Source: Candidatus Krumholzibacteriota bacterium (lineage in GTDB: Bacteria > Krumholzibacteriota > Krumholzibacteriia > JAJRXK01). From it: DNA of 64,000 nt. Made by a program: the position numbers and the translations under genes. Shown piece by piece: positions 1-64,000 of the stretch (positions within the stretch are counted from its first letter, which is position 1; every line of letters begins with the position of its first letter). A model generated the notes under the pieces. The model did no database searches, was not told the DNA's origin, and saw only the letters and a program-made list of their open reading frames with translations. The stretch covers positions 740,973 through 804,972 of the forward strand of contig CAVXTH010000006.1 of the NCBI GenBank assembly GCA_963764625.1, given 5' to 3'.

Positions 1-96
1 GCTTCTAAACTATAGGGGAGTTATCAGGCGCCCACGAATCTCGTGGCGACGCTTGGATTTCGTGTTTTCACCCGCCCTGCGATCGAGGTCCCCATC

Positions 97-651
97 ATGA
101 CGCGCTCATTCTCCCTTTACGCAGCGCTCGCGGCCCTGCTCCTCCTGGTTGTACCTGCCGCGCAGGCCAACCTCGTGGTGGACCCCTCGGCCGCCGCCCT
201 GGGATCGTCCACCATCTGGATCGCCGTGCCCGAGACGGCGGACCCCGCGGAAACCCCCGAGCTCACGCTCAAGCTGCAGACGCCCGAAGGAACCAGCAGT
301 TCCGACCTTTACCTCGTCGAACCCAATCGCCGCCTCCCCCTCGTCTTCCCCAGCGAAGACCCGGATGCCGATTCCGGAGTGATCTCCAGTGAGACGCCCT
401 TCACCACGACCCTGGGAGTCACCCGCATCGGAGATGACGGTCTTCAGCTCGGCGAACCGACCGGTTGGGTCGCCCTGGACCGCAATCGCGGCGGGGATCC
501 CATCGTGTCGGTGCCCATGGATGGGCGCCAGCCCCGGACCGCGGCAACCCCTGCTCCCGAGCCGGCCACCGTCATGCTTCTTGCATGTGGCCTGGTCATC
601 GTGGGAGCGATGTTTCATGCCCGCCGCCGCGGGGCAGAGGTCCAGATCTAG
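97..651 (+). CDS. PEP-CTERM sorting-domain secreted protein
   Basis: ORF 43..651. ATG at 97 gives signal peptide MTRSFSLYAALAALLLLVVPAAQA. C-terminus PAPEPATVMLLACGLVIVGAMFHARRRG shows a PEP motif, a TM helix and an Arg cluster. Confidence 0.8.
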   Translation: MTRSFSLYAALAALLLLVVPAAQANLVVDPSAAALGSSTIWIAVPETADPAETPELTLKLQTPEGTSSSDLYLVEPNRRLPLVFPSEDPDADSGVISSETPFTTTLGVTRIGDDGLQLGEPTGWVALDRNRGGDPIVSVPMDGRQPRTAATPAPEPATVMLLACGLVIVGAMFHARRRGAEVQI

Positions 652-664
652 GGGAGCCTCACTA

Positions 665-679
665 GGGCATTGTCATCGC
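665..679 (+). promoter_or_regulatory. candidate sigma-54 -24/-12 element (GGGCAT-N5-TCGC)
   Basis: GG and GC dinucleotides at the canonical spacing, 13 nt after the PEP-CTERM gene stop and ~120 nt before ATG 799. Motif match only. Confidence 0.25.
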
Positions 680-798
680 CTCCATAAGCGTATATGGATT
701 GCAGCGGGATCTTCTTCGAGAGAGGATCCCGCATTCGTGGGTATCTCTTTCTGAGCTGCCCAATTCTGTCATTCCATCCAGCGCAGGTACCCTGGACC

Positions 799-1776
799 AT
801 GAGATTGCCCAAGTCCTGTCGATCCCTGAGCCTCTTTCTCCTGCTCGCTCTTTCCCTGGCCTTCTGTGCCCATAGCGCCAGGGCCCAGTCTAACCGCACG
901 GTCGCCGGCCGCCCCTACCGGCTCGGAGTGGGGGACGTACTCCAGCTCTCGGTGTGGCAACAACCCACTCTCGATCGGGAACTTCGCATCCGCGACGATG
1001 GTACGGTTGTCGTACCCCTGGTCGGGGAGGTCAAGGCAGCCGGAGAGACGGTTCCAGAGTTGGAGGAACTGCTGACCAAGCGCCTGCGCTCGTTCAATCG
1101 CGACATCACCGAAGTTTCCGTCACGGTCAGCAAGTACCAGAGCCTTCAGATCTTCGTCATGGGAGCGGTCGCCAATCCGGGCGTGCATTCCTTCAAGGAA
1201 ACTCCCAACGCGTGGGATGCCATTCGCACCGCGGGGGGGCCGACGGCTACGGCGAACCTGCGTCGCGTGCGCGTGCTCCACAACGACGAGAAATCGACGG
1301 TGACGACGCTGGTCAACGTCGCTGAGGTGATCCAAGGCGAGGGCACGGGTGACCTTCCCGATCTGTCACCGGGAGACACGGTGATCGTGCCCGGCGACGC
1401 GATGCTCAATGCCTCCGACCGTGAGACGGGGGTGCAAGTTCTGGGGCAAGTGGTCAGCGCAGGTTTCTACAGCGTCGATGGCCCTACCCCAGTGCTGACG
1501 GTAATTCTGCTGGCTGGGGGCTTCAACGGAGACGGCGACCCCAGACAGGTGCGAGTGGTGCACGATTCAGGTCATGGCTCCCTCGAGGGACGCGCCGTGG
1601 ATACCACCCTTTTTCTGCAGAACGGGCAGATCAGTGGGAACCCCCTAGTGTATGCGGGCGACACGGTTTACGTAGAGAAGAAGCCATTCTCCGGTGGTGT
1701 TCTTCGAGTGCTTCCCGGGATCATAGCCTCGGTTACCGGCGTGGTCGCCCTTCTCATCAGCGTCTCCAAGCATTGA
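799..1776 (+). CDS. polysaccharide export protein (Wza/Poly_export + SLBB type)
   Basis: ORF 694..1776. ATG 799 gives signal peptide MRLPKSCRSLSLFLLLALSLAFCAHSARA. YRLGVGDVLQLSVWQQP...DDGTVVVPLVGEVKAAGETVPELEELL is typical of the Poly_export domain. Confidence 0.8.
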   Translation: MRLPKSCRSLSLFLLLALSLAFCAHSARAQSNRTVAGRPYRLGVGDVLQLSVWQQPTLDRELRIRDDGTVVVPLVGEVKAAGETVPELEELLTKRLRSFNRDITEVSVTVSKYQSLQIFVMGAVANPGVHSFKETPNAWDAIRTAGGPTATANLRRVRVLHNDEKSTVTTLVNVAEVIQGEGTGDLPDLSPGDTVIVPGDAMLNASDRETGVQVLGQVVSAGFYSVDGPTPVLTVILLAGGFNGDGDPRQVRVVHDSGHGSLEGRAVDTTLFLQNGQISGNPLVYAGDTVYVEKKPFSGGVLRVLPGIIASVTGVVALLISVSKH

Positions 1777-1795
1777 GTTCGCCAGCACGTGGAGC

Positions 1796-3526
1796 ATGAG
1801 CATGGGTTCTAGCCCCAGGACATCGCATCATCGGCAGGGGACATCCAACTCGCCGAAGGCTGGGAGCGAGGGCTTCGATCCCCATCGTCTGTGGCAGATC
1901 GTCCGTCGTCGTCGCTTTTACCTGATCCTGCCGGTCCTGGTGATCGGAAGCGTCCTGGGGGCGGGCGTCACCACCATCTCGCCTCTGTACCAGTCGAGCG
2001 TGCGAATCCTCCTGGAAGACCGGAGCACCGGCACCGACGTCGACAAGCTCATGACGAGGGAAGCCAGGCGTGTCCGGGATCTCGAGAACCTGGTGATGGT
2101 GCGCGAGACCCTCATGTCCCAGCAGCTTCTCACCCGGGTGATTCGGAATCTCCAACTGCGCAACGACAAGGAGATCCAGGAGCAAGCACGCATTCTTCAG
2201 GAGACCAAACTTCCCGACCAGACCTTGAGCTTGATTGCGGAGAGGCTCCTCGTCAATCGCCTGCGCCACAAGCTCTTCGTCAGCAATCAGGAGGGGAATC
2301 TCTTCTTGATCAGCATGGAGGACAACGACCCCTACACCGCGTACAAGCTTACCGAAGCGGTGACGGAGGCCTTCGTCGAAGAGATGAATCGCCGCCGGGT
2401 CGAAGGTCTGATCGAGACGACAAGCTTCACCGATCAACAGTTGGAGAGCGCCCGGCAGACTCTCAAGGACGCCGAAACCGAACTCGAGAAGTTCAAGCGC
2501 ACGCGGGTCATCCAGGATACCCTGAGCAACAACCCGGTCACCGAAAAGAACAGTCGCAAGGCCGAGGGGATCCTCCAGGACGTGAAACTCGATCTCACCG
2601 AGAACGAGCGCGAGATCACTCGCATCGACAACGAGCTCTACTCCCTCGTCGCTTCGCCTCCTCGCGATCCTCGCTACAAGGACGACCCGCAGGTCCAGGG
2701 AATAAGGGACCGCCTCGAGGCTCTAGAGAAACAGGACTACGTCGCGCAACTCGGCAGTTCGCCGGTCCCGGCTTCGGGGATCACGCCGGAACAGCAGCGC
2801 ATCGGAGTGCAGCGGAATCGTCTGAACACGCGATTGCTGGAGATCATGAGCGACAGCTATCCGGAGCTACCCAAGCATGCCCTGGAGATTTTAGCCCGCA
2901 AGGCTGAACTCACGATCGTCGACGAAGTGTTGCGGCGGCACCACGACCGGATCCAGACCGAGTACGACGGGTTCCAGCAGCGCATCAAGGGAAAGCCCGC
3001 GCTCGAAGCCGAGCTGCGTCGTCTCGAACAAAAGGTCTCCAACGAGGAGTCCATCTACAACCACCTGATCGACGCCGAGAACTCGAATGAACTGAGGCTC
3101 GCGGCCAACGAGAGCGGGTTCGGGATCTCGGTTCGCGTGCTGGAGCCGGCGTTCAAGGCGATCGCGCCTTTCAAGCCGGACAAGAAGAAGATCGCCCTCA
3201 TGGGCGTAGTCCTGGCGCTCGGCATCGGCATGGGCGCGATCTTCCTGGCCGAATACGTCGATTCCAGTTTCAAGGACGTGGACGAGGTCGAACACATCCT
3301 GGGTCTGCGCGTGGTGGGAACTCTTCCGCGCTTCGCGGATACCTATGAGTGGAGTCTCAAGAGGAAGCGGACGGTGTTCGTCTGGAGAACCGCGTTCATC
3401 GTCACTCTGGTGACCGCGATGCTTCTCTTCGTACTCTACTATCGGCAGGCCATGATTCACGACCGCATCCAGCCGCTCAGTCCCTTGACCGAGAGCGCCG
3501 CCCCCGCGCGAGAGGACTCGCCGTGA
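1796..3526 (+). CDS. polysaccharide chain-length determinant protein (Wzz/GumC family)
   Basis: N-terminal TM (FYLILPVLVIGSVLGAGV), a long coiled-coil periplasmic region and a C-terminal TM (IALMGVVLALGIGMGAIFLAEYVD). Sits directly before a BY-kinase. Confidence 0.8.
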   Translation: MSMGSSPRTSHHRQGTSNSPKAGSEGFDPHRLWQIVRRRRFYLILPVLVIGSVLGAGVTTISPLYQSSVRILLEDRSTGTDVDKLMTREARRVRDLENLVMVRETLMSQQLLTRVIRNLQLRNDKEIQEQARILQETKLPDQTLSLIAERLLVNRLRHKLFVSNQEGNLFLISMEDNDPYTAYKLTEAVTEAFVEEMNRRRVEGLIETTSFTDQQLESARQTLKDAETELEKFKRTRVIQDTLSNNPVTEKNSRKAEGILQDVKLDLTENEREITRIDNELYSLVASPPRDPRYKDDPQVQGIRDRLEALEKQDYVAQLGSSPVPASGITPEQQRIGVQRNRLNTRLLEIMSDSYPELPKHALEILARKAELTIVDEVLRRHHDRIQTEYDGFQQRIKGKPALEAELRRLEQKVSNEESIYNHLIDAENSNELRLAANESGFGISVRVLEPAFKAIAPFKPDKKKIALMGVVLALGIGMGAIFLAEYVDSSFKDVDEVEHILGLRVVGTLPRFADTYEWSLKRKRTVFVWRTAFIVTLVTAMLLFVLYYRQAMIHDRIQPLSPLTESAAPAREDSP

Positions 3527-4227
3527 AAGAGACCGAGATCCATCCCCAGTCGGCGCTGCTTTCGACTGACCCCAAGGACTTCGAAACCCCCCTGGCGGTG
3601 GAGATGCGGCGCCTGTACACCAAGCTGCGTCCGCCTCTGAAGGAACTCTCCGCACAAGTCCTCATGTTAACTTCAGCGGAGCGGGGAGAGGGCAAGAGCA
3701 CGACCTCGGCCAATCTGGCCGTGACGGTGGCCCGACACCGGCGCACGAAGACGGTTCTCGTCGACGCCGACCTGCGGCGGCCCACCATTCACAAGCTCTT
3801 CGAGATGCCACGGGAGCCGGGGCTGAGCGACATCCTGGAGGGGAAGTGCACCATCGAGCAGGCCTTACGCCCGACCCCTCATTCGTTTCTTCAGGTGATT
3901 CCCAGTGGCTCCCGCGAGGAGCACCCGGGCGGACTTTTCGAAAGACAGCGCCTGAGCGATACCATCGAGCACTTGCGCAAACGATTTGAAATCGTCATCT
4001 TCGATGCGCCCCCCGTACTACCCGTCGCGGATACCACGATCCTGGCGGGAGAGATGGATGGAGTCTTGATGGTGATCATGGGCGGACTCACTCCACGCGA
4101 AGTGGTTCGACGGGCGCGAGAGATCCTCGAGGATTCGAATGCGCGCCTACTCGGGGTCGTACTCAACAACGCGTCGCGCGTTTTGCCCTACTACTACGAA
4201 TACAGCTACTACGGCGAAGAAGAGTAG
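3523..4227 (+). CDS. tyrosine autokinase (BY-kinase, CpsD/CapB/EpsG type)
   Basis: GTG 3523 overlaps the upstream TGA (GTGA). Walker A GEGKST, Walker A' VLVDADLRRP, Walker B VIFDAPP. C-terminal Tyr cluster YYYEYSYYGEEE. Confidence 0.85.
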   Translation: MKETEIHPQSALLSTDPKDFETPLAVEMRRLYTKLRPPLKELSAQVLMLTSAERGEGKSTTSANLAVTVARHRRTKTVLVDADLRRPTIHKLFEMPREPGLSDILEGKCTIEQALRPTPHSFLQVIPSGSREEHPGGLFERQRLSDTIEHLRKRFEIVIFDAPPVLPVADTTILAGEMDGVLMVIMGGLTPREVVRRAREILEDSNARLLGVVLNNASRVLPYYYEYSYYGEEE

Positions 4228-5210
4228 TGGTCTGTCTCTTCTCTCAACTCTCTCCACCTCAAGTCACGCCGGGAAGCGAAGGTTACGATAAGACCGAGCA
4301 AAACCGCGAACCAGAGAGTCGCTCCCCGTATCAGCAGGGTCGCCGCGGTGGCCGAGGATGAAGCAATCCCCGCCTCCCGTAGCACGCCGAACAAGACGGC
4401 TTCTGTCCCCACCAGGCCGCCCGGCATGAAGGTGAGATTTCCTGCGATCGTACTGCCAGCGTAGATCCAGCTGGCCTGCATGAGGGGAATGGACGTCCCC
4501 AGCCCCACGAGAATTAGATAGAGCCCCACGCATTCGGCGAACCACGCCCCCAAACTCATGAGGAGTGCGGGGATGAGTTTCGCGGTGGAAAAAAGGCGAG
4601 CGCCGTCGTGCAAGCTTTCGCTCAGTGCGGCGGCCCGATTGGAAGTCCACGGGAGTTTCTGCAGCAGATCCAGAAGCACCTGTTGCACGCGTGGACGACC
4701 TAGCAGGACCCCGCACAGGAGGGTCAGAAGGAGGAGGGCGAAGATGCGCGGTTGCAGATTCCGCTGCCCGTGGCCGATCCCGGCCAGGGCCAGAATCGTC
4801 AGCGCGAATGCGTCGGTGATCCGGTCGACCAGAAGCACCGGAGTGGTGCTTCGAATCGAGTACCCGTGATTCCTCCGCAGAAAGACCAGTTTGTAGATCT
4901 CACCGAGTCGCGCGGGCGTCACGACCATGGTGAGGCACGAAAAGTAGATCCGGGCGTTGGAAACGATGGGCACCCGGATGTTCAGGGCCTTCAAGAGGAA
5001 GTCCCATTTGAGAAAGCGTAAGCCGTAATTCAAGAGGCTCAAGGCCAACACTGGCAGGATGAGAGATCGATCGAAGACCTGCCAGGCCTCGTGCAGGGGC
5101 TTTCTCGCCAGAAAGAAGGCGAGGAGCACGACGAGGAGGGCGAGAGCCGCGAAATAGACGAAGAGATGCCGGCTCAGAAAGATTCGAATGCGTGAGTTGG
5201 CGTCGGACAT
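4209..5210 (-). CDS. polytopic membrane protein, flippase-like / LPG-synthase TM-domain (UPF0104) family
   Basis: ORF 4209..5294. ATG at 5210 (MSDANSRIRIF...). About 8 hydrophobic helices. Family resemblance judged by eye only. Confidence 0.5.
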   Translation of the reverse strand: MSDANSRIRIFLSRHLFVYFAALALLVVLLAFFLARKPLHEAWQVFDRSLILPVLALSLLNYGLRFLKWDFLLKALNIRVPIVSNARIYFSCLTMVVTPARLGEIYKLVFLRRNHGYSIRSTTPVLLVDRITDAFALTILALAGIGHGQRNLQPRIFALLLLTLLCGVLLGRPRVQQVLLDLLQKLPWTSNRAAALSESLHDGARLFSTAKLIPALLMSLGAWFAECVGLYLILVGLGTSIPLMQASWIYAGSTIAGNLTFMPGGLVGTEAVLFGVLREAGIASSSATAATLLIRGATLWFAVLLGLIVTFASRRDLRWRELREETDHYSSSP

Positions 5211-5218
5211 GGGGAATT

Positions 5219-5233
5219 TGGCTTGGATCCTGC
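5219..5233 (+). promoter_or_regulatory. candidate sigma-54 -24/-12 element (TGGCTT-N5-CTGC)
   Basis: GG/GC spacing is canonical. Lies in the 72-nt divergent gap, ~50 nt before ATG 5283. Motif match only. Confidence 0.3.
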
Positions 5234-5282
5234 CCAGTCTGTGGATTGGGGACGGTCGAAAAGGGAGCGTAGAGTCTTGCAC

Positions 5283-6212
5283 ATGAAGCGTCAATCAAGA
5301 CGAGTCCAATTCTTTCTCAGCGTCGCGGGATGCATCCTCCTCTTCCTTTCCGTGGCTCCTAGGCCCCTTTTGGCTCAAGAGTCCAGTGGAACGTTTCTGA
5401 CGATTCCCGTCGACGTCGTGGGCGCCGGCATGGGTGGAGCAGATGTTGCACGAATCAGCCACGGCATTTCGCCTTTCGCGAACCCGGCCGGCTCGGCCGT
5501 GAATTTCAGTTCCGCCACCTTGACCCACGAGCTCTGGCTCGCCGAACAGCGCGTCAACGCGCTGGCGATCCAGATGCCCTTGCAAAAAGGTCGCTCGGGG
5601 CTGGCCCTCACCGGGAGAATGGTGAGCCACGCGACCGTCCCTCGCTTCGATGCCAATGGCAATCGCATGGGTTCGCTCGAGCCCCAGGACTTGAGCCTGG
5701 GCGCTACCTACGCCATGCGCTTCGGCATGGTGACCCTCGGAGCCGGCGCACGGTACATCCAGGAGAACCTGGAAGTGGCCAAGGGAACCGGCTTCTCCTT
5801 CGATCTCGGAGCGCTGCTCGACGTGGGACCGGCCCGGTTCGGGCTGGCTGGCACCAACCTCTTCGGCTACCTGAATTACGATGGGAGCAGCTATGACCCC
5901 CCGCGGAGAATCGCGGGAGGGGTCGCGGTCTCTCCGGGCTTCCATGAGCTCGAATTCGTGGCCCAGTACAACGATTGGCGCTACGGGGACCAGGACCTCG
6001 CGCTGGGGGCGCAGTGGTCGGCCCTGCGCGGCGTTTTGAACCTGCGCGCCGGATATGTCGCACTGACCCAATCCTCGCAGGAGGAGAGCTTCTCTCCCGT
6101 GCGGTTCGGGTTCACGATCGCCCATTCCGGACTCGCTCTGGATTATGCCTACGTTCCGCACAAGGAACTGGGGCAAGCGCATTTGCTTTCCCTCCGCTGG
6201 ATGAAGCAGTAG
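5283..6212 (+). CDS. outer-membrane beta-barrel protein (PorV/PorQ-like N-terminal motif)
   Basis: Signal peptide MKRQSRRVQFFLSVAGCILLFLSVAPRPLLA. FLTIPVDVVGAGMGGADVA...NPAG motif. Alternating hydrophobic strands and an aromatic-rich C-terminus. Confidence 0.45.
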   Translation: MKRQSRRVQFFLSVAGCILLFLSVAPRPLLAQESSGTFLTIPVDVVGAGMGGADVARISHGISPFANPAGSAVNFSSATLTHELWLAEQRVNALAIQMPLQKGRSGLALTGRMVSHATVPRFDANGNRMGSLEPQDLSLGATYAMRFGMVTLGAGARYIQENLEVAKGTGFSFDLGALLDVGPARFGLAGTNLFGYLNYDGSSYDPPRRIAGGVAVSPGFHELEFVAQYNDWRYGDQDLALGAQWSALRGVLNLRAGYVALTQSSQEESFSPVRFGFTIAHSGLALDYAYVPHKELGQAHLLSLRWMKQ

Positions 6213-6218
6213 TCTCTC

Positions 6219-6290
6219 GACCCGGACCGTTCGCCTCGAGGGCGGCCGGGTCGATGAAATCTGGCTTCGATCGCTCCCCTTCGGGGGGCG
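6219..6290 (+). terminator. two GC-rich hairpins between the OMP gene and the exosortase gene
   Basis: GACCCGG...CCGGGTC (6219-6252, with an inner CGCC/GGCG stem) and GCTCCCC-ttcg-GGGGGGCG (6272-6290). No T tract, so terminator function is uncertain. Confidence 0.3.
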
Positions 6291-6324
6291 CCATCAGGGG
6301 GGGCGTCGTGCCCGCAAGGACGCG

Positions 6325-7152
6325 ATGAAATCCATGCGGCTCCGCTTCACCGTGGTCTTCGCCGCGCTGGCCTTCGTCTTGGCCTATGCCCGGATCCTGC
6401 AGAGCTGGATCGCGGACCTGTACTCCGATCCCAACTATGGCCATGGACTCGTCCTGGGTTGCCTTCTGCTTGCCCTGGGAGCGTGGCGTAGCCTGAAGCG
6501 CGATCCGGTGCAGCATCCGGGTGGGCGCAATTTCTGGTGGGTCTGGGGCCTTCTCGCGCTGGGAATGGCCGTGGGCGGCCTTCTGGTCGCCAATGACAGC
6601 CTCATGCGCTGGTCCCTGGTCCTGGCCGCTCTGGCCTGCGTGGAGGCGCTCGCCCCGGTTTCGATGGTGAGAGCGTGGCGAGGCCCCCTTCTGGCCCTGC
6701 TGCTCTTGGTGCCCTGGCCCTACGTGATCTACTATCTCGCGACTGCGCATCTCCAGCGGATGTCCTCGGCCGCCGCCGCGTTCCTACTTCATGCGAGTGG
6801 CGTGCCCTTGGCCCGAGACGGGAATCTGCTCCACTTTTCCGGCTACGATCTCGAGGTGGTGGAGGCCTGCAGCGGGTTGCGTAGCCTCTTGGTCATGAGT
6901 GCTCTGGCCGCCTTTCTCGCCGCCGTCGCGCGCCTGTCCTCGCGCCGGACCATCTTCATGCTCTTGCTTTCCGTTCCCCTCGCATTGGGGGCGAATCTGT
7001 TCCGGCTCGTCCTCACCGGATACGGGGCCCAGTTGGGGGGACCCAAGACGGCGGAGAACATCTTCCATCTCGGCGGCGGACTCTTGAGTTTCGCGCTCGG
7101 CGTGATCGTCTTGGGGTTGGCTGCGTTCTATCCGCGCGGGAGAAAGGCATGA
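6325..7152 (+). CDS. exosortase (XrtA/EpsH-like)
   Basis: DPNYGHGLVL motif near the N-terminus, catalytic-Cys motif EACSGLRSLL, later NLFRLVL (Arg) and HLGGG (His). About 8 TM helices. Confidence 0.85.
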   Translation: MKSMRLRFTVVFAALAFVLAYARILQSWIADLYSDPNYGHGLVLGCLLLALGAWRSLKRDPVQHPGGRNFWWVWGLLALGMAVGGLLVANDSLMRWSLVLAALACVEALAPVSMVRAWRGPLLALLLLVPWPYVIYYLATAHLQRMSSAAAAFLLHASGVPLARDGNLLHFSGYDLEVVEACSGLRSLLVMSALAAFLAAVARLSSRRTIFMLLLSVPLALGANLFRLVLTGYGAQLGGPKTAENIFHLGGGLLSFALGVIVLGLAAFYPRGRKA

Positions 7153-7784
7153 AGCGAGGGACTCGCGGTCTCCTCCTGGGTCTGGGATTTCTCGGCGTGG
7201 CCGGGCTCTCCCATCGGCTGCAGACTCCGGTCGCTGAGGCGGAGTGGTCGAAGGACTTCGCGACCAGTGTACTCCAGGAAGAAGGAGTCACTCAACTTCC
7301 AGTCTCCTTGCAGGCAAGGGAGGCGCTTGGCGTCGACCGCTACCGTTTCGTGGAGGTGGAGAACGAGGATTGGGCACCGGTGTGGATCTACGCCGGGTAC
7401 TACGCGGGGCAGAGAACCAATGCGCAAGTTCACGCCCCCGAACACTGTTATCCGGGTGCGGGCTGGGGAATCGTTGCAAGTAGAGTGGTGCAAAGGAATC
7501 AAGAGTCGCTGCACGAGCTCTCGATCGAAAAGCGCGGTGAGAAGCGTCTCGTCTGGTATGCCTATCGCACGCGGCGCGGGCAAGCCACGAGCGCACTCGG
7601 ACTCAAGCTGGATCAGATGTTCTCCGCTCTGCGGGGCGCCCCGCGCGACGCGCTTCTGCTACGTCTCAGCACCCCCGTTCTGGACGTGGAGGGAGAGAAG
7701 GTAGCGCAACGGAGACTGGCGGAATCCTGGGACACCTACGGCAGCGAGGTCATCGGCTGGTACGAGAGGAGGGGAGACCGGTGA
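7149..7784 (+). CDS. epsI: exosortase-associated EpsI family protein
   Basis: ATGA overlap with the exosortase stop. N-terminal TM. HAPEHCYPGAGW motif typical of EpsI. Confidence 0.8.
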   Translation: MKRGTRGLLLGLGFLGVAGLSHRLQTPVAEAEWSKDFATSVLQEEGVTQLPVSLQAREALGVDRYRFVEVENEDWAPVWIYAGYYAGQRTNAQVHAPEHCYPGAGWGIVASRVVQRNQESLHELSIEKRGEKRLVWYAYRTRRGQATSALGLKLDQMFSALRGAPRDALLLRLSTPVLDVEGEKVAQRRLAESWDTYGSEVIGWYERRGDR

Positions 7785-8623
7785 ATTTCCTGCGCTTCAT
7801 CGAAGATCTGATTCGCCTGGTGGTCCTCGCCCTCTTGGATCTGAAACGGGCCGGCGTGCGGCTCATCCTGTTTGCCGCACTTGCGGCGGAAGTCCTGGTG
7901 CTCATCATTTGCGCCGACCCGACCTTTCCCGCCTGGAGTGGAGTGGTGATCCCCCTCCTGGAGCGCGTCTTCGGCGCGTACTACCTCCACTATCCCCAGT
8001 CCTACATCGGTCTTCCCGCTACCGGCGCGGTGGGTAAGCTCTTGATCGATCTCTTCGTGAGTCCTTTCGTGTTGGCCTGGTGCGGAATGGCGATTCTCCG
8101 AGTCACCGGAGACGAAAGGGCGAAGAGACAATCTCTGTTCTCCTCGAGCTTGCACTACTATGCGCCCTTCTTCCTCTTGACCTGTCTGGAGATTGGCGTC
8201 TGGGTTCTGTTCTACGGACTGCCCGTCTACCTGCTCAACACCAGGTTCAATTTGGCGTACCGAACTCATGCCGCGGTCACCATCTTCGGAAGTCTTCTTC
8301 CGCTCTTGCTCCTGACCCCTCTCTTCTTCGTTCCGCCGCATCTGCTGCGTGAGGGGAAGGGGCTGGGCCGCGCGATCGGCTCCAGCTTCTCTCGCGCGCG
8401 CAAGGATCCTGCGTGGCCTTTGGCCTTCGTGGCCTTGCCCTGGCTCGCGAGCGTGCCCCTTTCGCTGGCACTGCAGCGTTCGGCACGCCTGGCTGCGCAA
8501 CTTCGGCCGGAAATCGTGTTGGTGGCGGTTGCGTTGCAAGCCGCGATCTTTCTCTTGTTCGGGTTCATCGCACTGGACGCCGCCATCCGGATCTTCCTCA
8601 AACCCCGGAGCCGTGGATTATGA
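7781..8623 (+). CDS. uncharacterised polytopic membrane protein, start/stop-overlapped with epsI
   Basis: GTGA overlap with the epsI stop. About 6 hydrophobic helices. I recognise no family. Confidence 0.6.
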   Translation: MNFLRFIEDLIRLVVLALLDLKRAGVRLILFAALAAEVLVLIICADPTFPAWSGVVIPLLERVFGAYYLHYPQSYIGLPATGAVGKLLIDLFVSPFVLAWCGMAILRVTGDERAKRQSLFSSSLHYYAPFFLLTCLEIGVWVLFYGLPVYLLNTRFNLAYRTHAAVTIFGSLLPLLLLTPLFFVPPHLLREGKGLGRAIGSSFSRARKDPAWPLAFVALPWLASVPLSLALQRSARLAAQLRPEIVLVAVALQAAIFLLFGFIALDAAIRIFLKPRSRGL

Positions 8624-10125
8624 GAGTTCGGCATGCCTGCTTTCTGCTCCTGGTCGTGCTCTGCGGCTGCGGGAGACAGGACATGCGTGCTCGTTACCTG
8701 GCAGAGCGCGCGCGCTATTGGGCCGAGCGCGAGGCGATCAGTTTTTCCCTCGAAGCGGATCCCAAGATTCGCAGCGGATATTATCGCACCGGTCTCGCGT
8801 ACATCGAGGTGGCGCAGCGCGCCGATCCCAGCCAGGTGCACGGCAAGAGTGATCCGAAGATTCTCGCCGAGCTCTCCTCTCTCCAGGCCTGGGGGCGCAT
8901 CCAGTCGGGGGATGCCTTCCTGCGCGCCGGTCGCTTCGATCTGGCCGAAGTCCAACTCCGCGCGGCTCAGGAGGAGGGTCCCATGGTCCTGCGGCGACAG
9001 GCGGCGCTGCTGCGCGCGGAGTCGGCGCGCACGCAGGAACGATGGGAGGAGGCGATCACGTTTTATGGACAGTTTCAGGACCTCATGCAGGAGCCGCCGG
9101 TGCCCTCGACCCTCGACCCCCGAGTCCTGAGACTGCCTCTGGTCTTGGTGCAGGATCTCTTCGGCCGAGCAGACAGCGAGCTCGTGGAGAAAGCTCGACT
9201 CGAGGGGCATCGCTTCTATGCCTGGATCCAGAAGCAGTGGGCGGGCCAGCCCACCGGGGACAGGGCTGCCTTTCTGGACCACCGGTTGGACATCGCGACG
9301 CAGAAGTGGAAGGAGGCCGAGCTGAGTCTGAGCCGCTACGAGGCGCGTGACCTGTCCAGCGGGGACCGTTTGAACGCGCTCTTCGATCGGGCCGAGATCC
9401 TGGCCCATGGACTCGGCAAGCTCGCTCGCGCGGACTCCCTTTACTTGAGGGTCATTGAGGAGTCCGAAAACGAGACCCTGCGCGGCCTGGCCCATTTGCG
9501 ACGCGCGGAAGTTCTCCTGACGATGAAGCAGCCCGATGCCGCCATGCGCGAACTCGACAGCGTGGTGAGCGACTTTCCCAACGAGCGACGTCTCGCCGCG
9601 GCCGCGCTCCTGCGCAAGTCCGAAGTGCTTCTGGACAGCTCCGACTGGTCCGGTGCACAGAAGACGCTACGGCGCCTCATCCAACGCTATCCCGACACGG
9701 CCGCGGGCCTGCAAGCGCCGATGCACCTAGTGGATATCCAAGAACGACGGGGTGGCGGGAGCTCGGCCAGCAACGAGCTCCATCGCGCCGTCGAGCAGTA
9801 TCAGCGCTTGATCTCCGGCCACGCCTCGGCCGGCGCGGTCGGCCTCGAGGCGAGAGAGAACTCGGTGGATTGTCTGCTCCGATTGCACGAATACGAGGAC
9901 GCCCTGCGCCAGCTCGAGCAGATCCATCACATCCTCGGTCGCGACAAGAGAGGGGGTGAGGCGCTGCTGAGGGCGGCGGAGATTGCCCGCGACGATATGA
10001 AGAACCCCAGGCTGTGCCGCCTCTATCTGGAGTGGGTCGACGAGCAGGTACCGGGAAGCCGGGCTGCGCTTCGGGCGCGAGAAATGCTCGAGGAGATGGG
10101 TTTCACGCCCAAGAGTGGCAGCTGA
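8620..10125 (+). CDS. TPR-repeat lipoprotein (PrsT-like by context)
   Basis: ATGA overlap with the upstream stop. MRVRHACFLLLVVLCGCG lipobox. Helical repeat-rich sequence. Confidence 0.7.
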   Translation: MRVRHACFLLLVVLCGCGRQDMRARYLAERARYWAEREAISFSLEADPKIRSGYYRTGLAYIEVAQRADPSQVHGKSDPKILAELSSLQAWGRIQSGDAFLRAGRFDLAEVQLRAAQEEGPMVLRRQAALLRAESARTQERWEEAITFYGQFQDLMQEPPVPSTLDPRVLRLPLVLVQDLFGRADSELVEKARLEGHRFYAWIQKQWAGQPTGDRAAFLDHRLDIATQKWKEAELSLSRYEARDLSSGDRLNALFDRAEILAHGLGKLARADSLYLRVIEESENETLRGLAHLRRAEVLLTMKQPDAAMRELDSVVSDFPNERRLAAAALLRKSEVLLDSSDWSGAQKTLRRLIQRYPDTAAGLQAPMHLVDIQERRGGGSSASNELHRAVEQYQRLISGHASAGAVGLEARENSVDCLLRLHEYEDALRQLEQIHHILGRDKRGGEALLRAAEIARDDMKNPRLCRLYLEWVDEQVPGSRAALRAREMLEEMGFTPKSGS

Positions 10126-10153
10126 GCATGACTCGCCGCGCGTGCCTAAACGA

Positions 10154-10182
10154 TTGATTCCATAGTGTTGCGGTTCTAGACT
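10154..10182 (+). promoter_or_regulatory. sigma-70-like promoter TTGATT-17-TAGACT
   Basis: Hexamers at 10154-10159 and 10177-10182 with a 17-nt spacer, just upstream of the 10190/10214 start codons. Confidence 0.4.
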
Positions 10183-10213
10183 GTCCGCTGTGTCCACCAG
10201 CCGAAAGGGCCTC

Positions 10214-11329
10214 ATGCGCCAGATACTCCTGCTCTTGCTTCTCATTTTGCTCCTGCCGATTCGCGCGCGGGGGCAAGAGAAGTCACCCAATGCCTTTCGC
10301 ATAACTTCACAGGTGGCGGAGAGTGAGATTGTCCTGATCGGTGGCGGTCTCAAGCAGTCCTCCATGGCGCCGCTCGCGATCGATGAGCTCGCAACGGGGC
10401 GCTACGAAGTTCGGCTCTATCGCGGGGGAGTTCTCTGCGCGAAAACCACAATGGATGCGGGGGACAGACTGCGGCTTTCGGATCGTCGCGGAAGCCGGGT
10501 TCTGCTTTCCGCGATCGTTCCGGGCCTGGGTCAACTGCGCGATTTCCGATGGGGGTCGGGTTTGGTTCCCATGGCCGAAGTGGGGACCGCGATCGGACAG
10601 GCCTTCCGCTACTCCGCGAAGGTGCACGATCAACAGCAGGTCTTGGATACGGTGGTGGCGCAGACTTCATCCGCGGACAAACTAACCCCGGGCTACGGAC
10701 GGCTCTCGGCCCATTTGCAGGACAACGTCTGGCTGGAGGAACAGACCCGCAACAACTACGCCTACCTGGCACTCTACTCGCACGTGGGCAACATCCTCCA
10801 CGCAGCGGTACGGCGCGGCCCGTACCGTTTCGAGCTTTCAGGGACGCGGAGCGTCGCGGCCCGGTACCTACCGCCCTCGAAAACAAGCGTGGGATTTCTC
10901 TCGCTTCTCTACCCGGGCCTGGGGCAGACCCGCCTCGGCTACGAGACGCGCGGACTCTTGTGGTCCTCGCTGGGCTTCGTGGCCGGAATGACCCTGGTGG
11001 AGACCCAGCGCTTCCTCGATCAACGAACAGTGAGCGAGCAGGACGCCGGGCGGATCGTGGCCTTGGAAGCCGGACAGGGAGGAGTCACCCCCGAGGCTCT
11101 GGCCCGTTGGGCGACGGCGCAGGGAGATGTCGAGAGCGCGAAATCACGCAGGCGTGCGGTGATTTTCGGCATGGGAGCCCTCTGGATTCTGAATGTCGCG
11201 GATGCGATTTTCCTGGAGGACGACGCGCCGGTTCCCCTGGAAAACGGGCGAATCGGGGCGCTAGGAGTCGATTTGCGAGTCGCGTGGGTGGGAGAGGCCC
11301 CCGGTCTGAGTCTTGCCCGACGCTTCTGA
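10214..11329 (+). CDS. uncharacterised membrane protein with PEGA-like N-domain and repeated PGLGQ motifs
   Basis: ORF 10190..11329. ATG 10214 gives signal peptide MRQILLLLLLILLLPIRARG. A beta-rich domain (GRYEVRLYRGGVL) is followed by SAIVPGLGQ and SLLYPGLGQ motifs next to hydrophobic segments. Confidence 0.55.
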   Translation: MRQILLLLLLILLLPIRARGQEKSPNAFRITSQVAESEIVLIGGGLKQSSMAPLAIDELATGRYEVRLYRGGVLCAKTTMDAGDRLRLSDRRGSRVLLSAIVPGLGQLRDFRWGSGLVPMAEVGTAIGQAFRYSAKVHDQQQVLDTVVAQTSSADKLTPGYGRLSAHLQDNVWLEEQTRNNYAYLALYSHVGNILHAAVRRGPYRFELSGTRSVAARYLPPSKTSVGFLSLLYPGLGQTRLGYETRGLLWSSLGFVAGMTLVETQRFLDQRTVSEQDAGRIVALEAGQGGVTPEALARWATAQGDVESAKSRRRAVIFGMGALWILNVADAIFLEDDAPVPLENGRIGALGVDLRVAWVGEAPGLSLARRF

Positions 11330-11549
11330 TTTCAGCGGCCGGGATCTTGCCTGGCCGAAGGGGAAAGAACGAGCTAATCTCGTCCTTGACAAGATGGGGT
11401 GAGGCCTACCGGCGCCCGCTCCACTTCGTGGCCTTCCGGGCATGCCAGCAGAAGTCCCAGCTTCGAGCTCCAACCGGAAGATCACGGTCCAGATCAGCTC
11501 TCAGTTTCGAGTTGAGACGCTTGCCGGAATCGGTGTGGAAAGGTCCAGA

Positions 11550-12347
11550 ATGCAGCTCCACCCCTCGATGATCGAGCATGTGGGTACATCGCGAGCTTAC
11601 GACGCCCCGCAGCTGAAGTATCTCGGGAGCCCCATCCCTCTCTACGGGCAAGTTCCTCGCTGGAAGCGCGTCGTCAAGCGTGGCTTCGACATCGTCTTCT
11701 CCTTGGTGGGCTTGACCCTCTTTATCGTCCTCTTGCCCTTCCTCGCTCTGGCGATCAAGATCGAATCGCGTGGGCCGGTTTTCTACGGACAGATTCGGGT
11801 GGGTATCAACCGGCGCGGCCGTGAACGGCGGCGGGAAGAATCCGAGGCACCGGAAATCGGTGAAAGGCGCTGCCGGCAACAGAGTCGAGAAGTGCGCAAG
11901 GTCATTGCGGAAGGTCGACCCTTCCAGATCTGGAAACTGCGTACGATGTACATCAATTCCGAGTCGGAGGGGATGCGCTGGGCGAGCGAGAACGATCCAC
12001 GGATCACTCGCATCGGACGTCTCTTGCGTCTCACCCGCATGGATGAATTCCCGCAGTTCTACAACGTGCTACGTGGTTCGATGAGCGTGGTGGGTCCACG
12101 GCCCGAGCGGCCGCCGTTCATCTCGCTCCTCAGCCGCGAGGTCCCCGGCTATCTGGAGCGACTCCGCTTCAAGCCCGGGATCACCGGTCTCGCCCAGGTC
12201 GAGAGCGGCTACGACGAATCGCTCGATAGCGTGCACAGGAAAGTGGCCCTCGACCTGGAGTACATCACCAAGTTCGGTCTGCTGCGCGACCTCCGGCTCC
12301 TGGTGGCGACGGTTCGGGTCGTACTGACCGGGCGGGGGGCTCTCTAG
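11550..12347 (+). CDS. polyprenyl-phosphate glycosyl-1-phosphate transferase (bacterial sugar transferase, WbaP/EpsB type)
   Basis: ORF 11442..12347. ATG 11550 is preceded by GGAAAGG. KRGFDIVFSLVGLTLFIVLLPFLALAIKIESRGPVFY, WKLRTM, DEFPQFYNVLRGSMSVVGPRPERP. Confidence 0.85.
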   Translation: MQLHPSMIEHVGTSRAYDAPQLKYLGSPIPLYGQVPRWKRVVKRGFDIVFSLVGLTLFIVLLPFLALAIKIESRGPVFYGQIRVGINRRGRERRREESEAPEIGERRCRQQSREVRKVIAEGRPFQIWKLRTMYINSESEGMRWASENDPRITRIGRLLRLTRMDEFPQFYNVLRGSMSVVGPRPERPPFISLLSREVPGYLERLRFKPGITGLAQVESGYDESLDSVHRKVALDLEYITKFGLLRDLRLLVATVRVVLTGRGAL

Positions 12348-12365
12348 GGCGTTTTGCGCCTTTTG
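12347..12365 (+). terminator. short hairpin + T tract after the sugar transferase gene
   Basis: GGCG-ttttg-CGCC followed by TTTT. The stem is only 4 bp. Confidence 0.35.
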
Positions 12366-12460
12366 GTTGGCCCGCATCTCCTCGTTTCCCGTGAACGCCA
12401 TTCCCCCTCAGACCGTCCTGGACGGCTCAGTGCGGGCCGGCTGGGGAATTTAGCGCAGCT

Positions 12461-12475
12461 GGGCACGATCCTTGA
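12461..12475 (+). promoter_or_regulatory. candidate sigma-54-like element GGGCACG-N4-TTGA
   Basis: Nine of eleven defined consensus positions match, but the -12 GC is GA. Sits immediately upstream of the kinase region. Confidence 0.25.
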
Positions 12476-12622
12476 TGGACCATGACGTGAACTCCTGGGG
12501 GAGTGCTGCGAGCGTCATGATCCACCGCCTGTTCATCTTGTCCTATTTCCTTTTGCCCGCTGTCGCGTTCTCTCTGCGCGGGCGAGATCTCGGACTTTGC
12601 CGTCCTCGGCCTCTGTTGGGGC

Positions 12623-14550
12623 GTGGCCGCGGTCCTCTTTTTCTTCCACCGTCGGCATCTGCTCGCGAACTGCGCCCCGGCGCCGGCGGACTCCCACGAT
12701 GCGACGCGGGGCCACGGATTCCTCGATCTCTATCGCGGCCTCGGCACGGACTACTCCCGCCTGAAGCAGGGCTACGAGGACGCTCGCCTCCGTCTGGTGA
12801 ACACCAACATTCAGCTCTTGAGCGTGCGCGAGTTGTGGCAGGCTCTCGCGCGACCGGGGCGACTGGAACACACGGTGGACGGCGCCTTGGTCTACTGTCA
12901 TCGCGCCAGCGGGTTTCAAGAGGTCATGATCCTGCGCATCGAACGCCGGTCGCGCGAACTGGTGGGCCGGTGGCTTCATCCCGGCACCAACGGATCGGTG
13001 GTCGAAACCATGCGCTGGGCCCTCGGCGGTCTCGGTGGTACCGTCGCGCGGGCGATGCGCAATCCCAGCAGCCTCCTGGTGGAGGAGAGCCACGCCGAGT
13101 CGTTGTTGACGGTGAACGGGGAGTGCCCGGCCGGCTTTCAGGATCACGGAGCACATCTGGTGGTTCCGCTGCTGACCCCTCTTCCGCGTCACGAGTGCCT
13201 CAAGGGCGGATGGCTCTACCACGACGACTGTCCGGTGTTCGAGCTGGCTCCTTCCGAACAAATCCGTGAGAGCTTTCCCTCCACTGAGAGAGCGCTCGAT
13301 CTCACTCCGTGCATCTCCTGTCGTCACTATCCACTGTACGGCTTGATGGTGGTGACCGATCGGGCGCGTCCGGCGGGAATTCGCAAGGCGGATCAGCTGA
13401 CTCTGGAATCGCTGAGCTACGCGGTGAGCGCGGTCCTGCAGAACGCGAGTCTCTACCACGAACTCGAAATGGGGGAGAGCTTCCGCGACCAAATCCTCGA
13501 CGGGATGAGCAACGGCCTCATCACCACCGACGACCGCGGCCGCGTGATCTTTAGCAATCGCCGCGCGCAGGAACTGCTTTCGACTTCGGGGCGAACACTT
13601 GCGGGAAAGAAACTCGACTCGCTCCTGTGGGGCTTCCCGGCGGAATCTCCCGCCAAGGCCGCGCTCTTGGGAGGACAGCCGAATCTGCGCTGGGAAGGAC
13701 GCATGGGCCTTGAAGAAGAGAAGTCCATTCCCGTGCTCCTGACCCTGGCGAAATACCGCCGTGAGGAAGGCGGATTGGTTGGCGTTATCGCGGTGATCGA
13801 GGATCTCAGCGCAGTGCACCTGATGCAGGAGGAGATCCGGCATCTCGACACCCTCGCCGCCATCGGCCGTTTCGCCAGCAGCATGGCGCACGAGATTCGC
13901 AACCCCCTGGGTGGTATCAGCGCCGGGATGGACTATCTCGCCCGCAAGGGCACGTTCTCCCTGGATGAGGCCGAGAGCGTCGCCGTCATCCAGGAGGAAA
14001 TCCAGCGCCTGGACGGCATCATTCGCAATCTCTTCCAGGTGGCGCGACCTGCGCGTCTGCAGAAGCAAGAGACGCCGCCACTGGAAACCGCGCTGAGAAT
14101 TCACCGCAGCATCAAGGACTTGGCCGAGGAGCGGAGAGTGGAGATTCGCGTCGAATGCGCGGACACGCTGCCCAGCTACCACATCGATCGGGATCAGATC
14201 CACCAGGTTCTCTTCAACCTGCTCAAGAACGCGATCGAAGCCAGCGAAGAGGGTAGCACTGTCGTTCTCAAGGTGGAGAAGGCAGCCGGATCCCAACCGA
14301 AGCCCGAGCTCGAAGAGGCCATCGTCTTCGAAGTCATCGATACCGGTCCGGGGATCGAGCACGAGGATCTGGCGCACATCTTCGAACCGTTCTTTTCCAA
14401 GAAGGCTGAAGGCACGGGGCTCGGCCTCTTCGTCTCACACAACATCGTGGAGCGTCACGGCGGAACGCTCCAGGCGTTCAGTCGACCGGGCGAGGGAACC
14501 TGTATCCGGGTTCTCTTGCCCCTCGCGCCCTCAACCATCGGGAGCCACTC

Positions 14551-14554
<4 letters not shown>
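12623..14554 (+). CDS. sensor histidine kinase (GAF-like + PAS + HisKA + HATPase_c; PrsK-like by context)
   Basis: H-box FASSMAHEIRNPL, N-box LFNLLKNAIEA, G1 DTGPGI, G2 GTGLGL. The N-terminus is uncertain (see frameshift finding). Confidence 0.85.
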
Positions 14555-15948
<1,394 letters not shown>

Positions 15949-16019
15949 CGATGCACGAAGCGCACGGGTCAAAACGCGAGAGAGAGGCGGCTTGTCGCCC
16001 CGGCTCGCGTTTTTGCCGA

Positions 16020-16520
16020 GTGGGGAGGAGGGGAGGGTTGCTCTCTGTTCTCCTCGTGCTCACTTCTCTTCAGGGATGTGGTTACGGTCTGACTCCAGGC
16101 CGCGTGAAGCCGGGCCTTCAGAGCGTCGCGGTTCCCTACTTCGAAAACGAGACCACCGAACCCGAGCTCGAGGTTTCGCTCACCGACGCGATCATCGCAG
16201 GCATCGTCGCGGACCGAACTCTGCGCCTCACCGACGAGCAGCAAGCCGACGCGCTCATTCTGGGGAAGATCACCTACTTCAAAATCCAGGAGGTATTCTT
16301 CGCCGAGAATCGACAGGCGCAGGAATACGAAGTGCGCGTGGCCTGCGAAGTGAGCCTGGTCGACCGCGCCACCGGTGATATCATCGTCAAGCCCACGACC
16401 ATTCGCGGCAAAGGTGATTACTTCACCGACGAGGGCCCCGAGGGAGAGGATAACGCGCGCCAGCAGGCAGCCGACGAACTGGTGCGCGCGATTCTGGCCC
16501 TGGTGATCGAGGAGTGGTGA
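16020..16520 (+). CDS. lptE: LptE-like outer-membrane lipoprotein
   Basis: ORF 15951..16520. GTG 16020 gives (M)GRRGGLLSVLLVLTSLQGCG with a lipobox. VAVPYFENETTEPELEVSLTDAI resembles LptE. The conserved lptE-holA adjacency is present. Confidence 0.6.
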   Translation: MGRRGGLLSVLLVLTSLQGCGYGLTPGRVKPGLQSVAVPYFENETTEPELEVSLTDAIIAGIVADRTLRLTDEQQADALILGKITYFKIQEVFFAENRQAQEYEVRVACEVSLVDRATGDIIVKPTTIRGKGDYFTDEGPEGEDNARQQAADELVRAILALVIEEW

Positions 16521-17566
16521 TGGCGAGTCCGAAGATCCTCACCCCCGAAGAGCTGAGAAGTGCCTTGGCCAAGGAGGACCCACGGCCAGTGTATCTGCTC
16601 GCGGGACCGGATACCTGGAGGGCGGAGCGCACGGCGCAGTGGTTGAAGGAGAAAGTACTCGATCCGCAGTCGGCCGAATTCAACGCGCAAGTTCTGCAGG
16701 CCGACGAGTGTGTTCCCCAGGCCATCGTCGAGGCCGCCTCCGCCTATCCGATGTTCGGCACCCGGCGCTTCGTGTGGGTTCGTCATGCCGAGGCACTCGG
16801 CACCGGGTCGGCGATCGAAGGCCTCTTGAGCTACCTGGGGAGTCCTGCCGCCAGCACAGTGCTCGTCTTCACCAGCGCCAAGCTGGACAAACGCCTCAAG
16901 TTCACCACCGCCTGCGCGCGCGCCGGCTGCGCGGTGGATTTCCAGAACCTCAAGGGCTCCGCCATCCTCATGCAGGTGGCGCGCCAGGCGCAGTCCCTCT
17001 CGCTCACCCTCGAAAAGTCCGCCATCCACGAGCTGATCGATCTGGTGGGCGACGACCTCGGCGAACTGCAGACCGAGCTGGAAAAGCTGGCGCTCCTGCG
17101 GGAAGGGAACGCTCCCATCGGACCGAAAGAGGTGCGCCTCCTCGTTGCGCGCTCGCGCGACCTGGACGCCTTCGCGGTGGCGGATCTGCTCAGCGGGGAA
17201 GACCCCCTGCCGGCACTGCGCGCCTGGACCAAAGTTCGGGTGGGAGGGGGCGACCCCATCGGCACCGCCGCCATCCTCAGCTGGCGTCTGCGCCAACTCG
17301 CCTCCTTTCGCAGCGCCCTGGAGGGGGGAGAGAGCCCCGAATCGGCCGCCCGTCGCCTGGCGCTTCCGCCCTGGCAGGCGCGGCGCCTGGCGGCCCTGGC
17401 CCAGAGCTCGACCCTCGACCAATTGCAGCGAACCCTCTTCCACATGCGTCAGGCCGACCGCCGTGCCAAATCCTCCAGTCTGGGCGCTCCCCTGGCCTAT
17501 GATCTCGCCCTTCTGGCCTGGGCGGTGGAGTCCCTCACGGGCGTCCGTACAACGCGCCGGCCTTGA
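16520..17566 (+). CDS. holA: DNA polymerase III delta subunit
   Basis: ATG 16520 overlaps the lptE TGA, with GAGGAG 5 nt upstream. PVYLLAGPD... N-terminus and length fit HolA. Confidence 0.8.
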   Translation: MASPKILTPEELRSALAKEDPRPVYLLAGPDTWRAERTAQWLKEKVLDPQSAEFNAQVLQADECVPQAIVEAASAYPMFGTRRFVWVRHAEALGTGSAIEGLLSYLGSPAASTVLVFTSAKLDKRLKFTTACARAGCAVDFQNLKGSAILMQVARQAQSLSLTLEKSAIHELIDLVGDDLGELQTELEKLALLREGNAPIGPKEVRLLVARSRDLDAFAVADLLSGEDPLPALRAWTKVRVGGGDPIGTAAILSWRLRQLASFRSALEGGESPESAARRLALPPWQARRLAALAQSSTLDQLQRTLFHMRQADRRAKSSSLGAPLAYDLALLAWAVESLTGVRTTRRP

Positions 17567-17660
17567 CATCCGGGCCCTCCGCCGTACCTTGGCCGCATCC
17601 CAGGGGCCCTCAGACGAAGTCGGTCCTAGTGCGTACTTTTCAGGGAATAGGAGTAGCTCC

Positions 17661-17987
17661 ATGGCAGCACCCGTCGCGGTCGACACCCAGACCTTCCCGG
17701 CCGAGGTCCAGAAGGCCACTGGCCTCGTCATCGTCGATTTCTGGGCTCCCTGGTGCGGTCCGTGCCGCATCATCGGACCGGTCCTCGAGGAGATTGCCAA
17801 GGAGCAGGCCGCGACCGTCAAGGTGGCCAAGGTGAACGTCGACGAGAACCAACAGCTCGCCGGCCAGTTCAGCATCATGAGCATCCCGACACTTTTGTTC
17901 TTCAAAGACGGCAAGGTGGTCGAGCAGATCGTGGGCGCGGTGCCCAAGGACAAGATCCTGCAGACCATCGAGCGCCACAGCTCCTGA
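17661..17987 (+). CDS. trxA: thioredoxin
   Basis: AGGAG lies 7 nt before ATG 17661. WAPWCGPCR active site. About 108 aa. Confidence 0.95.
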   Translation: MAAPVAVDTQTFPAEVQKATGLVIVDFWAPWCGPCRIIGPVLEEIAKEQAATVKVAKVNVDENQQLAGQFSIMSIPTLLFFKDGKVVEQIVGAVPKDKILQTIERHSS

Positions 17988-18043
17988 GCCTAAGGTAGTT
18001 TCCTTAATTCCCGTTCGAACAGCCTGTCGATACATGAGTTCCA

Positions 18044-18074
18044 GGGGAGGGGAATTGGGATTCCTCTCCCTTTG
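18044..18074 (+). terminator. intrinsic terminator of trxA
   Basis: GGGAGGGGAAT-tggg-ATTCCTCTCCC (11 bp with one G-U pair) followed by TTT. Confidence 0.6.
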
Positions 18075-18087
18075 TGGAAACTATAGT

Positions 18088-18115
18088 AGTTAACATAATG
18101 TATCTTATGCGCAAT
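18088..18115 (-). other. dif: dif chromosome-dimer resolution site (XerC/XerD target)
   Basis: Minus strand reads ATTGCGCATAA-GATACA-TTATGTTAACT. E. coli dif is GGTGCGCATAA-TGTATA-TTATGTTAAAT. XerC arm 9/11, XerD arm 10/11. Lies in an AT-rich non-coding gap where gene orientation converges. Confidence 0.8.
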
Positions 18116-18192
18116 CTTAGGTAAGGCCATGGCCCCAGGCCGAAGGACTCCGCAGGGCCTTCCCTCGCCAGCTCGTCCGCAGGAAAGGGTTC

Positions 18193-18573
18193 TCAGTCGC
18201 TGACCGGGATCTTCTCGGCGTAGTCCTCGAGCACGGGGATCCGGAAGGATTCTCCGGCCAAGGCCTTCACGAAACCCAGGATACTCAACACCAGGAATCC
18301 GGCGAAGGCCGCCAGCTCGAGCAGGATCTCCACCAGGAAGCCCAGGACGGGAATCCTCCCCACCGTGTTGCTGATGATGAGGAGGAAGCAAATCACGGCT
18401 GCTTCGACCAAGAAGAGCGCGAAGGCCTGGCGGGCGTGCTGCGTCAGGAAGGCGCTCTTGTTCTTGCGGCTCAGGGAGAAGAGAGAAACCGGACCCAGGT
18501 AGGCGATCGCCGCCAGCCAGCGCTGTTTGGTCTCCCCGATGGAATGCGGAAGGATGGGTTCGTGATCGGTCAT
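18193..18573 (-). CDS. small membrane protein (DUF4870-like)
   Basis: WLAAIAYLGP...FLTQHARQAFALFLVE motif and 3 TM helices. Confidence 0.55.
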   Translation of the reverse strand: MTDHEPILPHSIGETKQRWLAAIAYLGPVSLFSLSRKNKSAFLTQHARQAFALFLVEAAVICFLLIISNTVGRIPVLGFLVEILLELAAFAGFLVLSILGFVKALAGESFRIPVLEDYAEKIPVSD

Positions 18574-18591
18574 CGTGCTTTTCCTCGCCTA

Positions 18592-19272
18592 CTAGGAGCT
18601 GCTGATCTGAGCCCGAAGAACCTCGATCTTGGTGTTGGCCTCTTGCTTGGTCTGGAAGTCGTTGCTTCGCGACAAGGGCAAGAGCACCGCGATCGCCTCC
18701 TCGCGCCGCCCCAGCTTTTCCAATACGCGCGCCTGGGCAAAGCAAGTTTCAGCATAGAGGTAATCCTCGGGCTTCAACTTCTGCGCCAGCGCGCTCAACT
18801 GGGCCAGAGCCTCCTGGTTCTGTCCGGCTCCTTCAAGAGCAAGGCCCAAGCCAGACTGCGCGCTCAGCGCGTAGAAGCCCTTCTCGTCCTTTTCGAGATA
18901 GTCGCGAAAACTTTGGATCGCCGCATCGTTCTCCCCGAGAGCGAGATGGCAGGCGCCGGCATAGTAGCGGGCGTTCTTGCCCTCCTTGCGGCTCCCGAAG
19001 CGCTGGATGAGGTCCTCCAGGGTCAACAGGCACTCGCTGTAGGAGCTGGCGCTGTACTGGGTCGCGGCCTGTGCCATGAGGTGCGCCGCCTCCTGGCGGC
19101 TGTGGAGCTGGGTCTGGCGGAAATAGACCGTGCCCAGGACGCCGGCCGCCACCAGGACAACCCCCAGGAACACCCTCAGAAAGTTGTTCTGCAGATAGCT
19201 GTAACCCTTTGCTACGTTTTCTGAAAACGCATCATGCCGGAGTTCCTTCTTCGTGAACTTGCCCTTCGCCAC
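18592..19272 (-). CDS. membrane-anchored TPR protein (YfgM-like)
   Basis: N-terminal KKELRHDAF... followed by a single TM (VFLGVVLVAAGVLGTVYF), then TPR-like helices. Confidence 0.55.
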   Translation of the reverse strand: MAKGKFTKKELRHDAFSENVAKGYSYLQNNFLRVFLGVVLVAAGVLGTVYFRQTQLHSRQEAAHLMAQAATQYSASSYSECLLTLEDLIQRFGSRKEGKNARYYAGACHLALGENDAAIQSFRDYLEKDEKGFYALSAQSGLGLALEGAGQNQEALAQLSALAQKLKPEDYLYAETCFAQARVLEKLGRREEAIAVLLPLSRSNDFQTKQEANTKIEVLRAQISSS

Positions 19273-19344
19273 GACATCAACCTCCCCGGCCTATCTGCCG
19301 GTTATGACTTCAGTTCCACGGGATCCGCGGAAGCTTAGTGGGTT

Positions 19345-19373
19345 GCGGAGGGCCGGTCAAGGGGGCCCTCCGC
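19345..19373 (-). terminator. perfect 10-bp GC hairpin downstream of tRNA-Arg
   Basis: GCGGAGGGCC-9 nt-GGCCCTCCGC. No downstream T tract, so it may be a processing or termination structure. Confidence 0.3.
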
Positions 19374-19385
19374 CGCGAAAACCTC

Positions 19386-19459
19386 TGCCCCAGAGAGGAC
19401 TCGAACCTCCGACACCAGGTTTAGGAAACCTGTGCTCTATCCACCTGAGCTACTGGGGC
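19386..19459 (-). tRNA. tRNA-Arg (anticodon CCT)
   Basis: Cloverleaf folded by hand: GCCCCAG acceptor, anticodon loop TTCCTAA, T-loop GGAGGTTCGAGTCCTCT. 74 nt, no encoded CCA. Confidence 0.9.
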
Positions 19460-19475
19460 CCAAGGCACAATCCGG

Positions 19476-19988
19476 CTAGTCATAGACCAGCAGGGAATGA
19501 ACCGGCCACGCGAGCTGGTCTCGTCCCTTCAGCGCGGCCAACTCGATGATGAACGCCAACTCCTCCACCTTCGCCCGGGCCTCCTCCACCAGCTCTGCGC
19601 ATGCCCGCGCCGTCCCACCGGTAGCCAGAAGATCATCCACGATGATGACGCGCTCGCCTTCCTTCAGGGCGTCGCGGTGGATCTCCAGGGTAGCGCTCCC
19701 GTACTCGAGTTCGTAACTGCGCGCCAGAGTATCTCCGGGGAGCTTGCCCGCTTTACGCACCGGCACGAAGCCCACGCCCAGGCGAAGCGCGAGCGGCGCG
19801 CCGAAGAGAAAGCCCCGGCTCTCGACGCCCAGAATCTTTTCGATGCCGCGTGAGCGATAGCGTGCGTACAGGCGCTCGATACATTTGCCGAACGCGGCCG
19901 GATCGTTCAAAAGGGGCGTGATGTCACGGAAGAGAATGCCCGGCTTGGGGAAGTCAGGAATCTCTCCGATGTACTCGCGAAGCTCCAT
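19476..19988 (-). CDS. apt: adenine phosphoribosyltransferase
   Basis: DFPKPGILFRDITPLL and the PRPP motif VIIVDDLLATGGTA. Confidence 0.9.
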   Translation of the reverse strand: MELREYIGEIPDFPKPGILFRDITPLLNDPAAFGKCIERLYARYRSRGIEKILGVESRGFLFGAPLALRLGVGFVPVRKAGKLPGDTLARSYELEYGSATLEIHRDALKEGERVIIVDDLLATGGTARACAELVEEARAKVEELAFIIELAALKGRDQLAWPVHSLLVYD

Positions 19989-20005
19989 GCTCGTGTGCCT
20001 CCGCT

Positions 20006-20680
20006 TCAGTTCCAGCGCAAGTGCTTGACGGGATCGACCGCGTCCTGGCCCCTGCGGATCTCGAAATGGAGAGCCGGCTTGCTGCGCTCGATTCCCTCAC
20101 CCAAGCGCGCCAGTTCCTGGCCCGTGTACACCGCTTCGTTGACCTCCACGTAGATGTGCAGCGGATCGCAGGGACCATAGAGGCTGCGCCACCCGCCATC
20201 GTGCTCCACCACCACCAGGCGTCCGTAGCCGCTCAAGTCGCCCACGAAGCGAACCACTCCCTTGTCGCAAGAGAGAATCGGCGTGCCCTCGCGGGCGCGC
20301 AGGTCCAGGCCAGTGTGGCGCTGCATGACCCTCTCGTGGCGCGTGTCTTTGCGCTCGCCGAAGGAAGCCACGATATCGCGTTTCCGGATGCCCTGAATGG
20401 GAAGTTGCCCCATGAACTCTCGCGCTCCCGTCTTGCTCACGCCCCGCACTCCCGCCAGCACGAGGCGTTGGCCGGGTCGAATGAGGTCGTCGGGCAGATC
20501 GTTGGCCTGGCGGATTCTCGAGACCGTGGTTCCGAAGGCGCGCGCGATTCCGAACAGGGTATCTCCACGTCGGACGTGGACGAAAAGTTCATTGGCGGCT
20601 CGAGTCGCGGTGGCCCCCGCCGTCAGGAGCACGAACAAGACGAGAGAAGAAACCGAATGTCGCCAAGGTGTACCGAGCAC
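20006..20680 (-). CDS. LysM + M23 family metallopeptidase (NlpD-like)
   Basis: LysM HVRRGDTLFGIARAFGTTVSRIRQANDL. M23 HTGLDLRA...GYGRLVVVEH...ALHFEIR. Confidence 0.85.
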   Translation of the reverse strand: MLGTPWRHSVSSLVLFVLLTAGATATRAANELFVHVRRGDTLFGIARAFGTTVSRIRQANDLPDDLIRPGQRLVLAGVRGVSKTGAREFMGQLPIQGIRKRDIVASFGERKDTRHERVMQRHTGLDLRAREGTPILSCDKGVVRFVGDLSGYGRLVVVEHDGGWRSLYGPCDPLHIYVEVNEAVYTGQELARLGEGIERSKPALHFEIRRGQDAVDPVKHLRWN

Positions 20681-20715
20681 CGACCCGCCCTCGCGCTCGC
20701 GCGAAGAGGAAGTTG

Positions 20716-20793
<78 letters not shown>

Positions 20794-20809
20794 ACTGAAA
20801 ACTTCTCTT

Positions 20810-21295
20810 CTACCAAATGTGGATGATCCCCTGCACCGCCAATGTCACCACGATTCCCGCGCAGCAAACACCCGCGAAGATGGCGGGGATGGCCCGGCGC
20901 GCCGGGAGATCAAAGAGATAGGCCGCGATCGCTCCCGTCCACGCCCCCGTCACCGGAAGCGGTACCGCGACGAAAAGAACGAGACCCAGAGCGCCGTAGC
21001 GCTCCACCACCGCGGCTTTGCGTCGGGTGCGGGCGAACAGCCAGCAAAAGAACTTATCAAACCAGCGATTGCGCCGCAATGTCTTTTCGATCCGACCCAG
21101 GAAGAACAGCCAGAAGGGGATCGGAATCATGTTTCCCAGCACCGACCACAGCAAGGCAGGAAGGGGCGCGAGCCCGCCGATCGCGATCGCCCAGGGGATC
21201 GAGCCGCGCAGTTCGAGGATGGGCATGGCCGCGATGACGATGGTGGACAGAGGCTGCGGCAGGTGCGAAGCCCAGTGGAGGAACTCAGCCTTCAC
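20810..21295 (-). CDS. small membrane protein (putative small multidrug export family, COG2426)
   Basis: PILELRGSIPWAI motif and 4-5 TM helices. Confidence 0.6.
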   Translation of the reverse strand: MKAEFLHWASHLPQPLSTIVIAAMPILELRGSIPWAIAIGGLAPLPALLWSVLGNMIPIPFWLFFLGRIEKTLRRNRWFDKFFCWLFARTRRKAAVVERYGALGLVLFVAVPLPVTGAWTGAIAAYLFDLPARRAIPAIFAGVCCAGIVVTLAVQGIIHIW

Positions 21296-21944
21296 CCGCG
21301 AACCCTCCTTCTCCCAGAAGCGGGACGAAGCGACACGCGCAGCCCTCTGCGATGTGGTCCTCCCCGTCCTCGCGCCGCACGATGACGAGGGTCTGCAGAT
21401 GCCGCCCCCCCACCGGCGCGACCAGGCGGCCGGGATCGGCCAGCTGCGCCAAGAGCTCCTCGGGCAAGGAAGGCGCCGCCGCCGTCACTAGGATGGCGTC
21501 GAAGGGCGCCTCCTGGGGCCACCCGGTGCTTCCATCCCCCACACTCAGCTCGATGCCCGAAATCGCCAGTTCGTCGAGCACTTGGCGCGCGCGTTGGGCC
21601 AGACTCGCGTGGCGTTCCACGCTGTAGACCCGGGCCCCGAGCATGGCCAGCACCGCGGCTTGATACCCGCTACCGGTGCCGATCTCCAGGACTCTCTCCC
21701 CCCCGGCCAGCGCGAGCGCCTGCGTCATGGTCGCCACGATGAACGGCTGGCTTAGGGTCTGTCCTTCCTCGATGGGAATCGCGCGGGGTGCGTAGGCTTC
21801 GTCCCACTGCCGCCGGGGCAAGAAGCGGTGGCGAGGAACTCGTCCCATCACCTGAAGGACTCTCTCGTCGATGATTCCCTGTCCGCGCAGTTGGTGCTCG
21901 ATCATGCTGAAGCGTTCGCGCGCGAACGAATTCACTTCTTCCAT
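21285..21944 (-). CDS. pcm: protein-L-isoaspartate O-methyltransferase
   Basis: LSQPFIVATMTQAL and the SAM motif VLEIGTGSGYQAAVLA. Confidence 0.9.
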   Translation of the reverse strand: MEEVNSFARERFSMIEHQLRGQGIIDERVLQVMGRVPRHRFLPRRQWDEAYAPRAIPIEEGQTLSQPFIVATMTQALALAGGERVLEIGTGSGYQAAVLAMLGARVYSVERHASLAQRARQVLDELAISGIELSVGDGSTGWPQEAPFDAILVTAAAPSLPEELLAQLADPGRLVAPVGGRHLQTLVIVRREDGEDHIAEGCACRFVPLLGEGGFAGEG

Positions 21945-22702
21945 GCGCCCACCAGGTCTTCTCCATAGACCATCGCCTTGTAATCAGTCATGTCGAGATG
22001 AAGGGGAGTCACTGTGATCCAGCCCGAACTCAATAGTCCAAAGTCGGTCGTTTCGTCATCACTCTGCGGAATGGGATTGCCACCGATCCAGAAGTACTCC
22101 TTGCCCCGCGGATCGACTTTCCGGGTGATCACGTCCTGATAGATTCTCGATCCGAGCTTGCACACGCGCATGCCCTTGATCGCGCTGAGTGGCTTGGCCG
22201 GAACGTTCACGTTCAAGAGCATCTGTCCCTGGAGCCCGCGCTCGAGCCATTGGGGAAGGGTGTCCTTCACGAAGTGATCCGCGGTTTCGAACTCTCCTGC
22301 GTCGAGCCCGCGCGAGCCCAATGACAGAGCGATGCTCGGCAGTCCACAGATCGTCCCTTCCATCGCCGCGGCTACGGTACCGCTATAGAGAATGTCCTCT
22401 CCCATGTTCGGTCCGTGGTTGATGCCCGAGATCACGAGGTCCGGCAACTCGTCTTCGAACAGGGCGCGCAGAGCGAGCAGCACGCAGTCGGTGGGTGTTC
22501 CGGTCACCGAGTACTTGTCTTTACTGTGACGCGTGATGCGCAGGGGCGAGGTGAGGGTCAGAGCATGCGAGCTCGCGCTCTGTTCGCGATCGGGAGCGCA
22601 CACCGAAATGCGCGCCCGCGGCATCGCCTCCCTCAGACCAACGTCCAACCGGCGCAGGCCTTCGGCGTGGATGCCGTCGTCGTTGGTAAGGAGAATGTGC
22701 AT
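21932..22702 (-). CDS. surE: 5'/3'-nucleotidase SurE
   Basis: ATG 22702 gives MHILLTNDDGIHAEGL. GINHGPNMGEDILYSGTVAAA. Confidence 0.9.
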   Translation of the reverse strand: MHILLTNDDGIHAEGLRRLDVGLREAMPRARISVCAPDREQSASSHALTLTSPLRITRHSKDKYSVTGTPTDCVLLALRALFEDELPDLVISGINHGPNMGEDILYSGTVAAAMEGTICGLPSIALSLGSRGLDAGEFETADHFVKDTLPQWLERGLQGQMLLNVNVPAKPLSAIKGMRVCKLGSRIYQDVITRKVDPRGKEYFWIGGNPIPQSDDETTDFGLLSSGWITVTPLHLDMTDYKAMVYGEDLVGAWKK

Positions 22703-22716
22703 GAAAGATCCTCGCG

Positions 22717-23424
22717 CTAGCTGGGTCCGGCGGGCTGTCGCCCGGGCCTCTTGATCCACTGCCGGGAGCGCCAGAGGAGCCTCATGAAACGAACCGTGTC
22801 CACCAGAGGATGGATGGAACTCGCCTCGTCGTGATACACCGTACTGATCGCCACGGAGGCCACAGGGTAGCCCAAGCGCCCTGCCTTGATCAAGATCTCC
22901 GATTCCAGATCGTAGCGGCTCGATTCCAGCTGGATGTCCGCAAGAACGCGGCTATCGATGAGTCGATATCCGCACTGAGAATCTTCGATTCTCTGGTTCG
23001 CGAGGCCGCTCACGATGCGCGACATCACCTCGTTCGTGCGCTTGCGCAGCCAGGGCATCCGTTCGTTCTCCGCCATGCGATTTCCCACCACCACGCGGGC
23101 CCCCGTCTTCCACGCCTCGAGGAATCGGGGAATCTCCTCGGGGAGATGCTGACCGTCCGCGTCGAGGGTGAGACAGGCGGGGTGTCCCTCCTGCAATACG
23201 CGAGCGAAGCCGGTCTTGAGCGCCTCCCCCTTCCCGCGGTTTACCGGGTGACGCATGACCTCCACTCCTAGGCGACGCGCCACCTCCGCCCCGTCATCGC
23301 CCGAGCCGTCGTCGACGAGGAGAACTTCGACCTGGGGCCTCAGTTTCAGCAGTCGGGGCAAGAGTTCGGGGAGGTGACGCTCCACGTTGTAAGCGGGGAG
23401 AATGGCGAGAACCGAATCAGCCAT
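22717..23424 (-). CDS. family-2 glycosyltransferase
   Basis: ILPAYNVERHL, LLVDDGSGDDG, NRGKGEALKTGF. Confidence 0.8.
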   Translation of the reverse strand: MADSVLAILPAYNVERHLPELLPRLLKLRPQVEVLLVDDGSGDDGAEVARRLGVEVMRHPVNRGKGEALKTGFARVLQEGHPACLTLDADGQHLPEEIPRFLEAWKTGARVVVGNRMAENERMPWLRKRTNEVMSRIVSGLANQRIEDSQCGYRLIDSRVLADIQLESSRYDLESEILIKAGRLGYPVASVAISTVYHDEASSIHPLVDTVRFMRLLWRSRQWIKRPGRQPAGPS

Positions 23425-24265
23425 CGCACTCCTCCTCCCAGAGGGGCGTGAACCGGGCCCATTGTTCGGGGTTGCGGGCGACGTGGCTCTCGAGCAGGGA
23501 CACGATAAACTGCAGAGTCTCTCGTTCCTTCCCCTCCTCCACCCTCAGGGGCTTCTCGACCCTCAACTCGGTCAGGCTTCCCACGCGGCGCGCGAAGATC
23601 GGCAACACTCGTGCTCGTGCTTCCAGCGCCAGCCGTAGATATCCGTCGGGAAACTTGGCCTTGTGGCCGAAGAACTCCACTTCGCTTCCGCTCGAGCTGA
23701 ACAGCCGGTCGCACAGCAAGACCACCGTCTCTCCTCGCTGCAGCGCTTCCAACAGCGGGCGATAGGATCGCCCCAGGGGATGAACGATGATACCCCGTTG
23801 CGCGCGCCGTTCGGTGAAGTACCTGGTCACGCGCGCCGAAGGATGCTCGTGGGCGACGGTGTGGAAGGGCCCGAGGTGTTGCGCGAGCCACGCTCCCCCC
23901 ATCTCCCATCCCGCCAGGTGCGCGGAGAGAATGAGGAGCCCCTCCCCTTCACGCCGGTGGAGGTACTCGCCGCCGCGAACCACTTTGTAGCGCGCGAGAA
24001 TTTCGGTGGTGCTGCGATGGGGCAAGCTCACGAACTCATAGACCGAACGGGCGAAGGCCTGGAACACTTCGGGAACCATGAGCGGGTCGTAAGGACGGTC
24101 CATCGCCTTCTCGATCCCCTCGAGGTTTCGCTCCACGATGCGAACGACTTTGGGATGGGTCCAGCGAAAGATCAGTGCGACGGTGGCGGTGATTTTGAGG
24201 CCCAGCCAGCGCGGCAGGCGCCCGCTCAACCATCCCGCGGTGAGGTACAGAAGCCAGTTGAGCAA
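23417..24265 (-). CDS. lysophospholipid/lipid A-type acyltransferase (LpxL/HtrB family)
   Basis: N-terminal TM and the general HtrB-like layout (LLSAHLGGWE-like SAHLAGWE). Overlaps the GT2 start by 8 nt. Confidence 0.6.
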
Positions 24266-24295
24266 GAGACGCTATCGGCGGCGAGAGGAAAGCTT

Positions 24296-24372
24296 GGTCG
24301 GGGCGACTGGATTTGAACCAGCGACCACTTACCCCCCATGCAAGTGCGCTACCGGACTGCGCCACGCCCCGA
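24296..24372 (-). tRNA. tRNA-Pro (anticodon GGG)
   Basis: CGGGGCG acceptor, anticodon stem CTTGC/GTAAG, loop ATGGGGG, T-loop TTCAAAT, CCA encoded. Confidence 0.8.
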
Positions 24373-24453
24373 CCAGACGTAAAGAAGACGCCAGGGGAGG
24401 GCAAAGATAACATAGCCCCGGCCGAATGCAAGCTCGTCGGCTGAAGGCTCTGC

Positions 24454-24819
24454 TCAGGACTTCAGTTCGTCGATTACTTGAAGAATGTCTCGAAGTCCCT
24501 CGCGCAGCTCCTCGATCAGTGCGTCGCGGGGGTCCTTCGCCGGTACTTTGGGCCCCACCGCCTCTTCGCGGGCCTTGCGGTCGGCCAAGATGCGACGGGC
24601 CCCGTCGATCTTGTAGCCTTCCTCGTAGAGGAGGCGCTTGATCGCCTTGAGTTCGTCGATGTCACGCTGGCGGTAACTCCGGTTCCCGGCGCGGTTCTTC
24701 TTGGGCCGCAGAGTGGGGAACTCCGCTTCCCAATAGCGAAGCACGTGGGGCTTCACCCCCGCCATCTTGGCGACTTCGCTGATGCTGTAGTAGAGCTTTT
24801 CGGGGAGCTCTGCGTTCAT
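24454..24819 (-). CDS. MerR family transcriptional regulator
   Basis: ATG 24819. YYSISEVAKMAGVKPHVLRYWEAEF helix-turn-helix. Confidence 0.8.
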   Translation of the reverse strand: MNAELPEKLYYSISEVAKMAGVKPHVLRYWEAEFPTLRPKKNRAGNRSYRQRDIDELKAIKRLLYEEGYKIDGARRILADRKAREEAVGPKVPAKDPRDALIEELREGLRDILQVIDELKS

Positions 24820-25856
24820 TGTTGCCACCTCCTCTTCGCGGATGCGATTTCTCGTTCGGAGCGCAGGGCTCGTCCCATGAGTTCGTCGAGGGCTTGGCTG
24901 GGATCCCGTCCCTCGTCGAGCACGGCGAGAACTTGACGACTGATCGGCATCTTGATCTCGTGCTCGTCCGCCAACGCGACGGCGGTGCGCACCGTCGCCA
25001 CCCCTTCCACCGTCTGTTCGATCGCCGCCATGGCGGACGCCAGGCTCTCCCCCCGGGCGATCCTCTCCCCCAGAGCTCGATTGCGGCTGTGCCGACTCAG
25101 ACAGGTCGTGATCACGTCGCCCACCCCGGAGAGACCATAGAAGGTTTCGGCGAGGCCACCCAATGCCACTCCCAGGCGCGCGATCTCCGCGAGGCCGCGG
25201 GTCAAGAGGGCGCCCTTGGTGTTGTCCCCCAGATTCAGTCCGTCGCACATGCCGGCGGCGATGGCCAAGATGTTCTTCAGCGCGCCAGCGTATTCGGTGC
25301 CCACTTGATCGTCATTGGTGTAGATCCTGAGCCATGCGGTAGACAGCGCCTCCTGCACGCGTCGCGCATGCGCGGATTCTCCTCCGGACAACACGACGGC
25401 GGTGGGGAGCTGACGCGCCACCTCCTCGGCGTGCGAGGGTCCGAGCAGCGTCATCTGCCGGGCGGGACTCAGGTCGAGAGTCTGCCGCATCACTTCGCTC
25501 ATGCGCCGGCCCGTCGTTTCCTCCAGACCCTTCGCGACGCAGACGATGAGTGATTCCTCGGCGAGTTCTTCTTCTTCGAGGCGCTCGCAGAGTTCCGCTA
25601 CGGCCTTCGAGGGCACGGCCAGAACCAGCACGCTTGCGCCGCGCACGCACTCAGCCAGCGAATCGCTCGCGCGAAGCCCGCGGGGTAGCTCGACCCCGGG
25701 CAAGTACCTCTGATTCTTTCCCTGATTGATTTCCCGCGCCAGCTCGTTCCGTCGCGCCCAGAGCCTGGTCTGGTGCCCCGTGAGGCGTGCGCTCAGCGCC
25801 AGGGCCGTGCCCCACGACCCCGCCCCCAGGACCGCGACCGACTCGCTCACGACCAC
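24816..25856 (-). CDS. gpsA: NAD(P)H-dependent glycerol-3-phosphate dehydrogenase
   Basis: GTG 25856 preceded by GGAGGAG. VAVLGAGSWGTALA Rossmann motif. The der-plsY-gpsA order is conserved. Confidence 0.9.
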   Translation of the reverse strand: MVVSESVAVLGAGSWGTALALSARLTGHQTRLWARRNELAREINQGKNQRYLPGVELPRGLRASDSLAECVRGASVLVLAVPSKAVAELCERLEEEELAEESLIVCVAKGLEETTGRRMSEVMRQTLDLSPARQMTLLGPSHAEEVARQLPTAVVLSGGESAHARRVQEALSTAWLRIYTNDDQVGTEYAGALKNILAIAAGMCDGLNLGDNTKGALLTRGLAEIARLGVALGGLAETFYGLSGVGDVITTCLSRHSRNRALGERIARGESLASAMAAIEQTVEGVATVRTAVALADEHEIKMPISRQVLAVLDEGRDPSQALDELMGRALRSEREIASAKRRWQQ

Positions 25857-26479
25857 AGAGGTTTCTCCTCCCCTCGGCGCAGACGGCGCAGGTTTTCTCT
25901 GTGACGCAAGAGAATGAGCGCTCCCAGCACCACCGACGCCACCAATGTCGCCCAACGCGGCTGGGAGTCGGGATGACTCAGGGTGTGCACCAGGAGGGTG
26001 ACGGGAAGAGCCGCCGCGGCCGCGATGCTGGCGATGCTCATGATGCGAGTGCTCAAAAGCAGAATGAGCCAGATGCCGAAGGCGGGAATCGCGCCCCAAG
26101 GGGCCAGAGTCAAGAAGGCGCCGGCCGCGGTCGCGACTCCCTTGCCACCGCGAAAGCCCACCCACGGGCTGAAGGCGTGACCGAGAACCGCGCCCATCGC
26201 CGCCGCGAGCGCCAGTGCGTCCCCGGTGGGACCCATCACCGCCAGGCGAGGGGTCAGCGCCAACCAGACCGGAAACGCTCCCTTGAGGAGATCCACCAGG
26301 AGCACCATGCTGGCGGTAAACGGTCCCAGCACCCGGAAGGCGTTCGTCGCGCCCAGATTGCCGCTGCCCTCGACCCGCAGGTCGACTCCCTTGCGGCGGC
26401 CCAGCAGATAGGAGGTGGGAAAGGAGCCACAGAGGTATCCGGCGAGGAGGGCGATGAATACGGCCAGCCAGGGATTCAT
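25847..26479 (-). CDS. plsY: glycerol-3-phosphate acyltransferase PlsY
   Basis: YLCGSFPTSYLLGR...GSGNLGATNAFRVLG. Confidence 0.9.
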   Translation of the reverse strand: MNPWLAVFIALLAGYLCGSFPTSYLLGRRKGVDLRVEGSGNLGATNAFRVLGPFTASMVLLVDLLKGAFPVWLALTPRLAVMGPTGDALALAAAMGAVLGHAFSPWVGFRGGKGVATAAGAFLTLAPWGAIPAFGIWLILLLSTRIMSIASIAAAAALPVTLLVHTLSHPDSQPRWATLVASVVLGALILLRHRENLRRLRRGEEKPLWS

Positions 26480-27798
26480 GTTCGGCTTCTCTCCTTTTCG
26501 CGGAGGGTGATCCGGATACGGGTGCCGGTGAACCCCACCGCCTCGCGGATGCGGTTGTTGAGATAACGCAAGTAATTCCTCGGGAAATAGGCGCTCCGGT
26601 TGACGAAAAGCGTGAAGACCGGAGGCGCGGTTCCCGTCTGCGTCGCGTAGTAGATCTTCCCGGTGCCCCGCTGGTACATCGGGGGAGGATTCTTGCGCTT
26701 CGCCGCCTCCAGTATGCTGTTTAGACGGCTTGTTTCAACCGTTTTCTCACGTTCGCGCGCGAGCTCCCAGGCCATTTCTAGAATTCGCCCGGTACGAGTG
26801 CCCACCAGGGCGGAGATGGAGACCACCGGCGCGTAACGAATGAAGGCCAGATCCTCGTGGATTCGATCGGTGAAGTGTTTGAAGGTCATCGTGTCCTTCT
26901 CGATGGCGTCCCACTTGTTCACCGCGATGAGCACCCCCTTCCCCGCGTCGTGAATCTCGCTGGCCACCCGCGCATCCTGCGCCACCACTCCTTCGGTGGC
27001 ATCGAGCATGAGGACGGCGACGTCGCAGCGCTGGATCGCCTGGATGGAGCGCAGCACCGAAAAGTACTCGACACCTTTATTGTGTTTGAAGCGGCGGCGG
27101 ATCCCCGCGGTGTCCACCAGGACCATGTCTTTCCCGTGCCAGCGAATCCGGCTGTCCACCGCGTCACGCGTGGTCCCCGGGACCTCGCTCACCAAACTGT
27201 TGCTCGCGCCAGTCAGCGCATTCAGCAGACTGCTCTTGCCCACGTTGGGCCGGCCCAGGAGCGCGAGATGGAGCGCCTCCTCGGTTCGGGCCGGGGCCTG
27301 CGGAAGTCCCTCCACCACCGCGTCGAGCAGATCCCCCACCCCTCTCCCGTGAATGGCAGAAACCCCGTAGAGGGAAGGAAAACCCAGGCGATGGAACTCA
27401 GCCGCTTCGAGCTGGTCGAGCTCCTTGTCCACTTTGTTCACGACCACATGCACCGGCTGTTCGAGCCGGTGTAATTCGGATGCGAGAGCTTGATCGTAGG
27501 CGGTGATGCCACTACCCACATCCACCACGAAGATGACCGCGTCGGCCATGTTCATGGTGGCGCGCGCGACTTCGGAGATTTCGTGTTCAAAGGGAGTTCC
27601 CTCTTCGAAGGGGATGATTCCTCCGGTGTCGGCGAGGGTGAAATTGTGCCCGGCCCAGTCCGCCGGGCGAATGTGACGGTCGCGCGTCACGCCCGCACTC
27701 TCGTGCACGACCGCCGATCGCGTACGCGTGATGCGGTTGAAGAGAGTGGACTTCCCCACATTGGGCCGGCCCACGATGGCAACCAGGGCGGGTGGCAT
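26476..27798 (-). CDS. der: ribosome-biogenesis GTPase Der (EngA)
   Basis: Two G domains (GRPNVGKSTLFN and GRPNVGKSSLLN) plus a KH-like C-terminus. Confidence 0.95.
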   Translation of the reverse strand: MPPALVAIVGRPNVGKSTLFNRITRTRSAVVHESAGVTRDRHIRPADWAGHNFTLADTGGIIPFEEGTPFEHEISEVARATMNMADAVIFVVDVGSGITAYDQALASELHRLEQPVHVVVNKVDKELDQLEAAEFHRLGFPSLYGVSAIHGRGVGDLLDAVVEGLPQAPARTEEALHLALLGRPNVGKSSLLNALTGASNSLVSEVPGTTRDAVDSRIRWHGKDMVLVDTAGIRRRFKHNKGVEYFSVLRSIQAIQRCDVAVLMLDATEGVVAQDARVASEIHDAGKGVLIAVNKWDAIEKDTMTFKHFTDRIHEDLAFIRYAPVVSISALVGTRTGRILEMAWELAREREKTVETSRLNSILEAAKRKNPPPMYQRGTGKIYYATQTGTAPPVFTLFVNRSAYFPRNYLRYLNNRIREAVGFTGTRIRITLREKERSRT

Positions 27799-27799
27799 C

Positions 27800-29119
27800 T
27801 CAGGACCTCTGCGAGTTTGGAATTTCCGTCGCGATTTCCAGAAGGGCCTCTACCAGACCCTCCCGGGCGATGCGCACCGGATGCGTCGCGTTGCTCAGCA
27901 ACTCCTGCAGGGTCATGTCGTCCAGGAAGATCTCCTCGTGGTTGAGCGGCGAATCGGGCAAGAGCACTTCCCCACAGTCGGCGGGAAGGGCAGCGATCGC
28001 GTCGGCGAAATCCCGTCCGGGAAGAAGTCCCACTACCGTGATTCCCTTCCCGTAAAGACGGTTTTCGATTCCCACCACTCGCAGGTCGAGCCACTCGATT
28101 TCCTCTATCAGAGGTCTGAGGTCTCGTTCGAAGAACGCGGCTCCCAGGGCGCCGGTGAGAATCGTGACGGTGCGCCGCGTGCGGCTCGAGGTGGCCAGCC
28201 GAGGCGCGGCTTCGCGCAGCTCTTCGAGCAGACTGCGCGCCTGACCGATGCCGTTGTCTTCCTGCGGCATGTCTTCGTAGAAGCGCAGCGGAGGGAAAGG
28301 AAACTCCGCGCGCAGATAGAATTCGTCGCTCAGGTAGACCAAACGCTGACCATATCGCGCGAGGAAGCGATCCTGCCAGACGCGGAGTTGCGCCAGCGCC
28401 ATGCGAGCGTCTTCCTTCGTCACCGGCTTGAGCTCGGCCAAACCCTCGCGATGGTCGCTCAACCCAACCGGCACTACCGCGATAGAGGCGACCCCGGGAA
28501 AGAGTGCGCCCAGATCGGCCACCGTCTTGTCCAGAATCTTTCCGTCGTTCCATCCGGGACACAACACGATTTGAGAGTGCACTTCGATTCCATTGGAGGT
28601 GAGCTCGCGGAGAATCGCGAGCACGTCGATACGGCGTTTGATGCCCAGGAGCTTGGTCCGCGCATCGAGTTCGGTGGCGTGAACCGAAACGAAGAGCGGA
28701 CTCAGCTTCTGCTCCAGCACTCGGCGCAGGCCGCGCCGTCCCAGGCTGGTGAGAGTAATGTAGTTTCCGTAGAGGAAGCTGAGCCGGTAGTCCTCGTCCT
28801 TGACGTAGATCTGGTCGCGCATGCCCTTGGGATTCTGATCGATGAAACAGAAGACGCAGCGACAAGCACAGGTCTTGAATTCAAGGGGCGCAAACGCCTC
28901 CGCCAGGAGCGAGAGATCGCTGGCGTTCAAGCGGAAGGCGAGAGAACGGTCGTCGCGATCCATGATGGCGACTTCCAGCTCCGCCGCTTCCTCGCCGAGA
29001 TAGTAGAAATCGAGAATGTCCTCGATGGAGCTTTCCCCGATGCGGATCAGGCGGTCGCCTTCACGCCAGCAATAACCCGGCAAAATTCCATCTGCGGGGG
29101 CGCGTTCGAGAACGATCAC
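27800..29119 (-). CDS. DUF512 radical-SAM-like protein with N-terminal PDZ-like domain
   Basis: ORF 27800..29197. GTG 29119 preceded by AGAGGA. CACRCVFCFIDQ cluster and YVKDEDYRLSFLYGNYITLT. Confidence 0.7.
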   Translation of the reverse strand: MIVLERAPADGILPGYCWREGDRLIRIGESSIEDILDFYYLGEEAAELEVAIMDRDDRSLAFRLNASDLSLLAEAFAPLEFKTCACRCVFCFIDQNPKGMRDQIYVKDEDYRLSFLYGNYITLTSLGRRGLRRVLEQKLSPLFVSVHATELDARTKLLGIKRRIDVLAILRELTSNGIEVHSQIVLCPGWNDGKILDKTVADLGALFPGVASIAVVPVGLSDHREGLAELKPVTKEDARMALAQLRVWQDRFLARYGQRLVYLSDEFYLRAEFPFPPLRFYEDMPQEDNGIGQARSLLEELREAAPRLATSSRTRRTVTILTGALGAAFFERDLRPLIEEIEWLDLRVVGIENRLYGKGITVVGLLPGRDFADAIAALPADCGEVLLPDSPLNHEEIFLDDMTLQELLSNATHPVRIAREGLVEALLEIATEIPNSQRS

Positions 29120-29209
29120 GGGAGTTCCTCTGCAATAGGCTCGTGCGGCCCCTGATGATAGGCCCCAACTCTCGGTCTGGCAACGGTGCCGTCGCACGAG
29201 GGGAAGTTC

Positions 29210-29285
29210 TGGAGCGGGCGACGGGACTCGAACCCGCGACCTTCAGCTTGGGAAGCTGATACTCTACCAACTGAGTTACACCCGC
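29210..29285 (-). tRNA. tRNA-Gly (anticodon CCC)
   Basis: GCGGGTG acceptor, anticodon loop TTCCCAA, T-loop TTCGAGT, discriminator U, CCA encoded. Confidence 0.9.
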
Positions 29286-29344
29286 TCGGGTCCCTTGCCC
29301 TTACAAGAGGCAGGGTCGCAAGCTAGCAAGGGGTGTGGGGAGTG

Positions 29345-30286
29345 TCAAGAGGACCCGCCTTCCCGCAGGGCTGCCAGCAGCTGCCTTTCGAATTCGGGGT
29401 TCTCCGCGGTGCCCCGCGCCTCCACCTCGAGCTTGCGAAACCAGATCTCCTGTTGCCGCGCGTAGCGTCGGGTGGCGACCACGATCCGCTCGAGGAGTTC
29501 CTCACGCGCGCACGCGTTCTTCAGGTAGGAGACGATTTCGCGATAGCCCAGAATCGAGAGCCCCGGACCGTCTTCCTTCCACCCTTCGTCAAGAAGTGCC
29601 CGAGTCTCCTCGATCCACCCGGTCTGCAGCCAAGCCTCGGCCCGGCGCGCAATGGAGGCGTGAAGTTTCCAGCGCGGCTGTTGCAAGTGGAACACGCGCA
29701 GCTTCAAGCCCAACACCGGATGGGGTCGAAAGTCCTGGGCGAGTTGGGTCATGCTCGTGCCGCAGAGCGCGTGAATTTCCAACGCGCGCTCCATACGGTA
29801 GCGGTCGTTGGGATGCAGGGCCTGGGCGCGCTCGGGATCGACCCCGAAAAGACGCTGCCGTACTTCCGCGGTGGAGAGGGTGGCCCATTCCTCGCGCAAA
29901 CTCGATAGAAGCTCCGGATTCTCGGGGATCGTAAAGAAGCCCTCTTGCAATGCGCGCAAGTAGAAGCCGGCCCCTCCCACCACGATGGGAGTCACTTCGC
30001 GTTGCAGAAGGCGGGGCAGAACCTCCTCTACCTGGCGACGGTACCGTCCCGCGTCGAACCGTTCGTCAGGTTCGATCAGATCGACGAGGTGATGGGGAAG
30101 CGCCTCGCGTTCTGCGGGACTGGGTTTCCCGGTCCCCAGATCGAGCCGTCTGTAGATTTGCCGTGAGTCGAGAGAGATGAGTTCGAGGGAGGAACCGAAC
30201 GCGTGCGCGAGCCGAAGAGCCAAGCTCGTCTTCCCGGTGGCGGTGGCTCCAACGAGAACCACCAGGCTCGAGATCTCGCCTGCCAC
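29345..30286 (-). CDS. miaA: tRNA dimethylallyltransferase
   Basis: P-loop GATATGKTSLA and SLDSRQIYRRLDLGTGKP. Confidence 0.9.
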   Translation of the reverse strand: MAGEISSLVVLVGATATGKTSLALRLAHAFGSSLELISLDSRQIYRRLDLGTGKPSPAEREALPHHLVDLIEPDERFDAGRYRRQVEEVLPRLLQREVTPIVVGGAGFYLRALQEGFFTIPENPELLSSLREEWATLSTAEVRQRLFGVDPERAQALHPNDRYRMERALEIHALCGTSMTQLAQDFRPHPVLGLKLRVFHLQQPRWKLHASIARRAEAWLQTGWIEETRALLDEGWKEDGPGLSILGYREIVSYLKNACAREELLERIVVATRRYARQQEIWFRKLEVEARGTAENPEFERQLLAALREGGSS

Positions 30287-30289
30287 CGC

Positions 30290-32122
30290 TCAACGTCTTC
30301 CGAAGCGGCGTTCCAGTTCGGGAAGACCGATGCGGATGAGAGTCGGTCGTCCGTGAGGGCACGAGTAGGGCAGCTCGGTCGCGAAGAGACGATCCATGAG
30401 CGCCTGCATTTCCGGCAGCGTCAGTTTCTCTCCGGCACGAATCGCGCCGTGGCAGGCATAGGATGCCAGAATCGCTTCCTTGGGATCACTGCCTCCCCTC
30501 CCACTCTCGGAGAGATCGACCAGGATGTCGCGCAGGAGGGCACCATCGTTCCAGTTGTGCAGCTCGTTGGGGATACCGCGCACCAGAATGGTGGACCCGC
30601 CGAAGGCCTCGGTCAAAAAACCCATCCGCTCCATGTCACCACGGTGGACTTCGTAGGCCGAGAGCTCGGTGGGGGTGAGTTCCAGCGTGCAGGGAAAGAG
30701 CAACTGCTGCACCGCGACGCCCCGCCCTTCCACCGCCTTCTTTCCTTCGTTGTACAGAATGCGTTCGTGGCTGTTGTGTTGATCGACGATCACCAGGGCC
30801 CCGCGAATCTGGGTCAGAATGAAGGTGGAGTGCAGCTGCCAAAACAGATCGGACGCGGACTCGAGACTCTGGCCGAGCCCCGGATCGACCGGAGCTCCCT
30901 GCGGGACGAAGCCGCCCCCCTCTTCGCCGGGGTCGCCCGTTTCGAAGAGCGTGGGCGCCAGCTTGCTGCGACTCCACGCCGGACCGTAGCTGGTCGAGTG
31001 CCCTTCGGTCGGCCCGTGGCGAAAAACCTCTTCCGCTGTCTGACGCAGCCGTTCCATGGCCACCGACTCCAAAGGCGAGTGGGCTACACCGTGCGCTCGC
31101 GCTCCGCCCTCGCCCCGCAACGCGAGCGCGTCCTGGATGGAATGGCGCACGAGTTCGTGGGCAGTACCGGCATCGCGCAGACGAATCTCGGCCTTGGTGG
31201 GATGAATGTTGACGTCCACCCGCGAGGGTGGAACTTCCACGAAGAGGAGCACGAGAGGAAAGCGCCCTGCGGGAATGACTTCACGGTACGCGTGCTGGAT
31301 GGCGTGGCTCAATCCGCTGTCGACCACGCCGCGCCGGTTTACGTAGACGAACTGACCGCTACGATTTCCCCGAGTGTAGGTGGGAAGACTGCACAGTCCT
31401 TCCACGCGCACGCCCTGCACTTGAGCTTCGAAGCGCCGCAGGTGTTCGGCGACCGTTGAACCGAAAACCCCGTGTACCCTCGTCTCCAGATCGAGCGCCG
31501 GCGGAAGATCCATGCTGACTTTGCCGGAGGACTCCAGGCGGAACCCGACTTCGGGATGCGCCAGGGCCAAGGAGCTGAGGGCCTGGGTGACCGCCCTGGC
31601 CTCGCTGGCCTCACTCTTGAGGAACTGTCTCCGCGCCGGCAGATTGAAGAAGAGATCAGCCGCGGTGACGGTGGTCCCGGGATGCCGGGCCAGAGCTTCC
31701 TTGCGTTCGATGCGACCCCCGACGAGATCGAGTCGACATCCCAGCTCTTCCTCCTTGGCGCGCGAACGCAGCGAGAAACGACTGACCGATGCGATGGAGG
31801 CGAGCGCTTCGCCCCGAAATCCGAAGGAGTGAATCGCGAGCAGGTCTCCACTGCCCGCGATCTTGGAAGTGGCGTGGGCCTCGACCGCCAAGGGCACTTC
31901 CCGGGTCGGGATTCCACTGCCGTCATCCTCGACGCTGATTTCCTCCAGCCCCCCGCGGCGCAAACGCACCACGATGTGGCGGGCGCCGGCGTCCAGCGCG
32001 TTCTCCACCATTTCCTTCACCGCCGAGGCCGGACGCTCCACCACCTCACCCGCCGCGATCCGGTCGACGCAGGAGGGATCCAGAAGGCGGATCGGGCGAC
32101 GCTGGGTGTTGGGAGCATTCAT
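30290..32122 (-). CDS. mutL: DNA mismatch repair protein MutL
   Basis: IAAGEVVERPASAVKEMVENALDAG. C-terminal dimerisation region with CPHGRP. Confidence 0.95.
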   Translation of the reverse strand: MNAPNTQRRPIRLLDPSCVDRIAAGEVVERPASAVKEMVENALDAGARHIVVRLRRGGLEEISVEDDGSGIPTREVPLAVEAHATSKIAGSGDLLAIHSFGFRGEALASIASVSRFSLRSRAKEEELGCRLDLVGGRIERKEALARHPGTTVTAADLFFNLPARRQFLKSEASEARAVTQALSSLALAHPEVGFRLESSGKVSMDLPPALDLETRVHGVFGSTVAEHLRRFEAQVQGVRVEGLCSLPTYTRGNRSGQFVYVNRRGVVDSGLSHAIQHAYREVIPAGRFPLVLLFVEVPPSRVDVNIHPTKAEIRLRDAGTAHELVRHSIQDALALRGEGGARAHGVAHSPLESVAMERLRQTAEEVFRHGPTEGHSTSYGPAWSRSKLAPTLFETGDPGEEGGGFVPQGAPVDPGLGQSLESASDLFWQLHSTFILTQIRGALVIVDQHNSHERILYNEGKKAVEGRGVAVQQLLFPCTLELTPTELSAYEVHRGDMERMGFLTEAFGGSTILVRGIPNELHNWNDGALLRDILVDLSESGRGGSDPKEAILASYACHGAIRAGEKLTLPEMQALMDRLFATELPYSCPHGRPTLIRIGLPELERRFGRR

Positions 32123-32230
32123 GAAGACAATCCCTCAAACCATTGTGATGGTGTGAGTTAGATTCTGTCGACGCAGGCGAGGAATTCGCGGCGTCGGCGG
32201 TGCTCACACTACCCTGGCCGAAGGGAGCTG

Positions 32231-34522
32231 TCAATCTGGCGCGGGACCCAGGCCCTTTTGGGCTTCGAGCAGAATCTCGTCGGGGGTTTCGGCATCGTGA
32301 GGGTAACGCGCGTGGTCGATGCGCAGTTCACAGCCCGCGCCGCCGATCTCACCCATCAGCTTCTCCAGGAGATAGCGGTAGCGGCGGGACAGGCGGCGTT
32401 GTCCACGCGCTTCCTCGGGAGCCAAGACCGCGAAGCGGTTCGTGGCGATGAAGAGCACGCAGTCGGTCGATCGAGCCGCAGCCAAGACGACGCTCACGAG
32501 CTTTTCGTGGAAGCCCGCCTTGTCTTCGGGAACATCTACCTGAAAGCAGGTCAGGGAGAATCCCACGTGGTAGCGCTGCGCCCGCTGGAGCTCTCGTTCG
32601 AGCGCTTCGCGTAGAACGAGTCGGTTCGCCGTGATGTCGCGTCCTGCCACAGTCGTCTGGATCTGGGTGAGCTCACTGGCCGCGCCCACCAGCTGGTCCT
32701 GCTCCTGGGCTTCCTTAGAGGGAAGAGTCCCCAACAACAGGGCCGCCATGTTCTGGTCTTCCTCGCTGAACCCCCGCGCTTCCAGGGGCCCCGCTGGATT
32801 GCGATTGAACGCGATCAACGCGCGCTGATCTTCGTCCGCGATCGCCATCCAATTCTTCACCACCTTACCGGGCGCTTCCAGACCGCGGTCTCGGTGGGAC
32901 GATTGGGCTTGCAGTCGGCTCGCGTACTCTTCCCATAGTTGCTCGGGGTTGGCTCCCGGCAGTGCTTCGATCCCCTGGAAGGTGCTGGGGGTCTTACCCC
33001 GTCCATTCCAGACCGCCACCGCGCTGGCGCCGCTGAGTTCCATGAACGCAGTTGCCACGCGCGGAGGACGCTCGGCGAAGGGCAACGAACCGATGCGACT
33101 CAAATCCCGGGCCAGACCTTGCAGATGCTCCATGCGCACGCGCCCTTCCTCGCGCGCGAGGAGAGTTCCAAGGCGTGAAGTCACGACCGCCTGCACTTGA
33201 CTCAGGTTGCGCTGGAAGTGACTCAGCGCGGAGAGTCCCTCGAAATCCGTAATGAGAACCGCGAAACATTCGGGGCTTCCCAGCGGTACGTAGAGCGTCG
33301 AGTAGCGCCGAGCCCGCGTACGCCCCGCCGGCCGGATCCTTTCCTCCAGAATCACGACCTCCGAAGTCAACAGCACCTGGGCCAGGATTCCACTCCCGGG
33401 GTCGACGTCGCGCACCAGACGCGGTTCCCCTCCATCTTCCCCTCCGGCCAGGACCCGAAGGGCCGGACCTCCCCCTCCCAGGATGATGAGCTGGCAACTC
33501 TCCGCCCCCGAGAGGTCGTGCAGGAGACTGCGGATCAGGCCAAAGGCCTGGCTGGTGGGAATCTCCATTTGCAGCAGCCGGTCGAGTCCCTTTTCGAGAT
33601 CGTTCACAAGGGCGCGTTCGTGATAGGACTGGATCTCCAAGAGATGCGAGAGAACCGGGGTGATGCGCGCGGCCATGCGCTGTACCGTAGCGAGATCGGT
33701 TGGCGAGAAAGAAGTGGAACCGTGATCGCGTGAAACGCTGGTGACGCCGAGGGTCAAGTCGGCGTCGAGAAGCGGAACGCAGATCGCGCTCTTGATATCA
33801 CTGCGGTCCCGATCTGTCGGCGCGGTTGGTTGCCCTTCGATGAGCTCGCCCTCTCCGCTGATGGCGACGCGCCCACTGATTCCTTCGCCCAGACGGCGCC
33901 GGCTGGTGCGGATGGTGTGGTCGCTCAAGCCCTCGGCGTAGGCGATGTAGAGTTCCTTGGTGGCGTGATTGAGCAGCTGGATGCTTCCGCTGTCGGCGTC
34001 GACCGCCTGAATGACCAGGGCCAAGAGCCCGCGAAGAACTTCTTCACGGTCCAGGGCGCGATCCAACCAGCGAATGGCGTCGTCGAAGTCGCGCCAGCGG
34101 GCGCTCTCCGCCCGGGCCTCCCGCACGCCTCGCCGCGGCGGCCACCCCGGTTCGCCGTACAGTTCGAGGGCCTCGTGAAGCCCAATGAGATGAACCTTCT
34201 GGGAGCGCAGGTAGACGATTGCGTCCTGGATCCGCTCCCGCTCCTGGCTCAGGACGACCTGCCCCGTCTTGGCCAAATCCTCCAGAAATTCGAGAGTATG
34301 ACCGTGGCGCAGGCCCAGGATTTCGGCGATCTCGTGCCCCAGTGCCTCGGGGTCCGGATCATAGACCCCCATGATCTGCACCGCGACCGCACGATGCAAT
34401 TCGGCGAGAACGGGAATCTCGGCTTCCCGGACTCCAACCATCCCCAACAGTGTCAACGTATTAGCTGAATTTCGCATGGCAATCTGGGCCGCGTTCCTCC
34501 ACCTTGAGGCACAGTGAACCAT
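32231..34522 (-). CDS. multi-GAF signalling protein with degenerate GGDEF-like C-terminal domain
   Basis: GAF-like block GSIQLLNHATKELYIAYAEGL...GEGISGRV. The C-terminus is laid out like a diguanylate cyclase, but ATNRF replaces GGDEF. The start codon is uncertain. Confidence 0.6.
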   Translation of the reverse strand: MVHCASRWRNAAQIAMRNSANTLTLLGMVGVREAEIPVLAELHRAVAVQIMGVYDPDPEALGHEIAEILGLRHGHTLEFLEDLAKTGQVVLSQERERIQDAIVYLRSQKVHLIGLHEALELYGEPGWPPRRGVREARAESARWRDFDDAIRWLDRALDREEVLRGLLALVIQAVDADSGSIQLLNHATKELYIAYAEGLSDHTIRTSRRRLGEGISGRVAISGEGELIEGQPTAPTDRDRSDIKSAICVPLLDADLTLGVTSVSRDHGSTSFSPTDLATVQRMAARITPVLSHLLEIQSYHERALVNDLEKGLDRLLQMEIPTSQAFGLIRSLLHDLSGAESCQLIILGGGGPALRVLAGGEDGGEPRLVRDVDPGSGILAQVLLTSEVVILEERIRPAGRTRARRYSTLYVPLGSPECFAVLITDFEGLSALSHFQRNLSQVQAVVTSRLGTLLAREEGRVRMEHLQGLARDLSRIGSLPFAERPPRVATAFMELSGASAVAVWNGRGKTPSTFQGIEALPGANPEQLWEEYASRLQAQSSHRDRGLEAPGKVVKNWMAIADEDQRALIAFNRNPAGPLEARGFSEEDQNMAALLLGTLPSKEAQEQDQLVGAASELTQIQTTVAGRDITANRLVLREALERELQRAQRYHVGFSLTCFQVDVPEDKAGFHEKLVSVVLAAARSTDCVLFIATNRFAVLAPEEARGQRRLSRRYRYLLEKLMGEIGGAGCELRIDHARYPHDAETPDEILLEAQKGLGPAPD

Positions 34523-34577
34523 GATTGGCGCAGCAAGGAGGATGCCAGCACGGACTAAAGTTCAAGAAACAAAGAGC

Positions 34578-37211
34578 TTAGGCGTCTTCGGAGGCGTCGG
34601 CCTGAAAGCCCTCGAGCCGTTCCTTGAGCTGGGCCAGGAGGAGAAGGGCATCGACCGGGCGTAGGGTCTCCGGTTGCACCTTGCGCAGACGCTCGAGCAC
34701 TTCTGTTTCGGAGGAATCGAAGAGCGGCAGTTGGAGTCCCGGCGATGAGGTGGTGGGGGGAGTCTCCGCTCGCGCCGACGCGTCGCGTCGCCGTTCTTCG
34801 AGCAGGGCTCGCGCGCGCCGCAGGACCGTGGGGGGAACCCCGGCCAACTCGGCCACGTGGATTCCGTAACTGCGATCACCGGCCCCAGCAATCACCTTGT
34901 GCAGAAAGAGGATCTTCCCCTGCCAGTCGCGAACCTCCATCTGGATGTTGGCCAGGCGCGGCAAGCGTCCAGAGAGCTCGGTCAATTCATGGAAGTGCGT
35001 GGCGAAGAGAGACTTGGGGCGCACCGGTCCGTCGTGAAGATACTCGGTGATAGCCCATGCCAGCGCGAGTCCGTCGTCGGTGGAGGTCCCACGACCGACC
35101 TCGTCCAGGATCACCAGACTCTGATCGGTGGACCCCCGTAGGATCTTGGCGCACTCGGCCATCTCGACCAGGAAGGTGCTCTGCCCGCGCGCCAGGTTGT
35201 CACTGGCCCCCACGCGAGTGAAGAGACGATCGACCAGGCCAATTCTCGCGCGCCGGGCCGGCACGAAGGAACCCATCTGCGCCATGACCACCAGCAGGGC
35301 GGCCTGCCGCAAGTAGGTCGACTTGCCCCCCATGTTGGGTCCGGTGAGCAGGAGGATCTGACGCTCCTTGGAGTCGAGGTGGAGATCATTGGGCACGAAG
35401 GGTTCCGCAACCAGTTGCTCCACCACCGGATGGCGACCGTCCTCGATCTGCAGCACGCCGCTCTCGTCGATACTCGGGCGCACGTAGTCGCGCGCGATGC
35501 TCAACGCGGCCAAGCTGCCGAGAGTGTCCAGCCTGCCCAACGCCTGGGCCAGAGCACGCAGAGCTTTCAGAGAATCGGCCACCGAATCGAGTAGCTCGAG
35601 GTAGAGTTTCTTTTCGAGTTCGATTCGCCTGTCCTCGGCGTTCAGGATCTGCCGCTCTCTCTCCTTCAATTCATCGGTCACGTAGCGTTTCGCCGCCGCC
35701 AGGGTCTGCTTTTCCTGATAGTCCGGCGGCACCTTCTGCAGATGCGATCTGGTGACTTCGATGTAGTATCCGAAGACCCGGTTGAACGCGACCTTGAGCG
35801 TGGAGATGCCGGTGCGCGTTCGCTCCTTCTCCTGGTAGGCCGCCAGCCACTGCTTCCCCCCGCGCGCCAAGTCGTTGAGCTCGTCGAACTCGCGATGAAC
35901 TCCCGCGCGCAGAATCCCCCCTTTGCGCAGGTGGGCCGGGGGTTCCTCCACCAGTTCTCTCAGCAGGGGCGTATTCAAGTCCGCGACGCCAGAGAGCTGC
36001 TCCGCGATCGCGGAGAGAAGGGGATCCGAGGGCGGAAATTCGAGCTCGGTGATGAGCGCGACGCGCGTGAGTGCCGCGCGAAGATTCGCCAGCTCCTTGG
36101 GCATGGCGCGGCGCGTGGCGATGCGTCCCAGAATGCGTTCGACGTCCCCCATGCCTTTGAGGGCGTCGCGCACCGACCGGAGAACCGCGGACTCGGTGCG
36201 CAGCGCCTGTACCGCGTCGAGCCGGCGTTCGATCCCGGCCTTGCTTCGCAGCGGCGCGCGCATCCATCCCGCGAGACAGCGGCGGCCCATCGGGGTCCTG
36301 GTGGCGTCCATCTGCGCGAACAGGGTTCCGTCGCGCGCCCCGGCTTGCAGACTCTGGAAGAGCTCGAGGTGCGCCACCGTCTCCCGATCGAGATAGAGGC
36401 GGTCTCCACTTCGCTGCACCAGGAGTTCCGCGACCTGCTGCGGGCGGCTGCGCTGCCGGTCCGCCAGGTATCGCAGGGCGCAGCCCGCCGCGCGGGCGGC
36501 CAGCTCGCTTCCGTCCAGGCCCAGACCCGTAATTCCACTCAACTTGAAGTGATCTTCCAAAGTGCTTGTAGCGTAACGGATTTCGAAGAGCAACGGAGAG
36601 ACCCCGGTGGAGCTGATCCCCAGCAAGGCGCCGCCGCCACAGAGGGCCCGGCCGTCCTCCACCTGCTCTTGCGGCAGGACGATCTCGGCCACCGGATAGC
36701 GCCGCACCAGTCCCAGCACCTCCTCCTGCGACGCCTGGCCGCAGAGGAACTCCCCGGTGCTTCCGTCCAGAAGCGCGTAGCCCCACTCCCCATCGCCGGG
36801 AAGCAGGGCAAGGAGGTACACCCCCTCATCGCTCTTGAGCAACGCAGGGTTGGTGACCGTCCCGGGCGAGAGGATCTCCACCACCTCGCGGCGCACCAGT
36901 CCCTTTGCCAGCGCGGGATCCTCCGTCTGCTCGCAGATGGCGACGGTGGCTCCGGTGTCCAGGAGCTTCACCAGATACTGGTCGAGAGCGTGGAAGGGAA
37001 TCCCCGCCAGAGGGATCGGCTTCCCCCCCTTCTTCTCGCGCGCGGTGAGGGTAATGCCCAAGATTTTCGAGCAGTGTTGGGCATCCTCGAAAAACGTCTC
37101 GTAGAAATCGCCCATGCGAAACAGGAGGATCGCGTCGGGATGCTCGGCCTTGAGTCCCAGGTACTGTTCCATCATGGGCGTGTGTTTGGCGGACTTGCGT
37201 CGCGTGCCCAT
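34578..37211 (-). CDS. mutS: DNA mismatch repair protein MutS
   Basis: ATG 37211 gives MGTRRKSAKHTPMMEQYLGLKAEHPDAILLFRMGDFYE. Walker A TGPNMGGKST. Confidence 0.95.
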   Translation of the reverse strand: MGTRRKSAKHTPMMEQYLGLKAEHPDAILLFRMGDFYETFFEDAQHCSKILGITLTAREKKGGKPIPLAGIPFHALDQYLVKLLDTGATVAICEQTEDPALAKGLVRREVVEILSPGTVTNPALLKSDEGVYLLALLPGDGEWGYALLDGSTGEFLCGQASQEEVLGLVRRYPVAEIVLPQEQVEDGRALCGGGALLGISSTGVSPLLFEIRYATSTLEDHFKLSGITGLGLDGSELAARAAGCALRYLADRQRSRPQQVAELLVQRSGDRLYLDRETVAHLELFQSLQAGARDGTLFAQMDATRTPMGRRCLAGWMRAPLRSKAGIERRLDAVQALRTESAVLRSVRDALKGMGDVERILGRIATRRAMPKELANLRAALTRVALITELEFPPSDPLLSAIAEQLSGVADLNTPLLRELVEEPPAHLRKGGILRAGVHREFDELNDLARGGKQWLAAYQEKERTRTGISTLKVAFNRVFGYYIEVTRSHLQKVPPDYQEKQTLAAAKRYVTDELKERERQILNAEDRRIELEKKLYLELLDSVADSLKALRALAQALGRLDTLGSLAALSIARDYVRPSIDESGVLQIEDGRHPVVEQLVAEPFVPNDLHLDSKERQILLLTGPNMGGKSTYLRQAALLVVMAQMGSFVPARRARIGLVDRLFTRVGASDNLARGQSTFLVEMAECAKILRGSTDQSLVILDEVGRGTSTDDGLALAWAITEYLHDGPVRPKSLFATHFHELTELSGRLPRLANIQMEVRDWQGKILFLHKVIAGAGDRSYGIHVAELAGVPPTVLRRARALLEERRRDASARAETPPTTSSPGLQLPLFDSSETEVLERLRKVQPETLRPVDALLLLAQLKERLEGFQADASEDA

Positions 37212-38248
37212 CAGCTTTGTCCTGGAGTGAGAATGACGGCCTGCCAGCCGCTCTGGCCGAGGGTTGCTTGCGCACTCTCGGCCGCGCCGCGCGTGGCGTA
37301 GTGTCCCACTACCACGCGATACCAGGGTGGAGAACTCTGGACGCTGCGCTCGATGCGCAGCTCGTCCACGTGGCTCGAGAGGGTGAGCGCGAGTCTCAGG
37401 GCGAGACTGCGGTCGTGGAAAGCTCCCACTTGAAGGGCGAAAGAAGAACGGCGGGCAGGGGCTTCGATTTCGGCCACGTTCGTTTCCGGCGTGACGGTCG
37501 AATCGCGCGCCGCCTTCAGTCCCTCTTCTCGTACCCATCTCGCCTCGGCGCTCCGCGGATAGCGGCGCAGGATTTCTCTTCTCGTCTCCGCCGCGCGTTC
37601 ACCGTCCCCACTCTGAGCGAGAGCGGCAGATCTGGTGTAAAGAGCCTGGGGAGCGACGTCGGGATCCCTGGTGGCCAGAGCCGCCTCCGCGTACCGCAGG
37701 CCCCCCTGGACGTCGCCGCTACGCAGACTGAGATCGGCCAGAAGCACTTGGGCCATCGAATAGCTTGGGCTGCGCGCTTCCACCAACAGCAGTTGTTCTC
37801 TGGCCTTGCGCGCGTTGCCGGCCGCCGCCTCGGCCATCCCCAAGAACAGCGCGATCTCTGGTAGCCGTCGCGAGGCCTGTAGAGGAAGACCCTCCAGGAA
37901 CTCCGCGGCCGAGAGGTACCGTCCCCGAGCGAAATATTCGCGCGCACGCGCCAGGGCGATCACCTGATTGAGACTGTCGGCGGCGGATCCGCCGCTGGTC
38001 AGGGCCGCCGCCATGCGATCGAAACTCTCGGGATCGGTCACCAGCTGGGCTTGAATCCACCTCAGATCACGTGAGAGCGGCGCACCGTGCTTCACGTGGT
38101 CCTCGAGCAGCTGACTCGCCAAATCGTAGTGGGTCTGGTCCTTTAGCCGGCGAACCCGATCGAGCAGATCCTCTCCCAGGGCATGGCCCAGCACGCCCAT
38201 CAGGGCGAGGGCCGCGGCCACGAGGGTGACGACGCGCGCTCGCTTCAC
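37211..38248 (-). CDS. TPR + SPOR domain protein
   Basis: GTG 38248 forms a GTGA overlap with the lapB stop. N-terminal signal/anchor. C-terminal FALQVGAFHDRSLA...WYRVVVGHYATRGAAESA is a SPOR fold signature. Confidence 0.7.
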   Translation of the reverse strand: MKRARVVTLVAAALALMGVLGHALGEDLLDRVRRLKDQTHYDLASQLLEDHVKHGAPLSRDLRWIQAQLVTDPESFDRMAAALTSGGSAADSLNQVIALARAREYFARGRYLSAAEFLEGLPLQASRRLPEIALFLGMAEAAAGNARKAREQLLLVEARSPSYSMAQVLLADLSLRSGDVQGGLRYAEAALATRDPDVAPQALYTRSAALAQSGDGERAAETRREILRRYPRSAEARWVREEGLKAARDSTVTPETNVAEIEAPARRSSFALQVGAFHDRSLALRLALTLSSHVDELRIERSVQSSPPWYRVVVGHYATRGAAESAQATLGQSGWQAVILTPGQS

Positions 38249-39426
38249 TGGGTGTGCCTCGCCAACACGCGGTGCACTCTCGCCTCGTTCTCGCGGGATC
38301 GCAGGGGCACGAGCCGTCCGCAGCGGGGGCAGGCCTGACGGGCCTCTTCGTCGAGATAGCCGCAGAATGAACAGGAGTACTGTCGGGGTCCGAAGGAGTC
38401 CGGCATGGAACCGAGCAGGCGCAAAAGCGCAGCGGGATCGTCCAGCTGACTCAAGAAGCGAATCCAGCCCGCCCAGGCCGGCAGGTCGGCGGCGCCAGGG
38501 GTGGGCGGATCCTCCACCAGCGCGAAGAAGCTCTCCAGGTCGCCCCGGCGAAGCCGCAGATCGGCCACCGCGCGCCACAGCGCCGCATCCTGCGGCCGGC
38601 CCGCGCGTTCGCGCTCGAGATCGGCGAGGAGGGTTTCCATCTTGCCCGCGCGCAGCGCGGCGTCAGCCAGGCGCGCCAAGAAGGTGCGCGCGCCGGTACG
38701 ACTGTGGCGCAGGCCCTCTTCCCAGGTGTGCACCGCGCGGTCCGGCCGTTCCAACGCCATATAGCGGTCTCCGTCGACTTCATAGGCCGCGCCCAGAGTG
38801 TCATCCAGCTTGAAGGCCCGGCGCAGCAGGTCGCCCGCGTTCTGGGGCTTGCCCGCGCGCAGAGCCTCGCGCGCCATTTCCGCCAGGTAGGCTGCCGCTT
38901 CCCGACGCGTGTCGCCACCCGCGATCTTGGCCCGTTGTTCGAGTCGCTGGGCGGCGTACTCGGTGCGTCCCAGTCGATGCAACGCTCTCGCATGGCGCTC
39001 GAGAAGATCGGGATCGAGTATGCGTCGGTCCAACTCCTCGAGCCGTCGTTCAGCCTCGGCGAATCGATCTTGCGCCAGAAGGTCGTCCGCGATGGCCAGC
39101 TCGAGCAGACGTCGCAAGTCCGGTGGCAGAGAGGCGCGCGCGAGCAGCCCCTGGTGCAAAGATAGGGCACGCGCCGGATCACCTCCTTCGCGCAAGAGGT
39201 TTCCCAGTTGCAGATAGACCGAAGAGGGTGCGCTGCCGGCCCGGATGAGCTCGGCCATCAAGACTTGCGCCTCGTCCTTGCGCCCTTCCAAGAGGAGTTC
39301 GAACGCGTCCGCCGCCCCCTTGGGAGTGGGGCGCGATTCCTCGCTCTTGGTGAAAAGCATCCACAGAAGTATGGCTACGATCAGAGTGGAGGCCACGACG
39401 AGCGCGGTTGCCATTGGGTCGCTCAC
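38245..39426 (-). CDS. lapB: LapB (YciM)-like TPR/rubredoxin-type zinc-finger protein
   Basis: N-terminal TM, TPR repeats, C-terminal CSFCGY...CPRCG. Follows lapA. Confidence 0.75.
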   Translation of the reverse strand: MSDPMATALVVASTLIVAILLWMLFTKSEESRPTPKGAADAFELLLEGRKDEAQVLMAELIRAGSAPSSVYLQLGNLLREGGDPARALSLHQGLLARASLPPDLRRLLELAIADDLLAQDRFAEAERRLEELDRRILDPDLLERHARALHRLGRTEYAAQRLEQRAKIAGGDTRREAAAYLAEMAREALRAGKPQNAGDLLRRAFKLDDTLGAAYEVDGDRYMALERPDRAVHTWEEGLRHSRTGARTFLARLADAALRAGKMETLLADLERERAGRPQDAALWRAVADLRLRRGDLESFFALVEDPPTPGAADLPAWAGWIRFLSQLDDPAALLRLLGSMPDSFGPRQYSCSFCGYLDEEARQACPRCGRLVPLRSRENEARVHRVLARHTQ

Positions 39427-39761
39427 AGCAGAGAATCACCGCCCGAGCTCGGAGCCACCGAGCTGGAGAAATCATCCAGTGGGGCCGCGCGAAGCCGGGC
39501 GATCTCGCGCTGGAATTCGTCCCGCTCACGGCGGAGTTTGGCCGCGTCGAGTCGAAGGCGAATTTCGCGGACCACGGATACGAGCATACCCACCACGAAG
39601 CCGAAGAGAGCTGAACCGAAGATGATGATCCACAGCGGCACCATGTGTTGGGTCCAGGCGAAGAGTTTCACCGTGACCCCGGGCGACTCGTTGTTCTGTA
39701 CCGCGACCACGACGAAGAAGACCAGGAGAATGACGAAGAAAATGGTTTTAAGCAGCCACAC
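39423..39761 (-). CDS. lapA: LapA (YciS)-like inner-membrane protein
   Basis: Two TM helices followed by a charged coil (RLRLDAAKLRRERDEFQREIARLR). 4-nt overlap with the lapB start. Confidence 0.7.
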   Translation of the reverse strand: MWLLKTIFFVILLVFFVVVAVQNNESPGVTVKLFAWTQHMVPLWIIIFGSALFGFVVGMLVSVVREIRLRLDAAKLRRERDEFQREIARLRAAPLDDFSSSVAPSSGGDSLL

Positions 39762-41091
39762 GATCGTACTTCCAGACTACGCCGAGAGTTTCGGCAAAAA
39801 AGGTTGTAGCCTGGCTGCCGGTTACTAGTACGAGGATCTCGTCTCCTCGCCCCAGATCGTCACGCGCCGGCACCAGGACTTTCCGGTTGTTCAGGGTGCG
39901 AGCTCTCAAGTAGCCGCGTCCCTTGCGATCAGGTCCTTCGATCGCGACCTCCCATCGGCTCCCCACGAACGAGGCTGCCTCTCTCTCCCACAGCTCCGCC
40001 TGCAGGGCATTGACGCGATGAATCCTATCGCTCTTCACCTCGTCGGGAACATCGTCCGCCAGTTTCGCCGCCGGCGTGTCGGGCCGAGCCGAATACTTGA
40101 ACATGAAGGCCGAATCGTAGCGCATCTCCCGCATGACCGAGAGAGTCTGTTCGAAATCATGCTCCGTCTCGCCGGGAAAGCCAACGATGATATCCGTCGA
40201 AAAGCTGACATCGGGAAGGGCCTCGCGGCAGCGAGCCACCAGCTCGAGGTACTCCCCGCGCCGGTAGCCTCGCTTCATGCGTCGTAGAATACGATCGCTT
40301 CCGCTCTGGATAGGCATGTGGAGCCAAGGAGAGACCTTTTCGCACCCGGCGATGGCGGCAAGGGTGTCCTCGGTGAAGTCGGTGGGATGGTTGGTCAGAA
40401 ACCGGATGCGCCGCAGCCCTTCCACCTCGTTCACTCGGCGCAGAAGCTCGGCGAAGCTCGCGTCCTCGTGCCGGTAGGCCGTCACGTTCTGACCCAAGAG
40501 AGTCACCTCCACCCCACCACGCTCCTGCACCACCGCCTCGACTTCTCGCACCACGGCGGCAGGATCTTTGGGGCGCAGGGGACCACGGGTGTTCGGCACC
40601 ACGCAGAAGGTGCAGCGGTAATCGCAGCCGCGCGTGATCGAAATGAAATGCGTGTTGTTCTCCGGATCGTGCTCCGGTGAGGCCTGGTAGGTGGCGATGT
40701 CGCTGGGCGTGGTATCGAACTGCGGCCTTCCGCTGCGCCGCACCGACTCGATCATTTCCGCGATCCGTCCGTACTGATCGGTCCCCACCACCAGATCGAC
40801 CGCTTTTCTTCTCGCGTGCAGCTGCTCGCCGAGGCGCTGCGCCATGCACCCCACTACGCCCATGAGGACCTCTTGGCGTTCCTTCTTGTAGCGCATCAGC
40901 TCGCCGATGCGTCCGATCACCCGCTGCTCCGCGTTGTCCCGTACCGCACAGGTGTTCAGGAGCATCACGTCCGCCTGATCGGGGGTGTCCACCTCGGTGA
41001 AGCCGGCGCGCTTGAGATTGTCCAGGATGACCCGGCTGTCGTAGACGTTCATCTGACAGCCGTAGGTTTCGATATAGAGGCGGTTCTTCAT
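39748..41091 (-). CDS. miaB: tRNA-i6A37 methylthiotransferase MiaB
   Basis: ATG 41091. YIETYGCQMNVYDS, LLNTCAVRD, radical-SAM CDYRCTFCVVP, TRAM C-terminus. Confidence 0.9.
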   Translation of the reverse strand: MKNRLYIETYGCQMNVYDSRVILDNLKRAGFTEVDTPDQADVMLLNTCAVRDNAEQRVIGRIGELMRYKKERQEVLMGVVGCMAQRLGEQLHARRKAVDLVVGTDQYGRIAEMIESVRRSGRPQFDTTPSDIATYQASPEHDPENNTHFISITRGCDYRCTFCVVPNTRGPLRPKDPAAVVREVEAVVQERGGVEVTLLGQNVTAYRHEDASFAELLRRVNEVEGLRRIRFLTNHPTDFTEDTLAAIAGCEKVSPWLHMPIQSGSDRILRRMKRGYRRGEYLELVARCREALPDVSFSTDIIVGFPGETEHDFEQTLSVMREMRYDSAFMFKYSARPDTPAAKLADDVPDEVKSDRIHRVNALQAELWEREAASFVGSRWEVAIEGPDRKGRGYLRARTLNNRKVLVPARDDLGRGDEILVLVTGSQATTFFAETLGVVWKYDRVAA

Positions 41092-41092
41092 C

Positions 41093-42460
41093 TCATCTCC
41101 CCCCGTCCGCAGCCCTGAGGATCCCGCGTGAAGCCGTGCCGGCGGCGCCGGTAAGAACCCCGCGCAGCCGGCCCTTCTCGTCCATCGACTCCACTCGCAA
41201 CTCGACGCGCTTTCGCTCGAGGCCCGGATCCGCCTGGGCCCACACCGTGGCGTAGTCCTCCAGCATGATCTCGCGACATCCCCTCGCTCCTTGGGGATCC
41301 AGACCCTCGACCACACCCTCGTACACTCCATGAAGGTGCTTGCGCAAGAAGGCGGTCCGCTTTCTCTTCCCCGCCTCGCGCAGGATCTTGGCGCGCTCGG
41401 CGACGACACCACTTTCCGCCTGCTTGGGCAGACCTGACGCCACGGTTCCCGGTCGATCGGAATAGGGAAACACATGATAAAAGCTGATCGGAGTCGACTC
41501 AAGCAGGGCCGCGGTTTCCGCGAAGGCGGCCTCATCTTCGTTGGGAAATCCGACGATGAGATCGGCTCCCAGGCCGAAATCCGGATCGAGCTGCGCGATC
41601 CCAGCCACCAGCCGCCGGAAATAGGTCGTGCTGTAGGCGCGCCGCATCTGCCGCAGCACCGCGTCGCTGCCGGACTGCAGAGACAGGTGCAGGTACCGGC
41701 AGAGTCTGCGCTCTTCGACCAGGAGTCGCACCAGGCGGGCATCGACCTCCGAGGGATCGATGCTCGAAAGACGAAAGCGCACTCTTGGATCGACGGCATC
41801 GAGCAGCATGGTCAGCAGCTCGTGGAGTCGTGTTCTCGGCTGCAAATCTCTTCCATAGTGGCCGAGGTGAACTCCGCCCAGCACGATCTCCTCGTAGCCG
41901 TTGGCCGCGAGCCGCTGCGCTTGCTGCACGATCTCCCGGGGCTCGCGCGACCGGCTGGGGCCCCGCGCGCTCCAGATCGCGCAGAAGGTGCAGCGCATGT
42001 TGCAGCCTTCCTGCACCTTGATGGTGGCGCGACTCCTTCCCGCGAAGTCCTCGATCCACTCGCCCTTGCGCGCGCTCATGCGTCGCGGGTAGTCGGCCGC
42101 GCGAAGAATTCGGCTGCCAGCCGCGACCTCGTCGAGATAGTCCTCGAGGTGCTTCTTTTCCTCGTTCCCGAGGGCGGCGTCGATCTCGGGGAGCTTCATG
42201 AGCGGCTCGCCGTTCACCTGAACGTAGCATCCCACCACGACGACTTTCGAATCGGGCCGACGGCGCTTCACCGCCCGCGCCAACTGCCGGCACTTCTTCT
42301 CGGCGCGCGTCGTGACGGTGCAAGAATTGATCACGTAGATCTCGGCCTCCTCGTCCCATTCCACCACTCCAGCCCCGGTCTTCTTGCCCAGACGATGGCG
42401 CATGGCCTCGGTTTCGAAGAGGTTCAGTCTGCAGCCGAGCGTTGTGAATGCGACCCGCAT
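41093..42460 (-). CDS. mtaB: MtaB-like tRNA methylthiotransferase
   Basis: ATG 42460. FTTLGCRLNLFE, VINSCTVT, radical-SAM CNMRCTFCAIW. Confidence 0.8.
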   Translation of the reverse strand: MRVAFTTLGCRLNLFETEAMRHRLGKKTGAGVVEWDEEAEIYVINSCTVTTRAEKKCRQLARAVKRRRPDSKVVVVGCYVQVNGEPLMKLPEIDAALGNEEKKHLEDYLDEVAAGSRILRAADYPRRMSARKGEWIEDFAGRSRATIKVQEGCNMRCTFCAIWSARGPSRSREPREIVQQAQRLAANGYEEIVLGGVHLGHYGRDLQPRTRLHELLTMLLDAVDPRVRFRLSSIDPSEVDARLVRLLVEERRLCRYLHLSLQSGSDAVLRQMRRAYSTTYFRRLVAGIAQLDPDFGLGADLIVGFPNEDEAAFAETAALLESTPISFYHVFPYSDRPGTVASGLPKQAESGVVAERAKILREAGKRKRTAFLRKHLHGVYEGVVEGLDPQGARGCREIMLEDYATVWAQADPGLERKRVELRVESMDEKGRLRGVLTGAAGTASRGILRAADGGR

Positions 42461-42530
42461 GACTTCTCCCTTCTGGCTGGTTCGAGGCGCGCGATCCGGG
42501 GTCGATCGAGCATCAGGCCACACATCGAGA

Positions 42531-42563
42531 GAGGCCCCGTCCGGTGATCCCGGGCGGGGCCTC
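42531..42563 (-). terminator. long GC hairpin downstream of rpsA
   Basis: GAGGCCCCG...CGGGGCCTC (9 bp) with an inner CCGG/CCGG extension. The T tract is weak. Confidence 0.4.
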
Positions 42564-42602
42564 GCTGCACACGTCTCGCTCACGAATCGCGAGGCGCGGG
42601 GC

Positions 42603-44468
42603 TTAAGACTCCCGTGCGTTCTCCGCCGCCAGCTCCTGGTCGAGTTCATCACCTTTGTAAGCCTCGCCCGCCGCGAGTTCTTCCTCGGTGAGTTCGCGCT
42701 TGGGATGAGCTTCGATGTAGGCTTCGAGTTCGCCTTCGTGCTTCGCGAAATACTCCTGGGCGGAGAGCACGATCTTGCGATTCTCCACGTCCATCTTGAT
42801 GACGGTGAGGGGAATTTCCTCGTCGACCCGGAAGTGCTCCTGGGCTGAGGACATCTCGGGGATCGCGAGTTGCTGCGCCGGCACGAATCCCTCGACCTGA
42901 TCCTCCACCTCGATGATGGCTCCGTGGTCCAAGAGACGCATGATCTTGCCATTGCATTCGGTTCCCGCGCCGTACTTCTCCCCCAACTCTTCCCAGGGAT
43001 TCTCCTGCATCTGCTTGATGCCCAGGCTGATGCGACGGCGCTCCTGGTTGATGTCCAGAATGACGACATCGACGGTGTCGCCCTTCTTGACGATTTCCTT
43101 GGGGTGGCGAATTCGCTTGGTCCAGCTCATGTCGGAGATGTGCACCAGACCGTCGATGCCCTCCTCGACCTCGACGAAGGCGCCGAAATCGGTGAGGTTG
43201 CGCACTTTGCCCGTGAGCTTGGTTCCCACCGGGAAACGCGCCTCGAGAGTCTCCCACGGATCGGGTTCGGCCTGTTTGAGTCCCAAGGAGATCTTCTCGC
43301 TCTCCTTGTCGACCTTGAGGACCATGACCTCGACATCTTCCCCCAGGGTGACGATCTTCGAAGGGTGACGAACGTTGCGGGTCCAAGACATTTCGCTGAT
43401 GTGGATGAGACCTTCGATCCCCTTCTCCAACTCCACGAATGCCCCGTAGTTGGTGATACTGACCACCTTGCCGGTGACGAGCTTACCCTCGGTGTACTTG
43501 GCCTCGACGTCCTCCCAGGGATACTCCTGGAGCTGTTTGAGACCCAGTGAGATTCGTTCGCGGTCGCGGTCGAACTCCAACACCTTCACTTCGATTTCGT
43601 CGCCGATGTTCACCATTTCGTTGGGGTGATTGACGCGGCCCCAACTCAGATCGGTAATGTGCAAGAGCCCGTCGATGCCGCCGAGATCGACGAAGGCACC
43701 GAAGTCGGTGATGTTCTTGACCACGCCCTTGCGAATCTGTCCCTTTTCCAGCTCGGCGATGAGCTTTCTCTTCTTGCGCTCCCGCTCCTCTTCGAGCACG
43801 ACCCTGCGGCTCACCACGATGTTGCGGCGGCGCTTGTTGATCTTGATGATCCGAAACTCGAGGGTCTCCCGCAGCAGCGCGTCGAGATCGGGGACCTGAC
43901 GAAGCGCGACCTGGGAGCCGGGCAAGAACGCGTCCACGCCCATCAGTTTGATAACCAGCCCACCTTTGATGCGCCGATCGACGACGCCGTGGACCACGCG
44001 GTGCGTGTCGTACGCCGTCTTGATGTCGTCCCAGACCATCAAGAAGTCGGCCTTCTCTTTGGACAGGGAAATCAGTCCATCTTGGTTCTCGATCTTCTCC
44101 AGGTAGACGTCCAAAAAGTCGCCCACCTTGATCCGCCCCTGGCCGCGGAATTCGGTGATGGGAATGGCGCCCTCGCTCTTGAAGCCCACGTCGACCAGGA
44201 CTTCGTTCTCGAGCACTTCGACGACGGTTCCGTGCACGATGGTTCCCTCGCGAATTTCGCTGAGGGTTCCTTCATATTGTTGGATCATCTCGAGCATCTG
44301 CTCGGGAGAATAGACGTCCTCCTCGAGGAGCTCGGGATTCACGATATCCTTGGGATCGAATTCTGTGGTGACGGTTGCGGCTGGATGCCCCCCGGCGCGG
44401 CCCGGTGCGGGGCGGGCGCCAGAGACAAAAGCTTCCGGTTCGCCCGGTTGGGGTGAAAACTCACTCAT
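42603..44468 (-). CDS. rpsA: 30S ribosomal protein S1
   Basis: ATG 44468 with GGAGGA 11 nt upstream. Six S1 repeats (e.g. GTIVHGTVVEV, GQIRKGVVKNITDFGAFVDLG). Confidence 0.95.
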   Translation of the reverse strand: MSEFSPQPGEPEAFVSGARPAPGRAGGHPAATVTTEFDPKDIVNPELLEEDVYSPEQMLEMIQQYEGTLSEIREGTIVHGTVVEVLENEVLVDVGFKSEGAIPITEFRGQGRIKVGDFLDVYLEKIENQDGLISLSKEKADFLMVWDDIKTAYDTHRVVHGVVDRRIKGGLVIKLMGVDAFLPGSQVALRQVPDLDALLRETLEFRIIKINKRRRNIVVSRRVVLEEERERKKRKLIAELEKGQIRKGVVKNITDFGAFVDLGGIDGLLHITDLSWGRVNHPNEMVNIGDEIEVKVLEFDRDRERISLGLKQLQEYPWEDVEAKYTEGKLVTGKVVSITNYGAFVELEKGIEGLIHISEMSWTRNVRHPSKIVTLGEDVEVMVLKVDKESEKISLGLKQAEPDPWETLEARFPVGTKLTGKVRNLTDFGAFVEVEEGIDGLVHISDMSWTKRIRHPKEIVKKGDTVDVVILDINQERRRISLGIKQMQENPWEELGEKYGAGTECNGKIMRLLDHGAIIEVEDQVEGFVPAQQLAIPEMSSAQEHFRVDEEIPLTVIKMDVENRKIVLSAQEYFAKHEGELEAYIEAHPKRELTEEELAAGEAYKGDELDQELAAENARES

Positions 44469-44568
44469 CTGACTTTGGTTCCTCCTGGACATGGATTTGC
44501 CCGCAGCGGCGGGCAGACGCATAGAATAGTCCACTTAAAGGGGCTCTGCAAGCGCCGCTTCCGCTGAT

Positions 44569-45921
44569 TCAACGAGCTCGGGCCGCCCGCTCCCTACTCC
44601 GCTGCGCCAGTTCCTCGATGCAGGAGAGCCAGAGGCGCCCGATCCGCTGCTGCACCGCCGCGTGCGACATCGTCTCGTTCAGTACTTTGAGGGCGTGGAG
44701 CCGCAACGGGGGTCCGATCCAGACTTCCAGCCGGTCTCGGCGCAGCAGGCAACTCCACAGCCGGTCGGTCCCCCGCACGAAGACGGGTAGCATGGCCACC
44801 CCGCTGCGTTCCAGGAGGATCCCCAGTCCACGCTTGCCCGGAGCCGGATGACCGCGTGGTTTCCGCGTGCCCTCGGGAAAGAACATCAGGGACCCTCCGC
44901 CCTTCAGCGCCGCGATCGCTGTCTCGAAGGCGGCTTCGTCCCAGCGGCCACGCCGGATCGGAATGGAATCGAAGTGACGGATGATGCGGCCGAAGAGCCC
45001 GACGAAGAGCTCGCGCTTGGCCAAGAAGTGGAGCTCGCGGTCCAGGGCAGAGCCGGCCACCGGCGGGTCGAAATGGGAAATGTGATTGCTGGCAAAGAGC
45101 ACCGACTCCGCCAGGTCCGCGTTTTCGCGGCCGAAGACGCGCATCCCGCAGGGACGAAAGAAGACAAAGCGAAGGATCTTCACCGCCCACAGATAGCTCT
45201 TCTTGCGGAAGTGGAAGGGCTGCAGCTCGACCCAGCTCGGGGGGTCGGGCCGACTCGCGGCCGCGAGCTGCGCCACTCTCTCCACCACCTGCTCGAGGCT
45301 CATCGCGCTGGTGTCGAGCACGTGCGCGTCGGGAGAGATGAGAAGAGGGCTGTGCTCGCGTTCGCTGTCGAGCTGATCCCTCCGCTGAATCTCCTCCATC
45401 AGCTCGGCCAGGCGCGCGTCGCTCAACTCCTCTTTTGCCTGGAGGAGGCGGCGCCGCGCCCGTACCTCGAGCGCCGCGTCGAGGTACACCTTGCAGCGCG
45501 ACAGAGGAAGCACCACTGAACCGATGTCGCGCCCTTCGAGAACCGAACCGCTCGATGACTGCCGGCACAAGGCCCTCTGGCGCGCCACCATGACCCGGCG
45601 AACTTTTAGGTGCGCGGAAACCTGCGATACCCTCTCGGTGACTTCGAGCGAGCGAATCGCCTGGGTCCGGTCCTCTCCGTCCACTACTAGGGTCTCGCCG
45701 CCGAAATCGATCTCCATCGAGGCCAGTCGAGCGCTCAACGCGTCTTCGTCACCGGGCGCGATGTTCTCCCTCAGACTCAAGAGAGTGAGGGCGCGATACA
45801 TCGCCCCGGTGTCGACGTGAACCAGGCCGAGGCGACGCGCCACCGCGGCCGCCACCGTGCTCTTTCCCGAGCCGGCCGGGCCGTCGATAGCGATCTGCAG
45901 GGGATCTTGGGCCGGATCCAT
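44569..45921 (-). CDS. cmk: fusion protein: cytidylate kinase + 1-acyl-sn-glycerol-3-phosphate acyltransferase domain
   Basis: N-terminal half IAIDGPAGSGKSTVA...DTGAMYR (Cmk). C-terminal half NHISHFDP...FPEGTRKP (PlsC/LPLAT motifs). One uninterrupted frame. Confidence 0.85.
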   Translation of the reverse strand: MDPAQDPLQIAIDGPAGSGKSTVAAAVARRLGLVHVDTGAMYRALTLLSLRENIAPGDEDALSARLASMEIDFGGETLVVDGEDRTQAIRSLEVTERVSQVSAHLKVRRVMVARQRALCRQSSSGSVLEGRDIGSVVLPLSRCKVYLDAALEVRARRRLLQAKEELSDARLAELMEEIQRRDQLDSEREHSPLLISPDAHVLDTSAMSLEQVVERVAQLAAASRPDPPSWVELQPFHFRKKSYLWAVKILRFVFFRPCGMRVFGRENADLAESVLFASNHISHFDPPVAGSALDRELHFLAKRELFVGLFGRIIRHFDSIPIRRGRWDEAAFETAIAALKGGGSLMFFPEGTRKPRGHPAPGKRGLGILLERSGVAMLPVFVRGTDRLWSCLLRRDRLEVWIGPPLRLHALKVLNETMSHAAVQQRIGRLWLSCIEELAQRSRERAARAR

Positions 45922-47219
45922 CAGCGGGAAGAGCTCAGCGCGCTCAGGGTCTGAAAGAACTGGGGATCGCTCACACCGACTTCCTCGCTTTCCATCAACT
46001 CGCACTGTCCCTGATCGCGTCGCGCCAGTGCGCCCGTGGCCAGGGCCGCCGCCGCCATCACCATACGATGATCTTTCGCGGGCTGGTAGCGGCCAGGCGC
46101 GACCACCTCTCCCCCCGCGATCTCCAGCGCGTCGCCCTCGACCGTGGCGTCGACACCGAAATCGCGCAAGAGCTTGGCCATAGCCTCCAGGCGATTCGAC
46201 TCCTTCACTCTCAGTTCGCCCAGACCCTCCAGGCGGCTCTTGCCCGGGGCAAACGCGCACAACACGGCCAGAGCGGGAATCTCATCGATGAGAGCCGGCA
46301 CTTCCTCGGCCTTCAGGTGGATGGGCCGCAAACTGGAAGGAGCCGTCGCCACGAAGTCACCTCGTTCCTCGCCGGCGCTCGGCTCTCTCGCCCCCGCCTC
46401 GACCGTGATCCCCATCTTCTCGTACAGGGCGAGGAAAGCCGTCCGGCGCGGATTGCACAACATCTTCCCCAGTTGAATCCTACTTCCGGGCACTGGCATC
46501 GCCGTGGCCAGAATCAGGGCCGCGGCCGAGGGATCGCCCGGCACCGGCACATCTACGCAGCGCAGACCCTCCACCGCGCGCAGATGAATCCTGGTTCCCC
46601 GGGTCTCGATCCGCGCGCCCATGGCCGCCAGCATCCGCTCGGTGTGGTCTCGCGTGGGCCACGGTTCCTCGATCTCCACCTCCACCCGGCTCGCGGCCGC
46701 GGCCAGAAGCAGGCAGCTCTTCACCTGGGCCGACGCGAGCTCGAGGGTGAAGCGCACCGGCTGCAGTTTAGATCCACTGATGATCAGAGGAGGCGTACGC
46801 GCGCCGCTGGGGCCTTCGACCCTGGCGCCCATCTCGGTGAGCGGCCGCGCGATCCGAGCCATCGGTCTCTTGCTCAGACTCTCATCTCCAATCAGCGTGC
46901 TGGTGAAGGGTTGGGCGGCGAGCAGGCCGGCCACGAGTCTCATGGTGGTGCCCGAATTCCCGCAGTTGAGCGCGTCGGTCGCGGGACGAAAGCGTCCCGC
47001 GCGCCCTTCGATGGTGAAGTGTTCGCCGCTCTCTTTGATGACCACGCCCAGCTTGCGCAACACCTCGCGGGTCGAGCCGAGATCGAGGCCACGATTGGAG
47101 GAACTCACGAGGGCCGTGCCCTCCCCCAGGGCGTTGAGCAGGAACGCGCGGTGGCTGATGGATTTGTCGCCCGGAAGCACGACGCTTCCGCGCAAGGGGC
47201 CCACGGGCTTTTGCACCAC
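45921..47219 (-). CDS. aroA: 3-phosphoshikimate 1-carboxyvinyltransferase (EPSP synthase)
   Basis: LPGDKSISHRAFLL, NCGNSGTTMRL, RVKESNRL. Confidence 0.95.
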   Translation of the reverse strand: MVQKPVGPLRGSVVLPGDKSISHRAFLLNALGEGTALVSSSNRGLDLGSTREVLRKLGVVIKESGEHFTIEGRAGRFRPATDALNCGNSGTTMRLVAGLLAAQPFTSTLIGDESLSKRPMARIARPLTEMGARVEGPSGARTPPLIISGSKLQPVRFTLELASAQVKSCLLLAAAASRVEVEIEEPWPTRDHTERMLAAMGARIETRGTRIHLRAVEGLRCVDVPVPGDPSAAALILATAMPVPGSRIQLGKMLCNPRRTAFLALYEKMGITVEAGAREPSAGEERGDFVATAPSSLRPIHLKAEEVPALIDEIPALAVLCAFAPGKSRLEGLGELRVKESNRLEAMAKLLRDFGVDATVEGDALEIAGGEVVAPGRYQPAKDHRMVMAAAALATGALARRDQGQCELMESEEVGVSDPQFFQTLSALSSSR

Positions 47220-47227
47220 CTGAGAGT

Positions 47228-48346
47228 TCAGGATTGGTCCTCCCCGCGTAGGACGCGGCCCAAGGCGACCAGATAGAACTCGTTCTCGTCTTCGGTCCCG
47301 GTGTTCACGCGGAAGGATCTCTCCGGCATGCCGAAGGGCTGCATCGGCCGCACGATGACTCCCTCACGCAGAAGCCTCTCGAAGAGATTGGGGACGAGCT
47401 GGGGCACGGTGGCCAGGTAGAAGTTGGTCTGGGAGGGCAGCACCGCCACCCCGAGTTCCTCCATCCCTTCACGCAGACGGCGCATCCGGCGTTGATTCTG
47501 CGCCCGCCTCTCGGCGACCCGCTCCCGGCAGGTGATCGCCTTGGCGGCGGCGGCCTGCGCGAGACGATTCACGTTGAAGGGCTGGCGCACGCGGTGCAGA
47601 AGAGCGACGATCTCCTCGCTTCCCAGGAGATAGCCGATGCGAAGCCCGGCCAGTGAGTAGCCCTTGGAGAACGAGCGCAGCGCAACCAGGTTGGGATGTT
47701 CCTCGCGCAACTTCGACCAGTCGGGAAAGTCCTCCGCCGTCACGAACTCCAGGTACGGTTCGTCCAGGGCCACCACGACCTCGCTCGGCACGCGCTTCAA
47801 GAAGGCCGCCAGCTGATCGTGGGTCACGTAGCTTGCGGTGGGATTGTTGGGATTGCAGATGAAGATGAGCCGGGTCTTCTCAGTGATCGCTTCCGCCATG
47901 GCGTTCAGATCGTGGACCCATTGCGCGTCGAGAGGAACGGCGCGACCCACCTCGAAATGAGTCTGCGCGATGAGACCGTAGATGGGAAAGCTGGGTTTCG
48001 CGTAGAGGACTTCATGTCCCGGCTCGACCAACAGATGAATCAGAAGCTCCAAGATCTCGTTATTCCCGTTGCCGAAGAACACCTCGCTCTGGGACAGTCC
48101 GTAGAACTGCGCCACCGCTTGTCCCACCTCGAAGCAACCAGGGTCTGGATAGCGATTCAGATTCCCCACTTCACGCTGCAGGGCCTCGATCACTTCGGGA
48201 AAAGGACCGTCCGGGTATTCGTTACTGGCCAGTTTCACGATTCTGGGAATGCCCAGTTCGCGTCGCACCGTCTCAATGGGTTTTCCGGGTTGATACGGCG
48301 TGAGGTTCTTGACCGCCACACGCACTCGCTCGGAGATTGCACTCAT
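47228..48346 (-). CDS. hisC: histidinol-phosphate/aromatic aminotransferase (class II)
   Basis: ATG 48346. LTPYQPGKP, LASNEYP, PLP-lysine motif SFSKGYSLAGLRIGY. Confidence 0.8.
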   Translation of the reverse strand: MSAISERVRVAVKNLTPYQPGKPIETVRRELGIPRIVKLASNEYPDGPFPEVIEALQREVGNLNRYPDPGCFEVGQAVAQFYGLSQSEVFFGNGNNEILELLIHLLVEPGHEVLYAKPSFPIYGLIAQTHFEVGRAVPLDAQWVHDLNAMAEAITEKTRLIFICNPNNPTASYVTHDQLAAFLKRVPSEVVVALDEPYLEFVTAEDFPDWSKLREEHPNLVALRSFSKGYSLAGLRIGYLLGSEEIVALLHRVRQPFNVNRLAQAAAAKAITCRERVAERRAQNQRRMRRLREGMEELGVAVLPSQTNFYLATVPQLVPNLFERLLREGVIVRPMQPFGMPERSFRVNTGTEDENEFYLVALGRVLRGEDQS

Positions 48347-48402
48347 GGTTCGCACCTCGGGGAATGACGCCTCCGCTAAACTAGACGGCGCCCTCCCGTG
48401 GG

Positions 48403-49137
48403 TCAATGCGGCGGAATTCTCGCGGCGTTCTCGAGCTTCTCGAGCTCGGTTCCGAGCACTTCCCGCGCCGCTCCGGGCGCAAGCTCTCCCAGCTCCACCG
48501 GGCCGATGGCTTCACGCTGCAGTTCCAGGACCTCGCGGCCAAGGGCCGCGCACATCCGGCGAATCTGCCGCGTGCGCCCCTCTCGCAACTCCACCCTATA
48601 GCAAGCGCTTCCTTCGGCCGGGCCGATCTTGGCCGGCGCGGTGGGACGTCCGTCGAGGCTGAGGCCACTCTCGGCGAACGCGCGCTGCGCCGACGCGGAG
48701 AGCTCTCGATCCAGACGAATGCGATAGCGTTTCCATACCGGATGCGAGGGATGCATGAGGGAATTCGCGAGTTCCCCATCGTCGCTCAAAAGAAGGAGTC
48801 CGGAGGAATCCCGGTCGAGCCGACCCAGATGGAAGAAACGTCCGTCCAGAAGTTCGGGCGGCAACACATCCAGCAGGCAGGGTGCCTGCCCCTGACGCGC
48901 AAGAGAAGAGATGACGCCCAGAGGCTTGTGGAAGGCGAAGACCCGGCCACTGGTGGCGGCCTCGACCGCCTTCCCGTCCAGTTCCACCCTGTCGTGCCTG
49001 GGATCGACTCGAGTCGCGAGTTCGTGCACGACTTCGCCGTTCAGACGAATCCTACCCTCGCGGATCAGGTCTTCCACCCGACGGCGCGAGCCCAAACCCG
49101 CCTGGGAGAGAAAGCGGTTAATCCGCAGCGCCTTCAC
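48403..49137 (-). CDS. rRNA pseudouridine synthase (RsuA/RluB family)
   Basis: S4 domain INRFLSQAGLGSRR. Catalytic RLDRDSSGLLLLSDDGE. Confidence 0.85.
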   Translation of the reverse strand: MKALRINRFLSQAGLGSRRRVEDLIREGRIRLNGEVVHELATRVDPRHDRVELDGKAVEAATSGRVFAFHKPLGVISSLARQGQAPCLLDVLPPELLDGRFFHLGRLDRDSSGLLLLSDDGELANSLMHPSHPVWKRYRIRLDRELSASAQRAFAESGLSLDGRPTAPAKIGPAEGSACYRVELREGRTRQIRRMCAALGREVLELQREAIGPVELGELAPGAAREVLGTELEKLENAARIPPH

Positions 49138-49792
49138 TGCGGCTCAAGCTCGCTTCGGAATCGGCGGCTTCGGGCGCCACGTCTTCCAGTGGCTGAGGCG
49201 GATTCACGACCGCTTCGAATTCTTCGTCGGTGATCTCTTCGCCCAGGATGACCGCGAGCTGCTTGATCTCCTCTTTCTCCGCGAGAAGGTCCTCGAGCTC
49301 GCTCAAGCGCGGCAGCTCTTTCAGGCTGCGCAGCCCCAGGTACTCCAGGAAAATGGAGGTGGTGCCGTAGAGGAGCGGGCTCCCCAGACCCTCCGCCCTC
49401 CCCACGATTTCCACCAGCTCGCGCTCCATGAGGGTTCCGAGCACGCCCTGGGCCTGGATGCCGCGGATCTCCTCGATCTCCAGCCGCGTCACCGGCTGCT
49501 TGTAGGCGATAATCGAGAGCACTTCCAACGCCGGCTTCGAGAGCCGCAGCTTTCGGCGACCCTTGTAGAGTCTCTTGACCGTGGGGGCGTATTCCGGACG
49601 GGTGGCAATGCTGTACCCCCCGCCGAATTCCACGATGGTGAATGCGTGTTCGTCGCGGTCGTATTCGGCCCGCAATTCGTCCAAGGCACTCTTGAGAGCG
49701 CTTCGTTCCACCTGGGGAAAGAAGCCCGAGAGTCGCGCGAGGCTGAGCGGTTGATCGGTCGCAAAGAGAAGAGCTTCGAGCTCACGTCGCAT
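49118..49792 (-). CDS. scpB: segregation and condensation protein B
   Basis: ATG 49792. LEALLFATDQPLSL, ITRLEIEEIRG-type winged helix. Confidence 0.85.
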   Translation of the reverse strand: MRRELEALLFATDQPLSLARLSGFFPQVERSALKSALDELRAEYDRDEHAFTIVEFGGGYSIATRPEYAPTVKRLYKGRRKLRLSKPALEVLSIIAYKQPVTRLEIEEIRGIQAQGVLGTLMERELVEIVGRAEGLGSPLLYGTTSIFLEYLGLRSLKELPRLSELEDLLAEKEEIKQLAVILGEEITDEEFEAVVNPPQPLEDVAPEAADSEASLSRSEGAAD

Positions 49793-50783
49793 GGCTTGCC
49801 TTCTGCTCGACGGTTTCAGTTGGTTGCTTCGCCCTCTTGCGCTTGGCTCCATTGCCACGGGGGTCCGAGGACTTGGCGACTTCGGCAGGATAGAGCCAGA
49901 TCTCTCCATAGGGGTCGATCTGGCGCGCCCACAGAAGTCCTTGGCGGATGAGTTCGAGCATGGCCACGAAGGTCACCACGACTTCCATCTTGCACGAGGC
50001 CGAGGTGAAGATCTCGTCGAAGCGAACTCCCTTGGTCTCGGCGAGCAAACCCTGCAGTTTCTCCGCCTGTTCCTCGACCGTGTACACCATGTTGTAGACG
50101 TGGTGCAGCTGATCGCCTTTGAGGGAATCGAGGATCTCTTTCACCGAGCCCAACAGATCGAACAAGGACAAACTGAACTCGGCCGGCTCCTGGGGAATCT
50201 GATCGCGGAAGGGATATTCGAGGGGCCTCAGGAAATACTGGCGCCGCTGTTCTTCCGCCTCGGCGAGGGAGTGGGCTGCTTCCTTGTATTTCTTGTACTC
50301 CAGGAGACGACGCACCAGTTCGTCCCGGGGATCCGCACCGTCATCCTCCTCATCCGGTCTCTGGACCGGCAACAGGAGGCGGGCCTTGATCCGCATGAGG
50401 GTCGCCGCCATCACCAGAAATTCCCCGGCGTTTTCCAGATCGAGAGTATGAAGGTCCTCGATGAACACCAGGTACTGTTCGGTGATGTGGGCGATGGGAA
50501 TGTCGTAGATGTCGATCTCGTCGCGCTGGATGAGGTACAGCAGGAGATCGAGGGGACCCTCGAAGCGGTCGAGCTGGATGGTGTAGCCCCCGTTCCGGCT
50601 GCCTCCGGGAGCCTGACTCGCCTCCCATCCGGATACGGCGGAATCACTCTTGACGGCAGCAGCGTTCTCGCCTGCGCGAGGGAGGATCATCGGCGGCTCC
50701 AAGACTGCGGTGAGCCCCTGCGCTTTGGTCCGGGAATCGCCGGCCGAAGCTCCGCTGGGCTCTGGTTGGTGGGGCTTGCGCAA
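49782..50783 (-). CDS. scpA: segregation and condensation protein A
   Basis: FEGPLDLLLYLIQRDEIDIYDIPIAHIT. About 70 aa of low-complexity N-terminus, so the true start may be internal. Confidence 0.85.
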   Translation of the reverse strand: MRKPHQPEPSGASAGDSRTKAQGLTAVLEPPMILPRAGENAAAVKSDSAVSGWEASQAPGGSRNGGYTIQLDRFEGPLDLLLYLIQRDEIDIYDIPIAHITEQYLVFIEDLHTLDLENAGEFLVMAATLMRIKARLLLPVQRPDEEDDGADPRDELVRRLLEYKKYKEAAHSLAEAEEQRRQYFLRPLEYPFRDQIPQEPAEFSLSLFDLLGSVKEILDSLKGDQLHHVYNMVYTVEEQAEKLQGLLAETKGVRFDEIFTSASCKMEVVVTFVAMLELIRQGLLWARQIDPYGEIWLYPAEVAKSSDPRGNGAKRKRAKQPTETVEQKASHAT

Positions 50784-50807
50784 GCTAGCAGAGGGCGCGC
50801 ACGCACG

Positions 50808-51761
50808 TCAACCCTCCTCCCTCTTGTGCCTTCGGGCCCGGGGATGGTGCAAGAGGTGCTGCTCGCGCACGTAATCGCGGTCGAGGTGGGTGTAGATCTG
50901 GGTAGTCGCGACACTGCTATGCCCCAGGAGTTCCTGGACCACTCTCAGGTCCGCCCCGCCCAAAAGGAGATGGGTGGCGAAGGAGTGACGGAGTACGTGG
51001 GGCGTGACTCGATCCGCCAGCCCCGCGGCCCGCGCGTGCTTGCGTAAAATCTTCCACAACCCCACGCGGCTCAATCCGCCTCCGCGCGCGTTCACGAACA
51101 CTCTCTCCTTCGCCGCCGCCTTGACCAGAAGAGGGCGGGCCTCGCGCAAGTACTCGATGAGCGCCGCCCGCGCCGGCCCTCCCAGGGGGATCTGTCGTTC
51201 CTTGTTCCCCTTGCCCCGAACCCTCACCAGGGCCTGCTGGAGGTCGACGCCCCGCCGGGGGAGCCCGCACAGCTCGCTGGCGCGCAAACCGCAGGCGTAG
51301 AGGAGCTCCAGAATCGCCCGGTCACGAACTCCCAGAGGAGTCGAAGCGACCGGGACCTCGAGCAGTCGCAGGACCTCCTCCACCCGGAGGGTGTGGGGAA
51401 GTTTACGCGGAAGCTTCGGACCGCTCAGATTCTCGGTGGGATCCCGTAAGGCGAGTCCGGCCTCGCTGAGGTAGCGGTGGTAGCCCTTCAGCGTGGAGAG
51501 AAGCCGGGACCGGCTCCGCGCGCCCAGACCGTTCGCTTCCCGGTGGCTCAAAAAGGACAGCACCAGCTCGCTTCCCACTTCGCTGGGTTCGCGCACTCCC
51601 TCGCCTTCAAGATAATCCAGGTAGTCCCTGAGATCGCGCGAGTAGCTCTCGAGGGTGTTGGGTGAAGCTCCCTGCTCCACGTCCAGCGCCAGAAGAAACG
51701 CGTCGCCCGCCAAGAGAAAGGGCGAAGGTCGATCTCCTTTTGTAGCCGGCAAACGCACCAT
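50808..51761 (-). CDS. xerD: site-specific tyrosine recombinase XerD
   Basis: HVLRHSFATHLLLGGADLRVVQELLGHSSVATTQIYTH. Confidence 0.85.
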   Translation of the reverse strand: MVRLPATKGDRPSPFLLAGDAFLLALDVEQGASPNTLESYSRDLRDYLDYLEGEGVREPSEVGSELVLSFLSHREANGLGARSRSRLLSTLKGYHRYLSEAGLALRDPTENLSGPKLPRKLPHTLRVEEVLRLLEVPVASTPLGVRDRAILELLYACGLRASELCGLPRRGVDLQQALVRVRGKGNKERQIPLGGPARAALIEYLREARPLLVKAAAKERVFVNARGGGLSRVGLWKILRKHARAAGLADRVTPHVLRHSFATHLLLGGADLRVVQELLGHSSVATTQIYTHLDRDYVREQHLLHHPRARRHKREEG

Positions 51762-51763
51762 GC

Positions 51764-53590
51764 TCAGCTGTTCCTCCGGTTGAAGAACGCGAGGATGCGT
51801 TCGGCGTCGCCGTTTCCGATCCCCTCGACCGCGGTCAGATCCCGCGCCTTGGCCTTGGCGACTTCATCCACCGATCCGAAACGCAGCAGGAGTGCTCGTT
51901 TCTTCTTGGCTCCGATCCCGGGAATCTCGTCGAGCAGGCTCTTCTTCATTTCCTTGCCACGCAGATTGCGGTGGTAGCTCACGGCGAAACGATGGGCCTC
52001 GTCGCGCGCTCGTTGCAGCAGCTTCAAGCCAGTGGAACTCCTGGGCAGACGCACCGGATCTCGCTGCTTCGGCAGGTAGATTTCCTCGTGTTTCTTGGCC
52101 AATCCCACTACCGCGGTTTCGACGAATCCGTAGCGGCTCAGGGTGGAGACCGCAACCGAAAGCTGCCCCGCTCCGCCGTCCACCACCACCAGGTCGGCCG
52201 GGAGTTTGTCCTCGTCGCGCAGACGGCTGTAATAGCGCTCCAGGACCTCCTGCATCATCGCGAAGTCGTCGATGCCTTCGGCCTGTTGGATCCGAAAACG
52301 GCGGTAGCGGCTCTTGAGCGGCTCACCCGCCTGAAAGTAGACCAGTGAACCGACGCGCTTGCTCCCCTGAATGTGACTCATGTCGAAACACTCGATGCTC
52401 CACGGCGCCACCGGCAGGTTGAGACGCTGCTTGAGATCCAGGACCGAGGGCACCTCCTTGCGCTGGGGAGTGGTGCGGCCCAATCGCTCGCGCAGCTTCC
52501 AGCGCGCGTTGGAGCAGGCCATTTCGACCAGGCGTTTCGCCTTGCCGCGCTGCGCCACGCGCAGATGCACCCGCCGCCCCAGACGTTCCCCCAGGACCTC
52601 CTCCCAGTGCTCCATCTGTGGGATCTCCTGCAGCAGCATCACCTCTCGCCCCCCGTGGCGCTGGCTGCTGAAGACCGAAGAGGTGAAGCGCTGAAAGAAC
52701 TCCTCGAGCTCGCTCTCCCGCGAGGACGAGAAGAAGTAAGCCTCGGAGTGGAGGAGCTTCCCGTCGCGCACTCGCAGCACCACCCCGCACGCCTGCCTTC
52801 CTTCGCGATCGAGCCCAAAAGCGTCGACCTCGCGCCCTTCGTCCCAAACTACCTCCTGCCGGGAGTCGAGTCGCCGCACCGCCTCGATCTGGTCCCGTAG
52901 TCGCGCCGCTTCTTCGAATCGGAGCGCCTCGCTGGCCGCGTTCATCCGCTGAGCAAGCGTGTCGAGCAGGCCGCGGCTTTGGCCGGAGAGAAAGAGCCGC
53001 ACTTGCTCCACCAGGGCCGCGTAGGATTCGCGGTCGATATAGTTCACGCAGGGGGCATCGCAACGTTTGATGTGGTAGTCCAGGCACGGCCGCGGAACGA
53101 TCTCCTCGGGCAAGCGCAGCGCGCAGGTGCGGATGCGAAACACCTGACCGATGGTCTTGAGAGTCTGCCGCATGGCCTTCGCATTGGTATAGGGCCCGTA
53201 GTATTCCTCCCCGTCGTCCTTGGGCCTGCGCACCACGCTGAGGCGGGGAAAGGGTTCCTTCACGCTCAGCTTCAGCCAGGGATAGCGCTTGTCATCCTTG
53301 AGCCTGATGTTGTACCGCGGCTTGAATTCCTTGATCAGCTGGTCCTCGAGAAGCAAGGCCTCGCGCTCGTTGGTGGTGACCACGTAGTCAAAATCGGCGA
53401 TCCGGCGGGCCAGGGAGGCCGTCTTGGTGTCGAGCGTGCTCTCTGGCGCGAAGTAGGAACGGACGCGAACCGCCAAGCGCGCCGCCTTCCCCACGTAGAT
53501 CACCCGGCCGTGCTCGTCCTTCATGAGGTACACGCCGGGCGACTCGGAGAGTCCCTCGAGTTTCGAAAAGAGAGGGTGCTCAGGATTCAT
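51764..53590 (-). CDS. uvrC: excinuclease ABC subunit C
   Basis: GIY-YIG (GVYLMKDEHGRVIYVGKA), UVR domain, C-terminal (HhH)2. Confidence 0.95.
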   Translation of the reverse strand: MNPEHPLFSKLEGLSESPGVYLMKDEHGRVIYVGKAARLAVRVRSYFAPESTLDTKTASLARRIADFDYVVTTNEREALLLEDQLIKEFKPRYNIRLKDDKRYPWLKLSVKEPFPRLSVVRRPKDDGEEYYGPYTNAKAMRQTLKTIGQVFRIRTCALRLPEEIVPRPCLDYHIKRCDAPCVNYIDRESYAALVEQVRLFLSGQSRGLLDTLAQRMNAASEALRFEEAARLRDQIEAVRRLDSRQEVVWDEGREVDAFGLDREGRQACGVVLRVRDGKLLHSEAYFFSSSRESELEEFFQRFTSSVFSSQRHGGREVMLLQEIPQMEHWEEVLGERLGRRVHLRVAQRGKAKRLVEMACSNARWKLRERLGRTTPQRKEVPSVLDLKQRLNLPVAPWSIECFDMSHIQGSKRVGSLVYFQAGEPLKSRYRRFRIQQAEGIDDFAMMQEVLERYYSRLRDEDKLPADLVVVDGGAGQLSVAVSTLSRYGFVETAVVGLAKKHEEIYLPKQRDPVRLPRSSTGLKLLQRARDEAHRFAVSYHRNLRGKEMKKSLLDEIPGIGAKKKRALLLRFGSVDEVAKAKARDLTAVEGIGNGDAERILAFFNRRNS

Positions 53591-53636
53591 TGCAGGCCGC
53601 CGAGAGTCCGCATCTTGCCAACCCAGGCGCCCCGGC

Positions 53637-53665
53637 TTGACAGGCAGGGGCCCTTGGGCTATCGT
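53637..53665 (+). promoter_or_regulatory. sigma-70-like promoter TTGACA-17-TATCGT for rpsT
   Basis: Perfect -35 hexamer at 53637-53642 and 17-nt spacer. A CTCTCC-ctcg-GGAGAG hairpin at 53674-53689 lies in the leader. Confidence 0.5.
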
Positions 53666-53751
53666 TTTGCCCGCTCTCCCTCGGGAGAGTTCTCTTATAC
53701 ATAGCTCGAATCCGTCGCTCAGTGCGACTTCAAAGTCAAGGATGGTCCGCG

Positions 53752-54015
53752 GTGCCTCACAACAAGTCGGCGAAGAAGCGTGTGAAGACCAATGAACTGA
53801 GGCGTCAGCGCAACGTTGCGCGCGGAAGCCGTCTGCGTCACGCGATTCGCGATCTCCGCCAGCATTCCACGACAGAGGGCGCGGCCAAGGAAGAGCTGAT
53901 GCTCGAGTTCCGGAAAGTCAGTGGGCTCTTGGACAAGATGGCGAACAAGGGATTCATTCACAAGAACAAGGCCGCCCGGCTCAAGAGCCGCCTCGTGCCC
54001 CGCGCCGAATCCTGA
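53752..54015 (+). CDS. rpsT: 30S ribosomal protein S20
   Basis: GTG 53752 gives (M)PHNKSAKKRVK, the canonical S20 N-terminus. KGFIHKNKAARLKSRL. Confidence 0.9.
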   Translation: MPHNKSAKKRVKTNELRRQRNVARGSRLRHAIRDLRQHSTTEGAAKEELMLEFRKVSGLLDKMANKGFIHKNKAARLKSRLVPRAES

Positions 54016-54049
54016 CTCCGCTCCCCGTTTTGATTTCGGTTTCTTGGAC

Positions 54050-54074
54050 ACGCCAGCCTCGAGCTGGCGTTTTC
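54050..54074 (+). terminator. intrinsic terminator of rpsT
   Basis: ACGCCAGC-ctcga-GCTGGCGT followed by TTTT. Confidence 0.7.
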
Positions 54075-54120
54075 CATATCCCCGCTCCTTCTACCCCTGG
54101 CTTGCGGTTCAGGCTCCGCC

Positions 54121-54954
54121 TCAGCCGGGATCGACGCTCTCGTCCCACACGAAGCGGGAGCTGAAGACCTCGACCACCGGACCCTCCAGCATCCAAGCTT
54201 CCTCTTGGGGTTGCACCTGGATCTCGTCGCCGCCGCGGGTGTGAAGCCGCACCGGCTCTCCTTTGGGCGCGAGCCCGTGGAGTGCGGCCACGCTGGCGAT
54301 ACAGCCGCTGCCACAGGCCCAGGTTTCCCCTTCGACCCCGCGCTCGAAGGAGCGGATGCGCCAGCTGTGGGGCCCGCGGTGGACGAAGTGGACGTTCGTG
54401 CCCTCGGCAAAGCGGGAAGTCCACCAGCGCAAGGGGCGCGCGAGCGCCTCGAACTCATTCGAATCGAGCACTCCATTCTCCACCTCGACCACCAGGTGAG
54501 GGTCTCCCGTATTCACCTCGTGGCCGTTGCGCGCCACCGAACCTTGGGGGAGTTCCAGACGCTCACTCGAACACTTCGGAGCCGCGAACCACAGGCGTAC
54601 GCGCGCGCCCTCCTGAAGAATCTGCGCCTCGATGGATCCGTACTCGCTGAGGAAAGAAAAACGCTCGCCGCACCAACCCAGACGCCACGCCCTGAGAGCG
54701 CAGCAGCGCGCGCCATTGAAGCACATCTCGCAGTAGCTTCCGTCCAGGTTGTAGAAGTACATGCGGAACACCGGGGAGCCGACACCCTTTTCCTTCAGGC
54801 GTTCCATGAACAGAGCCCCGTCGCCTCCGATCCCCTTTCGGCGATGACAGAGGGCTCGCACCAGGGCGGCATCGCGCGGCGGTTTCGGAGGCGCTTCCTC
54901 CAGAATGACGAAGTCGTTGGCGGCGCCGTGCATCTTCGCGAAACGAAGTTCCAT
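54121..54954 (-). CDS. dapF: diaminopimelate epimerase
   Basis: ATG 54954. FAKMHGAANDFVIL. Catalytic Cys motifs CFNGARC and CGSGCIAS. Confidence 0.9.
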   Translation of the reverse strand: MELRFAKMHGAANDFVILEEAPPKPPRDAALVRALCHRRKGIGGDGALFMERLKEKGVGSPVFRMYFYNLDGSYCEMCFNGARCCALRAWRLGWCGERFSFLSEYGSIEAQILQEGARVRLWFAAPKCSSERLELPQGSVARNGHEVNTGDPHLVVEVENGVLDSNEFEALARPLRWWTSRFAEGTNVHFVHRGPHSWRIRSFERGVEGETWACGSGCIASVAALHGLAPKGEPVRLHTRGGDEIQVQPQEEAWMLEGPVVEVFSSRFVWDESVDPG

Positions 54955-54965
54955 GGAAACTCCTC

Positions 54966-55607
54966 TCAGGGCGCGGCCTCCAGAAAGACCGAACGGGGCA
55001 AGGGAGGGGTGCGCATGCTGTCCAGCACCGTCCACTCGAGTCTCTCGGTGGGTCGCGGCAAGGCGAGCGTGTCGGGTGTGGCCGGTTGCAGCTTTACTGT
55101 CGTCTCAGCGCTGAAGGGTTCGCTCAGCCCCTTCTCGTCGGGACCGAAGTGACTGTCCCCGTCGAGGTCCAGCCAAACCGAGACCCGGTACTCTCCGGGC
55201 GTGAGCTTGGACTGGTTGCACCCCAGGGTGTCCATGGTGACGGTTTGCACTTTCGCCTCCTCCACTCCGATGGGTCTTATGGCGGCGCGAAACAAGAGAG
55301 TGTCCGTCTCGTCCTTCTCCACGCAGATCAAGAGACCCACCGGAGCCTCCAGGTCGATTAGGGTGAGCGGACCCAGATCCAGGACCGTCTCCCCCGCGCG
55401 CAGGTACACCGAATCTCTCTCGGCGGTGGGCTCGCGGGTATCCCGCTTGCCGTTCTGATTCTTGTCCTCGAAGACCTGTAGCGCGTAGGGACCGGAGGGC
55501 GACGCGAGCAGACCGAGCCGGAAGAACCCCAGTTCGTTCGGGGCCACCATCCGCCACAGGGTTGGTTTCTTGGCGTCCTCAGAGCCCAGGATGCTCAGTT
55601 GCGCCAC
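54966..55607 (-). CDS. C-terminal fragment ORF of an Ig-like-domain lipoprotein
   Basis: Starts at GTG inside the 29-nt overlap with ORF 55579..56145. FFRLGLLASPSGPYALQVFEDKNQNGKRD resembles the beta-sandwich part that normally follows the Ig-like domain in one polypeptide. Confidence 0.5.
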   Translation of the reverse strand: MAQLSILGSEDAKKPTLWRMVAPNELGFFRLGLLASPSGPYALQVFEDKNQNGKRDTREPTAERDSVYLRAGETVLDLGPLTLIDLEAPVGLLICVEKDETDTLLFRAAIRPIGVEEAKVQTVTMDTLGCNQSKLTPGEYRVSVWLDLDGDSHFGPDEKGLSEPFSAETTVKLQPATPDTLALPRPTERLEWTVLDSMRTPPLPRSVFLEAAP

Positions 55608-56100
55608 GACCTGCTCGAGTTTGAGACTCCTCCCCCTGCACCTGTCCTTTGATGAGACCGGAGGGAATGGTATCTCCGGTGGTGAAGGCGCCGCTCACCG
55701 GCGCGCCCAGCTTCACGTTGTGCCGGTCGGTGAGAGTCGGAAGCAGAGTCCACACGACCAGTGTGTCCCTGGGCCAGCCGGATTCCGGATGCACCGTCAC
55801 CCGGGTCGCGTCGAAACCAATGTCTCGCAAGCGAATTTCGGGCGCAAAGTGAAGCCCGCTGCGAAAGCCTCGTCGATCCACTTTTTCGCTGAATTCGAGC
55901 ACGAGCGGAGCCAGAGGGTCGACTCTCAGGGCGAGACTGCCCGGCTCGGCGGAGAGGAAACGCGGCGGGATCTCATCCACCGGACCTCCGGGCGGCGGAC
56001 CCGTCTGCGCGCAAGCCGACACCGCCAGCGCCACGAGCGCGCACACGCATTGAGCCCACAGCTCACCCCATGAGGTGGTAGAGTAGCGCTCTCTGTACAT
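55579..56100 (-). CDS. N-terminal fragment: lipoprotein with SbsA/Big_5-type Ig-like domain
   Basis: ATG 56100. Lipobox LAVSAC. TGPPPGGPVDEIPPRFLSAEP...LEFSEKV. Ends shortly after a G5 run. Confidence 0.55.
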   Translation of the reverse strand: MYRERYSTTSWGELWAQCVCALVALAVSACAQTGPPPGGPVDEIPPRFLSAEPGSLALRVDPLAPLVLEFSEKVDRRGFRSGLHFAPEIRLRDIGFDATRVTVHPESGWPRDTLVVWTLLPTLTDRHNVKLGAPVSGAFTTGDTIPSGLIKGQVQGEESQTRAGRGATEHPGL

Positions 56101-56986
56101 GCAGCCGGTTCTCCGCTTCGTCGTAGACTCGACTCGCCGGGCCATCCATCACTCCGTCGGTGATCTCCATGCCGCGGTGGGCTGGGAGACAGTGCAAGAC
56201 AATGGCCTCCTTCTTCGCCCCCGACAAGAGTTCTTCGTTCACCTGGTAGTCGGCAAAGACTTTGGCGCGCGCCTCCGCCTCGGCCTCCTGTCCCATGCTG
56301 GCCCAGACGTCGGTGTAGACCACGTCCGCGTCGCGAACCGCCTGGCGGGGATCGCTCGTGATCTGTAGATCGAGCGAGCCTCGCGTCTTGGCCCGCTCGA
56401 CCACGGCGGGATCCGGCTCATAGTCGTTGGGGGTGCAGATCACCAAGGCGAAGTCGAGCAAGGCCGCCGCGTTGATCCAGGAGTGCGCGATGTTGTTCCC
56501 GTCCCCCACGTACACCACTTTCTTCCCGTCGATGCCGCCCAGTTCCTCAACGATGGTGAAGACATCGGCCAGGATCTGACAGGGATGCGCGAGATCGGTG
56601 AGGCCGTTCACCACCGGAATGCTCGCCGCGGCCGCCAATCGCTCCACCATTGCGTGCTCGAAGGTCCGGATCATGATTCCGTCCACGAGGCGGCTGAGGA
56701 CTTTAGCCACGTCCTCCACCGTTTCCCGGCTGCCCAGACCGATTTCCTTTTCCGTGATGTAGAGCGAATCGCCGCCCAGCTGACGAATCGCCACCTCGAA
56801 GGAGATTCGGGTGCGAAGGCTCGGCTTGTGGAAAATGCAGGCCAGAGTACGATTGGGGTGGCTCGCCGCCAGCGTGTGTGCGCGGGCTTTCGGCTTCTGC
56901 TCGCGCGTGGTCTGAAACAGGGTCTTCAGATCTTCGCGGCTGAGATCGAGAATGGTCACCAGGTCCTTGTTGGACAGTTTCTTCAT
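56063..56986 (-). CDS. argF: ornithine carbamoyltransferase
   Basis: ATG 56986. SLRTRISFE, HPCQILAD, DVWASMGQE, HCLPAHRG. Confidence 0.9.
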   Translation of the reverse strand: MKKLSNKDLVTILDLSREDLKTLFQTTREQKPKARAHTLAASHPNRTLACIFHKPSLRTRISFEVAIRQLGGDSLYITEKEIGLGSRETVEDVAKVLSRLVDGIMIRTFEHAMVERLAAAASIPVVNGLTDLAHPCQILADVFTIVEELGGIDGKKVVYVGDGNNIAHSWINAAALLDFALVICTPNDYEPDPAVVERAKTRGSLDLQITSDPRQAVRDADVVYTDVWASMGQEAEAEARAKVFADYQVNEELLSGAKKEAIVLHCLPAHRGMEITDGVMDGPASRVYDEAENRLHVQRALLYHLMG

Positions 56987-57017
56987 GCCGATTCCTTCCA
57001 CTTGGCGGCCGTCTACC

Positions 57018-58412
57018 CTAGAGAATGAAGCGACTCAAGTCCTCGTCCTTGACGATCCGCATGAGTTTTTCGTCGACGAATTTCTTGTCGATCACGATGC
57101 GGGTCGGTGGCGGAGTCTCCCCGCTGGTGGGCGGCAACTCGAAGAGCATTTCGTCCAAAAGCGAAGTCATGATGGTGTGAAGGCGTCTGGCTCCGATGTT
57201 CTCCTGACTCCGATTCACTTCCCAGGCGATCCGTCCGATTTCCTCGTAGGCCTCGATCTGGAACACGAGCTCGCATCCCTCGGTGTGCAGCAGCGCCTGA
57301 TATTGTCGGGGCAGCGAATTCTCTGGTTCGCGCAGGATCCGCACGAAGTCTTCCTGGGAGAGACTCTTCAGTTCCACGCGGATGGGAAACCGCCCCTGCA
57401 GCTCCGGGATCAGATCGCTCGGCTTGCTCATGTGGAAGGCCCCGGCCGCGATGAAGAGAACGTGGTCGGTGGAGACCGCGCCGTACTTCGTCTGCACCGT
57501 CGCTCCTTCCACCACCGGCAAGAGGTCGCGCTGCACGCCCTCGCGGCTCACGTCAATTCCGGTGGACTCCCTGCGGCTCGCGATCTTGTCGATCTCGTCC
57601 AGGAAGATGATCCCCGAACTCTCCGTGCGCTGGAGAGCCTCCGTCGTCACCTTCTCCATGTCGATACGGCGATCGAGCTCCTCTTCGCGCAAGAGCCGCC
57701 GCGCCTCGGACAGGGGGACCTGGCGCGACTTGCGTTGCTTGGGAAAGAGACTCTTGAGGGCATCGCCCAGCCCCGACTCGAGAAGTTCGTCCCCGCCGGT
57801 CGAGAGAATACCGAACTGAGCCCCCGGACGGGTGGTGATCTCGACCGTGACTTCGCGCTCTTCCAGTTCTTTCGCGCGGAGCTGCGCGCGCAGCTTCTCG
57901 CGGCTCCTCTTCCACCGCTCCTCGGTCTCGGGGCTGGTCTCCCTGAGCGAAGGAAGCAAGAGGTCGAGGAGACGCTCCTCGACCGAGGCCGAGGTAGTCT
58001 CTTCCACTTCCTCGGTCATCTCCTGACGCACGATCCCGACCGCGACCTCCACCAGGTCGCGTACCATGCTCTCGACGTCGCGCCCCACGTACCCGCGCTC
58101 GGTGAATTTCGTCGCTTCCACTTTCACGAACGGCGCCCCGGCCACCCGGGCCAGGCGCCGGGCGATTTCCGTCTTTCCCACTCCGGTGGGGCCGATCATC
58201 AAAATGTTGTTGGGGATGATCTCCTCGCGCATCGGCTGTGGCACTCGCATACGGCGCCACCGGTTGCGCAGAGCGATGGCGACCGCGCGTTTCGCGTCGT
58301 CCTGGCCCACCACGTAGCGATCGAGTTCGGACACGATCTGACGCGGGGTCAACTTATCGCCCCCCAGATGAGCCATGCCCATCTTGTCGATTGCGATGAT
58401 CTTCTCACTCAT
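57018..58412 (-). CDS. hslU: ATP-dependent protease ATPase subunit HslU
   Basis: [53 protein letters not shown] overlap with the hslV stop. Confidence 0.95.
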
Positions 58413-58963
58413 TCCCTGGAGTCCTTCAACTGTAGAGTCGTGATCTTGTCGTTCGTATAGATACAGATTCCCGCCGCAATCTGCAGGGACTCACGGCAAA
58501 TTTCCTCCGCGCTCAATTCGGTGTGCAAACGCAAGGCTCGCGCGGCGGCCAGGGCGTACGACCCTCCGCTTCCAATGGCGATGAGATCGTCGTCCGGTTC
58601 GATCACGTCGCCGCTGCCCGAGATGATGAAGGAGTGCTCGAGGTCCATCACCGCCAGGAGCGCCTCGAGCCGCCGGAGCACGCGGTCACTCCGCCACTCC
58701 TTGGCCAGCGCCACCGCCGCCCGGGGCAGATTGCCCCCCTTGACGTCGAGATGCCCCTCGAATTTTTCGAAGAGGGTGAAGGCGTCCGCGGTACTTCCGG
58801 CGAAGCCCGAGAGAATCTTTCCGTCCTGCAGGGTGCGCACCTTGCTCGCGCCCCACTTCATGGTGACTTCGCCGAAAGTGACTTGACCGTCGCCGCCGAT
58901 GCATACGTCATGGCCACGACGAACTCCCAGTATGGTGGTCCCATGAATCTCCTGTGGATTCAC
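58409..58963 (-). CDS. hslV: ATP-dependent protease subunit HslV
   Basis: [10 protein letters not shown]...GGDGQVT N-terminal Thr protease signature. Confidence 0.95.
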
Positions 58964-59913
58964 TTCTCTTCCTTCTCCTCTCCCGCGCGCGGGTGCGCCT
59001 GTTGATAGACTTCCTTCAGTCGCGCCGAAGAAACATGCGTATAGATCTGTGTGGTGGAAAGGCTCGCATGACCCAGCAGCTCCTGCACTCCGCGCAACTC
59101 CGCGCCCCGGTCCAAAAGGTGAGTCGCGAACGCGTGCCGAAGATCGTGCGGCGAAAGTCCCGTTCCCAAAGCTGCCGCGCGCATCGTGCGCGCCAGCATC
59201 GCCTGCACCGTGCGCCGCGCGATGCGATGCCCTGCCCGTCCCAAGAAAACAGGCACGACGCGATCTTCCCTACCCAACGATCCCTGCTCTAAAGCATGAA
59301 AGACCTCGCTCGGCAAGCGGCGGGAAAGATAGTCCTGAAGCCGGTACTTCGCCTCACCGACCAGGGGAACGATGCGCTCCTTGGCCCCCTTTCCGGTGAC
59401 CCGCATCGACTCGGCCGGCAGATCGATCTGCGCGAGAGAAAGCGCGACCAATTCGCTCAGGCGCAGACCACAGCCGTAGAGCACTTCCAGGATGGCGCGG
59501 TCGCGGCGCCCGCGTTCCGTACTCGAGTCCGGGCCCTCCAGCAACAGACTCACGAGCTCTTGCGAAGGAACTCGGGGCAAACGCCGGCTGAGACGCGGCG
59601 ACCCCAGCCTCCGGCTGGGCCGATCCGCCCGCAAGCCCCGGCCCTCGAGGAAAGCGAAGAACCCGCGCAGGGCGGAGAGCCGGCGGGCGAGGCTGCGCGA
59701 GCTGACGCCGCGGTCCCGCTCATAGCTCAACCAAGTTCTGAGCTGATCGGTGGAAATCTCCAGCCAGTTCGTCTCTTGCGAGCTTCGCTCCCGGAGAGCT
59801 CGTCGGACGGACTCCAGATCGCGCGCGTAGGCCTCCAGGGTCCGCGGAGAGAGCCCGCGGATCGCCCGAAGGTGGTCGATCCAGGCCTGCTCGTGTTCGT
59901 CCAACGGGGTCAT
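58960..59913 (-). CDS. xerC: site-specific tyrosine recombinase XerC
   Basis: ATG 59913. [38 protein letters not shown]. The conserved xerC-hslV-hslU order is present. Confidence 0.85.
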
Positions 59914-59956
59914 GACGCCAGCAGTGTAGCAGCCCTTGCGCGACTGCGCTCTCCTC

Positions 59957-61285
59957 TCAGCCAAAGAGCGGCGAGAATTCCTCGCGCCATTTCCGCATGG
60001 AGCGAAGCGCTCGCTCTCCCAAAGCCTGTTTGCGCTCCTGCTTGCCCTGCGGCGGAGCGTCCAGGGGGGGCAGGAGTCCGAAGTTCACATTCATGGGACT
60101 CAGGCGGCGACCCGCGTCGTGGCGCAGATAGGCCAGCAGGCCGCCCAGCATCGTCTCGCGCGGCGGCGGCGAAAAGGACAGCCCCAACTCCGCGGCGTGG
60201 ACCGCGAGCGCTGCAATCAACCCCGTCGCGACGCTCTCCACGTATCCCTCGCAGCCGGTCATCTGCCCGGCCAGGTGCAATCCCTCGTGCCCTTTGAGCT
60301 GCAGCGTCGCGTCGAGATGCTTGGGACTGTTCAGGAAGGTGTTGCGGTGGAGGCTTCCCAGCCGCGCGAACTCGGCGTGCTCGAGTCCTGGAATCATGGA
60401 GAAGATGCGACGCTGCTCGGGATACTTGAGTTGGGTCTGGAAGCCCACCAATCCGAAGAGCGTCCCGTCGAGAGTCTCCTGTCGCAACTGAACCACGGCC
60501 CAGGGACGCCGGCCGGTGCGCGGGTCCAGGAGGCCCACCGGTCGCATGGGTCCGAAGCGCAGACTCTCACGCCCGCCATCGGCGATCGCCTCGATCGGCA
60601 TGCACCCGGCGAAGTAGGCCGCCTTCTCGAAATCCTTCGGCTGCACGCGTTCGCCGCGCAGAAGCTCATCCACGAAGCGCTCGTACTGCTCCTTGTCGAG
60701 CGGGCAGTTCAGATAGTCCGCGTCCCCCTTCTCGTAGCGCGCCGCTTTGAACACGATGTTCTGATCGACCGACTCCAACAGCAACGAAGGGGCGATGGCA
60801 TCGTAGAAGTAGAGCGACTCCTCACCCACCAGCTCCTGCAGGTCCGTCTGTAGGGCTTTCGAAGTCAAAGGACCGGTAGCGAGGATGCACGGTCGCTCGC
60901 GAGGCACGCGGCTCGCCTCTTCCCGGATCACTTCGACGAGGGGGTTCCTGAGGAGGGCGCCGGTCACTGCGGCAGAGAAGCGTTCGCGATCCAGGGCCAA
61001 AGCGGCCCCGGCCGGCACGCGCGCCTGCCGCGCGAAGCCCAACAGACGGCATCCCAGAGCGTCCAACTCGAGCTTCAGGACTCCGGCCGCGGTATCGCTT
61101 CGTTCGCTCTTGAAGGAATTCGAGCACACGATCTCGGCGAGATCCGCGCTCTTGTGCGCCTCGGTGGAGCGGGTCGGCCTCATTTCGATGAGCCGAACCG
61201 GATGGCCTCTCTCCGCGAGCTGGAACGCGGCCTCGGATCCGGCCAGGCCACCCCCGACCAGCGTCACGGGCTCTCGTTTCAGCAT
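59957..61285 (-). CDS. trmFO: methylenetetrahydrofolate--tRNA-(uracil-5-)-methyltransferase TrmFO
   Basis: VTLVGGGLAGSEAAFQLA FAD motif, IVCSNSFKS, GQMTGCEGYVES. Confidence 0.9.
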   Translation of the reverse strand: MLKREPVTLVGGGLAGSEAAFQLAERGHPVRLIEMRPTRSTEAHKSADLAEIVCSNSFKSERSDTAAGVLKLELDALGCRLLGFARQARVPAGAALALDRERFSAAVTGALLRNPLVEVIREEASRVPRERPCILATGPLTSKALQTDLQELVGEESLYFYDAIAPSLLLESVDQNIVFKAARYEKGDADYLNCPLDKEQYERFVDELLRGERVQPKDFEKAAYFAGCMPIEAIADGGRESLRFGPMRPVGLLDPRTGRRPWAVVQLRQETLDGTLFGLVGFQTQLKYPEQRRIFSMIPGLEHAEFARLGSLHRNTFLNSPKHLDATLQLKGHEGLHLAGQMTGCEGYVESVATGLIAALAVHAAELGLSFSPPPRETMLGGLLAYLRHDAGRRLSPMNVNFGLLPPLDAPPQGKQERKQALGERALRSMRKWREEFSPLFG

Positions 61286-61289
61286 GGCG

Positions 61290-64000
61290 TCAGGTTTTTC
61301 GTCCGTGGCATTTCTTGAACTTCTTGCCGCTTCCGCAGGGACAGGGGTCGTTCCGTCCCACTTTGGGCTGGTCTCGCACCACCGGCGCCGGTGCTCTCGG
61401 CGGCCCCCCCTCGGGATTGAGGGTGCCGATCGCGCTCGCCGTCTGCCCTCCTCGGGCCTCGGCCGAGCCGTAGGCGCTGGCCTGCGCCTTCTGGGCCGTA
61501 CCCCCCGACAGCGCCGCCGTCGCTTCGGGCGGAGTCTGGACCAGTTCGAAGCGGAAGAAGCGCGTGACCGCCTCGCTGCGGATTCGCTCCATCATGAGCT
61601 GGAAGAGCTCGAAACTCTCCCCCTTGTATTCCAACAGAGGGTCCTTTTGACCGTAGGCTCTCAGCCCGATGCCGCTGCGCAGGGTGTCCAGCTCGTGCAG
61701 GTGGTCCTTCCACATCTCGTCGATGGTTCGCAGCGTTACGTGCTGTTCGAGCTGCTTGGCGATGGGCGGGCTCAGACGCTCCACTTTCGCCCGGTAGGCG
61801 CGGGTCGCCGCGTCGAGGAGGCTCTCACGCAGGCTCTCCTGCCCGATCGACTCGCGCGCCTCCTCGGGTACCGGAAGAGGAACCAGGAAGGTGGTGCTCA
61901 TGTCTAGGCCGAGCCCAGCCCAATCCCAGTACTCAGGGGGATCCTTGGGCGAAGTGCGCGCGTCCAGCATCTGATCGATGGTGTCCTCGATGAGATCGAG
62001 CGTCGACTCGCGCCCTTCCTCGGTCACCAGGAGGCTCCGCCGCCAATCGTAGATGACCTCGCGCTGTTTGTTCATCACGTCGTCGTAGTCCAAAAGGCGC
62101 TTGCGAATACTGAAGTTCTGTTGCTCGACCCGGATCTGCGCCTTCTCGATGGCCTTGGTCACCAGCCCGTGCGTGATGACCTCCCCTTCCTGCAGGCCCA
62201 TGCGATCCATGACTTTCGAGACTCGATCGGACGCGAAAAGACGCATCAGATCGTCCTCGAGCGAGAGATAGAACAGGCTCGCTCCCGGATCGCCCTGACG
62301 CCCGGCCCGACCGCGAAGCTGACGATCGATCCGCCGGCTCTCGTGGCGCTCGCTTCCGATGATCCACAGTCCCGCCGGGCGGCCGTTGCGTTCGCCGCTC
62401 TCGCTCTTCACACCTTCGCCCAGCTTGATGTCGGTTCCGCGCCCGGCCATGTTCGTGGCAATGGTCACCGAACCCCATTGCCCGGCCTCCTCCACGATCT
62501 CGGCTTCGCGCTTGTGGTGCTTTGCGTTGAGCACGTTGTGCCGGATCCCCTTTCGCTTGAAGAGTCGCGACAGGGTCTCGCTCACTTCCACCGTGGTCGT
62601 TCCCACCAGCACCGGCAAACCCATCTCGTTGAGAGTCGCCACTTCCTCCACGATCGCGTTGTACTTCTCGCGCTTGGTGCGATAGATCTGGTCGTTGTAG
62701 TCATCGCGGGCAATGGGCTTGTTGGTGGGAATGACCACCACGTCGAGTTCGTAGATCTCGTGGAACTCCGCCGCCTCGGTTTCTGCGGTTCCCGTCATCC
62801 CGGCCAACTTGTCGTACATGCGGAAGAAATTTTGCAAGGTGATCGTCGCGTAGGTCTGCGTCTCGGCTTCGATCTTCACGCCCTCTTTGGCTTCCAGGGC
62901 GGAATGGAGTCCCTCGCTGAAGCGGCGCCCGGGCATGATGCGACCGGTAAACTCATCCACGATCATGATCTTGCCGTCTTGAATGACGTACTCGTCGTCC
63001 TTGCTGAAGAGCGCATACGCCTTCAGGAGTTGCTGGACGTTGTGAATTCCCTCGTTGCGTTCTCCGTAGACGAGGTGAACCGCCTCAATCTTCTGCGCCT
63101 TCTCCTTGTCGCCCAGAGTCGGGTCCTTCTCAATCTCGCCCAGCTCCACCGAGAGGTCGGGCAGGATGAAGAACTCGGGGTCTCTCATGCCGAACTCGCG
63201 GCGGCCCTTCTCGGTGAGGTCGACGGTGTTCTCCTTTTCCTGGATCACGTAGAAGAGCTCCTCGTCGGCCTCCCACATGTTCTTGTCGCGCAGATAATCG
63301 GATTCCACCCGGCGGATGATGTCCTGGATTCCGGCTTCCTTGCGCAGCTTCATGAAGCGCGGCAACTTCGCGCCCCCACGGCTCACACGGAGTAGTTTCA
63401 GCCCGGTCTCGCGATCGACCTCCTCCCCGCTGCGAATGACCTTCTCCGCCTCGGCCAGATAGGTGTTGAGCAAGCGGGTCTGCTTGTGCACCAGGTTCTC
63501 GACCATGGGCTTGAGCTCGCCAAAGCGGTGCGTGCTCTCTCCCACCGGACCGCTGATGATGAGCGGGGTGCGCGCCTCGTCGATCAAACACGAGTCGACC
63601 TCATCCACGATGACGTAATGGAAGTCTCGCTGGACGAGATCTTCGCGCCGCACCGCCATGTTGTCCCTGAGGTAATCGAAGCCGAATTCGTTGTTGGTTC
63701 CGTAGGTGATGTCACAGTTGTAGGCCGCCCGTCGTTGGACGGGGCTCATCTCGTTGCGAATGAAGCCCACCGTGAGACCCAAGAAGCGGTAGATGCCTCC
63801 CATCCACTCCGCGTCGCGCTGGGCCAGGTAGTCGTTCACGGTGACCAGATGGGCACCCTTCCCCGCCAGCGCGTTGAGGTAGAGAGGAAACACCGCGACC
63901 AGGGTCTTTCCCTCTCCGGTCGCCATCTCGGCGATGATGCCCCGGTGCAGCACCATGCCACCCAGAATCTGGACGTCGTAGGGGATCATGTCCCAGGCGG
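61290..64000 (-). CDS. secA: preprotein translocase ATPase SecA (5' end beyond window)
   Basis: [12 protein letters not shown] Walker A, DEAD-like VDEVDS. C-terminal zinc motif [14 protein letters not shown]. The frame stays open to the window edge. Confidence 0.95.

Follow-up and report, generated by a model that had tools for sequence, protein, structure and literature searches.

The stretch of DNA analysed here (the window) is 64,000 nucleotides long and contains two blocks of genes that converge on a gap of 205 nt, which separates the stop of trxA (17987) from the stop of a gene for a small DUF4870 membrane protein (18193) and holds a 28-bp sequence that is very probably a dif site. A dif site is the spot near the replication terminus where XerC and XerD separate chromosomes that have become fused into dimers. 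The preliminary description of this DNA had proposed the element and had placed it in an AT-rich non-coding stretch between the convergent trxA (17661-17987, plus strand) and a minus-strand gene (18193-18573). Both parts of this placement agree with the sequence: among 100-nt stretches of the window, GC content is lowest at 18025-18124, in the intergenic gap, at 41% against a mean of 63% (the next lowest value is 46%), and gene orientation switches in the same gap. The features of the locus are as follows.

1 to 18087, plus strand: left arm; plus-strand genes predominate and the net GC skew is positive between about 4 kb and 16.6 kb, consistent with a replichore running left to right
17661 to 17987, plus strand: trxA (thioredoxin), last gene of the plus-strand block converging on the site; 127.5 bits with TIGR01068 (cutoff 96.8)
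18043 to 18072, plus strand: G+C-rich hairpin of 13 bp between trxA and the site, downstream of trxA, from RNA folding
18088 to 18115, minus strand: very probable dif site, 28 bp, ATTGCGCATAA GATACA TTATGTTAACT; no other match in the window and none in 100 shuffles; conserved in 14 related loci
18088 to 18098, minus strand: predicted XerD-binding arm, TTATGTTAACT, 10/11 identical to E. coli dif
18099 to 18104, minus strand: central 6-bp region GATACA, the presumed place of strand exchange, which varies among relatives
18105 to 18115, minus strand: predicted XerC-binding arm, ATTGCGCATAA, assigned from its similarity to E. coli dif (9/11)
18116 to 64000, minus strand: right arm; the minus strand carries 33 of the 38 genes called and 4 of 4 tRNA genes, and the GC skew is negative, consistent with a replichore running right to left
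18193 to 18573, minus strand: gene for a small membrane protein of 126 aa with a DUF4870 domain (PF09685; 30.1 bits against a Pfam cutoff of 25), first of the minus-strand block
50808 to 51761, minus strand: xerD; TIGR02225 equivalog, 338.7 bits against a cutoff of 329.6
58960 to 59964, minus strand: xerC-like gene for a second Xer recombinase; best match TIGR02224 (XerC), 314.2 bits, under the equivalog cutoff of 335.15

The 100-nt stretch that includes the hairpin at 18043-18072 folds at -34.4 kcal/mol (z = -2.19), and the hairpin is probably the terminator of trxA. A scan for consensus terminators did not call it because its T-run is short, and the consensus scan for terminators and promoters found nothing at the dif site. 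Folding of the DUF4870 side of the gap gave no significant structure (z = 0.07), and a search of the window with Rfam returned the 4 tRNA genes and nothing else.

Read on the minus strand, the element is ATTGCGCATAA-GATACA-TTATGTTAACT; the plus strand at 18088-18115 is AGTTAACATAATGTATCTTATGCGCAAT. The dif site of E. coli is GGTGCGCATAA-TGTATA-TTATGTTAAAT. The arms of the two sites are identical at 19 of 22 positions and the layout of 11, 6 and 11 bp is exact; re-reading of the sequence reproduced the minus-strand letters, the XerC-arm match of 9/11, the XerD-arm match of 10/11 and the layout, all as given in the preliminary description. The 3 of 22 positions that differ are at the outer bases of the XerC arm, AT in the window and GG in E. 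coli, and at the end of the XerD arm, CT in the window and AT in E. coli, while the XerC core GCGCATAA and the XerD core TTATGTTAA are common to both. The centre is GATACA in the window and TGTATA in E. coli. When the window was searched with the E. coli arms separated by six free positions (N6) and up to 3 mismatches were allowed, this site was the sole match, and none of 100 dinucleotide-preserving shuffles of the window yielded any match to the same query. The second-best site in the 64 kb has mismatches at 8 of 22 arm positions, whether the arms of E. coli or those of the window itself serve as query. The 28-mer, which had been expected to be single-copy in the genome, has one copy in the 64-kb window, where it is non-coding and unique.

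Positions 7-12 of the site (CATAAG) and positions 17-22 (ATTATG) form an inner palindrome with 5 of 6 complementary pairs, which places the site above the threshold of a published genome-wide dif prediction, in which the inner palindrome needs more than 4 of 6 pairs (Kono et al., 2011, PMC3025954). Gaps between convergent genes also harbour terminators and operators, and this partial palindrome, which is AT-rich, might instead be the operator of another DNA-binding protein, or a structural spacer or terminator between convergent genes, that resembles dif by coincidence. Against this, the match to dif reaches the non-palindromic outer bases of the arms (GCG on one side, TTAAC on the other), and these outer bases distinguish XerC from XerD binding. 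Further, the match was reproduced in no shuffle (0/100), and a real hairpin, that at 18043-18072, adjoins the site. The comparison of related loci described below bears on this reading as well.

The window also contains two Xer recombinase genes, which had been described as xerD (50808-51761) and xerC (58960-59913). The first encodes a protein that scores above the XerD equivalog cutoff, aligns with E. coli XerD (PDB 1A0P) at E = 1.7e-63 and, in this alignment, contains the motifs GLRASEL, GKGNKER, HVLRHSFATH, LLGHS and QIYTH. The second, best matched by XerC, passes the model for the Xer tyrosine-recombinase subfamily (NF001399, 298.4 against 279) over the open reading frame 58960-59964; its true start may be the ATG at 59913. 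Both gene assignments of the preliminary description are right, with the reservation that, judged by these model scores, the second protein is best described as XerC-like rather than as a model-certified XerC. Both proteins have the full R-K-H-R-H-Y catalytic set when aligned to E. coli XerD (1A0P). The two genes lie 33 and 41 kb from the dif site. The uvrC gene (51764-53590, minus strand) ends 3 nt before the start of xerD, on the same strand, and uvrC and xerD are probably co-transcribed. Elsewhere in the right arm, two minus-strand open reading frames (39748-41799 and 41093-43069) overlap by about 700 nt, and both have UPF0004 and radical-SAM domains. They resemble methylthiotransferases of the MiaB/RimO type and are probably adjacent paralogues. 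The true start of the downstream frame (39748-41799) is probably lower than 41799, and the overlap with 41093-43069 would therefore vanish.

The orientation of genes and the GC skew both change at the site. Gene calling was crude, with open reading frames picked by their signature of GC3 versus GC2; it gave 12 plus-strand genes (4533 aa) and 3 minus-strand calls (790 aa) to the left of dif, one of the latter being a shadow frame over trxA. To the right of dif the minus strand has 33 genes (13204 aa), and the plus strand has 5 calls (623 aa), all short and doubtful. The strand polarity is very strong over the 46 kb from 18116 to 64000, where nearly all genes and 4 of 4 tRNA genes point toward dif. 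The local maximum of cumulative G-minus-C lies at 16655, 1.4 kb from dif, and is followed by a near-continuous fall to the end of the window. The skew of the left arm is weak, at +0.004 overall and negative across the first 4 kb. Because almost all genes point toward dif, skew and gene orientation are confounded. The locus resembles a terminus rather than an origin, since the genes converge and the skew goes from positive to negative. The E. coli KOPS motif GGGNAGGG is weakly polarised, with 13 copies directed toward dif and 6 away, a count that is confounded with the coding strand: counts of KOPS and other skewed oligomers are dominated by coding bias because nearly all genes point toward dif. 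Of the proteins of the window that were scanned with Pfam or NCBIfam, none was recognised as FtsK. Within the 64 kb, dif sits where the signals of a terminus meet; that it anchors the terminus of the whole replicon we infer from them.

The preliminary description had also proposed alignment with related genomes. A motif scan with exact arms and a free centre, run over one genome per species (185,579 species), returned 57 stretches, nine of which come from metagenome-assembled genomes (MAGs) that share the window's gene order around the site: histidine kinase, sigma-54 response regulator, lptE, holA, trxA, dif, DUF4870, TPR protein, apt and M23 peptidase. Five of these MAGs are labelled Candidatus Krumholzibacteriota (L004, L006, L043, L045 and L053), one 'uncultured bacterium' (L054), two 'Fibrobacteraceae' (L001 and L056) and one 'bacterium' (L046), and the identity of the neighbouring proteins to those of the window runs from about 90% (L004 and L045) down to 30-45%. 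At all nine loci the site lies between trxA and the DUF4870 gene with its XerC arm toward DUF4870, and each of the nine whole assemblies has one exact-arm match. These relatives place the organism of the window in Krumholzibacteriota; its own genome is absent from the species representatives scanned. As these loci were found with exact arms, the identity of their arms is given by construction, whereas position, orientation and single copy are independent of the search.

Since arm identity is uninformative in loci found by motif, relatives were also sought through proteins alone. An alignment of four HolA sequences, searched against metagenome contigs, gave 8 loci, of which 2 reach the gap (L062 and L063); homologues of the DUF4870 protein gave three further lineages (L066/L067, L068-L070 and L071). 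All five lineages found in this way have a dif-like site with 1-4 arm mismatches in the same place and orientation. Altogether, 14 of 14 related loci examined, most of them from Candidatus Krumholzibacteriota MAGs, carry a dif-like site in the matching gap and orientation. The trxA gene adjoins the site in 13 of the 14 (from spacing only in L062 and L063), and when the window is counted the DUF4870 gene is on the XerC-arm side in 15 of 15 loci. Across the 15 sites, positions 4-11 of the XerC arm (GCGCATAA) are invariant and positions 1-3 vary; on the side of the XerD arm, positions 17-23, 25 and 26 are invariant. The centre occurs as GATACA, GATGCA, CATACA, TGTATA, CATATA and TATATA, with variation at positions 12, 13, 15 and 16. 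The intergenic DNA that flanks the 15 sites is unalignable. Constrained arms around a free centre are the pattern expected of a Xer site, and the proposed alignment thus came out in favour of dif. Seven loci (the window and six relatives) extend about 3 kb or more to either side of the site, and in every one of them the skew reverses sign there, always in the same sense.

These data weigh on two of the alternatives. Fixed arms with a varying centre in the relatives are the pattern of dif and not that of a hairpin, which, together with the outer arm bases and the shuffles, makes the reading as operator, spacer or terminator highly improbable. A chance match without function is less credible still, with a probability close to nil. 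AT-rich spacers can contain short palindromes, and nothing else favours chance; none of 100 shuffles gave a match, and position and orientation are kept in 14 related loci whose flanks cannot be aligned. The conservation data effectively refute it.

One of the related loci has lost part of its surroundings. In L071, an NCBI MAG labelled Gemmatimonadetes, the DUF4870 side is retained, but an RND efflux pump and two small unknown genes take the place of trxA-holA-lptE (2161-3541); this is a rearrangement breakpoint at or beside dif.

Outside this gene order, six loci from Flavobacteriales and Bacteroidetes MAGs (L012, L014, L029, L047, L050 and L051) have identical arms, the centre TTTATA and a common right flank (tgaatttat...). 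They lie in a different gene context, without trxA or DUF4870 neighbours, and seem to be the counterpart of this dif type in Bacteroidota.

A third alternative is that the sequence is a Xer-type site but not the dif of the terminus, being either the junction or remnant of an IMEX, an element integrated at such sites, or a secondary site, with the true dif elsewhere. The replacement of the trxA side in L071 indicates that the locus can be a point of rearrangement and so favours this reading to some extent. However, an integrated IMEX needs two dif-like sites flanking it, and no site with fewer than 8 mismatches in 22 is found in the 64 kb besides that of the window; an IMEX junction was rejected on the absence of this second site. 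The flanks consist of conserved housekeeping genes (holA, trxA and apt) and not of cargo, and none of the viral contigs of IMG/VR carries the arms of the window dif, which gives no hint of phages directed at it. Each related MAG has exactly one exact-arm match, and the change of strand and skew falls at the site. Taken together, these points make a non-terminus site very unlikely.

Comparison with known systems places the site with the dif of E. coli and other proteobacteria, with which it shares the 28-bp layout of 11, 6 and 11, 19 of 22 arm positions, both cores, a pair of paralogous recombinases, a non-coding location and a change in the sign of gene orientation and skew. The host differs, being a member of an uncultured phylum, unlike E. 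coli. Predicted dif sites have been reported across 16 phyla (Carnoy and Roten, 2009, PMC2731167; Kono et al., 2011, PMC3025954), and the window site has the features on which those predictions were based, namely arm similarity, an inner palindrome and, within the window, proximity to the shift point of GC skew. The systems with a single recombinase, XerS/difSL, XerH/difH and the archaeal XerA/dif, share the function of dimer resolution at a terminus site but use one recombinase, often encoded beside the site, and other site sequences, whereas the window has two genes 33 and 41 kb away and a site of the classical XerC/XerD type.

The plasmid sites cer and psi and the pdif modules of Acinetobacter use the same recombinases and core architecture as the window site. 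In contrast to the latter, which is single and lies in a chromosomal housekeeping context, cer and psi are found on plasmids and need accessory sequences and proteins. A plasmid site of the cer/psi type was rejected because the genes of the window are of chromosomal type (secA, mutS, uvrC, holA, apt and tRNA genes), and because the flanks of the core, where about 180 bp of conserved accessory sequence would be expected, show no conservation between relatives. The pdif sites are plasmid-borne and occur as multiple sites flanking cargo genes, whereas the window has one site.

A pattern like that of pdif, absent from the window, is present in an unrelated MAG of the Polyangiaceae, JAPYTK01 (loci L002-L052, for example L026:442-6908, L039, L005 and L024), which has about 100 dif-like cores of the form TTGCGCATAA-GAGACA-TTATGTTAACT. 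The fetched blocks, 184.5 kb in total, contain 99 cores with no more than 4 arm mismatches, of which 89 have the centre GAGACA. Every core is enclosed by a repeat unit about 100-125 nt long, conserved at more than 90%. The median spacing of the cores is 1.43 kb, and neighbouring cores have the same orientation in 51 pairs and opposite orientations in 15 pairs. The modules between cores consist of 1-2 genes, all different, and their products are unrelated (an FAD monooxygenase, a BNR/Ycf48-like protein, alpha/beta hydrolases, a VWA protein, a flagellin, a cNMP-binding protein and ExbD). An integron attC was considered for the repeat and rejected, as its single-stranded fold is no better than that of shuffles and pairing of R'' with R' is not visible. 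The fetched blocks contain no tyrosine recombinase gene, and the repeat unit had zero plasmid matches. The arrangement is reminiscent of gene cassettes strung on duplex Xer sites, similar to pdif modules or to an integron lacking hairpins; a dense intergenic repeat in which a Xer site is embedded is an equally good reading. The same MAG has a single dif-like site with the same arms, other flanks and the centre GATATA (L027:4805-4831), which may be its true chromosomal dif. As the centres differ (GATATA against GAGACA), this site and the repeated cores should not recombine with each other. In addition, a stretch of 1756 nt, repeat included, is 100% identical between a Hydrogenedentota bin of sample PW10 (L015) and a JAPYTK01 contig (L019:3621-5377), and L015 probably comes from the JAPYTK01 organism, assigned to another phylum in the binning of a sister sample.

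In summary, the arms, the inner palindrome, the uniqueness of the site, the Xer genes, the switch of strand and skew and the conservation in 14 loci support the interpretation first put forward, and 18088-18115 is very probably the dif site on the chromosome of its host, a member of the uncultured phylum Candidatus Krumholzibacteriota. By analogy with XerCD/dif of E. coli and other bacteria, XerC would bind the GCGCATAA arm and XerD the TTATGTTAA arm. When sister chromosomes have been fused into a dimer by homologous recombination, the two copies of dif would meet at the division septum, and strands would be exchanged across the 6-bp centre, normally after activation of XerD by FtsK, to give two monomers. 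The position of the site, between the terminators of two convergent gene blocks, would be the place where the replichores meet. Binding, recombination, dependence on FtsK and position in the whole replicon would thus be expected of the window dif on the strength of the known systems.

The neighbourhood of the site, with lptE-holA-trxA on one side and DUF4870-TPR-apt on the other, is kept at deep divergence. Such deep conservation of a neighbourhood is not known to be typical of terminus regions. It is possible, though unlikely, that the linkage of dif and DUF4870 is functional, for example if the DUF4870 protein has a part in late segregation or division, or if terminus position is under unusually strong selection; plain inheritance of gene order is the alternative.

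No description of dif in the phylum was found among the Krumholzibacteriota papers listed, none of which concerns dif. The window dif is an ordinary example of a well-known element, in which only the host lineage is new, and it leaves the understanding of chromosome dimer resolution unchanged. For the organism itself it supplies a probable terminus marker in a contig of an uncultured phylum, by which replichores can be oriented and MAG assemblies checked. Estimates of growth rate from coverage also become easier to interpret, because the trough of coverage should fall at the site. For the family of such sites, the classical XerC/XerD dif consensus is extended to another deep lineage.
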